The notes: generated from the letters alone by a model not told the origin. A stretch of DNA of 64,000 nt from Macrostomum lignano (GCA_002269645.1 NIVC01003855.1:9534-73533); one strand, 5' to 3'; counted from the first letter of the stretch, positions 1 through 64,000 are shown. Numbers and translations are program-made.

Positions 1-2
1 CC

Positions 3-490
3 TGTCTGTTTCTGTACGGACAGTGGCACCATTGGTGGCGCCAGCAGCCGCCGCACCCGGATCTCCAGGTGGACCAACCGGTGTGGCAGAACCGGCCAGC
101 TCAGTCTGGCACCTGCGTTGCTACACCTCGATTTGGTTCTAATAATAGATTGACTGCTACAAATGCTACTGCTAGTACTAATCAGGTGTTGGCATGGCAA
201 CCGGCGCCAGCTGATACGGGCAGCGTCATTGGCAACCTGTGCATGAGGCTAGTTGGTCGGCAACAGCAGCAGCAGCAACAACATGATCAGCATGAACTGC
301 TGTGGCATCGAGACAGACCAATAGGCTGTGTTAATCTTGGCAGCAGCAATTCCTGCTTTATGAATGCCTGCCTGCAAATTCTGTTTAGCAGCGAACGATT
401 CCTCGCCGCTCTCCGTTCGTGCGGACGGAATCGCTCGGCCTCGCCAAGTCACGAAGCCGTGCTGGACGCTTTGCAAACTCTGGCTGACCG
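3..490 (+). CDS. Ubiquitin-specific protease (peptidase C19, possibly USP30-like), first visible exon, 5'-partial; contains Cys box
   Basis: Frame open from the window edge (CLFLYGQWHHWWRQQ...). Cys box GCVNLGSSNSCFMNACLQIL. Donor CG|GTGAGG at 491 (phase 2) matches the next exon. Confidence 0.85.
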
Positions 491-639
491 GTGAGGGGCT
501 TTGGTGAATTTTTAGAGTTCGCACCTGTTGCGTTTTGTAGATTCCATGATGATGCGATCCCAGATACTGTCTTAGCCTTAGGGATTTAAATTCTAAAATC
601 CTGAAGATCTCGTGTTGTAATCTCCGTGATTCTAATGCT

Positions 640-3600
640 ACACCCTGAGAGATCCCAGCATTAACACCCTGAGAGATCTCAACATTACACCCTGAGATAT
701 CCCGACTTTACACCCTGAGAGATCTCAACATTACACCCTGAGATATCCCGACATTACACCCCGAGAGATCTCAACATTACACCCTGAGATATCCCGACTT
801 TACACCCTGAGAGATCTCAACATTACACCCTGAGATATCCCGACTTTACACCCTGAGAGATCTCAACATTACACCCTGAGATATCCCGACTTTACACCCT
901 GAGAGATCTCAACATTACACCCTGAGATATCCCGACATTACACCCTGAGAGATCTCAACATTACACACTGAGATATCCCAGCATTACACCCTGAGAGATC
1001 TCAACATTACACCCTGAGATATCCCGACATTACACCCCGAGAGATCTCAACATTACACCCTGAGATATCCCGACATTACACCCTGAGAGATCTCAACATT
1101 ACACCCTGAGATATCCCGACTTTACACCCTGAGAGATCTCAACATTACACCCTGAGATATCCCGACATTACACCCTGAGAGATCTCAACATTACACCCTG
1201 AGATATCCCGACTTTACACCCTGAGAGATCTCAACATTACACCCTGAGATATCCCGACTTTACACCCTGAGAGATCTCAACATTACACCCTGAGATATCC
1301 CGACTTTACACCCTGAGAGATCTCAACATTACACCCTGAGATATCCCGACATTACACCCTGAGAGATCTCAACATTACACACTGGGATATCCCAGCATTA
1401 CACCCTGAGAGATCTCAACATTACACCCTGAGATATCCCGACTTTACACCCTGAGAGATCTCAACATTACACCCTGAGATATCCCGACTTTACACCCTGA
1501 GAGATCTCAACATTACACCCTGAGATATCCCGACTTTACACCCTGAGAGATCTCAACATTACACCCTGAGATATCCCGACATTACACCCTGAGAGATCTC
1601 AACATTACACACTGAGATATCCCAGCATTACACCCTGAGAGATCTCAACGTTACACCCTGAGATATCCCGACATTACACCCTGAGAGATCTCAACATTAC
1701 ACCCTGAGATATCCCGACATTACACCCTGAGAGATCTCAACGTTACACCCTGAGATATTCCAGCATTACACCCTGATAGATCTCAACAATACACCCTGAG
1801 ATATCCCAGCATTACACCCTGAGAGATCTCAACATTACACCCTGAGATATCCCAGCATTACACCCTGAGAGATCTCAACATTACACTCTGGGAGATCCCA
1901 GCATTACACCCTTAGAGATCTCAACATTACACTCTGGGAGATCCCAGCATTATACCCTGAGAGATCTCAACATTACACTCTGGGAGATCCCAGCATTACA
2001 CCCTGAGAGATCTCAACATTACACTCTGGGAGATCCCAGCATTACACCCTGGGAGATCCCAGCATTACACCCTGAGATATCCCAGCATTACACCCTGAGA
2101 GATCTCAACATTACACTCTGGGAGATCCCAGCATTACACCCTGAGAGATCTCAACATTACACACTGAGATATCCCAGCATTACACCCTGAGAGATCTCAA
2201 CATTACACCCTGAGATATCCCGACTTTACACCCTGAGAGATCTCAACATTACACCCTGAGATATCCCGACTTTACACCCTGAGAGATCTCAACATTACAC
2301 CCTGAGATATCCCGACTTTACACCCTGAGAGATCTCAACATTACACCCTGAGATATCCCGACATTACACCCTGAGAGATCTCAACATTACACACTGAGAT
2401 ATCCCAGCATTACACCCTGAGAGATCTCAACGTTACACCCTGAGATATCCCGACATTACACCCTGAGAGATCTCAACATTACACACTGAGATATCCCGAC
2501 TTTACACCCTGAGAGATCTCAACATTACACCCTGAGATATCCCGACATTACACCCTGAGAGATCTCAACATTACACCCTGAGATATCCCGACATTACACC
2601 CTGAGAGATCTCAACATTACACACTGAGATATCCCGACTTTACACCCTGAGAGATCTCAACATTACACCCTGAGATATCCCGACATTACACCCTGAGAGA
2701 TCTCAACATTACACACTGAGATATCCCAGCATTACACCCTGAGAGATCTCAACGTTACACCCTGAGATATTCCAGCATTACACCCTGATAGATCTCAACA
2801 ATACACCCTGAGATATCCCAGCATTACACCCTGAGAGATCTCAACATTACACCCTGAGATATCCCAGCATTACACCCTGAGAGATCTCAACATTACACTC
2901 TGGGAGATCCCAGCATTACACCCTGAGAGATCTCAACATTACACTCTGGGAGATCCCAGCATTACACCCTGAGAGATCTCAACATTACACTCTGGGAGAT
3001 CCCAGCATTACACCCTGAGAGATCTCAACATTACACTCTGGGAGATCCCAGCATTACACCCTGGGAGATCCCAGCATTACACCCTGAGAGATCTCAACAT
3101 TACACTCTGGGAGATCCCAGCATTACACCCTGGAAGATCCCAGCATTACACCCTGAGAGATCTCAACATTACACTCTGGGAGATCCCAGCATTACACCCT
3201 GAGAGATCTCAACATTACACTCTGGGAGATCCCAGCATTACACCCTGGGAGATCCCAGCATTACACCCTGAGATATCCCGACATTTCACCCTAAGAGATC
3301 TCAACATTACACCCTGAGATATCCCGACTTTACACCCTGAGAGATCTCAACATTACACCCTGAGATATCCCGACATTACACCCTTAGAGATCTCAACATT
3401 ACACACTGAGATATCCCAGCATTACACCCTGAGAGATCTCAACGTTACACCCTGAGATATCCCGACATTACACCCTGAGAGATCTCAACATTACACCCTG
3501 AGATATCCCAGCATTACACCCTGAGAGATCTCAACGTTACACCCTGAGATATTCCAGCATTACACCCTGATAGATCTCAACAATACACCCTGAGATATCC

Positions 3601-4192
3601 CAGCATTACACCCTGAGAGATCTCAACATTACACCCTGAGATATCCCAGCATTACACCCTGAGAGATCTCAACATTACACTCTGGGAGATCCCAGCATTA
3701 CACCCTGAGAGATCTCAACATTACACTCTGGGAGATCCCAGCATTACACCCTGAGAGATCTCAACATTACACTCTGGGAGATCCCAGCATTACACCCTGA
3801 GAGATCTCAACATTACACTCTGGGAGATCCCAGCATTACACCCTGGGAGATCCCAGCATTACACCCTGAGAGATCTCAACATTACACTCTGGGAGATCCC
3901 AGCATTACACCCTGGAAGATCCCAGCATTACACCCTGAGAGATCTCAACATTACACTCTGGGAGATCCCAGCATTACACCCTGAGAGATCTCAACATTAC
4001 ACTCTGGGAGATCCCAGCATTACACCGTGGGAGATCCCAGCATTACACCCTGAGATATCCCGACATTTCACCCTAAGAGATCTCAACATTACACCCTGAG
4101 ATATCCCAGCATTACACCCTGGAAGATCCCAGCATTACACCCTGGAAGATCCCAGCATTACACCCTGGAAGATCCCAGCATTACACCCTGAG
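640..4192. repeat. Minisatellite filling USP intron 1: alternating 23-bp units (GAGATCTCAACATTACACCCTGA / GATATCCCGACATTACACCCTGA), 46-bp dimer with higher-order blocks
   Basis: Direct reading, 46-bp period (e.g. 673 to 719). Confidence 0.97.
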
Positions 4193-4244
4193 CTTACAAG
4201 AGTAGCCAATTATCTCTCCGCTATATTTTTCATCGCTTGCCCAG

Positions 4245-4866
4245 GCGGCATCGACTCCAGCAGAAAAGTCGCATCGGCGGCGGTGGCGGCGGCACGGAAA
4301 ACAACCGCCTGGACCTGCTAGATACTCAACAGCTTCGCCGTTCTCTAGCCCAGATTTGCCCCCTGATTCAGCCGCTGGGCCTACCACAACAGCAGCAGGA
4401 CGCGGCGGAGTTCTTTGATCTATTATTAGCCGTTCTGTTCGAAGCCAGCAGGAGCGGCAGTAGCGGCAGCGGTTATGGACTGTCAGACGCCGCCCTGTGG
4501 ACGCCGTCGTTAGAGCGGCTAAGTCGAGCCTATCCTGATCTGGATCTGATGCGCTCCGCCGATTCCCGGTTGAGATTGTTGGACTCCGCTAAGCTGGAGG
4601 TTACCTACGCGCATCAGCCGGCTTCCATTCAGGCCGGATTAGAGAATCGAGCCTGCTCAGCTTCCCTGCTCAGACTGGCTAATCTGCACTGGTTGCACAG
4701 GCGCTTAGGCGAATGTCGGAGTCCGTTGGCGGCTCTGATTGAAGGTCAAATGATTGATTTGACGCTGTGCGAATCTTGCCATCGATTGAGAGCCGCTTGC
4801 AACGAATTGCGCGCTCTGCTGGTGCCGCTGCCGATGGCCTCGCAAGTCGGGGGAATAGATGTTGAG
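4245..4866 (+). CDS. USP exon 2 (QQQDAAEFF motif, fingers C-x2-C)
   Basis: Acceptor ...TTGCCCAG at 4244 gives CG+G=Arg in frame. QQQDAAEFFDLL resembles the USP QxDAxEF motif. LIEGQMIDLTLCESC present. Donor GAG|GTGAGT at 4867. Confidence 0.9.
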
Positions 4867-4894
4867 GTGAGTACCGGCTCGGCACTATGAATCT

Positions 4895-5590
4895 CAGATC
4901 ATTTGTCCTGAATCTTCAATGCTTTATCCTGAATCTCTAATCATTTGTACTGAATCTCCAATCCTGTATTCTGAATCTCCAATCAATTATCCTGAATCTC
5001 CAATCATGTATCCTGAATCTCCAATCATTTATCCTGAATCTCCAATCATTTATCTTGAATCTCCAATCATTTATCTTGAATCTCCTATCATTTATCTTGA
5101 ATCTCCTATCATTTATCTTGAATCTCCAATGATTTATCCTGAATCTCCAATCATTTATCTTGAATCTCCAATCATTTATCTTGAATCTCCAATGATTTAT
5201 CCTGAATCTCCAATCATGTATCCTGAATCTCCAATCATTTATCTTGAATCTCCAATCATTTATCTTGAATCTCCTATCATTTATCTTGAATCTCCAATCA
5301 TTTATCTTGAATCTCCAATGATTTATCCTGAATCTCCAATCATGTATCCTGAATCTCCAATCATTTATCCTGAATCTCCAATCATTTATCCTGAATCTCC
5401 AATCATGTATCCTGAATCTCCAATCGTTTATCTTGAATCTCCAATCATTTATCTTGAATCTCCTATCATTTATCTTGAATCTCCAATCATTTATCTTGAA
5501 TCTCCAATCCTTTATCCTGAATCTCCAATCATGTATCCTGAATCTCCAATTTTTTATCCTGACACTTAGCCCTTTATCCTGAATGGCGAA
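4895..5590. repeat. 21-bp minisatellite (TGAATCTCCAATCATTTATCY) in USP intron 2
   Basis: Tandem units; they produce the spurious YPESPII / DWRFKIN ORFs. Confidence 0.97.
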
Positions 5591-5696
5591 GCCTTTATCC
5601 TTAAATCTCATATTTGTGTCGCGACTAAACTTAACCGCTGCCTTGAATAATTCTGGGTCTGGACCTCACCTGGAGTAATTATATGCACTTTTGCAG

Positions 5697-6053
5697 CCCG
5701 TAAGCCTGTCCGACTGCCTGTCCCGCTGCGTTGGCCAATTAGAAAGCCTCGGCGGTCTCAAATGCAATTTCTGCGCCGCGTCAGATGACTCGCCATTGGA
5801 CGGTAGACACGGCTATCGCCAGGTGCACCCGTCGCAGCAGCACCATCTACAGCGTCGGATGACGTCCACGCCGGTGGCTGCCGGCGGTTTGCTCAGCCCC
5901 TTCCACCCGGCCACGCCAATACAGCGCGGCCAGCTGTATCAGAAATGTCAGCTGTTTGGCCGCCTGCCACGGCTGCTCACCCTGCAGCTGATGCGGTCTG
6001 TCCCTGCTGGCGGCGGCAACTCGCATTTGAGCTTGGCTAAGAATGAGCGCCAG
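5697..6053 (+). CDS. USP exon 3
   Basis: Acceptor TTTTGCAG, 357 nt, phase 0-0. SLSDCL..ESL..LKCNFC and RLPRLLTLQLMR match USP boxes. Donor CAG|GTCTGT at 6054. Confidence 0.9.
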
Positions 6054-6067
6054 GTCTGTGCCTTGAG

Positions 6068-7275
6068 GGATCTGTGGTGGCAACCTACTGAAGGATCTGT
6101 GGGGAGGGGTGGCAACCTACTGAAGGATCTGTGAGGAGTGGGTGGCAACCTACTGAAGGATCTGTGGGGAGGGGGTGGCAACCTACTGAAGGATCTGTGA
6201 GGAGGGGTGGCAACCTACTGAAGGATCTGTGAGGAGGGGGTGGCAACCTACTGAAGGATCTGTGAGGAGGGGTGGCAACCTACTGAAGGATCTGTGGGGA
6301 GGGGTGGCAACCTACTGAAGGATCTGTGAGGAGTGGGTGGCAACCTACTGAAGGATCTGTGGGGAGGGGGTGGCAACCTACTGAAGGATCTGTGAGGAGG
6401 GGGTGGCAACCTACTGAAGGATCTGTGAGGAGGGGGTGGCAACCTACTGAAGGATCTGTGAGGAGGGGGTGGCAACCTACTGAAGGATCTGTTGTGGGAA
6501 GGGGGTGGCAACCTACTGAAGGATCTGTAGGGAGGGGTGGCAACCTACTAAAGGATCTGTAGGGAGGGGTAGCAACCTACTGAAGGATCTGTGGGGAGGG
6601 TGGCAACCTACTGAAGAATCTGTGAGTAGGGGGTGGCAACCTACTGAAGGATCTGTAGGTAGGGGTGGCAACCTACTGAAGGATCTGTGGGGAGGGGGTG
6701 GCAACCTACTGAAGGATCTGTGAGTAGGGGGTGGCAACCTACTGAAGGATCTGTAGGGAGGGGTGGCAACCTACTGAAGGATCTGTAGGGAGGGGTGGCA
6801 ACCTACTGAAGGATCTGTAGGGAGGGGTAGCAACCTACTGAAGGATCTGTGGGGAGGGTGGCAACCTACTGAAGGATCTGTGAGTAGGGGGTGGCAACCT
6901 ACTGAAGGATCTGTAGGGAGGGGTGGCAACCTACTGAAGGATCTGTGGGGAGGGGGTGGCAACCTACTGAAGGATCTGTGAGTAGGGGGTGGCAACCTAC
7001 TGAAGGATCTGTAGGGAGGGGTGGCAACCTACTGAAGGATCTGTAGGGAGGGGTGGCAACCTACTGAAGGATCTGTAGGGAGGGGTAGCAACCTACTGAA
7101 GGATCTGTGGGGAGGGGTAGCAACCTACTGAAGGATCTGTGGGGAGGGTGGCAACCTACTGAAGGATCTGTAGGGAGGGTGGCAACCTACTGAAGGATCT
7201 TGGAGGTGGCAACCTACTGAAGGATCTGTGGGGAGGGTGGCAACCTACTGAAGGATCTGTGAGGTGGCAACCTTC
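6068..7275. repeat. ~32-33-bp minisatellite (GTGGCAACCTACTGAAGGATCTGTGGGGAGGG) in USP intron 3
   Basis: Tandem units starting ~15 nt after the donor. Confidence 0.97.
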
Positions 7276-7386
7276 TAAAGGATTTGATGTAACTGATGAT
7301 ATACAATCCAGCACATTCCTATGTGGCATACCTATGGTCCTATCAGCTGCATATAAACTAATTTAATATTCGACCTCTGCCATCAG

Positions 7387-7683
7387 GTGAGAATTCCCAT
7401 CCGTCTCGACTGCTCAATGCTACTGCTAAGCGAGCATTCCGCAGCGGACGATGACGCAGGTGCTGGCAGTTCCACAGGCCATCTGTACAGACTGATCGGT
7501 GTGCTGCTTCACCACGGCAGCGGCAGCGCAACAAGCGGGCACTACACGGCTCTGTGCCGCTGCAGCGACCGCTGGTATCACTGCGACGATCAAAGCGTGA
7601 CCGATTGCGACAATATTGAACGAATATTAGCTAGCCCAACTGTAGCATCAACTGCCTACTTAATTATTTACGAGCTTGAGTAG
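7387..7683 (+). CDS. USP last exon (His box)
   Basis: Acceptor CATCAG at 7386. VRIPIRLD...LYRLIGVLLHHGSGSATSGHYTA...WYHCDDQSV...AYLIIYE, then stop. Confidence 0.92.
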   Translation: MRIPIRLDCSMLLLSEHSAADDDAGAGSSTGHLYRLIGVLLHHGSGSATSGHYTALCRCSDRWYHCDDQSVTDCDNIERILASPTVASTAYLIIYELE

Positions 7684-7934
7684 TGTGGTTTGAGTAAGCT
7701 TGTCGAAAGTCTGCGTCTATGCATGCTGAGCAGAATGGTCTGTTAAAACTAATTAGCATATCTAAAAACCCATTTACTAATAACTATCTAAGTTCCTTAA
7801 AAATACCTTGCCCTAAGTGCAGTATTCTTGTCTGAGAATACGTACCTGAAGACCGTCATTGCTTGTGAATCGCTACCAAGTACATTATTTCTACGTGATA
7901 ATTATCCCCTAAGTACATAATTCCTACATGACAA

Positions 7935-8205
7935 CTGCCCCCTCCCCAAGTACACATCCCTATATGAGAACTACCCCAGAGTACATTATCCCTATATGAG
8001 AACTACCCCAGAGTACATTATCCCTATATGAGAACTACCCCAAAGTACATTATCCCTATATGAGAACTACCCCAAAGTACATTATCCCTATATGAGAACT
8101 ATCCCAGAGTACATTATCCCTATATGAGAACTACCCCAAAGTACATTATTCCTACATGAGAAATACCCCCAAATACATTATCCCTACATGAGAACTACCC
8201 CCTCA
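7935..8205. repeat. 32-bp minisatellite (GTACATTATCCCTATATGAGAACTACCCCAGA)
   Basis: Period of 32 (7981 to 8013), degenerate at both edges. Confidence 0.9.
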
Positions 8206-8772
8206 AGCACATCTTTCTACAAAATCGTATCCAATAACCTTATTAAAGACCATAATTCGCGAAGCTTAAGTCAACCCTCTGACTCACTTTCAATAGCTTT
8301 AGTTTTTTGAAAAGAAAAAAAAATACATTGCTATGTACTTGAGCCTGTGTGTTTTTTCTGTGGTGCTTCGTCTGCGTAATTTCTGTCACATTTATGTAGC
8401 TTAACATACATGTACGTAACTGTTAAACATGCAGGCGTAACATTATTTGCTTTGTTATTTTGTGAATGCTTCATGTTGTAAATCGATGGTAAGCCAGCAT
8501 TATTATTGTTATTTTTATTATTTCTTAAATTCTGCATAAAATCTATTGCGAGTGGTGTTGTTACTGTTTTCAGGACTCTGTTTACTGCAAAGGACAGAAT
8601 TTCCAAAATGGGCTGTTAATTTTAGCCACAACTGCTTGAATAGCTGCTCTGAGCAAAACTTATGGCAAATCGAAACCACCTTTGATATCACACACTCCAA
8701 AGGATGTTTTTATATTGGACGATGCATTTGCGTCATTTTCACAGCTGTGGCGTTCAAGATTTGGCTCAAATT

Positions 8773-9996
8773 GTTGTTGTTGTTAAATGGGGTGGAAGCC
8801 GGGAGCTACCCGCGCGCGGATCAGTCCTGGGAGGGGCTCTGCCGCTGAGGGGCACTTCCAGGGGCATATAGCCCGAGATACCCCAAGATTGGACCCTGAC
8901 GTCTGGGCCAGGGGGAGCTGCCAACCCAAGCCTTATGGACTAAGACACCGCCAACCCAAAAGTGGAATTAGGGACGGTGCTAGGACCGAGTCCACCCAAG
9001 CCACCACCCAGCGGACAAATCCCGGGAGTGCGCGAAAAAAGAATTGGAAAAATGTTTGGGTCACTACACAGATACTAGAATAACTAGATGGGCCACTCTG
9101 CAAATTTGCATGTAAGCTACTTTCAGTTCAGTAGTAAGTCAAACCGAAGCATTTTAATTCATTTTTAAAGCCACGGCTCATTTTTTAGCTCTTACCCCCC
9201 TCGCTTAAACCCTTCAACCGCGCCTTTCCACACTACCCCCTGCCCCGCCCCAATTTTTATTGCCTTTCTCGGAATTCCAGCCTAAAGCGGCCATGTACAT
9301 TTCAGTGGACTGGCCAATGTACATTATTGCTAAACCAATTAGCAAGCCGTTTACGCCTGCAAGCTTTGGGCTTCTAAACCTATCAGTCGTTTCAGCCGCC
9401 TTTATTTTATAAAATAGCTATAGTATTCTTCTTTGCTACTGAACTGAAAGTAGAAAGCAGTTTTACTAAGTACCTATGCCTGAGTGGCCCATCTAGTTAT
9501 TTTAGTATCTGTTATTATTTTAGTATTTTAGTATCTGTGGGTCACTACTGAAAAGCGGTCCGAGAGCGGGGAGACCCGAAGTTTACGGAAATCAATGGCT
9601 TAATTTTGGAGTGAGTCTGGAAGGCTTGTTTCCGAGTGCAAGTCTCCTATCAGGCCACCAGAAAACCTATAGGGCTGCAAGCCCAAGGGTATCGCCTATC
9701 TAGCTCTATATTGGAGGCCAGGCCAAGGGGTCGGGAAGGCACATGGAGCAAGAGGACCCGGACTCAGCCGGTATCCCCGATTCGGGACGAACATCAACCC
9801 CAGGACTCCAATCCACAGTCAGGATGAGAGCCAAGACGCAAGGGCAGGGAGACAACCAGAGGAGCCAGCAGATGGACCAAGGAGAGCAAGATGGACCGGG
9901 CAGGGAGGGCAGAGCTCATAACTCCGAAATTTTGGAGCGGCATTCGTAGGCCTTACATTAATAAAAGCACAAAGATAGGATAAAACACTAAGGATA
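8773..9996. mobile_element. Non-autonomous retroposon-like insertion with 14-bp TSD and (GTT)4 end
   Basis: ATTTGGCTCAAATT at 8759-8772 and 9997-10010. GC-rich body. GTTGTTGTTGTT at the left end reads as an (AAC)n tail on the minus strand. Confidence 0.7.
9068..9538. mobile_element. MITE with long imperfect TIRs and 10-bp TSD (Mutator-like), nested in the retroposon
   Basis: GGGTCACTAC at 9058-9067 and 9539-9548. ACAGATACTAGAATAACTAGATGGGCCACTC is inverted at 9482-9512, plus CTACTTTCAGTTCAGTA / TACTGAACTGAAAGTAG. Confidence 0.8.
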
Positions 9997-10924
9997 ATTT
10001 GGCTCAAATTACAGCACATTTTTTGATATTCTGGTGGTTTACAGTAAATTTGTGCAACATCCATCGTACTTGGCATTTTTGTTGCTAAATTAAAACGCAA
10101 ACTTTGTCAGCAGTAGTAGCACTAATCAGTGTTGCTTGCTTTTTTGCATTTTTTAGTTAATCGCTAATGATGTAGTAATATTTTTATTGCGGGTTTAGTT
10201 TTGCCTAGACAATAAATATGACGCCAGGCCGAAAGTTATGGCAGCTATATGTAACTTTTTTTAGACTGGCAAATCAATATTTATTAATAATAATAACTTC
10301 ATTTATTTTTCTATGCCAAGCTGTAGAATATAATGAATTATTTAATATTTTATTTAGCTTGTTTAACTTTCTCTTCTGGATGCTGCTTTTCATATTTTAT
10401 TCGTCCTGACGTTTGTTTTGGTTGTCAATTGCTAAAATAAATGCTCGATATGGGACTTGGCGAGTCAACATTTTGAAAAAAAGCCCAATATTTAAATTTG
10501 ACAAACTTGTAAACTTAACTTCATATACCGCAGCTATCTGCATATTGACTTTATACTCGTAGTTACTAAAAAAATTTCATATCTTCCTGATGGCTTCTAA
10601 ACGCTTTTTTTCAAATAAGTTTGATGCAGCAAGTCCTTTTATTGTCAGCAACGGCGGACGCGTGTTCAGTCCCGTGATTTCAGTTTCCAAGAATGCGTTC
10701 TACGAATTTGTGGAATGTTAAACCGTTTCTCCACGGACATACTAGACTTGGGTTATTTGGATATTTTATTGCGTACATACTACTACAATTAAGTAGCACG
10801 ATTTGAGATTTCAAGTGAGTTTACGCTGTATACTTTTATCGGTCGTTAGTTTAAGCCTTTTTATTTGCATGAACTATCATATTTCCAGATCCTCATGCAG
10901 TTACTGAGTCAGCCTTTCAAAGCC

Positions 10925-11775
10925 TCAGCTACTGAGTCAGCCTCCCAGATAAGTTGCTGGGCCAGTCTCCCAGATCCTCAGTTGCTGAGCCACCAGCCTC
11001 CCAGCCCAGATCCTCAGTTGCTTGACCAGCTTCCCAGATCCTCAGTTGCTGTGCCAGCCTCTAAGATCCTCAGTTGCTGGGCCAGCCTCCCAGATCCTCA
11101 GCTGCTGGGCCAGCCTCCCAGATCATCAGTCTGAGTCAGCCTCCCAGATCCTCAGCTGCTGGGCCAGCCTCCCAGATCATCAGTCTGAGTCAGCCTCCCA
11201 GATCCTCAGCTGCTGGGCCAGCCTCCCAGATCCTCAGTTGCTAGTCCAGCTTCCCAGATCATCAGTCTGAGTCAGCCTCCCAGATCCTCAGTTGCTGGGC
11301 CAGCCTCCCAGATCCTCAGTTGCTGGGCCAGCCTCCCAGATCCTCAGTTGCTGGGCCAGCCTCCCAGATCCTCAGTTGCTGGGCCAGCCTCCCAGATCAT
11401 CAGTCTGAGTCAGCCTCCCAGATCCTCAGCTGCTGGGCCAGCCTCCCAGATCATCAGTCTGAGTCAGCCTCCCAGATCCTCAGCTGCTGGGCCAGCCTCC
11501 CAGATCATCAGTCTGAGTCAGCCTCCCAGATCCTCAGCTGCTGGGCCAGCCTCCCAGATCCTCAGTTGCTAGTCCAGCTTCCCAGATCATCAGTCTGAGT
11601 CAGCCTCCCAGATACTCAGTTGCTGCATGGGCCAGCCTCCCAGATCCTCAGTTGCTGCATGGGCCAGCCTCCCAGATCCTCAGTTGCTGAGCCAGCCTCC
11701 CAGATCCTCAGTTTCTGAGCCAGCCTCCCAGATCCTCAGTCTGAGTCAGCCTCCCAGATCCTCAGTTGCTGGGCC
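10925..11775. repeat. 28-bp minisatellite (CAGCCTCCCAGATCCTCAGTTGCTGGGC), array 1 of 3
   Basis: Tandem units; the same unit occurs at ~14030-14410 and ~15310-15750. Confidence 0.95.
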
Positions 11776-12679
11776 AGGGCCAGGGCTACTCTCTCAGGTC
11801 TTTATTTACACTGACTTTAATGCAATCTTTTGTTCTATCTGAATTTTTAATAACAGTCCGACAATTCATATCAAATATGATCATATGGAAAGGAATGTAT
11901 GTAAATTTTATTTTGTCGAAGAAAACTTTGAATTGCTTTAGATTTGAGCTAAGTTTCACGAGAAGCCCTCAATATAGCCGTCAAAGCTGGTATCGGTAAA
12001 TAAAATATGCTAATTTTATGCTAATTTCATTTCTAAATATTGCCCCGTATGCCGCTCTCAGCAGTGCAACTTCCTGTGGCACCTTAATTCCTTCTGCTTT
12101 AGTTTGACACTTGGCAAGCCTACCTGGTTAAGATATGGCCGTATTTTACAGCAAATACTCCACACAGAATATTCATTTCCTTTTTAGTCGAAATTCCGCA
12201 TTGGCTATATTATGTGCTACGCTAAAAAATGGATGACGAATCGCTGGAGAGTTTGCGCTGACATTTCCTTTGTTTCTCGTCAATAAGTGTTTATTAGTCA
12301 CGCCTAGGGCTGTTCGGGCGCGTCCTCAATATGAAGCTGCAATTAGCCTTCAACGAGAGGTGTCGCCATCTTTCAGGCGTTGGTTGAGAACCTCTGTCAG
12401 GTGTCAACAGTAAATTGGAATAGTTTTGGAGGTTCTTGATGCGAGCTGGTTTTCCACAAGTAAGGTTGCTTGTGAGTAACTGCGCATTAGGCCTTGGCAG
12501 TTCTCTAACAGTGACGACAGGCCTGTGCTGGTAAAGGCAAAGGCATCGGGCTAAGGCAAAAATAAGCAGAACTTTGCCACTTGTTCCACGTACCTTACTG
12601 CTGTTGCAGACCCTCACTGAGGATACTAGCTTCTTATACAGCTGGTCTGATAGTTTCTATCCTGACGATATGATCCTTA

Positions 12680-13410
12680 TTACCCTGAGTCTCTGATCCC
12701 TATTACCCTAAGTCTGATCCATATCATCCCGAATCTCTGATCCATATCATCATGAATCTCTGATCCATATCCCGAATCTCTGATCCCTATCATCCCGAAT
12801 CTCTGATCCCTATCATCCCGAATCTCTGATCCCTATCATCCCGAATCTCTGATCCCTATCATCCCGAATCTCGGATCCCTATCCCTATCACCCTGAATCT
12901 CTGATCCCTATCATCCCGAATCTCTGATCCCTATCCCTATCACCCTGAATCTCTGATCCCTATCATCCCGAATCTCTGATCCCTATCCCTATCACCCTGA
13001 ATCTCGGATCCCTATCATCCCGAATCTCTGATCCCTATCCCTATCACCCTGAATCTCGGATCCCTATCATCCCGAATCTCTGATCCCTATCCCTATCACC
13101 CTGAATCTCGGATCCCTATCATCCCGAATCTCTGATCCCTATCCCTATCACCCTGAATCTCTGATCCCTATCATCCCGAATCTCGGATCCCTATCATCCC
13201 GAATCTCTGATCCCTATCCCTATCACCCTGAATCTCGGATCCCTATCATCCCGAATCTCTGATCCCTATCCCTATCACCCTGAATCTCTGATCCCTATCA
13301 TCCCGAATTTCTGATCCCTATCATCCCGAATCTCGGATCCCTATCATCCCGAATCTCGGATCCCTATCACCCTGAATCTCTGATCCCTATCACCCTGAAT
13401 CCCTATCATC
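12680..13410. repeat. 23/29-bp minisatellite (GAATCTCTGATCCCTATCATCCC)
   Basis: Tandem units, some with an extra CCTATC. Confidence 0.95.
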
Positions 13411-14029
13411 CTATGTCCTGTTCTTACTAAATACTACATTGTACATGTGCCAGATGTACATGAAGAGCAGGCACCATTTATGTGTACTCAGCAAATACTG
13501 GCTCGAAGAGTGACCCGTTTATCGGCTCTGGAAAAGCAAATCTCTCTCCCCAAGGCTTGGCTGAGCTTCAACCTTGAGTTATACTGCTATCGTGTTCCTT
13601 GCTCAAACGGCATTGGTTATAGCTTTGCTTAAGTCTTAGCTGAGAGTCGAATTAAGATTTCGGATGAGGCTTCTTTGAAGAGCAAAGTTTCCTGGGGAAC
13701 CAAGCCGTATGCTCATTTGTGGCCGCGGAGAGACGTTTTTGCTCTGGTCTGCGATTCTTGCGCCCATATTGCAAATTATAGTTGCCAAGAGGGCCATAAG
13801 GGGAGAGAGAAGTATAACTGTATGGATTAAGACGCTGTATCCTCACTGTACCAAAGAAAACATTCATTTGATATGCTGGTGCAGTACTTGTTTCTACAAT
13901 CTCAAAATATTATTATACATTTTACTGCCATATTTAAAGTATATATTCTAAATTAATATATATTTTAGCATCACTTCTGTACGTTTTCTTAAGTACGAGG
14001 TAGTTACCTGAGCCAACCTCACCCTCCCA

Positions 14030-14410
14030 TATCCTCAGTTGCTGGGCCAGCCTCCCAGATCCTCAGTTGCTGTGCCAGCCTCCCAGATCCTCAGTTGCTG
14101 GGCCAGCCTCCCAGATCCTCAGTTGCTGGGCCAGCCTCCCAGATCCTCAGTTGCTGGGCCAGCCTCCCAGATCCTCAGTTGCTGGGCCAGCCTCCCAGAG
14201 TGTCAGTTGCTGGGCCAGCCTCCCAGATCCTCAGTTGCTGGGCCAGCCTCCCAGAGTGTCAGTTGCTGGGCCAACCTCCCAGAGTTCCAGTTGCTGGACC
14301 AGCCTTCCAGATCCTCAGTTGCTGGGCCAGCCTCACAGATCCTCAGTTGCTGGGCCAGCCTCCCAGAGTGTCAGTTGCTGGGCCAGCCTCACAGATCCTC
14401 ATTTGCTGGA
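14030..14410. repeat. 28-bp minisatellite, array 2 of 3
   Basis: Same unit as 10925-11775, with AGTGTC variants. Confidence 0.95.
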
Positions 14411-15309
14411 GCAACGCCACTTTTCTATTCAATATATCTTAGAAAGCGTTGTTCCAGAGGAATTCCTTAAAGTAAAGCTTAGACCATGTTATCTCGGTCG
14501 TATGATTCATCAGGTATTAGAAGTTATATCTCTCCTAGTCGCCATCTGCTAAGATTGTTGCTAAGAGCTTGGCACGGCATCAAATTTGAGATGGCCGCCT
14601 GTTCCGCATCTGATGCCACAGCTGGAGAGAGAAGAGTTAGAATTACAAGCGCGCAGCTTGTTTGAGTTCGTGTTTGACCTAAAAATTGGAATTTGAGCGC
14701 AGCAGATTAACTCAGAGCTGGCCTGCAGCGGCTGAAGGTAGAGGGAGGAGATTCAGTAAGGCCTACGTGAAAATTCGCTTCATGTTCAAGGTTCAAAGCT
14801 GAGGCGAGCTAGGTGGGGGGGGAGGGTAAAGCTTATCTGCATTTTATGCACGTTAAGCAATCAAAGACTGCTCCATCCTTGCAAATTTTATTTCCAACGT
14901 CTCAATACCATAGGCTGTTTGCAAACAGGCCCTTAGGCTTGATTTTAGCTCAGTCTTCAGTGTGAGAGTGAGCAAATTCACAAATTCACACATTGGCTCC
15001 ATGCAAAGTAAGGCGATTTCTTAAAATCTTAAAAGGTATTTCTTAAAAAAAAGTCGATGAAGTGTGATCGCTTGAGGGTAGGGCAATCCTGAGGCATGCG
15101 AGGAAGCAGCTCCCCTTGAGGCGATCACTATGTGATACACTTGTAAGTGTCATTTTTTTTACGCATTACCTTTGTCACTTGACAATACCATGAGTTTTTC
15201 TAACCTGTACCTTGTAATCCACCTGCTAGTCTTATGCGTTTAAGCTGTTATGAGAATTTTGACGTTTTTATGTGTTTATCCTGATTAAGTGGCTTAAAGA
15301 ACCGTAACC

Positions 15310-15750
15310 CTCCCAGGTCCTCAGTTGCTGGACCAGCCTCCCAGATCCTCAGTTGCTGGACCAGCCTCCCAGATCCTCAGCTGCTGGGCCAGCCTCCCAG
15401 ATTGTCAGTTGCTGGGCCGGCCTCCCAGATCCTCAGCTGCTGGGCCAGCCTCCCAGATTGTCAGTTGCTGGGCCGGCCTCCCAGATCCTCAGCTGCTGGG
15501 CCAGCCTCCCAGAATGTCAGTTGCTAGGCCGGCTTCCCAGATCCTCAGTTGCTGGGCCAGCCTCCCAGAATGTCAGTTTCTAGGCCGGCCTCCCAGATCC
15601 TCAGTTGCTGGGCCAGCCTCCCAGAATGTCAGTTGCTAGGCCGGCCTCCCAGATCCTCAGCTGCTGGGCCAGCCTCCCAGAGTGTCAGTTGCTGGGCCAG
15701 CCTCTCGGATCCTCAGCATTTGGGCCAGCCTTCCAGATCTTTAATTGCTG
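15310..15750. repeat. 28-bp minisatellite, array 3 of 3
   Basis: Same unit, with AATGTC/ATTGTC variants. Confidence 0.95.
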
Positions 15751-16880
15751 GGTGAAGATCTAGAACTTTTTGGGAGGTCAGCTGACCTTTACCCCCGTCC
15801 CCCAGGATGAGCCATTGGGTAGCCTAGTTAATTGTCTCAGTGAATCACCTTGAGACATTACGCTCGTAGTTTACTTTAACAAAAGTTGAAAACCTGTTTT
15901 TAGCAGCCGTTTATTCACATCATCAAGCGGTATAGTAACAGTTTAGAGTTGGACCCGGGTGGTTGTCGCTATGTTCATGTATGCCCGTTCTAAGAAGCTT
16001 CGCATGATGAAGTGTAAGAATCTACGATGCAGAAGTTATCTTTTCTTACCTTCATTGAGTCTTGCACAAATACGCAATGATGCACATTATAATTGTATTT
16101 TTATCCATTACTGCAGCTCTCTCTCGCTCACTCAAGGGAGTCTGGAGGGTTGGGCGTTGAGAGCCTTGGCAACCGAAAACTAGACTTGCAGGTAAGGCTG
16201 GGTTGTGTGCGTATGAGCTGCCTACCATCTTTTCAACAGTAAATAGGAGAGTTTACAGTCTTACCTTGTGAGTGTTTGAGACTCGTAGACTTGTTGTTGT
16301 CCTGCGCTGCGCATTCTCGTGGCTTAAGTTGGTTGGACTTGAATAATGTGCAATTTAGAGAGTCGAAAGGCATATTAGTTTGGTCTGGTCTGTGAGGCTG
16401 TTTACATTATCAATTCTTGCGAAGCTAATAATCAGGCAATGGAGACTTTCCAACGATTTTTAATTGCTTCAGTCCGTGATTCTTTTATCTTTAGTGCTAC
16501 TGTACACACAGCTTTGCTTGTCAGTCAATTAGGAATTCGAAGTACTGTTTAAAAGTGATTTAGCTAAAGCGCTGAAAATTTCAACATCCTTGATCATTTA
16601 ACTTGACCTCATTAATTGGGGGAGGGAGGGATTGACAAGAAAGTGTCATTAGAGTTTCACTCTTCATCCTAATTGGGCAGCATTGTAGCAGTATCAAGTT
16701 TTTTCATGCGACAGTCTTCTATAGTCGTAAGATTTTCGACAACGGCTTTCCGACCGAGCAGCCCCTTATTCATGACTTAATCCAGAGTGGCAGAAGTTAA
16801 CTGCTCCTAAGCTCACACTGACCGCAAAAAGCTATCGTGTGACGTGTTGCAGTTGCATGTGCAATTACGAGATGCATGGC

Positions 16881-16945
16881 CAAGGACAACTTGAAATCAC
16901 TTAATTATTGTGAGACTCCCATCCTGAGCGATTAAGTTGTCCTTG
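16881..16945. mobile_element. 65-bp minimal MITE, TIR CAAGGACAACTT, 8-bp TSD (P- or hAT-like)
   Basis: TGCATGGC at 16873-16880 and 16946-16953; perfect 12-bp TIR. Confidence 0.8.
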
Positions 16946-17070
16946 TGCATGGCTAGTGAGGATTTACCACAGACAGTCCCGGCGCTTCGTGCCCGTCCCC
17001 CGCTAACTCTTCTCACTGAGTCAATGGGCTTTCGGCCATAGACAGCTGGACGACTAAGATGGGATGCTAC

Positions 17071-17442
17071 CATGGATGAATGAATAGAATGGATTGCTAT
17101 TCTGGCTCTGGCTATTTTCGTTTTTGACTCTTTTGCATCCGGTTCCCCCCCGTGCCTTTTCATTGTTTGATGATTGCCATAGACAATTTTCGGCCTTCGC
17201 CCCTTTCTTTCGATGCACAAGCGCAAAGAACTGAGAATTTCAACAAAGTTCAATTTCAACACAAGTAACTTCTATTTACTAACAAGAAAGCGCTTGTGCA
17301 TCGAAAGAAAGGGGCGAAGGCCGAAAATTGTCTATGGCAATCATCAACCAATGAAAAGGCACGGGGGGAACTGGATGCAAAAGAGTCAAAAACGAAAATA
17401 GCCAGAGCCAGAATAGCAATCCATTCTATTCATTCATCCATG
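17071..17442. mobile_element. 372-bp foldback MITE, ~154-bp arms, 8-bp TSD (P-like termini CATGG)
   Basis: GATGCTAC at 17063-17070 and 17443-17450. Arms 17071-17224 and 17290-17442 are near-perfect reverse complements. Confidence 0.88.
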
Positions 17443-18590
17443 GATGCTACACTCAAAAATCTCAAAACATTAGATTTTTTGTTTAGTTCTTCTTCGCTTA
17501 ATTGTCGGTCTGCAGTCGGTAGCATTTCATAAAAAGTAGTTTAACTTTGACTTGAGTGCACCTCGGACAGTACACGTACCTTTTATTTGCAATGCGGATG
17601 TCCGGAAAGGTAGCTTAGAAAAGTTAAGAAACAATATTAGGAGCAATTATAACACGCGTTCTGCTTGTATTTTTGCTGGCTGAGAAGCTTTTAGTAAAAA
17701 TTAGCCTGCAAGAAAGTCTGCTTTATTATTACTGACCGATGACAACACGCGGCACTAAACTGATTTTAATCAAAAGTAGCCAATGCTGGTATAGAATAGC
17801 TAAATGTACGAAATGTAAATAACTAAATTTGATCAAATAAGCATATAATAGACACTTGTACATAAAGATAAGCGTTGTCGCATTTAAAAGAATTTACAGA
17901 AAAATAGGCCACTGTGGTGAGAGACGAATTACCAGTATAGAAAGTAGAGTACATTAGGCTATAGCATTGAGTTTACGGTCGGCAATGACCCTTTATATAA
18001 ACTTTGCTGGTCGCCAAGTCAGGTAGAAACTGATGCCAATTAAATAATTTGAGTACGAGTATACAGAAACAGATCTACAGATGTCACTTATCACAGAATC
18101 GCTCTGCTTGTTATCAGTTAGATAGCATTTTAGTTGTGACAATAGCGAGATACTAAGAAAAGTTACAACTATTTACATTTTCACAGCCCTGATCAGAGTT
18201 AGCAGAGTTTTTGGTTGTTTCGAAAAGAAACTTGCTTTTGCTAAACTTTAAACAAGCTGGAAAAATTGGACGGAAGTTTTCTTCGGGGTGACAAATCGGG
18301 TGATCAAGAGGTTGTAGAGAGACAAAAAATTGAACAAACTAAGCGAAGCCAACCGGAATGCAAGCGAAATCAGAACTAAAAACAGCAAAACAGCAGCAAT
18401 GAGCACAAACAGTAAGCGGATATTCCATTCGCGCAAATCTATTCTAAACGGTTTACGTGTTATCGTTTAAAATTAGGATTGCTTATTTAAGTTAAATTTG
18501 ATTACTTTTGAATACAGGCAAGTTAATATATCTTATAGCAGTTGGAGACACTTGATCATTGTCAATTGGCTTGATGAAAGCCAAGCCAGG

Positions 18591-18822
18591 TTAGAAAACG
18601 GTCTTGGATCGGCTCATCGTACCCTCGCCTTGCTTGCTGGGCACGCCCGTTCTTGTGTAGAACGTGTCATTAATAAGACGCGTCCGACCAAACGGCGGCT
18701 TCTTGATGTCCTCGATCTTGATCACGTCGCCCAGCTTCCAGCCGTACTCCCAGGAGGACACGATGGGGAACTGGAACTTGTCCTCCGGAGCCTTGTCTGT
18801 GCGCTGCTTCAGGTACTGTCTC
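18591..18822 (-). CDS. SPMIP1/ATP6V1FNB-like protein, exon 2
   Basis: Acceptor CCCAACAG. RQYLKQRTDKAPEDKFQFPIVSSWEYGWKLG...FGRTRLINDTFYTRTG resembles the family's RYL...PE.RY.FPITTSFTYGW.LG (recalled, not searched). Confidence 0.85.
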
Positions 18823-18892
18823 CTGTTGGGTTGTTAATTGGTCAGTAAGGTCTGATAACAGGTAAAATCTTCGTGCCTCTACGGGGTCTTAC

Positions 18893-19299
18893 CTGCCCTT
18901 TCCTTCACGGCTGAATCCTTCGTAAAGCAGCTGCTTAGTCTTCGGCGAAATCGGCCGCATCTCCACGCACAGCTCTTGACTGTCGCCCTGCAGTCGGTCG
19001 ATAGCGTCCAGGACCTCTTGGTTCTCGTCTCGCTTGGGCTTCAAATGCTTCTGCGACTTGAACTTGTCCACCTGTTCGCGCAGCTCCTCTGTCATGGTTG
19101 GCGCCATCTCGAGCTTCTTTCTGAACACCTCCATCTGGCGGCTCTTGTGCTCGACAGGCTGGCCGCCTTGCTCAGCGGCCAATCGTTCCCGTTCGGCTTT
19201 CTTCTTCATGTACCAGTGCAGCTGGCTGTCCGTCTCTTTAGTGTAGCGCTCCTCCAGGCTCTTCTGAGCCGCAATGTCCGCTGGATAGTTCCTGGACAT
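18893..19299 (-). CDS. SPMIP1/ATP6V1FNB-like protein, exon 1 (total 212 aa)
   Basis: ATG at 19299. EMRPISPKTKQLLYEGFSREGKGR resembles the family motif EMYPVPP.TRALLYEGISH..QGR. Donor AG|GTAAGA, 70-nt intron, phase 2 restored. Confidence 0.85.
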
Positions 19300-20009
19300 T
19301 TTCGTGCCAACTTTTTACTGATTTGAAAATTTTCTTGGCTCTCTGCAGGTTGTTGCTCGCGCTCTCCTGAGACGCTTTAATGCCGGCCTGCTGCTCCAGG
19401 TTCTCCGGAGTTTTTTACAGGTAAACGAAGGGACGGGCGCGAGCAGCCTTCTCACCCAGTTGTTGCAACAGCCAATCGGCATCTCTGTGCACGAAGAGTC
19501 CCGTTTGCTTTTCGTATCGCTCTTCTTTTTCTGTTTCTCTATCGTTACATTTGCTGACGAATGAAAACTTGCTGCAGCTATTTTTTACCTTGACAACCGG
19601 ACCGTCCTCCTCTGAGTCTGTCGTTATATCGCTGCTCAGTCGCTCTACTCTCTCTAGAGTTTGAGAATTTTTTAAAAGTGTTCTTTGGGTGTGCCGTAGG
19701 GCGACAAGTAAAATAGAGGCAGAGAGCCAGAAAGAGAGTCTCTTATCATCGCATTTTATCGCCGTCTCTAGTTTTCCAGACTGTTTCTCTATTTTCGAGG
19801 GGTCTTGTCTGCGCGTGTCTGTTAGTTTTGAAAGCGCTGTGGGGACTTGGGTTGAGCTTTCGAACATTGAAGAACTCGATTCCAAGTAGTATAGTCTCAC
19901 TCGCCTACTTCAAGTAGTTGAACATGCTTTGTACTCAAAGTAGAAAGTTACACAATACGAGCTGCAAAGTATTACGATTTAAAAATTGGCTTGTGAACTC
20001 TCTCGGCAT

Positions 20010-20085
20010 TGACCTGTCTCGGCAGTGACCTGTCTCGGCAGTGACCTGTCTCGGCAGTGACCTGTCTCGGCAGTGAACTGTCTCA
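20010..20085. repeat. 16-bp tandem repeat (GACCTGTCTCGGCAGT) x~4
   Basis: Direct reading. Confidence 0.85.
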
Positions 20086-20694
20086 AAACTGATCATTTGC
20101 CAACTAATCTTTCCTTTATTTATTTCTCTTTATATATTCCTTTATATTCTATATATTCCTTTATTTCCTTTATTAGGAGCGAAACAAAAAAATTATACAA
20201 TTTTTTTAAAAATCAACGTTGATCCCCCCCCCACTTTAAATCCGTGTTTCTCCTGCTCCAGTAAAAAATGTCAAATGTTTACCTTTCCAAGTTTTCGCCA
20301 ATGTTTGTTGGTTTAAATAACGAAATTTAGTGAAGAGGCCTAAAGAAGCGTGTATTCGCGGAATCCGACAGCTGTTCCAGTTGACATTTATATAGTACCT
20401 AATATACTATGCACCCTCTACCTGTAGGGGTTGTTTTTGATTGTATCGAATTCCCAATACCCTTTCTGCTATTTTTAGTTTTTTACCCTTTTTCCTACAA
20501 AAATTTTATAAACATTTATGCTCACGGCTTATAAAAGCATCTGCCTATCTATAAATCTGACTGGTCGACGTGACCTTTGAAAGATATTCTAAAGGACACG
20601 GGAGGTTTAGAGACCAAAACCTGGAGCAGAAATTCCTCCCCAAAACAGGGGCTTACGCAGGAATTCTAATTGTAGAGGGTCGCAACTCTGAAGG

Positions 20695-21295
20695 GGCGCC
20701 AATATTTGGTGTCTTCGTTTGCGCCCCTGCCTCTTGGTTGGCGCCCCTGCCTCTTGGTTGGCGCCCCTGCCTCTTGGTTGGCGCCCCTGTCTATTGGTGG
20801 GCGCCCCTGTCCCCTGGTGGGCGCCCCTGTCTTCTGGTTGGCGCCCCTGTCTCCTGGTGGGCGCCCCTGTCTTCTGGTTGGCGCCCCTGTCTCTTGATTG
20901 GCGCCCCTGTCTTCTGGTGGGTGCCCCTGTCTATTGTTGGGCGCCCCTGTCTCTTGGTTGGCGCCCCTGCCTCTTGGTTGGCGCCCCTGTCTCCTGGTGG
21001 GCGCTCCTGTCTCCTGGTGGGCGCCCCTGTCTCTTGGTGGGCGCCCCTGTCTTCTGGTTGGCGCCCCTGTCTCCTGGTTGGCGCCCCTGTCTTCTGGTGG
21101 GTGCCCCTGTCTCTTGATTGGCGCCCCTGTCTTCTGGTGGGTGCCCCTGTCTATTGTTGGGCGCCCCTGTCTCTTGGTTGGCGCCCCTGTCTCTTGGTTG
21201 GCGCCCCTGCCTCTTGGTTGGCGCCCCTGTCTCCTGGTGGGCGCTCCTGTCTCCTGGTGGGCGCCCCTGTCTCTTGGTGGGCGTCCCTGTCTCTC
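20695..21295. repeat. 20-bp GC-rich minisatellite (GCGCCCCTGTCTCTTGGTTG)
   Basis: Exact period of 20; it produces the CLLVGAP ORFs. Confidence 0.97.
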
Positions 21296-23369
21296 AGTGT
21301 GCGGCCCCAGTCTCGCAGGCCGGTGGATGTCACATCCTCGAGGTGGCAAAGGCTGAGCTCTGTCTTATGTGTCGAAGCTTCGCTGCCTCTTTTATTAAGT
21401 TTTTGAAAGCACAAATTTTTCATGCAGGCGATTGGGATTAGGGGGTCCACGGCCCCCTCGGCCCCCTCCGCGTCCGCCACTGCCTTAAACATCGTTTTCA
21501 GACAGGCTGATTACAGGTCTTCAGTTTATACAAAATGCATCTTACCTCCATTCCCTGCTTCATTCTACACTGTTGTTTCAAAAGTTTATCGACTTCTATT
21601 TTTAGAAAAAAGTATAATAGGTCGTACTGCTTACTACTGATATACACTTGAATGCATTTTAGCGCGGCACAAGACCCATAGTTGATTATTATTGTAACTT
21701 ACTCTGTCGCAAGCGGATTATGTTTTTCAATGATTAAAATATTAAATCCATTTAACTAATTGGAAATATTTTAACTCAAATAGCTAAGGCTCTGTTTCTA
21801 TTCTCTTTCTAACTAATGATGGCAAGAGACTGCAGCTTTGAAGATGTGAAAATAGCCCTTACAAACAGACAGGCGACCTTACGGCCGGATTAAAATGCAA
21901 CATCCGTGTTGCGGTGGGGTACAATCACGATTTCCGCACATGCAGACAGCGGGTTGCCAACCGCATGCGCCATGCAGCCTTTCTGACCCTTTTTGACATT
22001 CGCTCGGCTCCATTGTACGAAGAATGCCCGAAACGTCAGTCATTGAAAGTTCCGGCTGCAGACGCTAGAATTCAACAACAAATTGCACGGTGCATTCCCT
22101 GCGCACGATCTGGCATTTGTGCAGGGCGAGCCCGAGCCCATCAACTATTTCGGGCAGCAACACGGGCGGCTGGCTTTTTTTGCACGGGTCCTGCGCTGCG
22201 TGTTACACATTTAGATAATTTGAATGCTCGACAAAGTTATCTATTGCCATCTTTTACTAGCATATAGTTAGGCTAAAGTTTAGCGCATAAAAAACTAAAA
22301 CGAAGCAATTACTAAAGATTGACAGCTCCGGATAGTGAAGAAGACGTTTTCGGAGCCAGAAGCAGGGGGGGGGAGAATTTAAGCATGGGGATATTTGTGC
22401 CGCAGCGAGTTGAACCTTGAAATCCCGGGCAGCCTTTAAAACGGTTTATATTATAGAAAATGCTGAAAATTATATCTACGTAGTAGCTAAATGTAAGCGA
22501 GCAGTCTGTCTGGCTGTTTATTTATCTATATTTAAATATGCGCGCATCCTATGCAACCTAAGTGTATTTTTCTCGAGCATAATTCAAAGTACAAAGTAGT
22601 TAAAGGAAACATTTTAAAGGATTAGTTCAGGGACCAGCTGGAACTGGATTAGCTATAGTTAAAAATCCTTTCTAGACTTTCTCCTGTGAAAGCCATTCTG
22701 CATACATGGTTGCGTCTAGTGCTCCATCTTTTAGGATTTTTTACATAAGCTGCTGGACAACGAGAGCGCACTGTTAGCAGCTTCCTTCCTTCCCCCTCTC
22801 TTAGATTAGCAAGCAGTTTATAGGCTACAATGGTAGATGGAGACAATTTTCAGAAGTGACCCAACTGCTGAGAGGCTGCGCTTCTTTCTCCCTTCTGCCC
22901 CTCCGTGCACCGGGGAAGCCAACAGCATTGATTGGATCTGGTGCGCCACAGCACTCATCCCCTCTCTTTCTCGTGCTCGTAAATCTCCAACACAGAGTGG
23001 TGACCATATACTATATAGCCAGGCTGAAGTTTACACTGTCCCGAAAAAAAAATTGTGTTCAATCCGTTGTCATGCCGACAAAATGAACGCACAGAGCGCC
23101 TTTATACAGTTGCAGCCGAGCGCGACTAGAAATTATCAGGTAAACAAAAACTTTGTTGCTGTTCAGCTATTTTTATTCATTCTGTTTCCCCTCTCTAACT
23201 GCGATGGTAATACAAACATAATGCTACTTTTGTCTGCCATTGCTGTCGTTTCATCGTTAATAAACAAGAAATCAAGGAAAATGCAAATTGAGATTTTGAT
23301 GCATTACTGCCCATTCCGCCGACTCCCTTGAGCAGGCACACAAGCGCGCGGATACGTACGCAGTCATGC

Positions 23370-24085
23370 CAAGGACGACTTAAGTAGAAGGACAGGAAAC
23401 CTCGTTTCTTGGAAAAATTTTGAAGACCGGCTTTTCCGAAAAAATACACCAAGGAGATAGGAAGTTTTCATTTTTTTCAGCATTAAAATTGTTATTGCTT
23501 TTGATAGGAGGCAGATCCAGTGTTCATCTTTTAATATCTTGTGCCTTTTTTATTGCTCTATCGATACGAGCTATTCATAAAGCTTTTTGTACAAAGAATT
23601 AGGATTCAGGATTAGGATTAGGAATTAGGATTGCAATTTTTTATTCTACGGACATTTCCTGTACCTAACAATCATAAAACGCATGGCACAGCTCCAATCT
23701 TTGGTTCTCTGAATCTATTTTATCATCTCTGTTGCAGTCAGCTAAGAATGACAAAAAAGACTCATAAAACCAAAAAGCTGAGCCGTTCTATTTTGATGGC
23801 TTTTAGGCACAAGACACGTGCAAATGTACGTAAAATAAAAATTAACATAGAATCGTAATTGTTTGAACAAAAAGCTTTATGAATATCGATAGAGCAATAA
23901 AAAAGGCACAAAATATTAAAAGATGAACACTGGATCTGCCTCCAATCAAAAGCAATAACAATTTTTGTGCTGAAAAAATTAAAACTTCCTATCTCCGTAG
24001 TGTACCAGTATTTTATCGGAAAAGCCGGCCTTCAAAAAATTTCCAAGAAACAAGGTTTCACGTCCTTCTACTGAAGTCGTCCTTG
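23370..24085. mobile_element. ~716-bp MITE with ~230-bp diverged TIRs, termini CAAGGACGACTT
   Basis: 23370-~23600 is the reverse complement of ~23855-24085. Flanks AGTCATGC / AGTCCTAC form a degenerate 8-bp TSD (6/8). Confidence 0.75.
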
Positions 24086-24094
24086 AGTCCTACG

Positions 24095-24210
24095 CACACA
24101 CACACACTCACACAGGAGTGTACAGCGGCCCTAACTCTATTTATCATTAGACATGTACACTTCACTGTGCCTTGGGGGTTGGCCTTCAAAGCCGTTAATT
24201 GCACGAGCCA
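24095..24210 (-). mobile_element. SINE-like dispersed repeat, copy A
   Basis: CACACAGG.GTGTACAGCGGCCCT...ACATGTACAC...TGTGCCTTGGG is shared with the copies at 30731, 35341 and 35972. Confidence 0.55.
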
Positions 24211-24722
24211 ATTTTTGCTTGACACATTTTTATGCTTATTTTTAAGTATACGAGTATACAAGTAGAAATGGTACTTTGCTGAAAAATGTTAACGTTGCCT
24301 TCTCATCCCGTGTCCAGACAGTCGTTTAAAGCAACTGCTGGCAACCAATCAACTTTCAGCTCCGCAGTCTCCGCGCTTCACTGGGGGACGAGATTTCCCC
24401 CCCCCCAACCACCACCCCACGCCTGGCCACAGCCAATCAGAATCTAGCTAGACTTAAGCCAGCATTGATTTTCTTTACCTGACTCTCTATCTTTTCATCT
24501 GCTAGACTGCTAATGTACTTTTCAAGATCTGTGTTGTCCTATTCAAAATCGGCTTCAAATGCCTCTGGAAGCAGATCGGCTGCTTCAAATTTTGGGGGAC
24601 CGAGATTTCTGCAGCCAATATCAATGGGCTACTATGTGAGTTGGCTCAGTGAGTAACTAGTGTAGGGATGATATTGCGCAATGCGTTATATTCATTCACC
24701 CATCCGTCCATCCAGTTTACAT

Positions 24723-25157
<435 letters not shown>

Positions 25158-25476
25158 CCCTGCCTTTTCATAACCATATTGGCACTGAGGTGCTTTAGCC
25201 AGCCTAACAACCAGTTGCTATACCCAAAACTGACACACGCTAAGCCTGAAGAGACCACCCTCTGCCTCTGCCTCACTCTCAATGGCATAACAGCGAAGCG
25301 TATTTATTATTTGCTGAGCACCGCAGTTTAGAATGCCACAGGTATTTCTGAATAAAGTTAGCTACCGTGTATTCTGCATACTAAACAAAAATTAGCACTA
25401 AATTCTTTTGTTTCATTGTGCCTTTACAATAAAATATTGAGCGGTCATTCTGGCTTTCTCTGTTTCTCACAAAAGC

Positions 25477-25513
<37 letters not shown>

Positions 25514-27173
25514 GCATTTCCCCTCCAACATTGCGACTGGGAAAAAGTACAAACTGGGCCTGTGCCACGAAAGCTAAGATGACTGTCGCCAAGGCCCAGG
25601 CTTTTTGAATAGTTGATTTCTGCATTTCTGCTCCGCGTCTTCTTCTGCTGATCCTGCAATTCCATTTTCTGCTGCTTTAACCGCTGTAGAAAGCAGCAAT
25701 TTCTGAGCAAAGCCGGGGATTTGAGCAGTCCCTGGCTGAGTGCACTTGGCCTGCTGGGAGGCTGGGATAATTTCTGATATCTGGAAGGCATAGGATTGGG
25801 CAAGATGGTTCAAGAACTATCAGATATAATATTTTTAAGATATTCGCAACAAAACAACTGCTTTTAGAAGTGATTGACTGCTTCTCTGCTCTGGATTCAA
25901 TGCGGGCCTCTAACGGAACGTGACTTCCGTTTGATTTTGTAATGAAATAATAATTTGGGTATATTATACAACTGCAGAGAAAGAGATTATATACATGAGT
26001 ATATATATAACTTCTCAGAAACTGACGGCCTTTGCCTGAATAGAAGGTGCGTGACTTCTGCTTCATTTAAATTATGGGTCTGCAGTTATCCCATTGGGAA
26101 GTCTTTAATCCCATTGTGGGATTAACTTTAATGTAAATATTGAAGCGGAATTTAATCATACTCTCAAACCGAAGCTTTGAAAAAGAATGAGTCAGGTTCC
26201 TACTGGCCGGGGTCAGCAGGTCTGGCCATAGACTATAGCTTTCATAGTAAGTAAGAAGAAGAAATTTTTCAAGTGCCTGGGAATGACTCAGGCATTGGCT
26301 TCATATCCATCAAACTCTTGTATTCATTCCTGAGCACTGTTTTGTCCGCTTTGTGTAGCCAATATTTGTTTTGCTTTTTAAAGTCGAAGTATATATATAT
26401 AATAGTTTCAATTGGTAAGCCTGTGCAACCAATTATAATATTATAATGCCTAATTTGCTATATGCGCTACTTACAGTAAGAGACTAAGAATTTTCGGTAG
26501 CTTTTTTTTACTGAACTAAAAACTCTATATTTAGTATATGGATATTATAATAATTATTAATGCTTTTATAATTAAAGTAGAGTAGCTCCTAACAGTTGTG
26601 GATTAGTCTGAAGAGTACACAATCTTTTACATAGTTGCATAATTATTATTATTAGTAATGGTTTCAAAAACCTGGTACCTAGAAAGCGATGCTTCAACAG
26701 AAATCAGCATATTCATGCGAGTGGGAGAGAGGAGTAAGAGCTAGATTAAGCACACATGGACACTCGGTCAAGTGTGTGTGAGTGTCTGTGTGTGCCACAC
26801 GGAGAGCTGGCCATGGTGGACCTAGGAATTACTGATCGTTCAATCGATGCAGCTTGACACTTTAGAGGTGAGAGATACGGGACAGAGAGAAATCAACAAC
26901 TCTCATTCCCAATGCTAGCGAGGAGAGAATCCGCTGACTAACTCTGCAGACCTGAGCTCCCCGCTGACTGCTCCCGATTGGTCGGAACAGCTCTCGGCCC
27001 TGCAGTAGCCAGGGCAAGTCTGTCCCAAAAGTTGAGCCTCACCGCTCACTCTGAGCTCCCTGTTTAGATATCAGAAAGCACACCGGAACATCTAACTGGG
27101 TGTAAAAGCTGCCTCTCAAATCCACAAACAAGTGCAGAAAAGAAAATTCGAGTTTCATAAATTCGCTGCAAGC

Positions 27174-27239
27174 ATGTCTTCGGTTCAAGAGCTGGTCAAT
27201 CTAAAGAAGAAAGCCAAGAGAAGGCGTCGAACTGGAGGA
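27174..27239 (+). CDS. Cys-less pentameric ligand-gated ion channel, exon 1 (MSSVQELVNLKKKAKRRRRTGG)
   Basis: ATG at 27174, in-frame TAA upstream at 27093. Donor GGA|GTAAGT, phase 0, joins exon 2. Confidence 0.65.
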
Positions 27240-27517
27240 GTAAGTGCTAGCAATTATTTGCACCTGACAGCCAGCTGTGTAGAGCTGTACTGAGGGGCAG
27301 TATCGTCATAATGTTAGACCATTTAGCAGCATGCGATACTACCTGGCAAACAGTTTGTAGTATTGGGAAAAGTGTGTTCACGTCTGTCTGTCTATGAGAA
27401 GTCGGAGCCGCTGTCGCCTTGTGTCAGTGGGATACGCTCGTAGTCAAGGCTGCTTGCGACTGTCACCTTGAATTTGTGGCACTTCTAAAAATTACTCTTA
27501 AAACTCGCGAATCCTAG

Positions 27518-28021
27518 GACACATCCTACCAGGCCGTCGACACTGATGACGACTGCTTCTCGAACAACAGCGCCGAGTTCAACTCGAACGAGTGCCTGAG
27601 CTCCGGCCACGGGCCGGCGGTTCACCGAGCGGCCAAAAGCGATTCGATAACTGGCGACGGTCGCGAAGCTGCCTCAACTGCTGGTCGACACGATGAAGCT
27701 GAGACAGCCGCCTTTGCGGCGGCGGCCGGCCTCCCAGATGCCTCGTCGACCGTTGAAGTCGACGAAGATGCCGATGCAGATGACAGGCAGCGAGGAGGCG
27801 ACGAGCTTCAACAACTGACAGACGCGGCGAGGTCGTTGAATCCGACTGCACGGTTGATCGAAGCTCTGGAGACTCTCAGAGACTCCATCAACGACAACAC
27901 CAGCGTGGCGCTGCAGCAGACTCGAACTCGAAATCGACGACGGGGCACCTCGTCTGGCCAGGTCAACTACAAGAGCAGCGCCTTGAAGAGCGACGAGCGC
28001 TGCCGAATCCGCTCGGAGAAG
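27518..28021 (+). CDS. pLGIC exon 2 (low-complexity N-terminal extension)
   Basis: Acceptor ATCCTAG, 504 nt open, coding-like GC. Donor AAG|GTCAGG, phase 0. Confidence 0.75.
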
Positions 28022-28026
28022 GTCAG

Positions 28027-28510
28027 GGGATGGGGAAGCCGGGGGATGGGAAATTCGGGGATGGGGAAATCGGGGATGGGGAATTCGGGGATGGGAAATT
28101 CGGGCATGGGGAATTCGGGGATGGGGAATTCGGGCATGGGGAATTCGGGCATGGGGAATTCGGGGATGGGGAATTCGGGCATGGGGAATTCGGGGATGGG
28201 GAAATCGGGGATGGGGAATTCGGGGATGGGGAATTCGGGGATGGGGAATTCGGGGATGGGGAATTCGGGGATGGGGAATTCGGGGATGGGGAATTCGGGG
28301 ATGGGAAGTCAGGGGGTGGGGAAGTCTGGGGATAGAGAATTTGGGGTGTGAGAAGGTCAAGGAATGGGGAATTCGGGGATTTGGAAGTCAGGGGATGGGA
28401 AGTCAGGGATGGGGAAGTCAGGGGATGGGAAGTCAGGGAAGGGGAAGCCAGGGGATGGGAAGTCAGGGGATGGGAAGTCAGGGGATGGGAAGTCAGGGGA
28501 TGGGAAGTCG
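28027..28510. repeat. 15-bp G-rich minisatellite (GGGAATTCGGGGATG, then GGGAAGTCAGGGGAT)
   Basis: Begins directly after the exon 2 donor. Confidence 0.95.
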
Positions 28511-28809
28511 GAGCTTTGAAGCTACACCCAAAGCGTTGGGGCAGTTAATTGAAAGTCCGTGCTGATTACAGTTTTTCAATCAACTGAAAAATACAGGCAA
28601 GCCTCTGGAGGAAATCAAATTATAAGTAGAGGATATGCAAATTTCAAATCGCTTTTCAGCTTTACATTGTAAGTTTCCGAGATGCTAGTTAAAAAACAAC
28701 TGCTTTTGACAGCTCTGAGTTCGGTTCCTGTCATTGCATTTTCCTGTCATTGCATCTTCTCGAATTCTACAGCTTTTTGACTCATCCTTTTTGAAAAATG
28801 AAATATGCT

Positions 28810-30335
28810 TGAGGCAGTCCCCAATGACCAATGACTCATTTAGACAGTGCCAGTCCCCAATGACCAATGACTCATTTAGACAGTGCCAGTCCCCAATGAC
28901 CAATGACTCATTTAGACAGTGCCAGTCCCTAATGACCAATGACTCATTTAGACAGTGCCAGTCCCCAATGACCAATGACTCATTTAGACAGTGTCAGTCC
29001 CTAATGACCATTGACTCATTTAGACAGTGCCAGTCCCTAATGACCCATTTAGACAGTGCCAGTCCCCAATGACCAATGACTCATTTAGACAGTGCCAGTC
29101 CCCAAAGACCAATGACTCATTTAGACAGTGCCAGTCCCCAATGACCAATGACTCATTTAGACAGTGCCAGTCCCCAAAGACCAATGACTCATTTAGACAG
29201 TGCCAGTCCCCAAAGACCAATGACTCATTTAGACAGTGCCAGTCCCCAATGACCAATGACTCATTTAGACAGTGCCAGTCCCCAATGACCAATGACTCAT
29301 TTAGACAGTGCCAGTCCCTAATGACCAATGACTCATTTAGACAGTGCCAGTCCCCAATGACCAATGACTCATTTAGACAGTGTCAGTCCCTAATGACCAT
29401 TGACTCATTTAGACAGTGCCAGTCCCCAATGACCATTGACTCATTTAGACAGTGCCAGTCCCTAATGACCAATGACTCATTTAGACAGTGCCAGTCCCCC
29501 ATGACCCATTTAGACAGTGCCAGTCCCCAATGACCCATTTAGAAAGTGCCAGTCCCCAATGACACATTTAGACAGTGCCAGTCCCTAATGACCAATGACT
29601 CATTTAGACAGTGCCAGTCCCCAATGACCAATGACTCATTTAGACAGTGCCAGTCCCCCATGACCAATGACTCATTTAGACAGTGCCAGTCCCCCATGAC
29701 CAATGACTCATTTAGACAGTGCCAGTCCCTAATGACCAATGACTCATTTAGACAGTGCCAGTCCCCAATGACTCATTTAGACAGTGCCAGTCCCCAATGA
29801 CCCATTTAGACAGTGCCAGTTCCCAATGACCCATTTAGACAGTGCCAGTCCCCTATGACCCATTTAGACAGTGCCAGTCCCAATGACCCATTTAGACAGT
29901 GCCAGTCCCCTATGACCCATTTAGACAGTGCCAGTCCCCAATGACCCATTTAGACAGTGCCAGTCCCCAATGACCCATTTAGACAGTGCCAGTCCCCTAT
30001 GACCCATTTAGACAGTGCCAGTCCCCAATGACCCATTTAGACAGTGCCAGTCCCCTATGACCCATTTAGACAGTGCCAGTCCCCAATGACCCATTTAGAC
30101 AGTGCCAGTCCCCAATGACCCATTTAGACAGTGCCAGTCCCCTATGACCCATTTAGACAGTGCCAGTCCCCAATGACCCATTTAGACAGTGCCAGTCCCC
30201 AATGACCCATTTAGACAGTGCCAGTCCCCAATGACCCATTTAGACAGTGCCAGTCCCCTATGACCCATTTAGACAGTGCCAGTTCCCAATGACCCATTCA
30301 GACAGTGCCAGTCCCCTATGACCCATTTAGACAGA
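28810..30335. repeat. 36-bp then 29-bp minisatellite (GACAGTGCCAGTCCCCAATGACC[AATGACT]CATTTA)
   Basis: The unit loses 7 bp from ~29790 onward. Confidence 0.96.
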
Positions 30336-30375
30336 AACATACTCGCTGACGCATTGTAAAACCGCCAATTCTCAG

Positions 30376-30504
30376 GTGGTGGTGGAGATCCGAGTCGTAT
30401 TCCTAAAGATCGGCGAGATCGATACTCTGAAAGAGCTTTATCACGCTGACGCCTTTATTCAAGCGAAATGGAAGGAACCACTGCTCGAGGGTCGAAGTCC
30501 CGAG
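30376..30504 (+). CDS. pLGIC exon 3 (beta1-beta2: VVVEIRVVFLKIGEIDTLKELYHADAFIQAKWKEP)
   Basis: CTCAG acceptor, GTAAGC donor, 129 nt, phase 0-0. V.V.....I..ID......F.AD......W.D/EP pattern of pLGIC ligand-binding domains. Confidence 0.92.
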
Positions 30505-30730
30505 GTAAGCAATAGCGATGCGAACATAGACTTAGAACATTTCACTTCGTAAGTATCCATAAAAAGTTCTTAAATAGCATAGACAAGCCAAGTTACAGAA
30601 GGGTGTCCTCAGTCGCTCTCATTATGAATGGGGCCCTGAAAACGACCCATTAGACTTATCCACAGAACTGACTCTCACGTCACCGCGACCCTTGGTTCGA
30701 TTTCGTGCGCGGCCTTGCACGTTCATTTTG

Positions 30731-30855
30731 GGGGAGGGGGTTGTTGTGCTTTTCACAGACCATGAGACCCAACCCCCCAGGGCACAGAAAGTGTACATTC
30801 CTGACGATTAGAAAGTCAAAGGGCCGATGTACACCCTGTGTGAGCGTGTGTATGA
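30731..30855 (+). mobile_element. SINE-like dispersed repeat, copy B, running into a (GAGT)n tail
   Basis: Reverse complement aligns with 35341-35465 over ~130 bp. Confidence 0.6.
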
Positions 30856-31195
30856 GTGAGTGAGTGAGTGAGTGAGTGAGTGAGCGAGTGAGTGAGTGAG
30901 TGAGTGAGTGAGTGAGTGAGTGAGTGAGTGAGTGAGTGAGCGAGTGAGTGTGAGCGAGTGAGCGAGTGAGAGAGTGTGAGCGAGTGAGTGAGTGTGAGCG
31001 AGTGAGTGAGTGAGTGAGTGAGTGAGTGAGTGAGTGAGTGAGTGAGTGAGTGAGTGAGTGAGTGAGTGAGTGAGTGAGAGAGTGTGAGCGAGTGAGTGAG
31101 TGTGAGCGAGTGAGTGAGTGAGTGAGTGAGTGAGTGAGTGAGAGAGTGTGAGCGAGTGAGTGAGTGAGTGAGTGAGTGAGTGTGAGTGAGTGCGT
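30853..31195. repeat. (GAGT)n microsatellite
   Basis: Direct reading. Confidence 0.97.
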
Positions 31196-31864
31196 GCCTG
31201 AGTACAGTATTGGAGTGTTTGTATGTTGCTCAGTAGTCAGCGGAATGGGTTAGAAAAAGAGACAGGTTAGCGGCAGACCTCCTGTAGTTTTTACGATTAT
31301 TAATATCAACTATTCACTTTTCTGTAGGCTCATCTGTGACATTAAAAACTCACGGATTCCAGCCTAACAATATATACCAGTCTGAACTATCAAACAGGCT
31401 TATCCATGAAGATGCAGACAGTTCTAATGGGCTGCATATGAATAGTTGAATACGCCATTTACCAAGTTTTTTCTCTGGTAACAGCTTACACAGAAAGGCT
31501 ATTTACATATAGCAGCTATGCAGACTCCACGCTTAACACATTCGGTTTTTCTTCATCAATTTACTTATCCCAAGGCCATTAGCTATGGTTAGTCCAATAA
31601 GACAACTCAAACTTGCACACCGAGTTATGCCTTTTCAGGGGAAATATTCGGCACGGGATCTACTAAACATGCCCTTTGTAAGAGCACATTGCCCATTTCC
31701 ACGAAAACGCGCATTTTAAAACAAATTATTGCATTTTTGTGTGATCAGTTTGTAAATGAAGCTAAATTGCATTGTCTGTGTAAGCTCTGGGTATGTCATC
31801 CCATTTTGCCAGTTCCTTTCAGTAATTTATCTATTCACATGACATCTATATTTTCCCGTATTGA

Positions 31865-32920
31865 CTAGACTTGTAATCCATTCTAATCATTATTCATGTA
31901 AACTAGACTAGCAATCCATTCTAATCATTATTCATGTAAACTAGACTAGCAATCCATTCTAATCGTTATCCCATGTAAACTAGACTTGTAATCCATTCTA
32001 ATCATTATTCATGTAAACTAGACTAGCAATCCATTCTAATCATTATTCATGTAAACTAGACTAGCAATCCATTCTAATCATTATTCATGTAAACTAGACT
32101 AGCAATCCATTCTAATCATTATTCATGTAAACTAGACTAGCAATCCATTCTAATCATTATTAATGTAAACTAGACTAGCAATCCATTCTAATCATTATTC
32201 ATGTAAACTAGACTAGCAATCCATTCTAATCATTATTCATGTAAACTAGACTAGCAATCCATTCTAATCATTATTCATGTAAACTAGACTAGCAATCCAT
32301 TCTAATCATTATTCATGTAAACTAGACTAGCAATCCATTCTAATCATTATTCATGTAAACTAGACTAGCAATCCATTCTAATCATTATTCGTGTAAAATA
32401 GACTAGCAATCCATTCTAATCATTATTCGTGTAAACTAGACTAGCAATCCATTCTAATCATTATTCGTGTAAAATAGACTAGCAATCCATTCTAATCATT
32501 ATTCGTGTAAAATAGACTAGCAATCCATTCTAATCATTATTCGTGTAAAATAGACTAGCAATCCATTCTAATCATTATTCATGTAAACTAGACTAGCAAT
32601 CCATTCTAATCATTATTCATGTAAACTAGACTAGCAATCCATTCTAATCATTATTCGTGTAAAATAGACTAGCAATCCATTCTAATCATTATTCGTGTAA
32701 AATAGACTAGCAATCCATTCTAATCATTATTCGTGTAAAATAGACTAGCAATCCATTCTAATCATTATTCGTGTAAAATAGACTAGCAATCCATTCTAAT
32801 CATTATTCATGTAAACTAGACTAGCAATCCATTCTAATCGTTATCCCATGTAAACTAGACTAGCAATCCATTCTAATCATCATCCCATGTAAACTAGACT
32901 AGCAATCCATTCTAATCATT
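31865..32920. repeat. 38-bp minisatellite (TAAACTAGACTAGCAATCCATTCTAATCATTATTCATG)
   Basis: Period of 38 (31899 to 31937), head-to-tail, no spacers. Confidence 0.97.
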
Positions 32921-33984
32921 CTCCTATCTTGTCTAGATTGCTCATATTCATGGCTATGCATCAGCGCGACCGTATACTGCTGAGACGGATCAGCATGCAT
33001 GCTGAGTCCCAAGTCCAGGCTTTCGCCCATATTTCTGGCATCCCAAATGTTGAACAGCTACTGTTTCTCTCCCCCTGTCGGCCTGGCTGTCTGTTTCAGG
33101 CTCTCAGCTCCTCTCCCCTCAAACCTCCTGCCCGTCTGTTGGTGCATAATTTACAAGCCCAGCCTCTGCGCAGCCTCAGTCCAGAGCTGTCCCGCTGCCA
33201 ACAAATGGAAACAGCGAAAGCGTTCGCTCCCTTGGAGACAAAGAAATACTTCACATTTTTTGAGGAAGAACAGCGCGAAGAGTCGTGGGGACTAATTTCT
33301 GCTCCTGAAAGCCGCTACTTTCTGCTTAGAGAAAGGTGTGGGTAATTTCACGCCGCCTTCCTGCTAGCCCACTGCCCGTCAACTGAGTGGAGGGGTTGTT
33401 GTTGATGGCTTTGTATTATTAATGCAAACTATGTATATATATATATATATATACACATATATTGAGCTATGCTTGGAAGTGGGACATTACGCTTCTTATG
33501 TAAGTCGTGCGCCAAACTTCAGGCTAAATAATGTTAGGTGGACTAACACAACAAAAAACTTTCCATGGCGGTTTTAGCTTATAGCTTAGTGTCATTTTTT
33601 ATTTTTCTATTCTATTTCTATCTAAAGAGCATAACTGCATGTACTATATCCAAAACTCCGTCGCAGCACTAACATAGTCCTGGTTAAAAGCAATCTGTAT
33701 TGGGAGAAGAGATATTTCTAGGAGGAACTGTATGGATCTATGCAGACTCTGCTCATAGAGCTCGCTCATGCGTTACTTTTGCTCGACCAAATGAACGATT
33801 TTGTTCTAATGTGTCACGCGGCAGCAGAGCCCATCAGATCTCGGTATCGTGACAATTTAAATTTTTTTTTATAACAAGCTTATGTATCTTTCTTGAATGT
33901 ATAAAATTTTTCATTTTATTTATTAATTCGTGCAATCAATTTAAGACACTACCAAATCATATTCAACCAATGTTTCTACTTTTG

Positions 33985-34440
33985 TCTATAGTCAAGATAC
34001 TGTCTATGGTCAAAACATCATCTATGGTCAAAACACTGTCTATGGTCAAACACTGTCTATGGTCAAAACACCGTCTATGGCCAAAACACCGTCTGTGGTC
34101 AAAACACCGTCTATGGTTAAAACACCGTCTATAGTCAAGATACTGTCTATGATCAAAACATCGTCTATGGTCAAAACACCGTCTATGGTCAAAACACCGT
34201 CTATGGTCAAACACTGTCTATGGTCAAAACACCGTCTATGGTCAAAACACCGTCTATCGTCAAAACACTGTCCATGGTCAAAACACTGTCTATGGTCAAA
34301 CACTGTCTATGGTCAAAACACTGTCTATGGTCAAAACACCGTCTGTGGTCAAAACACTGTCTATTGTCAAAACACCGTCTGTGGTCAAAACACCGTCTAT
34401 GGTCAAAACACCGTCTGTGGTCAAAACACTGTCTATTGTC
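33985..34440. repeat. 17-18-bp minisatellite (GTCTATGGTCAAAACACC)
   Basis: Direct reading. Confidence 0.95.
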
Positions 34441-35340
34441 TGTGGCACAGGCACAGGCAGGGCATTGAGTTTAAGACAGAGCACTTAGATTGAGACAAGT
34501 CATGCCCGCCCTGCAAATGGAGCTGGAGAGTCCACAGGTCGAAGTCTACGGGATTGGCGTTCCATTGTACTCAGTTCGTCAGGCGCAGATGTCATTACAC
34601 GGTTGCTAAGAGTGCAGCCTGGTTTGCTCAGACACTGCGCTTCCTGCCCCGCCGCCGTATTGAATTGAATTCTCGACTTCTTAAATAGCTACAAAGAAGA
34701 ATGCTATGCTTTTTCAGAACGGATTTGTGTTCTCTGTGTCTATGGGCAAAACACGAGTCATTGATTCAGTGTTCAGAGCCGGCGAGGGGTCGAGTCTGTG
34801 CAGTGGTAAATCCTCAATAGCTAGGCGCTTAGTTAAACAAGTTCCGTCTCAGTTTCCCTATTTTTGGAAGCTGTTGAGACTTTAACCAGCTCATGAAATT
34901 ACTTCCAACTATTTTTTCCGACTTTACTTCATGATTTAAAATTAGTTAGCAATAGAAAAGTAAAAAAAACAAATGACTGACTACTCAAGATCCGTGCTGC
35001 AATATTGATTCCGCATTTCTGGGTGTTCACTCTTTTCCCAGGGACGGCTTTTAGCATTGGAAAACAGGCTCTCACTTGAATACTTCTACAAAATGTGTAA
35101 CAAGGATATTAATCCAACCTGTTCTATATTTAGCTTTGCTACCGCATTTGAAAAGTCCAATTCAGTTTTAGCCCATTCGAGAAGATACTTCGACACGGAG
35201 ATGCACTTTTGCTCTCGGACTAGGAATCGCGTTTTGTTAGGAAAAGTATTAATTTACAAAAAAACAATAATGGTAATATTTCAGGAAGATTTTAGGCTGA
35301 CTCCTGAGCTTACAAGCGCGCCAATATTGTACACAGGCAC

Positions 35341-35465
35341 TCATACACACGCTCACACAGGGTGCACAGCGGCCCTTTGACTTTCTAATCGTCAGACATG
35401 TACCTCTGTGCCTTGGGGTCTGGGTCTCATGGTCTGTGAATCGCATGACAATTCCCCTCCCCCAA
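35341..35465 (-). mobile_element. SINE-like dispersed repeat, copy C
   Basis: Inverted relative to copy B in the same intron. Confidence 0.6.
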
Positions 35466-35971
35466 ACGTATGGCTTGATTATGAATCTGTTGAGGTAATA
35501 TATAATTAAATTTTTTTTCAAACATTCGCACATTGCCCTTCACGACCCCTGTTAGCGGCGGCCTGAAGCTAATCCCTTTGATTGCTCGCAGCCTATGACT
35601 AATCCAGCGTATCCCGGGGAGGAAATATTCTGGTGACCCGGGGATCGAGAAAAATCCCTCAAAATGTCTTTTATGCTTGCCGCGTTAATCTTTCTGCTAA
35701 CTAAGACGGAAATCTGTTTGCACTTTCCATAGTTGCTCTCCATCTGCTGGGCCATCATGCATGGGTCTGCGCGAATGACTTCGGGCAGGAACTACTGAAG
35801 TATACGAGTTCTGTTGAGCTTTACTTTATGCAAAGGATAAGCTGCGTTTGGAATTATCGGTGTAGCCTTTAGAGTGACAAAAACTTCGAAAAAGAAATTG
35901 CAATAGGAAACTATTTGATACTGCAATTTTTTCATGGATATTTATGACGGATTGCAAATCGAGGCGATGGT

Positions 35972-36062
35972 TGACAGCGGCCCTGACTTTCTCATCATCA
36001 AGCATGTACACTCTCTGTGTGCCTTGGGTGTTGGACCTCAATGGGCATAAACCTCGCACGAC
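35972..36062 (-). mobile_element. SINE-like dispersed repeat, copy D (truncated, diverged)
   Basis: ACAGCGGCCCTGACTTTCT...CATGTACAC...TGTGCCTTGGG. Confidence 0.5.
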
Positions 36063-36151
36063 AAAGCTCCCAAAATTTATGTGGAATCGAACCCAGGTTC
36101 TCTCTGGATTCAATTGTAAATAATTCCATGCATCCAACTGAAAATTTACAG

Positions 36152-36352
36152 GAGTTAAAAACAGTCGACCTTGAGAAATACTGGAATCCATTAATCTACA
36201 TTGACAATATTCTCAACGAGACCAAGGAAGCTACTTGGGTCGTTGGTCAGCACGACCCTCTGTCATCCGATGTCTACATTGTGGAGCGGCGCCGGATTAA
36301 GGGAGTTTTCCTAGAAACCCTGGAGCTCAACGATTTCCCGTTGGATGTGCAG
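36152..36352 (+). CDS. pLGIC exon 4 (loop A YWNP to the Cys-less signature loop LELNDFPLDVQ)
   Basis: TTTACAG acceptor, GTGAGA donor, 201 nt, phase 0-0. W.P.I.I.N and FPxDxQ motifs; no cysteines. Confidence 0.95.
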
Positions 36353-36564
36353 GTGAGACAAATTAATGAACGAATAATGCGAGTGTCCACTTTGAAACAC
36401 TGTCACTCTATTTGAGTATTTGAAGTTACCGCTATCAACACAATGTCCCATGATTATGTGTGACCACTACCAACACAATTCCCCATGATCAAGTGACTGC
36501 TATCAACACAATGTCCCATGATTATGTGACCACTATCGACACAATGTCACAATTAAGTGATTGC

Positions 36565-37520
36565 TATTGTCTCAATGACATTCAGAGAAGGTGTCCACTA
36601 TTGTCTCAATGACATTCAGAGAAGGTGTCCACTATTGTCTCAATGACATTCAGAGAAGGTGTCCACTATTGTATGAATGACATTCAGAGAGAGTGTTCAC
36701 TATTGTCTCAATGACATTCAGAGAAGGTGTCCACTATTGTCTCAATGACATTCAGAGAAGGTGTCCACTATTGTCTCAATGACATTCAGAGAAGGTGTCC
36801 ACTATTGTATGAATGACATTCAGAGAGAGTGTTCACTATTGTCTCAATGACATTCAGAGAAGGTGTCCACTATTGTCTCAATGACATTCAGAGAAGGTGT
36901 TCACTATTGTCTCAATGACATTCAGAGAAGGTGTCCACTATTGTATGAATGACATTCAGAGAGAGTGTTCACTATTGTCTCAATGACATTCAGAGAGAGT
37001 GTTCACTATTGTCTCAATGACATTCAGAGAGAGTGTTCACTATTGTCTCAATGACATTCAGAGAGAGTGTTCACTATTGTCTCAATGACATTCAGAGAGA
37101 GTGTTCACTATTGTCTCAATGACATTCAGAGAGAGTGTTCACTATTGTCTCAATGACATTCAGAGAAGGTGTTCACTATTGTCTCAATGACATTCAGAGA
37201 AGGTGTCCACTATTGTATGAATGACATTCAGAGAGAGTGTTCACTATTGTCTCAATGACATTCAGAGAGAGTGTTCACTATTGTCTCAATGACATTCAGA
37301 GAGAGTGTTCACTATTGTCTCAATGACATTCAGAGAGAGTGTTCACTATTGTCTCAATGACATTCAGAGAGAGTGTTCACTATTGTCTCAATGACATTCA
37401 GAGAGAGTGTTCACTATTGTCTCAATGACATTCAGAGAGAGTGTTCACTATTGTCTCAATGACATTCAGAGAAAGTGCCCACTATTGTCTCAATGACATT
37501 CAGAGAAAGTGCCCACTATT
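36565..37520. repeat. 34-bp minisatellite (CTATTGTCTCAATGACATTCAGAGAAGGTGTCCA)
   Basis: Period of 34, no spacers. Confidence 0.97.
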
Positions 37521-37622
37521 CTCTGAATAGTCTTTTCACACTGCTGAGCCCACCACTAGCATTGCCACAGCGTGTTAATTTGTTAATCAAGTTCAAATTA
37601 GTTCCACACCGATCACTTTTAG

Positions 37623-37880
37623 GACCTGACAATCACGATCACATCCGAGCGACCAGACACAGAGATCGAGCTCATTCCAGACGAGGCGGAGATGAGCGGC
37701 ATCAATATTCAGACATTCGTTGATCAACAAGAGTGGCGCCTGCACGAGCACATTGAAGTTGAGAAGCGAACTCTGACCCAGGAGTTCTCCAGCACTATGA
37801 AGTCGCATCCGTGCTTAGCTGTGAGATGCAGAGCCGCTAGGAGGCCCGGTTACTTCTACTGGAATGTCTTTCTTATTATG
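37623..37880 (+). CDS. pLGIC exon 5 (beta7-beta10, pre-M1, start of M1)
   Basis: TTTTAG acceptor, GTGAGT donor, 258 nt. QQEWRL (EW motif) and ARRPGYFYWNVFLIM (pre-M1 RRxxYF). Confidence 0.95.
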
Positions 37881-38750
37881 GTGAGTTTCTAATCGAGTAG
37901 AACTCATATTAATTACTCGTATTCAAGGTTAATCCACTTGTCTCCTAATGTTCCCAATATTGGACTCTGATATATTATCCAAGATTGCTTCGTTAGTATT
38001 AGAGCTACACTGGCATGGAAAAGTTGACTTGACAGTAAGTTAAACAAACATAGCCTGTAATAGACTTACAGGCATGCAGCTGTAATGCTTCAACAAAGGA
38101 GACGATGCTATATAACCCGTTGCGTGCATCAATAGAGAACTTGTGTTAGATGGATTTGCACGCGATGGCTGCTTCAATGTGCCCTGCAGAGGAGGCCTAC
38201 AACTGCGGGTCCTTCATCTGGGAGAAAGAGCACAGAGAGAAATATAGGTAAAAGCGAACGGACTTGCAGGTAGGCGTGGCGCAAGTAATGCAGAATTGTT
38301 GACCAAAGCCAGGCTAATTAATGGCAAACAGCTGGTGGGAAATCAGCCTGCAGAGGCATCGGCGCCAGGTTTATGAAGTTGGGTTTGTTGATGCGTTGGC
38401 TAAACAATAGCTGTCAAGTTACAGTTGCCGTGCACTGGGTCAGTGTTGGCTGGTCCGTGTACTGTTATTCATGAGCCCAGTTCATTACTAGTGTTCACTT
38501 ACATTTTACATCAGGCATAGTTCATTTATTCAACGCTACCTTTGATGAAATATTTTGCTGCTCTTTCCAGTTCTGCTTGTTTACCATTTCCGAGTTTCTT
38601 GGCCTCTGACTTTTTTATTCATTTATAATTCAAAAGATTGTTGTATTTCTTGATGAAATAAGCAACTTAATCTCGGATGTATGGGTCATTGCTAGGTGGA
38701 ACATATAAGAGTAAAGAGTAGAGATTGCAGCTACAGTGGATAATACAGAG

Positions 38751-39422
38751 CAGGGGTCAGAAAACTTTTTACCCTAAAGGCCAGATAGAGAACCTAGAGC
38801 ATGACTGCGGGCCGGAGGAGGGGCAAAGAAGAGGAAATTGAGAAGAGAAATAGGAGAAAGGAGATAAATGAGACGAAAGGAGACGAGAGGAGAGAAAAGA
38901 TGAAATAGGAGAGAAGAGAGGAGAGAAGAGAAGAGAAGAGAAGGAGAGGAGAAGGTAAAGAAGATAGGAGATTAGAGAGGCGAGGAGAGGAGAGGAGAGG
39001 GTAGGGGAGGGGAGGAGAGGAGAGGAGAGGAGAGGAGAGGAGAGAAGAGGAGAGAGGAGAGGAGAGGAGAGGGTAGGGGAGGGGAGGAGAGGAGAGGAGA
39101 GGAGAGGAGAGGAGAGAAGAGGAGAGAGGAGAGGAGAGAAGAGAGGAGAGGAGAAGAGAGGGTAGGGGAGGGGAGGAGAGGAGAGGAGAGGAGAGGGTAG
39201 GGGAGGGGAGGAGAGGAGAGGAGAGGAAAAAAGAGAGGAGAGGAGAGGAGAGGAGAGAAGAGGAGAGAGGAGAGGAGAGGGAGGTGACAGGAGAGAGCTG
39301 AGAAGAGACACAAACCCTGAGCTGGCCGCATTGCTATTGTGAAGCTTCAAAAGACCCGAAGGCCGGATGAAGAGGCTTCGCGGGCCGCATGTGGTCCACG
39401 GGCCGGAGTTTGCCAACCCCTG
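38751..39422. mobile_element. hAT (Charlie/Buster-like) MITE with internal (GGAGA)n expansion
   Basis: Ends CAGGGGTCAGAAAACT ... AGTTTGCCAACCCCTG. Subterminal GGGCCGCATGTGGTCCACGGGCCG. Flanks ATACAGAG / AAATAGAG (6/8). Confidence 0.8.
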
Positions 39423-39618
39423 AAATAGAGTAAAGAGCGATGGTACGACGGTGGAGGTAAGAGCGAGAGTAAGACAGTGGCTCACTGTCACATACTCGTA
39501 GGTTTGATGTTATATATCTATATTTCATATTTCATATAAGACGTAACAATTAATAGCCTTTGCAACTTCGAAGTCCGAGATGAGCAATGGTTACAGTGAA
39601 CCCACGCCATCCGCTCAG

Positions 39619-39774
39619 TTCTTCATCACAGGCCTGTCATTTGCCACATTCGCTGTGGGAGCGGACAAGCCAGAGAGCCGATTGCAGCTGTCATTCACGC
39701 TGTTTCTCACCTCAGTGGCTTTCAAGTTCGTCATTAACCAGTCGCTACCAAAGATTTCCTACTTAACTTACATG
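39619..39774 (+). CDS. pLGIC exon 6a (M1 end, M2 pore helix, M2-M3 loop), alternative copy 1
   Basis: CGCTCAG acceptor, GTGAGA donor, 156 nt, phase 0-0. FFITGLSFATFAVGADKPESRLQLSFTLFLTSVAFKFVINQSLPKISYLTYM aligns to the GlyR/GABA-A R0'..L9'T..SLPKVSY pattern. Confidence 0.93.
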
Positions 39775-39844
39775 GTGAGAGTTGTTTACCTGAGCTCGTA
39801 CTTAGTTCAATCCTGTGCCTCCCTCTCTCGAACTCGTATTACAG

Positions 39845-40000
39845 TTCATGATATCCGGCCTGTCATTTGCCACGTTTGCTGTTGAACCAAATAAGTGCGA
39901 GTACAGGCTGAGGCTGAGCTTCACCCTGGTATTAACCAGCGTCACGTTCAAGTACGTGGTCGCGCAGTCGCTACCGAGAATCTCCTACCTGACCTACATG
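39845..40000 (+). CDS. pLGIC exon 6b (M1 end, M2 pore helix, M2-M3 loop), alternative copy 2
   Basis: ATTACAG acceptor, GTAAGG donor, 156 nt, phase 0-0. FMISGLSFATFAVEPNKCEYRLRLSFTLVLTSVTFKYVVAQSLPRISYLTYM. Confidence 0.92.
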
Positions 40001-40159
40001 GTAAGGCAGGCGGAACCTTCATATTAGTCCGGGCTTTTGAGGGTGAACGGTGGCTCCAAAACTGATTCCCGCAATTCGGAATCCAAATTAGTAAGGACGC
40101 CATGCACTCACAAAACGAGCAAATTTCGCTGGCAGCGGTAATTTGTTTTTTGAGACGGC

Positions 40160-41085
<926 letters not shown>

Positions 41086-41852
41086 TTAATCTATGTAGTT
41101 CCTGTGGATCATAACTGAGAAGCCGGAGAAAACCGTCTCTGAAACCGAAAGCGAGATTTGCACGATTTACAAGTGTAGTGTCCTTTAACTTTAGCTGTCC
41201 AATGTTCTCCCACTGATGGAGACAACATGGGGGATAGCGTGGACACGAGTGAGCTGGCAAAAAAGCGCTGAGGGGGTCCGGACGCAGGCTTCTGCTCAAA
41301 TCGATATGGGCGAACTAATTGATGGGTACTCCTCAGTCTCTAGGTCTGATAGATCTGATATCTACAGAGGTTTAACCTATACACCGATTACGAGTAGAAG
41401 GCGCTTTTTTACACTTGAATTAGTATAGACTCGCCGCTTGATTTCGACAAACAATCTGTCTGTCATGCAATTGCTCAGTCAATATATGATGGAAAAATGC
41501 AAAATATGTTAGTCACATCATCAAAACAGATTTAAAAAATCAAATAGCAGTAGCTTGTAGCTCAAACACTGAAGCCAAATCGATTTTAAAAAATTGTTAT
41601 TCTGGTTTGTCGTAGCTAAGCGAGTTTTACCCGATGGATTTCGTTTGAGCAGAAGCTGATTTGGGCGCAGCGAGTCCGGGGACCCCCTCGCCGTCACTCA
41701 GCAGGGGGTCCCGGCCGCCGAGAGCCCCACAAAAGCCCGGACATCCCGACGCGCATTGCAGAGCGGTTTTATTGCCTTGGATACTGATTAACGATTGGTA
41801 GTCGTTTTTTAAAGCACTTAGAAACTGAATGCGCCAATAAATCAAACGGGAT

Positions 41853-42430
41853 ATCAATCAATCAACCAATCAACCAATCAATCAATCAATCAGTCAATCA
41901 ATCAACTAATCAATTAATCAATCAATCAACCAACCAATCAATCAATCAACCAACCAACCAATCAATCAATCAATCAATCAACCAATCAATCAATCAACCA
42001 ACCAACCAATCAATCAACCAACCAACCAATCATTCAATCAATCAATCAATCAATCAATTAATCAACCAACCAACCAATCAATCAACCAACCAACCAATCA
42101 ATCAATCAACCAATTAATTAATCAATCAATCAATCAATCAATCAACAAATCAATCGATTAATAAATCATTCAATCAATAAATAAATCAATTGATCAATCA
42201 ATCAATCACTCAATAAATCGATCGATCTATTTATCCCTCCATCGATACATACATACATCCATCAATCAATCAATCAATCAATTAATTAATCAATCAAATC
42301 AATCAACAAATCAATAAATAAATAAATAAATAAATCAATCAATCAATCAAACAATTTATTAATCAATAAATCAACAAATCAATAAATAAATCAATCAATC
42401 AATAAACCAATTGATTAATAAACGAATCAA
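41853..42430. repeat. Degenerate (AATC)n/(AACC)n/(AAAT)n microsatellite
   Basis: Direct reading. Confidence 0.95.
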
Positions 42431-42954
42431 TCAATCAAATAATGAATCATTTGGAAATAGTGGACTAATTTCGGAAGTTAATTTACATCTTTTAATCAAT
42501 TTATCAATAAATTAATTATCAATTAATCAGTCAATGAAAGCTATCCCTGCTGTATCCAAGGTTAAGTTTTTCGCTCGAATGCGTGCCCTCGTATGCAGGA
42601 CGCCGCTTACATGTAAAGGTGCAAGAATTAAGAATGACACGAGCTCAGTGGCTTCATTGTCAGGAGTTTCTTAACAATTTTGGGCTTATTTACTATTTAT
42701 TTATTAATCAACGCGATTGAGGCTGATAGCGATGTCACGGATTTCAGAAAGTCGGAATTAAAAAAGTTTTGGTGCCAAAGCCATCGTGCATCGTGCAGTT
42801 GCATGCTAATATAAATTCTTGCCAACTCATGTGCATCCGAAACGATGTATCGTTTGAAAAAACGTTACCATGATTCAAATTCTCCATACATATTCACAGC
42901 AACCTCACAGTCTTAGACAAGCTTACAATCTGAAAAACTGGTAAAGCAACCTAT

Positions 42955-44750
42955 AACCTGTTAGACAGGAGAGCTTGACCTGTTATGCAGGAGAGTCTGA
43001 CCTGTTAGACAGGAGAGCTTGACCTGTTATGCAGGAGAGCTTGACCTGTTAGACAGGAGAGCTTGACCTGTTATGCAGGAGAGCCTGACCTGTTAGACAG
43101 GAGAGCTTGACCTGTTATGCAGGAGAGCCTGACCTGTTAGACAGGAGAGCTTGACCTGTTATGCAGGAGAGTCTGACCTGTTAGACAGGAGAGCTTGACC
43201 TGTTCTGCAGGAGAGCCTGACCATGTTAGACAGGAGAGCTTGACCTGTTCTGCAGGAGAGCCTGACCATGTTAGACAGGAGAGCTTGACCTGTTATGCAG
43301 GAGAGCCTGACCTGTTAGACAGGAGAGCCTGACCTGTTATGCAGGAGAGTCTGACCTGTTAGACAGGAGAGCTTGACCTGTTATGCAGGAGAGCCTGACC
43401 TGTTAGACAGGAGAGCTTGACCTGTTATGCAGGAGAGTCTGACCTGTTAGACAGGAGAGCTTGACCTGTTATGCAGGAGAGCCTGACCATGTTAGACAGG
43501 AGAGCTTGACCTGTTATGCAGGAGAGCCTGACCTGTTAGACAGGAGAGTCTGACCTGTTAGACAGGAGAGCTTGACCTGTTATGCAGGAGAGTCTGACCT
43601 GTTAGACAGGAGAGCTTGACCTGTTATGCAGGAGAGCCTGACCTGTTAGACAGGAGAGCTTGACCTGTTATGCAGGAGAGTCTGACCTGTTAGACAGGAG
43701 AGCTTGACCTGTTCTGCAGGAGAGCCTGACCTGTTAGACAGGAGAGCTTGACCTGTTATGCAGGAGAGCTTGACCTGTTAGACAGGAGAGCTTGACCTGT
43801 TATGCAGGAGAGTCTGACCTGTTAGACAGGAGAGCTTGACCTGTTATGCAGGAGAGCCTGACCTGTTAGACAAGAGAGCTTGACCTGTTCTGCAGGAGAG
43901 CCTGACCATGTTAGACAGGAGAGCTTGACCTGTTATGCAGGAGAGTCTGACCTGTTAGACAGGAGAGCTTGACCTGTTCTGCAGGAGAGCCTGACCTGTT
44001 AGACAGGAGAGCTTGACCTGTTATGCAGGAGAGCCTGACCTGTTAGACAGGAGAGCTTGACCTGTTATGCAGGAGAGCCTGACCTGTTAGACAGGAGAGC
44101 TTGACCTGTTATGCAGGAGAGCCTGACCTGTTAGACAGGAGAGCTTGACCTGTTATGCAGGAGAGTCTGACCTGTTAGACAGGAGAGCTTGACCTGTTCT
44201 GCAGGAGAGCCTGACCATGTTAGACAGGAGAGCTTGACCTGTTATGCAGGAGAGCCTGACCTGTTAGACAGGAGAGCCTGACCTGTTATGCAGGAGAGCT
44301 TGACCTGTTATGCAGGAGAGTCTGACCTGTTAGACAGGAGAGCTTGACCTGTTATGCAGGAGAGCCTGACCTGTTAGACAGGAGAGCTTGACCTGTTATG
44401 CAGGAGAGCTTGACCTGTTATGCAGGAGAGCTTGACCTGTTATGCAGGAGAGCCTGACCTGTTAGACAGGAGAGCTTGACCTGTTATGCAGGAGAGCTTG
44501 ACCTGTTATGCAGGAGAGCTTGACCTGTTATGCAGGAGAGCCTGACCTGTTAGACAGGAGAGCTTGACCTGTTATGCAGGAGAGTCTGACCATGTTAGAC
44601 AGGAGAGCTTGACCTGTTATGCAGGAGAGCCTGACCTGTTATGCAGGAGAGCCTGACCTGTTATGCAGGAGAGCCTGACCTGTTAGAAGGAACCCTGACC
44701 TGTTAGACAGGATAGCCAGGATATGTTAGACAAGAGAAGCTGACCTGTTA
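42955..44750. repeat. 22-bp minisatellite (GACCTGTTAKRCAGGAGAGCYT), alternating 44-bp dimer, ~80 units
   Basis: Period of 22 (43021 to 43043). Confidence 0.97.
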
Positions 44751-44785
44751 GACAACTACAACGCATGCTAAAAACTCACACGCAG

Positions 44786-45103
44786 GACAAATACGTACTC
44801 ATGTCTCTGGCCATTCTCTGCATTGTGAGCATCTGGCACGCGGTGGTAACTATGATCCAGCCTCCTAGCCTCGGCGGCGGTCGCAACGCTACATCGCAGC
44901 TTCATCATCCTCGAGTCCTGAGCTCAGGAGGCGGCGCCGCCGCTCTCCGAGACTGCCTACTGCAGGGGGAGACTGGCGAGCCGTGCTCGAAACACCTGCG
45001 CCGGATGGAGATGGTGAACAAAATCGAGAAGGACGTGTTCATTAGCTTTGGCGCGCTGTACGTACTGGCTCACGTGATCTTTATCTTCTGGCTTTATTAC
45101 GAT
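44786..45103 (+). CDS. pLGIC exon 7 (M3, M3-M4 loop, M4)
   Basis: CGCAG acceptor gives YM|DKYVL (pLGIC xDxY). Two hydrophobic helices. GAT|GTGAGT donor, 318 nt. Confidence 0.93.
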
Positions 45104-45408
45104 GTGAGTGAGGCTCGGTTTTTTACACTGAGTATTTCTTCCAGTGTTGTTTTTATCCGAAAATCGATAAATGGCATTGGCTAGTCAAGTACTTTTTCAA
45201 GGATTGTGGAAAAAGTTGCTTGAAAGCCTATTTTTTTGCGGTAAAATTGATTAGTAAATTATGCACTTACACGTTTTTATCAAACTTATCAAAGCACTTA
45301 AATTGGCATATAACCAACAGTATAGCATATCGGGTTTGTATCTTGGTAATTAGCTTGCATTGATGAAAGCTATAAAGTTTGGTAAAACAAATCCGAAAAT
45401 TTTTTCAG

Positions 45409-45456
45409 GCTTGTCGAAGACGTCGCGAGATGCACAAGAAGGACAGAGAGTACAAG
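45409..45456 (+). CDS. pLGIC exon 8 (ACRRRREMHKKDREYK)
   Basis: TTTTTCAG acceptor, AAG|GTGAGC donor, 48 nt, phase 0-0. Confidence 0.8.
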
Positions 45457-46379
45457 GTGAGCTGCCGATCAATAATTATCTTTGTTATTTGAACTGTGAG
45501 CAATTTGGTAGTATAAATATGACTTTAGTTTTTTTGGTGCCACGGAAATTACATCTATTTTGCACTTTGTGCAAATTTTTGCACTTTAGAACACCGTAGG
45601 AATGACTGACCATTTTACAACCATCTTATCATTTATAGTTGCAGCTCATCATTGCAATATTCATTTTATTCGAAGTGTGCCTTGAAACATTTATGAATTG
45701 TTTTGACATTAAATATCACTATAAGTAGTTCCACTCCTTTTGTGTTCGACTTTGAATTTTTTGACAGAAACTAGAAATCGTAGTGGAGTTCTTCGATTAA
45801 ACCATGCCTTGATTTTTTTGCAGTCGGATTTACAAATAGTTTTTACTTCTGCGTACGCAAGGTCTCTGATAAATTGTTTTCATAGTGTGGAAAGTCACAA
45901 AGGGCTGTCAGACAGATTGATATTGATGTGTACTAATTTCTGCTATTTCGCGTTTGATTTCGAAAAACTGAAACAGCTTTGGCCCCAAATTCAAAATTAG
46001 TCAGCAATGCTTTGTCAATCTAATCATTGAGTGTATGAAGGCATTTTTAGTTTCAAGCAATTGACCGTTTAGATTTAGTTTCCACTAAACTAAAAATCAT
46101 CATTTTTTCCTCCAAACATATCGTTGAAAATGTCGACTTGCTTCGTTAAAGCATAGTTTAGTATTCATGTTCTATTGAATTAATACAACTGTAAAAACGA
46201 ATATGGAATCTTAGATTTGTGCATTATTGAGAAGCAGTGTATTTTCTGCAACGAGTAAATTTGCATGCATTAATTTCACCAACCCTCCTCGCGTCTCGTA
46301 CAATGCAATTTATAAAAAAATGGGAATAAAGCTGCTTCTTTTCCTACCAAATTTCGCTCCCCATTCTCAAATTGCAAAG

Positions 46380-46490
46380 GATTGGCTCGCTAAAAAGCAG
46401 GAATGGCACGCGAAGGCCTTGGAGTTGGCCGCAGCTCAACACGGCGTTAGTCGGCCATCCTCGTCAGCCGCTATTGCGCTGTCTGTGTGA
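46380..46490 (+). CDS. pLGIC candidate terminal exon 9a (DWLAKKQEWHAKALELAAAQHGVSRPSSSAAIALSV*)
   Basis: GC-rich coding-like island in AT-rich sequence, in phase after a TTGCAAAG acceptor (weaker AAG). Confidence 0.55.
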   Translation, partial: DWLAKKQEWHAKALELAAAQHGVSRPSSSAAIALSV

Positions 46491-47731
46491 CATCATCATT
46501 GTCTGATCCCATCTCCCGGTGACATTATGCGTAATTAGCTATATCATTATTTAATTAGAGAAGATTTGATTAGAGTGGAGGGGCATTTTTAACTACTTGA
46601 GTAGTAGGTATAGAACGCAAAAATAACCGTAAATCGTGTAAATTTTATTGGTAGAATTAATTTGAAGCTAATATACATTCGGTTAAAAGGCTTCAAATAT
46701 AAATTCTCAAAATCTAAAAAAAACAATTAACCATGCATGTACCAGTTACGAGTATTTTTTCAGTCGGACAAAACCAGTATCGCTAAAGTGCATTTAGTAT
46801 GTTCTAGGCTCTGGACCACTTTCCAATGTCGCCAACAATTAAGTCGAGAAAAATCTGCACTAAAAAAGAGCATATAAATGCACCAGCGATACAATAAATA
46901 GTAGTAACTAATCCAGGCGGGGCTCTATCCAGCTCATTTATACGAGCCTACCTGCAGCTTACAATCGTTTACATCACGTGAGTTTGAGTGGAAGTGAAAG
47001 CTCTATCTATCCAATGCATTTTGACCAAAAGTTAAATGGACTGCTTTGTACTGATAATATACATTGTGAAGATTGATCGAGTTCGTCCGTTTGTAGCAGA
47101 ATCTGAATTTCACCTGTGTGCTCGGCAGGCTCATAAATCCGATTTAATCCAATTTTTTCGTTGTCAAAATAAAAAGATTTTCTTACATACTATAACGTAT
47201 CCTTAAGCTTGTAGCTTATAAGCTGTATTAGCTTTATAAGGCTATCTAGTTATGTGATATGTTTTACGGGGTAGAATATCTTAGCCAAGCAATGAAAAAT
47301 CAGATAGAGTTAATAAAATTTGCACGATTTACTTAAACTTTAATTCAATGCTTCAATTTATGTTCAAGAAGGCTTTGTAACCGTTGGTCGAGGCAAGACA
47401 TTGTATAACAACTGTAGTTATTTGCGCATAAAAATACGTAAATCGCTGTCTCTTTTTCATTATATTATTCAATTAACATTTTAGATTAATTATATTATAT
47501 ATTATCGTACTATGTGCCCGCAACGCTTTTGTTTAATTTCCTCCAGCTTTCGTGGAATCGTACGTTTATTAAACTATTAATGTTACTTTTTCGCCTCAAT
47601 TTTTAAATTCTACGAGTACAATTAATCTATCGGTCGTGGTAAAATGTAAAACGTTATTCAAATTCAAATTATAAGTGCATATATATGTAGCTTTGCATTG
47701 TGCTACCTTTTGAACGTACAGTGTAGATTGG

Positions 47732-47965
47732 TAGCACATAAATATGAAAATCCCACATAGAATAACTTTCCACACTCGAATAGAACAGACATGAGTCGTG
47801 CGCGATGAGTCGGAATCAACGATGCTTAGAGGACTCGCTACTTACAGAAATTATTTCGCAAACGTGGAGGGTAGCACATAAATGTGAAAATCCCACATTA
47901 AATAACTTCCACACTCGAATAGAATAGACATGACTCATGCATGATGAGTTGGAATCAACGAATAG
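47732..47965. repeat. ~140-bp-period tandem duplication
   Basis: GTAGCACATAAAT.TGAAAATCCCACAT...GGAATCAACGA occurs at 47732 and 47872; a 35-bp piece recurs at ~48590. Confidence 0.8.
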
Positions 47966-48846
47966 CTGACTTAGTTTGAATTTAAAACTCGACAGATAGA
48001 CTTTTTTTAATGCGTTGGATATATTTTCCAATTTTTTTGGAAAACGGTTGCGACCGAAGAGAAGCAGTCGTCATTAATGTGGGTGATAGTCAAAATTTCA
48101 TGACAATGACTTTGAATCCGTCATTATGTTTTTACATAAATTAGAAGCATCTGTAAAATGAATCTGTTGCTCGCATGCACTCTAACTACCCCAAAATTTA
48201 AGTTGACATAGTTCAAAGATTTTTATTGATAAGTCCATTGAAATTGTCTAATACAGGGGTAGGCAAATGTAGTTTGAGCACTTCCAGTAAACAATATCTG
48301 ATTGGCACGAAAGTTATTTTACGATTCCAGAATATTCCACTTTTACTTGCCCCCGAGTTCTACAGCCAGGGCATCCGCCCTGAATTGATAACCCCGCTGT
48401 ACAGAAAAATGTTACACTCAATAAACTTGTGGCAAAGTAAAACGATTTCCCGACAATCAGATGATTATTAGCTACAGCTATTGTGCCCAAATGCACAACG
48501 ATCAACGATCACAACGACCAAAATGCACAAATGATCAACGATCAAACCAATCGTTGAAAGTATTGATCTGCAGTAAAATTAAAAGCTTGCTACTTACAGG
48601 AATTATTTCGCAAACGTGGAGGGTAATTTGAAATCATTTTATCTTTTCGTTTCATATTTCGTTTCAAAATCTAAATTCCTTACTCTCTAATTGCGCGCGA
48701 ATATCACACTTCCTTTGATTACAAGGATTTGCTACCATGTCGGTTTGCTCTGCGTTACCTGCAAATTACGAGTAGATAATACATATATAGTTACATTTTT
48801 CGGCTAGTTTTAACTAACCAATGTAAAACTTTATCCTAAATTTCAG

Positions 48847-48987
48847 AACAAGATCCAGTTTTACCAGATGGTCGAAACGCATGGACGAGCAGCCAAGAGG
48901 AAGAGCTCAACACCGATGGAGCTGATGAAGAATAGACACCATCATCACCAGCACAGGCGACAGCACAGCCAACTGACTAATCATTGA
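48847..48987 (+). CDS. pLGIC candidate terminal exon 9b (NKIQFYQMVETHGRAAKRKSSTPMELMKNRHHHHQHRRQHSQLTNH*)
   Basis: AATTTCAG acceptor, phase 0, coding-like island ending in TGA. Confidence 0.6.
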   Translation, partial: NKIQFYQMVETHGRAAKRKSSTPMELMKNRHHHHQHRRQHSQLTNH

Positions 48988-51900
48988 TTCGTATTTTTTA
49001 AAATTATTAGCTGTGTTCGTATTGTGTCTCAAGTGCATTAACAGTAGTGATTATACTCAAAGACTTTTTGCTGCAACCGATCAGAGCAACTTGAGTGTAT
49101 ATGGCTGTATGAAATTCAATTGAGCTCTGTATTGATGCTCTTTTTAAAAAGTGCATCGATAAAGTCAATTTTTTATAATACTATGCATGAATTGTATCTT
49201 GTATGTAGTGCTCAATCCAAGTATATACCACTTCGATCTTGCATCTTTGAAGTGAACAGGGGCCTTCTTGAAAAGATACTCGTATATTCTCTAAGATACT
49301 TTAAATTATAATGTATTACAATGTTATTATATATATAGTAGCTTGTATATTTATTGATTTATAATTTATATCATTTGCGTAAGTTCTTATTCGGATTATA
49401 ATTTATTTCTCACATTACCTAAAGATAATGTTATTAATTATTTTGAGATTTGCGCAAAACTGATTTGTACTGTTACTAATCTATCAATTATTTCACTAAA
49501 TGGTTTGGCAAACTGAGCTACTGAATACAACCACAATCTGCTATTTTCAATTAAGGACTGCGCTTGTCTGTAAAAGTTTGAAAAATCTACCTTTTTAAAA
49601 TGTCATCAATTGGTTTTCTGATTAGAAGCAGCAAAAATGTCTTTCAGCGACATAATTACCGTCCTTAGCACATACGTGTATGTATAGTAGCTAGCTCTAT
49701 TTTTCAAAGAATTTAAAAGTAAATTAAAATTTACAAATTGGCAATACAAGCCAACAAATTTCAACACCCCTTAAGGATTCCCAACTCCAGTGAGCACTAG
49801 TCGTGTCCTGCTCAAAATATTTACTAGATAAGTAATTCCCTTACGTGTATATTAATTTTACTTCGGTTAATCGCAGTCAACCTAATCAACATGAAAAGGA
49901 AATCCGAATTATGAGGTCTAGGCATTATTAATTGATGCAAGCTGATTAATATATTGTTTTAATTGCCGATGCGTTATTGATGGATATTAATTTCTATTCA
50001 TTCGATTTTTATAAAAGCATAAAAATAATATCAGCTAGTAAAACATTATAACATTCAATATTTTATATCTAATCAATCTCACCCGCAAAATTTGTGCACT
50101 GTTTGGTGCACCTCCTGCAGTTTCCGTAAACTTTCAACTTGAAAGTAATTTAGTACATGTACATTGTAGTTATCTTATCGATACAAGATACGCTATCTCT
50201 GACTCTCTGTCAAGCATGCAATATTGCTTATCTTATCGATGCAGGTTTATCTGCAAGACAACTGCTAATAAAAAGACGTTCAGCTATAAGTAAATTTGTA
50301 CTTTTTTGTTTAAATAAAGACTGGAAAGCAGAACACATGTATAACGATAAATGATCAGTCTGGTACATTTTAGTTTTTAAGTGACAATTTCATATAGTCG
50401 TTTTTTATACTAAATACTGATGCCACCGTATTTTAGCGGAATGGGCGTTCGCGCCTTCACGCTGTGTCCCCTCCGGGACAGCCCTGCAGCTATGTACCGC
50501 CCTTGATGCCCGGCCGCTCCGCGAGGAGGCGAACGAATGACCGTAGGCTGCCTATGGCCGGGCAATGACCTGACGGATCTCCAGCAACAGACTGTCCCGC
50601 CCCCATGATTGATAGCTTTGGTAGCGCTTTCGTGACCAGAGGGCCAAGGAGCCACATGGACCCCACCTGTAGCCAAGGTGCAATAGTTGGTCACTCGGTC
50701 AGAGCATGACCGAGTGGCTGCCACCACCCTATGTGACCTGGCGCACCTGGATCTCACTACCAGACCTCTCGAGGCTAGAGCCCCGCCTGGATTGGTTACC
50801 AGGGGATTTAGGCTAACAGGAGAGACGCATGCAGCCGAGTACAGGGACTCTGCTTGGGGCATGTACGGCAACTCTGGGCTCAATCTGGAGAATTTCTCAG
50901 CAGGGGATCATTTGTGGCTGTGAACGAGGCGGACTTGCGGTTTCAATTATTAAGAGTAGTGTGAGACGAAACTGTACTAGCTATAGTTTAGATTTCTCAG
51001 GGCGAAGGGACGCGTAAGCATGGGGTTGCAACCTTCCTGCTGCCATTCTGTGCCGAGACTCGCTACTTCCCTCTACTGCTTACACACACGAACCCGCAAC
51101 ACGCATACACAGGCGGGCTTTGCACGGGGAGAGGCCATTAGCTTACCCAAACTTCCTTATGCTTTGCCACCCAGGAGAAAGGGTGAAGCAAGCATGAATG
51201 AAATGATGGTGAAAGTGTGAATAATGAGGAGATTAGTAATGGTTAATGATTAGGCCCTTAGGCAAAAGAAACAGGCAATTAGGCGGCTTCACTATTGAGT
51301 AAAATAAAGCAAAGAGTACGGTATCACAATTGGCTCAGCTCTCTTAATCAAGCAATGGGAAATAAGGGAATGGCATTCTGGGGAGTCAAGGGAACTTGGC
51401 GGTATCAGACCGCGGACAGACAGAGGTTCGTCCTATAGACGAACAAGGACGACTAAAGTAAAGTCGTCCGTATATATAGGACGCAAGACGATCAACTTTC
51501 GTGGAAAATTCGTTAGAGGCCGATTTTCGTAATGCAATGCATAGCCAAAATAGAAGTAGTTTACATGCTTTATAATCGTTGCGAGATATTATCGACCTGT
51601 GTAGAACAGTCGTGCAGCATTTTAATATTTTTATAATGCATTCTTATTTGATTTCATTATATATAGCTAGATATAGAGTTGTAGCTTTCGTTTTATAATG
51701 ACTTATTATGTCAACGCCTTTTACCATTAGGGCCTAGTACGTGCTAGGACATACTTCTGTAGATCTCTAATCTGAAAATTTTCAGCAACTAGATACATCA
51801 GTGCTGCTAATAGCTAGCTTAATTTTTTACTTTACTAGAGCAGTATATTTAACTTTATTTCATTTATTTAATAGCTATTAATAGCTCCCACGTTACTCTG

Positions 51901-52020
51901 AATGACTCCAGTCGAGCTCCAATTGTATCAGATGCATCGCGTAGCCTAAACTATATCTTCTTCAACTCGCTACCATGGTGGAGCAGATGGCTAGGGGGGG
52001 GGCGGGGTCCCGCACGCCAG

Positions 52021-52859
52021 CGTTCTCTTACGACTGAGACACAGAAAGCTGTAATTCAAACATGCAGAGGTCTTGTGGAGCTTTCAAAATACCTCCTATC
52101 CAAGCACTCATTCACCTGATGTCCTTCTAGGTAAGAAAAATGCTAATGCATAAGATAAAAGCGTAAAAAATCATTGATCCAAGTTACTATTTCCACTTTC
52201 AGGTGCTTTCCAATATGACCTCCTTGAGGGCGAGTTCTCGATTTATAGACAGGGACATGGAGGATGCTATTTTATCTCGGTTGAGCAAATCTTCCTGAGC
52301 GCAAAGTTGCGTCGAATGCAATTGTATGCCCAGCTTGATGGCAACATACCAGAGCACCCACAATCTACATGTTGTGGCGAGCAAGAATTAAGTGATGCTG
52401 AACTCACAGTCATTGACAATTTGTCAGTTGATGAAGCTGCTGTCTCTGAGACAGAAAGAGCTGCACTCTATTATGTATGTGGCTATATTGCACTAAAGGA
52501 AGATATCGCTCAATCTGATTCGGCTGATTTTCGTCACACTGTAGATACTAAGGCATGCAGTGAATTTATGAGTCTTTTGTCTCGAGGAAAGCTGGTGCAT
52601 TCTCCCGAATGGTTGCTTGTTTACGCTCTATTGTGCCATTCGTTTTTTAATTCACTGCACTATACGTGTGTGAACCGTGTGGTCCGACGTTTTTGTTCCA
52701 TATTTGAAGCATTTATTGACATTCAAATCAGTTCCGACCTGGTGGCTCGCATATCCAGACGTCTATCGAATGTTTGTTAAAGGACTTATTCGAAAGGAGT
52801 CGTCGCTTACTCGGTCTACTTATAATGCGCGTAGACTCCGGAAATTGAATTCGCTTTAG
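52021..52859 (+). pseudogene. P-element/THAP9-superfamily transposase 3' remnant with intron (52131-52202) and frameshifts
   Basis: SLTTETQKAVIQTCRGLVELSKYLL..F[fs]YVLLG|AFQYDLLEGEFSIYRQGHGGCYFISVEQI; LYYVCGYIA; LSRGKLVHSPEW; C-terminal [fs]FVKGL...RRLRKLNSL*. Motifs recalled from P-family transposases. Frameshifts near 52118 and 52770. Confidence 0.8.
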
Positions 52860-55800
52860 ATTGTTACTGTATTTTGAGTTTCTCTATTTTTTGAAATATT
52901 TCGATCTGTGGGGGGACAATTTTATTTTACCCCTTTCCTGGTTCTACTACCTTGCCAGTTTGTAGTTTCGTCTCCTGGCAATTTTTCTTGTTTGTTTTGA
53001 CATATTACTAGGGGCACTAAAAAGTTCTGAGCCATGGTGTGAAAGAGAGTTGAAATATTTTTCGAATACTATTAACATATTATTGTGTTACAACATCGAT
53101 TCTCAGCGCTTTGTGACCATGGGATCTTGCTCTTGGTCGGGGTCAGAATTTTTAGTGCGCCACGTAAAATCAGCAATTTTAGATGGATACTGTACTTTTG
53201 ACAGATTATATTTTGAACTGTTAATGTCCGAATTATTCAACTTATTAATGTCTTAAATCTTTCTTCCTGTTTTTGCTACCTTGCCAGTTTGCAGTTTCGT
53301 CTCTTTTGACGTTTTTCTTGTTTATTTTGACAGTAAAATCAGCAATTTTTGATGATTTTTTAGTATATAGGACTGTACTGTTGACAAGTATTTCGGGGTG
53401 TTTCAAGTCCGAATTGGTCAATTTATTGATGTCTTAAATTAAAGGGCATATGTTACTGCCTATTCTGTGAAAAAATAAGCATCTTACGATCAATAGCGTA
53501 CACAGGAGATACATTTAAAAATGGGCCTCCAATGAAATTTTCATCAATTCTGAGTCTTGCATCCTTCTACTTAAGTAGTCCTTGTAGACGAATGGGTCAG
53601 ATCAACGTCTGACAGGCCAAAGTGAGCTCATGAGTCCAAAGAAGGACCACTTCGGGAAGAGTGGCAGGATCTGAGGGTTCTCACGCCGAAAACCGCTCCC
53701 TTAAATAGACCTCACGGCCGCCGCTCCAAGGTCGTTTCCATGACTCCCTCTCTCTGATTGGCTGCCGGAGAAATGACGTCAGAATTAGTCATGATGAGAA
53801 ACATGAGAACGCCATAGCAACATGAGAAATTGAGAAATTGCGCAATCCGGAGGAGGGGTGGGGGATAATGAGCACAGCGGGGGTCGAGAAAGTGTTGCGC
53901 AAGCAAACATTGAGAACAATGGGGCTCGGGTCGAGAACAAAGGAAATGGAAATCGGGGATAATTGGGGAGAACTGAGAACAAGAGAAAAGTAAACATTGG
54001 AGAAAAGGTGCTAATTGGGTGCGAAAAGGAGAACCATAGAAAGAGAAAATCTGGGAAAATGTGGTAATTAGGTTCGAAAACGAGAACAAAAGAATAAAAA
54101 ACGAGAACAATAGAAGCAGAGGTGGGATGGGTGTCGCATGAGAAATCTTGAGAAGAGAACAATAGCATGAGAAAAGATTGCGCAAGAGGGGTGATGAGTC
54201 ATCGGAGTGAAGGAGGGGTCAGAAGTCTTGCGTCGCCGTTTGGGATTTTAAAAAGGGATGGAGCGACAGTGAGCACAAAAGGTACTGTAAGTAAGCACAG
54301 GGACAGCGCAAGAAAAACGAGCTAAAACATGACAAAAAGATGGGAAGCAGGAGAAGTACATGATAGATGGGGTGGGGCGCATGGGAAACGGGGAGACGGG
54401 TGAGGTGCAGAAAGAAAAGGGGGCTCCGGAAAGGCACGTGTGGCTGAGTGGGAGACAGAACCGAGACAGCAGGGGGATGCAACAGAGCGGGAGTCAGTTG
54501 GCCTGGTCAGGGACCCGGCCCAGTCTCGACAGCTCTGCCCAGTAGGTGCACGGAGGCCGGAGGTACTTTTCAAAAAATTCCCTCACCAGATCCCGCGAAC
54601 AGAGCGTGGTTTCATCAATACGCTTTTGTAGTTTCTCGACATAGAATTTAAGTACTGAAGAAAAGAAGAATAACTGATGTTCATTTGTTTTTTTTCAGAA
54701 AATATACATGCAGTATGATTTCGATTATACTATATGATTTTGGGAGCTAAATTCCGGCGTAAGTGATTTGAATCATGCTTATAAGTGTATAGAAATCGTA
54801 ATAAACAGGCTTCATATTTGGAGTTTTTAATGGATACTGCGGAAGCTGGATCAGCAATTTATCAATTGGTAAATTATTGATATATTCGTTAAACTAAAGA
54901 CAATATATTTCTAGCTATTATTAAACAAAAAGTTCTCAACAATCTTGTTTCAATCTGCCAGAACGGGTCGGACTCAAGTCTAAATAATCTTAGACAAAGA
55001 GAGAATATATATAATAATAAGGAAAAATAGAAACGCGTACAAGCAAAATAATACATAAAACTAGACATGCACACAAAAAGTATTGAGTTACCATTTTTAC
55101 TGTTGAGTGCAACTGCAAAAACAGTTTTTGTTGTTATTTTTTGTTATAGAACACACGAACAGTTTCTCCGATTTCGATAACACAAACGGGCGCAAATTGA
55201 AGCGAGAAATTCAATAATATACTTTTATATTCTAGACGAGGAGAAAAGACTGCAAACAATTTTAGTCACAAGTTTAAAAATTCTATAGCATAATAGGTTC
55301 TTTAATATAATAGATAATGTTACACAAGAAGTTCCTCAAAAGCTTACTTAATACACAATATAAACTCAAGAAGCAAATTAAACTAATAAACTATGAATAC
55401 GTGAATGCACACCACAATGTTGAAAACACCAAAAGACGCGGTATCACCTATATAGAAAGAAAAGTTTACATCACAAACAGCTAAATACAGACAAATTCGC
55501 AATCGGATAGTGCATAAAATCGTTTTAAAACAATTATATTAGTATCACAAAAATATTTTTAGAAAAAGCATATACAAGCTAAAAAGTTGACAAATGAGGG
55601 CAGGTCTTGATTGAAAGTTATAAGCGCAAATTTAATAATGAAACAGTCTCAAGCTTTACTATGAGGGTAAAGAACAAGAAAGAATGAAATAGCTAAAGCG
55701 CACAGTTTGGCCAACGAAGAGGGGCAAGCAAATATGGGAATTGGGAATGGATAGCGACTATCCGATAGCGTTCCTAATCAGATGGTATTAAATTTGTTTT

Positions 55801-57131
55801 TTAACCTTCAAGATTAAAGCAGTAAAACAGGGAATTATTAACTCTCACTACTCGGATTACCTGAGCAATAATAATATTATTGTCGCATGCATAATTTTTT
55901 ATTAAATACGCTCGTGTCTTTACCTTAGGAAAATTGTTAGCTTATCAAAAACGTAATGTAGTTGAACAATACAACCTCGACAAGGACAGTCGATACATTT
56001 TAGCTAGATGACAATTAAAAAAGTACCAACTTTTACTAGTTAGCTTACAGTTAATAAATATTTTTAGCATACATGTATGTATCCAGCGGTTCACGTGTTC
56101 GACAAGACTGTCTAATAAAATTTAAAAACAATATATAGAAATATTATTCGAACAGCTGCACAACAAATAGATTAAGTTATAGACACAAAATACAAATATG
56201 CAAACAAGACACAAATAAGCATTATCTATTGAACAGCAATGAGGGAATGGCATGCCGATATGTTTTAAAATTACATAAAATTACATAAATTTTAACAAAA
56301 TAAAATTGGGGACTAGAATTTATTCCTTTTTGTCCGTAATAACACTCAGGAGTAGGTTAAATCTAGAGAATATAATTGTAACTTAAAACAGCCGGCACAA
56401 GATAAAAACGTTATAATTTTTTTATAATAAAGGGATGGTCAATCGGATGGCCAAGAATTGTCGCATTGTGAAAAATACAAATTTCTTGTTCAATAAGGAC
56501 TTTGACTGAAGGTTATATGTAACCGCGTAATGAAGACATGCAAAAGGAAAGCTTGCATAGACTTTAAGGGAAATATATAACTAGTTTCGGACACGCAATT
56601 TAATTGATTAATCCCAGTAAACTTAGCATCTTAAAATCTGTGGCAAAATCAAATCCTGACCACTTTGTCTGAAATATGAGTAAATATGTCTAGAAGGTAA
56701 TAAGGTAATTATCTAGAAGGCTGATAATAAATATATTCGAAATAGCTATCGTTAACTAATGAATTCTATAATTTTTTAGATTTGTATCTCAAAGATAGTA
56801 TAATAATAATAATAGTAATTATTATTAATAATAGTAGTATATATACTTATAATAGTATTTTATTATTAGTGTTCGAAATCCGAAAAAATTGTTAAGCATC
56901 ATTGTTTTTTGTTAAAAAATATGCGTTACAACAATTATAATAAACAATAAAGTTGCAATTCTAATAACACGCATTTGTGTCCCACACACATCTGTAATAT
57001 GAGTAAGCAAAAAAATGATTTATCGATGCGACACCAGCCGTTCGGGTTTACAAAACATACACATAATGTAGTTGTGTTGTTGCCGCCTCCTCACTGACAC
57101 TGTCAAACTGCATCATTGATCTTTCGCTCAC

Positions 57132-57243
57132 TTAGCCCTGGTGCACAGCCTGGGAGCGGTGATAATGCACGTTGAGCCATTTGCCATCGCGACGACACCA
57201 GATCCTGGTCTCCTCCGACTGCTTGGTGCAGGGACTGCCGGAT
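57132..57243 (-). CDS. CaMKII: CaMKII hub domain, last coding exon ([30 protein letters not shown]...*)
   Basis: Matches CaMKII QSEETRVWHRRDGKWQ.VHFHRS; phase 2 junction. Confidence 0.95.
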
Positions 57244-57583
57244 CTAAGTAATCATATTTATTAGTTTTATTAACCATCGGTGTACATGTGGCTCAGGCTA
57301 GACAGTAAGTTAACTATTAGTAATGGTAGTCATTGCATTGCTCAAAATTCACATTTGAATCAAAGCTTTAAGTGCAATATGAGTCCCAAGAACCCTTTTA
57401 AACGTAATATGTGAGCTTTAAAATCTTAGCTTTATTAAATACATAAGGCTTTAAATCCTATGTTTGCTTACAACATAAAAGACATAAATGTTTTCTATTA
57501 GGTTGCATTATGTTGTATTTAATTACTATTGGTAAGTAAATAAATACGAAAACCAACTAAATGGTACATATAAATCGACTCAC

Positions 57584-57701
57584 TTGTCAAGATACTGAGT
57601 CAGCCTCGTATAAGCAATGCAAGCAGACTCGTCGCTAAGCAGGTGCACAGTCGGGTTCAGTATGCTCGTGTGCACAGCTTTGAAGTTGTTTTTGCCCAGA
57701 A
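57584..57701 (-). CDS. CaMKII: CaMKII hub exon ([40 protein letters not shown])
   Basis: Matches [25 protein letters not shown]; canonical splice sites. Confidence 0.95.
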
Positions 57702-57857
57702 CTAGAAGATATCGAGTTAATTTAATTGAATTGTTTATTGTTTCAACTTTCAGGCCTCTGATTGAATTGGAAATTAGGTTGTAAGAACAGATACAAAAAC
57801 CAAAAGTAACAAACATATTTTAGACTCAATAAGAACAGTACAAAATATAAAACTCAC

Positions 57858-57952
57858 CGTGATCGAAGTAGAACTTCTGAAATTCGACTCCTTCGATTAG
57901 ATTACCAAAAGACTCTGGTTCAAACGAAGTGATTAACGGATCGACCAGTTTG
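57858..57952 (-). CDS. CaMKII: CaMKII hub exon, 95 nt (KLVDPLITSFEPESFGNLIEGVEFQKFYFDH)
   Basis: Matches DPGLTAFEPEALGNLVEG.DFHRFYFEN. Confidence 0.95.
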
Positions 57953-58285
57953 CTGCAAGGATTGTTTTATCTTAGCTTGTTTTGTTTATTTTAAAATTGA
58001 AGCAAATTACTGAATAATCAGCTATATAGCATAGTCAAAAGCTATATCAACATCATATTTAATAGCAATACCGAAATCCTAAACCATAGCTACATCAAGA
58101 TCTCACCCAGTAGAGCAATATCGAAATCTCACCCAATGGCTATATCAAAATCTCAACTAATAGCAATGCAAAAACATTTACCCAGTAGCTATATTCAATT
58201 TTCACCCAGTATACCAAAACCATACCAAGTGGCGAGAGCTAACATTTTAAAATGATACTCTTCGCTGCCCACAAAACTGACTTAC

Positions 58286-58361
58286 GAATAGGCATCAAAG
58301 TCAGCGCTTGTAATGGCAGATAAAATAGTCTCAGTCAGCTTGATGATTTCCTGTTTACGAG
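58286..58361 (-). CDS. CaMKII: CaMKII hub exon, 76 nt (RKQEIIKLTETILSAITSADFDAYS)
   Basis: Matches RKQEIIKVTEQLIEAI.NGDFEAY; TTTTTCAG acceptor, GTAAGT donor. Confidence 0.95.
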
Positions 58362-59019
58362 CTGAAAAATATTTAATGGACAAAATGATGTTAGATTAGA
58401 AGACAGTTGGAAAATTGAATGGAGGTAAAATTTTCATGTGAAACTGTATTTTAGCTAATACAAACCAGAGTTTAAAGTAAATATTATCAAAATATATATA
58501 ATGTTATTCCGACGTTATTTTCGGCTTTTAATCATCTTTTCAAAATAATTTAGCAGATAATTTAATAACTATCAATAATAGATTTAAAGCAAAAAGCACA
58601 TCAAACCAGTTCGGACATATATATTAATAAAGAAACGATACTTAAATGTGCAACGCAAGAAGAATAGATTTGGAATGCGATTTATAAAAGTGATTTTAAG
58701 TTAGGTTATCAATATATAGACAAGAACAAGAAAAACATGCACGCATTATTATATTAATTATCTATTATTATATTTTTCATATATTATATTTTTTGCTGTG
58801 CAAAGCAGATTCCATATTATCCAGCTTGACAGAGCATTTTAGTATCAGCTTACTATTAGTGCACTGATATACTAATTTTTTTACTCAGTAAGAATCATTC
58901 AGTTTTTTCTGTTCTATAAATTGCACTTTAATTCAATTTCAAACAACCCAGCGCACGAACGAAAGATTACTAGTTTAACGATGCCAGCTAATTGCGACAA
59001 AATTTGGCGTGGGGTGAGG

Positions 59020-59335
59020 AGGACTGAGAGACAGCGAAATAAAATAGATAAGCCTCCCCAACTTCATCAAATAGCAATAAAGTGAGGTTAGAGGCAGGCG
59101 AATCGGACCGGCTGGGCTGGGAGACAGGGCAATAAAAAAGATCCCAAAACTTCACTAAGCAACAATAAAGTGAGGTTAGAGAGGCAGGCGAATCGGGCCG
59201 GTTGGGTTGGGAGACAAGCCAATAAAATATATATGCCTCCCAAACTTCACTAAGCAGCAATAAAGTGAGATTAGCGAGGCAGGCAATTAGGCCCGTTTGG
59301 TTGAGAGACAGAGCAATAAAATAGACTATCTCTGA
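59020..59335. repeat. ~85-bp tandem repeat x~4 in a CaMKII intron
   Basis: GAGACAG.GCAATAAAA...AACTTCACTAAGCA.CAATAAAGTGAGGTTAG recurs. Confidence 0.85.
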
Positions 59336-59690
59336 CATCACTTTTATTCAGCTATAATAAGTTCGGATTGGGCGCACGAGAATAATGTGCGCTCCAGAAT
59401 ATCAATGGTGATCGAAACGCGTTGCAATGTTACAATTACAAAATGTTGATAATTAGTTTTTTATTTGCATGGTTGTTACAGCGACCAACTTTATCTAAAG
59501 CTATTAAACAGCAAAGTTTGGCAAGTTATATTTTGAGCTGAATTTGTTATTCTTATCTTATATTAGCTTGTATAACCACTGACCGTTATCAGAAGAAGTA
59601 CTATTAATATTAAGCAGTAAATTAATAGAAGTGTTGATATTCGATGAAAAAATATACAAATTATATACGCAATATCTAATTTATACTTAC

Positions 59691-59879
59691 AATCTTTAAT
59701 TGGCTGCGGCAAAGAAGATGCGCTAGCAGCGACGGAGGCGGAGACGTTGGTAGGGGCCGGGGCGGCAGGGACAGCGGAAGCTTTCCCTGCAAGCAGGGAG
59801 AGAGCTGAGGCTACTGAAGCAACTGAGCTGCCTCCGCCGCCGCCACCTCCACCACCGCCGCCGCTAACACAATTTGCAG
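59691..59879 (-). CDS. CaMKII: CaMKII variable-linker exon (Gly/Ala/Ser-rich, 189 nt, phase 1-1)
   Basis: TTTCAG acceptor, GTAAGT donor, frame-preserving; joins ...PIKD|S-RKQEIIK. Confidence 0.85.
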
Positions 59880-60691
59880 CTGAAAGCATTACAAAGCTTT
59901 GAGTAGTACAACGAAAAAAACAAATTTTAATTTTTTTGGTGCGAAACAGGTAAAACTTGCATGCAATTTGGGTAACAGACTAAACAATGAGAAAGTCATC
60001 TGTTAGAAGTATATACGACAATTACAAAATGCCTTACACTCGTATTTAAGGATCGAAGACTTAAATAATAACTAAAGTTATATTTAAATAATAAGGAGTT
60101 CCTATCTAGATACTAGATACTATAATAAAAAGACTTCGAATTAACATGAATTTTATATAACATTTTAGCTACTGATAAACCCTTAAATCCAAATTTAACG
60201 AATTTCAAAACCTAAATTACATTGTTTAGCAATTTGACGACCATTATTCACATTTTTAATGCAGAACAATCCATTACTACAAACAATGCATTGTCTGTAG
60301 GATCGTCAAACAGAAAAACAATGCAAAGAATCAGGGGTCGCAGCACGTGACAACGATTTGTCTATGGCTCGCGCCTACCGGCGCTCGCCAGACAATCGTT
60401 GTCACGCACTGGGACCGCTGATTATTTATCCATTGTAAAATCTACCGAACCCGGATTGTTTAGATAAAAAGGGGAAAAATCGACAAATATTTCAAACAGG
60501 GAGTCCAATTCTTGTAAAAAGTATCTAACGTGTACATTTAAACGAATTCACGCCACAACAACCAGCCCTGTAACTGTAACTCGATAGGTTTGATACAAGA
60601 CAGTAGAGACAACATATGACAAAACAGATAATTTTTGGCTAAGGCAGTACAAACGGCCTAAAAAACCCAGCAGAACTCAAATCCGACTTAC

Positions 60692-60793
60692 CTTTGGACT
60701 CTTCAGTTTCTTCAATCGTGGCAGTGCTGTCACCAGATTCTCGAATGCCATTGCCGGACACTTTCTTAGTGACAACTTTGCTTCCGCTCCCGG
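60692..60793 (-). CDS. CaMKII: CaMKII variable-linker exon (GSGSKVVTKKVSGNGIRESGDSTATIEETEESK, 102 nt, phase 1-1)
   Basis: ACTTCAG acceptor, GTAAGT donor. Resembles the conserved GVKES.ESTNTTIEDED linker segment. Confidence 0.85.
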
Positions 60794-61520
60794 CTGAAGT
60801 TTTTTAAAATTAATTAAGAATAAGATGGTTAAAATCCACTTTACTCACCGAAAATATTACTACCGAAGTCGTTATAATTCTTCAAATGATTTTTAGAGAA
60901 GCATGCATTACCTAATGTAGGAAACAAAGCTTTAATTATTTCTTTTAAAAGTCTATTCATTATATTCAAATTCTTCGTGTCCTTTTACTGTCTACTTTGC
61001 TAACAAGAGTTTTTAAACATAATCCTCCTCATTAAAAAGTTATGCAAGTGACATGCTTGTATGCGGTAATATTGTATGTAATTGTATCTAAGAAAAGAAT
61101 TGTATCTAATCCGTAACTATTAAAATTTGTGATGCATGTTTACTTAAAAAATCCCGTTTCACTTTTCTATAAATAAAACTAGGTTTTTTAACGGTATTAA
61201 AAAGCACAATATTGAATAAATATTTATTTCACGGCAAAGTTAAAAAACCATTAACTAATGATGCCATGCATAGCTGCATGTTTCTTAATATCGGATCAAC
61301 TAATTAGTCGTCGGCACAACTCTAGTCTAAATTGCAGCAAATATTAATGCTCTATATGAAAACTTGTATTGCTTAGAAAGGGAATTTATGCACACTGGAA
61401 ATAATTGTACTGCTAATATACATGCACACTGTTTATAACATAGAATAAAAAACTATTTAAAATGTAAAATGAATACTATCAGTAGCATGACGGTGTGATT
61501 AATAAATTTATTAAGCAGAC

Positions 61521-61568
61521 CTTGATCTCCGATATTGCTAGATGCGGCAGCATTGTTTGCTCCCAAGT
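61521..61568 (-). CDS. CaMKII: Candidate CaMKII linker microexon (48 nt, LGANNAAASSNIGDQ)
   Basis: AAATTCAG acceptor, GTCTGC donor, phase 1-1, GC island in AT-rich intron. Confidence 0.5.
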
Positions 61569-64000
61569 CTGAATTTAAATTCAAATAATTAAAACAATAA
61601 TTGCTTTCATATAAAAGAATTCAGTACCAAAAAGACTTGTAGGAAAGACAAACACCACTAAGAATTAAAAAAGAAAGAATAAGCAGGATTAGCAATTACG
61701 CGTAGTCCTAAATCGTTTTAAATAGCATAGCATCTTAAATGCGTCCACTTAAATAAACGTTTACTGAAGATAGTATTAACTGACTTAAAAAGAATGAAAT
61801 TTATCTAATTCTTAATCCGGATATTAAAATCCTAAAGTTCAAAATTAAAACTCGCTGCATTAAGTTAAAAAAGCATCAGATACATCATTAGAGAACCCTT
61901 ATTATCTACATAAATATTTTTTAATTAAAACTCCAAAAAGCACCGTCCATACTCCCTAGCTATCTATTAAACTTTAAAAAATACGAGCCATTACTTTTTT
62001 ACAACCCTTACGAAGTCTATTGATCTATGTTTTTGATATGGATTTTAACTGTGAACTTTTACGCATGCGATTGAACTATCTATGGTCGTAATTCTCGAAG
62101 ACCCATACAGTTACTAAAGAGCTGGGCGCACTAGGGAAAATGGAATTGTACCATGACCTTTGTGCCCGCTGGGCACTTATTCTTGCCTTTTAATGCCATA
62201 AACTACATTTAAGCCCGCTTGCAGGAGTCACACTTACTTTAATGCAAATTAGCGGGCAGTTAATGACATTTAACGCCCGTTGTCTATTTCAAACTTACTC
62301 TAATGCAAATTAGCGGGTAGTTAATATCATTAACTGCCCGCTAATTTTGTCCCACTTTGTCAAGGACACAAATGTCTATGGCACAATGATAGTAATACCC
62401 ATGCTTTAAGGGCGTTAATGGAAAATCAGAGGGCACCGTAATTTTGTCCACTTTGTCAAGGACACAAATGTCTATGGCACAATAATAGTAATACCCATGC
62501 TTTGCGGGCGTTAATGAGAATCCTCGGGCGCCTAACGGCGCTCTCTGATTTCCCATTAACGCCCTTAAAGCATGGGTATTAATGTACTATTAACTAACGA
62601 ACGAGCGGAGCGAGACAAGGGCTCCTACGATAACGAATTATTTCCGCTCCTTTTTGTTAACACAAATATAGGATTAGACGGAACGAGCCGTCTTACGAAT
62701 ACACATCAGTTTTGATGGTTAAAAATGTTAAAAAAAGAATTTTGCTTTTAAACCTTTTTAAACATCACTTTTCCACATTATCCAATTTAGCTTTACAGTG
62801 ACTAACCTTTCTAAAAAGTTAGGTATAGAAGGTAATAATCGCAAAATAGTTACAAAAACATGCAAGCTAAACTTGACTATATTTTTCGGTTTTCGGATTA
62901 ATTACCAGTAATATAAGCATTAAGATCGATTTTAGGGCATTTTGTGCAGCCAAATATAAAATAAATTAAACTTGTTTTAAGGTTGGGGCAAAAACTAAGC
63001 TTAAGTGCAGTTGACTTGAAAAAAACGCTGTGCAATGTAGATATTACGTTATAATTAAAACAGAAATTTTGAAGGAAAATAACAAAAAGTTAAGACGATA
63101 TTTAATGTAGAAGCATAATAATAGCATCCAAAAGAGAGTTAAAGCGTCTTTTCTTGTGCACTTTTGTAGACAGGTGAAATTAAGGAATTAATAGGTAAAC
63201 TTGGATAGAATTGCATAGCTTTATAAATAACAAATAGCGAATAGCTAGCAGAACTTACTTTTATTCACTAGATAGTTTTTGAATTAAAAGAGAAATGAGA
63301 AATGAGAGGTGAGAATACGTGACTTTCTTTTGACGACAAAAATTCTTAACACTCCTCAGATAGCAAATTAACATGCACAATTGGCTATTGTTGCAATAAA
63401 AGCAAGCTAGTGATAAAATAGCTTTTTAAAGCATTCCTTTTGTTGCTAAAAATCTTGTCAAAGTTACAAAGTCCGACGCCAAAGTCCATCAAAAAAGCAA
63501 TTAAAATGCACCAGAGTTTTTCTCTGAGCTACCTGTTTGGCACTAATTCTAGCTTTTGTTGCAGTGATATATCCACTTTGAAATTCAACTAGAAGACACA
63601 TGTAATACAACAATGTATTGACACCTGTACAGTAAATGAATCACTACAATCAGTAAACCTACAGTAAAAATTCTCCATTGCATTTGATAGAGCTAACATA
63701 TATTCTAAAGGCAGACTAGCTGCCGGCACACAACAGGTAAAATCGAATGAAGAATTTACTGTTAAATTCTGTGAAATATCGTATATATACCATTACAGGT
63801 AATTTCCTGGTCTATTAACTTACTTGAGAAATTTCGTGTAGCTAGCATTGTAGTCAGAATCGCGCCCTGTCGAACGATAAATTGTAATTATATTGATTAC
63901 AAATTACAATTAGCTACTATAGTTAAATACCCATTTTAAAGTATTTTATACAAAACTATTATTATCGTCACATTTTTAAAACGGTAAACTTGTTTAATTT

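Follow-up and report, generated by a model that had tools for sequence, protein, structure and literature searches.

A nine-exon gene lies on the + strand at positions 27174-46490 of the 64,000-nucleotide stretch of Macrostomum lignano DNA analysed here (the window; GCA_002269645.1, NIVC01003855.1:9534-73533). Its clean GT-AG model, with every exon in phase 0 and the frame undisrupted throughout, encodes a 596-aa pLGIC subunit. The coding sequence starts at 27174 with the residues MSSVQELVNLKKKAKRRRR, and an in-frame stop is found 81 nt upstream, at 27093. Coding exon 1 (27174-27239; MSSVQELVNLKKKAKRRRRTGG) runs from the start codon through a polybasic stretch to a GT donor without any hydrophobic signal sequence, and is a 100% match to the M. 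lignano protein P0001. Exon 2 (27518-28021) adds 168 polar, acidic and basic residues. Among them are a long, conserved helix of the N-terminal region (residues 131-165; 27842-27946) and a basic linker that precedes beta-strand 1; a LxPTxRLIxAxExLR motif in this region is common to annelid and nemertean homologues. Beta-strands 1-2 of the ligand-binding domain are encoded by exon 3 (30376-30504; VVVEIRVVFLKIGEIDT...), and its middle part by exon 4 (36152-36352), which includes a non-conserved NET sequon (N255; 36215-36223) and the first part of a cysteine-free 'Pro-loop' (FLETLELNDFPLDVQ). The remainder of the domain is found in exon 5 (37623-37880), where the lone conserved cysteine and then the basic pre-M1 flank (CRAARRPG, 37827-37850) precede the start of M1.

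The end of M1, the M1-M2 loop, the pore helix M2 and the M2-M3 loop are present in two versions. Exon 6a (39619-39774) has the loop GADKPES and Arg, Gln and Leu at M2 positions 0', 2' and 9', and exon 6b (39845-40000), a copy of equal length and phase that is 73% identical to it, has the loop EPNKCEY, a 2' Arg and the sequence TSVTFKYVVAQ. These are two tandem, mutually exclusive pore exons, and both copies are likewise present in tandem at a paralogous locus, each 98% identical to its counterpart. M3, a 58-aa M3-M4 loop and M4 are encoded by exon 7 (44786-45103), a post-M4 motif by exon 8 (45409-45456), and DWLAKKQEWHAKALELAAAQHGVSRPSSSAAIALSV with the stop codon by exon 9 (46380-46490). The first-pass annotation had ended the gene at 45456; the ninth exon, which has homologues in the tails of Owenia and Lineus proteins and in a tail exon of the paralogous locus, extends it by about 1 kb.

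The protein shows the fold of a pLGIC, in which a beta-sandwich ligand domain precedes four transmembrane helices. The Pfam family Neur_chan_LBD (PF02931) is matched with an E-value of 9.3e-9, its score of 35.5 bits exceeding the cut-off of 26 bits; PF02932, at 20 bits, falls short of its own cut-off of 28.1 bits. The top sequence matches in the PDB are ELIC (1e-15) and GABA-A and glycine receptors. An AF2 monomer model (pLDDT 86.5, pTM 0.75) shows about 10 strands in the ligand domain, transmembrane helices at model positions 258-280, 286-310, 319-344 and 387-462 (mean hydropathy 1.4-2.2), and the N-terminal helix at model positions 13-47, with a block pLDDT of 83-96 over positions 11-40. Foldseek matches this model to GlyR, GABA-A and GLIC structures with E-values of about 5e-21 and TM-scores of 0.7-0.8. 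The invariant pre-M1 Arg, the 0' Arg and the 9' leucine gate are all retained; 0' Arg is found in 174/174 family members and 9' Leu in 172/174. The counterpart of the Cys-loop, FLETLELNDFPLDVQDLTI (residues 286-304), keeps the FPxD core and contains zero cysteines. Its proline loop, between beta6 and beta7, reads DFPLDVQD (residues 294-301), and in the family alignment (A1) the Pro never varies, while the Phe and Asp are almost invariant (90% or more).

The C-x13-C disulfide, the signal peptide and the short C-terminus with loop-side charge that define a Cys-loop receptor in the strict sense are all lacking. Judging from sequence, the gene belongs to the metazoan 'Cys-less / Pro-loop' clade described by Jaiteh, Taly & Henin 2016 (PMC4795631) and, with schistosome Cys-less LGICs, by Johnson et al. 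2023 (PMC9874803), and a pentameric channel function is predicted. By similarity search rather than by tree, the top homologues come from flatworms, annelids, nemerteans, molluscs and rotifers, and farther members include sea urchin proteins. Homologues are 60-94% identical to the Macrostomum protein, the trematode and cestode members of the same family 57-76%. Shared with these Cys-less receptors are the cysteine-free FPxD loop, the lack of a second Cys-loop, the flatworm Glu at M2 -2' and the spiralian and echinoderm distribution; nothing distinguishes the Macrostomum gene from the family, and only the reading of its orientation differs. Both papers call the beta-sandwich extracellular and do not discuss signal peptides, charge bias or orientation, and the ligand and function of these channels are stated to be unknown (PMC9874803). 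The family is already known, and it is the predicted cytosolic ligand-binding domain that appears to be new. Literature searches on pLGIC inverted topology, signal-peptide absence and the positive-inside rule found nothing relevant; to our knowledge, the ligand domain of every characterised pLGIC lies outside the cell or in the periplasm, and none has been reported with a cytosolic one.

An inverted channel of this kind had been suggested by the first-pass annotation from four features: about 190 polar N-terminal residues without a signal peptide, the absence of the Cys-loop disulfide, a sequon and a cysteine pair in the M3-M4 loop, and a basic cluster, a juxtamembrane Cys and a tail after M4. 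All four are borne out. Beta-strand 1 is preceded by 190 residues without a hydrophobic stretch (maximum mean Kyte-Doolittle value over 15 aa, 0.92), the Cys-loop counterpart is cysteine-free as described above, and N-A-T and C-x9-C are found in the M3-M4 loop at residues 472-474 (44885-44893) and 495-505 (44954-44986). After M4 the protein continues from ...YYD into ACRRRREMHKKDREYK (45409-45456), with 8 K/R in 16 residues and the juxtamembrane Cys, and then into a 36-aa tail. Since these features recur in about 170 homologues from several phyla, they are more than chance.

The family sample comprises 174 complete relatives from flatworms, molluscs, annelids, nemerteans, rotifers, brachiopods and sea urchins, and the controls are bacterial ELIC-like proteins retrieved by a protein search with the ELIC sequence. 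By a hydrophobicity heuristic (not SignalP), 3/135 family members have a signal-peptide-like N-terminus, against 95/106 (90%) of the controls. In two transcript contigs the reading frame is closed by a stop 447 nt (L001) or 357 nt (L002) upstream, with no hydrophobic stretch in the interval; such closed 5' ends without a signal peptide rule out a pure gene-model artefact. The three family members with a hydrophobic N-terminus are P0006, P0008 and P0198. In P0006 and P0008 the hydrophobic stretch lies upstream of, or replaces, the polar N-terminal region of close relatives, and its placement against that region makes their start sites look doubtful. P0198 alone carries a TM-like anchor at its N-terminus; its tail is acidic instead of basic, and it may be a genuine N-anchored variant.

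The distribution of charge also sets the family apart from its controls. Counted as K+R on the ligand-domain side minus K+R on the opposite side, the bias is +7.0 +/- 2.8 in the family and positive in 98% of its members, compared with -0.3 +/- 1.5 in ELIC-like proteins and -7.6 in GlyR alpha1, the latter a narrow sample that illustrates the canonical bias (10/120 glycine-receptor sequences passed the motif anchors, all of them orthologues). The Macrostomum protein has a bias of +5 rather than +7 because the 15 residues before M4 are also basic, a trait that it shares with other flatworm members. Of the positive charge counted on the ligand-domain side, some is structural, the pre-M1 Arg being invariant in all pLGICs. 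The flanks of M1 have net charges of +3.2 (N side) and +0.7 (C side) across the family, with the N flank the more positive in 95%. The post-M4 cluster, for which a family-wide comparison had been proposed, proves to be an instance of a motif, C[KR]RRRxMxxKD[RK]EY, conserved throughout the family, and in the AF2 model it extends M4 as a single helix with pLDDT above 90. The C-tail is 53 aa long in the Macrostomum protein; it is basic, with a median of 48 aa, in the family, compared with a median of 0 aa in ELIC-like proteins.

A family-wide comparison had likewise been proposed for the loop sequons, which turn out to be enriched: the long M3-M4 loops of the family hold 55 N-x-S/T sequons, vs 25.8 +/- 4.5 in shuffles and 30 for the reversed motif, with p-values that are overstated because the sequences in these statistics are related. 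Sequons in the N- and C-regions of the family are about as frequent as expected by chance. Several flatworm paralogues also have a Cys pair before M4, and the ligand domain has one conserved cysteine, unpaired, with no column but position 369 reaching 15% or more Cys. A depletion of sequons in the ligand domain (95 vs 163 shuffled and 180 for the reversed motif) was not used as evidence, as conserved columns in related sequences can yield such a deficit. Two arguments that had been raised against inversion carry little weight: NET and NTS sequons do exist in the N-terminal part, non-conserved and at chance level, and the M3-M4 loop does hold basic residues, just before M4 and in flatworm members only.

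All the computational tests run agree with an N-in/C-in topology and none contradicts it. We put at roughly 55% the probability that the Macrostomum subunit is inverted, with its ligand-binding domain in the cytosol, a reading drawn from sequence statistics across the family. With no signal peptide, and with a more positive flank before M1 than after it, M1 would be inserted N-in, as a type II signal anchor, leaving the N-terminal region and ligand-binding domain cytosolic. On the luminal or extracellular face would be the M1-M2 loop and also the M3-M4 loop that carries the sequon and the Cys pair, and after M4 the polypeptide would be cytosolic again, in its basic helix and C-tail. An intracellular ligand or condition would gate the pentamer from the cytosol, whether the channel sits in the plasma membrane or in an organelle, and the loss of the disulfide would be what lets the ligand domain fold in a reducing compartment. 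The channel is probably cation-conducting, because residue -2' of M2 is Glu with either alternative exon of the Macrostomum gene (PES-R in 6a, CEY-R in 6b); Gln is the majority residue across the whole family (102/174), with Glu in 28. The chances seem evenly balanced that the entire metazoan Cys-less clade, in spiralians and echinoderms, consists of such upside-down, cytosolically gated pentamers, which would have been flipped by signal-peptide loss in a disulfide-free ancestor of bacterial type, the basic post-M4 tail fixing their orientation.

A possible, if rather doubtful, alternative is that these proteins are ordinary Cys-less pLGICs, their ligand domain being brought to the outside either by a signal-peptide exon that is missing from the annotation or by insertion of M1 as a reverse (N-out) anchor. 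This is the orientation of all solved or characterised pLGICs, including the PDB matches, and the pore retains the 0' Arg and -2' Glu that are normally at the cytoplasmic mouth. An alternative first exon splicing to exon 2 may exist in the Macrostomum gene, and rare proteins, such as pro-neuregulin-1, translocate long N-terminal domains without a signal peptide. However, more than 130 gene models and transcripts, representing seven phyla, would all have to miss the same exon, and the two 5'-closed transcripts do not show it. N-out insertion of a folded, highly charged N-domain of 170-400 aa, with a +3 N-flank, would oppose the charge-difference rule, and the nearest N-out relatives, the ELIC-like proteins, have signal peptides, no C-tail and no K/R bias. 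The post-M4 helix would under this alternative be an extracellular 'latch' on the acidic Pro-loop: in the AF2 model it is ordered, prolongs M4 and lies alongside the ligand domain, so its charges could be structural, and its RRR could pair with ELxDFPxD. The basic pre-M4 segment of flatworm members resembles a short MA helix, but the sequon enrichment and Cys pairs of the M3-M4 loop are left unexplained by a cytoplasmic loop. Neuronal RNAi phenotypes of the planarian homologues (gabrg1/2), in the account given within PMC9874803, would fit neurotransmitter receptors.

Targeting to a membrane outside the ER route (mitochondrial, for example, or the nuclear envelope via KKKAKRRRR), or a dual topology, is improbable; the rules of the secretory pathway applied here would in that case not hold. 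The N-terminal polybasic KKKAKRRRR does resemble a nuclear-localisation or lipid-binding motif, but this motif is not conserved outside Macrostomum, the family shares no presequence-like amphipathic N-terminus, and a K/R bias this strong and uniform speaks for one orientation and not for a dual one. It is very improbable indeed that the odd termini belong to a decayed pseudogene or chimeric gene model rather than to a real protein: the locus is full of minisatellites and the public model P0001 has obvious errors (it joins the two alternative exons end to end and yields a truncated protein), but the exon structure described above is intact, each exon, tail included, is conserved in other phyla, and the paralogous locus retains the same structure.

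Among solved structures ELIC is the closest in sequence, with a fold match at a TM-score of 0.74. Like the family, ELIC and GLIC have no Cys-loop disulfide, and their M3-M4 loop is short, as it is in most family members (10-14 aa). ELIC-like proteins have cleavable signal peptides, as scored by the heuristic, whereas most members of the Cys-less family have a polar N-extension of 0-270 aa, together with a 35-residue N-terminal helix and the basic tail. Canonical Cys-loop receptors (GlyR, GABA-A, nAChR and 5-HT3) share the fold, W-x-P, FPxD, the pre-M1 Arg and the 9' Leu, but differ by their disulfide, signal peptide, glycosylated ligand domains, large basic cytoplasmic M3-M4 domain and short extracellular C-terminus. 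Insect odorant receptors are 7TM proteins inverted relative to GPCRs, and CNG/HCN, IP3R and RyR are channels gated by cytosolic ligands; these are functional analogies only, of orientation or of ligand side, without homology.

Textbooks present the pLGICs as extracellular neurotransmitter receptors, and they are major targets of drugs and anthelmintics. Should the clade be inverted, a receptor-channel scaffold would be used opposite to its textbook orientation and gated from the cytosol, a natural case of a large receptor-channel flipped through the loss of a signal peptide and the gain of a basic tail. The absence of a reported agonist for Cys-less channels would be explained, because an externally applied ligand would have no access to a site in the cytosol, and the search would be redirected to intracellular ligands and inside-out recording. 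The assessment of these channels as schistosome and tapeworm drug targets would change as well, since a drug would have to enter the cell. If the prediction fails, the conserved architecture (no signal peptide, long N-terminal helix, basic post-M4 helix) remains, unexplained.

Further features of the family were also recorded. No extra transmembrane segments were found in family tails or loops, which favours the inverted reading, and Pfam scans of ten unusually long members, whose models look like gene-model fusions or low-complexity sequence, revealed no fused cytosolic domains. The juxtamembrane Cys was rejected as a family palmitoylation mark, being present in only 48/174 by the window used. 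R[RK]x[ST] motifs, whose enrichment also counts in favour of inversion, with p-values overstated in the same way as those of the sequons, number 29 in family tails, where 12 +/- 3.4 are expected.

The gene lies on the + strand and, as delineated by six-frame translation and tblastn with homologues, has nine coding exons, all of phase 0 with GT-AG borders: E1 (27174-27239), E2 (27518-28021), E3 (30376-30504), E4 (36152-36352), E5 (37623-37880), E6 in two alternative copies, E6a (39619-39774) and E6b (39845-40000), E7 (44786-45103), E8 (45409-45456) and the tail exon E9 (46380-46490). The first-pass annotation recognized the features of this gene but ended it at 45456, short of E9. The product is 596 aa long, with an in-frame stop 81 nt 5' of the ATG. 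The peptides of E1, E2, E5 and E6a match the public M. lignano protein model P0001 at 100% and that of E4 at 98.5%; P0001 is itself faulty, joining both E6 copies in series and truncating the protein. A paralogue (P0121, 86% identical) is located in the same M. lignano assembly, GCA_002269645.1. The gene is securely identified as intact and as coding for a Cys-less pLGIC subunit. Residues 11-19 (27204-27230, KKKAKRRRR) resemble a monopartite nuclear-localisation or polybasic lipid-binding motif, and are not conserved in trematode and cestode orthologues, whose N-termini read MSINFNKLF... or MAINFNKLF....

The tandem E6 exons are 156 nt each, in the same phase and 73% identical to one another, each coding for the end of M1, the M1-M2 loop, M2 and the M2-M3 loop. 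They differ at pore position 2' (Gln in E6a vs Arg in E6b) and in the M1-M2 loop; Owenia resembles 6a and Lineus 6b. The paralogous locus (L003) has an equivalent pair at 25824-25979 and 26019-26174, each copy being 98% identical to its window counterpart. The pair must thus predate the gene duplication, and purifying selection must act on both copies; E6a and E6b are therefore probably spliced in a mutually exclusive manner.

The window protein matches Pfam Neur_chan_LBD (9e-9), and its closest solved structures by sequence are ELIC (1e-15) and GABA-A/Gly receptors. As the first-pass annotation noted, there is no cysteine at the Cys-loop position, where the sequence is FLETLELNDFPLDVQDLTI. 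An AF2 model of residues 119-596 (input alignment of 94 sequences; mean pLDDT 86.5, pTM 0.75), uninformative on orientation, folds into a 35-residue N-terminal helix, a beta-sandwich, M1-M3 and a single 76-residue helix comprising the pre-M4 segment, M4, the post-M4 motif and the tail; Foldseek aligns it to GlyR, GABA-A and GLIC (E about 5e-21, TM-score 0.7-0.8). Homologues (225 at E <1e-5 in one search, 224 cluster representatives at E <1e-30 in another) come from flatworms, annelids, nemerteans, molluscs, brachiopods, rotifers and sea urchins. This family is the metazoan 'Cys-less' clade (Jaiteh et al. 2016, PMC4795631) and the schistosome Cys-less clade (Johnson et al. 2023, PMC9874803). 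Its ligand and function are stated to be unknown (PMC9874803), and planarian homologues are described, in Ross et al. 2018 as cited in PMC9874803, as expressed in mechanosensory neurons and giving seizure-like RNAi phenotypes. Neither Jaiteh et al. nor Johnson et al. mentions signal peptides or orientation, and a literature search for any statement of an inverted Cys-less pLGIC orientation found none; the family is already known, and what seems new is its predicted orientation.

The inverted topology proposed in the first-pass annotation is the best-supported reading, with a probability of roughly 0.55 on the strength of sequence comparisons: M1 would insert N-in, so that the two termini and the ligand-binding domain would be cytosolic and the M3-M4 loop exoplasmic. 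A canonical orientation reached by an unconventional route is possible but less probable; long N-domains are translocated without a signal peptide in rare proteins. The two were weighed on 174 proteins, the window protein among them, in which the ligand domain and M1-M4 are complete; these were retained from 249 family proteins aligned to the window protein, and 112 bacterial ELIC-like proteins and 10 vertebrate GlyR alpha1 sequences served as controls. As the sequences are related, counts are not independent and p-values are overstated.

The window protein does lack a hydrophobic N-terminus, its beta-strand 1 being preceded by 190 polar or charged residues. A heuristic for signal peptides (a 9-residue window of mean Kyte-Doolittle >2.2, sought ahead of beta-strand 1 in the N-terminal 45 residues) was positive in 3/135 family members vs 95/106 ELIC-like proteins, and only four of the 174 have a TM-like 19-mer ahead of the ligand domain. 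Two RNA-derived transcript contigs of family members (L001 and L002) have 5' UTRs of about 1 kb each, in which an in-frame stop precedes the start by 447 nt in L001 and by 357 nt in L002 with no hydrophobic stretch between stop and start, so signal-peptide-less N-termini are more than gene-prediction errors, even if an alternative first exon may be spliced to E2 in the window gene. The 15 residues flanking M1 carry a net charge of +3.2 before and +0.7 after it, and the N-flank is the more positive in 95% of members. Under the charge-difference rule for signal anchors the more positive flank stays cytosolic, which would keep the N-terminus in the cytosol.

As a measure of charge bias across the membrane, K+R was counted up to 15 residues from the helix ends, and the total for the M1-M2 and M3-M4 loops was subtracted from that for the side of the ligand domain (pre-M1, M2-M3 loop, post-M4). 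The difference is +7.0 +/- 2.8 in the family (above 0 in 98% of members; +5 in the window protein), as compared with -7.6 in GlyR alpha1 and, in ELIC-like proteins, -0.3 +/- 1.5 with a maximum of +3. On the ligand-domain side, part of the charge is structural and common to all pLGICs, the ELIC baseline there being 3.75 K/R, and the post-M4 arginines could be paired with the acidic Pro-loop. The basic residues in the M3-M4 loop that had been raised as a counterpoint are real, the pre-M4 segment being basic in flatworm members, the window protein among them.

The post-M4 segment of the window protein, ACRRRREMHKKDREYK, is as basic as reported (K/R 8/16) and is followed by a 36-aa tail; at least three consecutive K/R occur within 12 residues of M4 in 120/174 members. 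Tails have a median of 48 aa (at least 25 aa in 94% of members) vs 0 in ELIC-like proteins and 7 in GlyR, and contain 29 R[RK]x[ST] motifs vs 12 +/- 3.4 in shuffles. No further TM segment was found in family tails or loops, save in one fused gene model. The unusual ends are a trait of the whole clade, not peculiar to the window gene. The E9 motif DWLAKKQEW is common to annelid and nemertean proteins. The tail exon of the paralogue (L003, 31246-31353) ends in ...ARRTSTVLVHAV*, and ARRTSTVLVHAV matches RRTST(I/V)..H, the form of this PKA-type site in Owenia and Lineus; instead of splicing to this exon, the public model P0121 apparently reads through.

The 58-aa M3-M4 loop of the window protein carries the NAT (residues 472-474) and C-x9-C (495-505) noted earlier. 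Among the 21 members, mostly flatworms, with a loop of at least 40 aa, the sequon N-x-S/T, taken as an exoplasmic mark, occurs 55 times vs 25.8 +/- 4.5 in composition-preserving shuffles, none of 500 reaching 55, and exceeds the reversed S/T-x-N (55 vs 30, binomial p 0.009, overstated by kinship; 20 members, the fused model P0126 omitted). The two are level elsewhere (N-regions, 211 vs 201; tails, 85 vs 81). A Cys pair immediately before M4 recurs in Macrostomum and other flatworm paralogues, and some loops are Thr-rich and mucin-like. The ligand domain has one conserved cysteine (position 369, 72% of members), for which no conserved partner was found within that domain across the family.

A convincing N-terminal anchor is seen in one member alone, P0198, where a basic cluster precedes about 21 hydrophobic residues; this protein has an acidic rather than a basic tail and a K+R bias of +1, and may be a family relative in the canonical orientation. 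Its gene (571-1935 of L004, an ENA metagenome contig) is intronless, with the TM-like segment directly ahead of the ligand domain.

Most introns of the window gene (28026-44716) hold at least one minisatellite or microsatellite array, for example a 15-mer (28026-28504), a 36/29-mer (28815-30334), a 38-mer (31864-32920), a 34-mer (36564-37528), (ATCT)n/(TCTG)n (40160-41083) and a 22-mer of 80 repeats (42956-44716). Further arrays lie beyond the gene (639-4192, 6076-7264, 10898-15752, 20712-21294 and 24724-25158), and most long spurious ORFs of the region stem from such arrays. Upstream are two + strand exons of a ubiquitin carboxyl-terminal hydrolase (USP) gene (69-494 and 4237-4890; Pfam UCH 7.8e-6 and 4.5e-4), between which lies a 3.5-kb array of 46-mer repeats, and a 136-aa ORF on the - strand (18889-19299) matching SPMIP1, sperm microtubule inner protein 1 (Pfam 6.7e-9).
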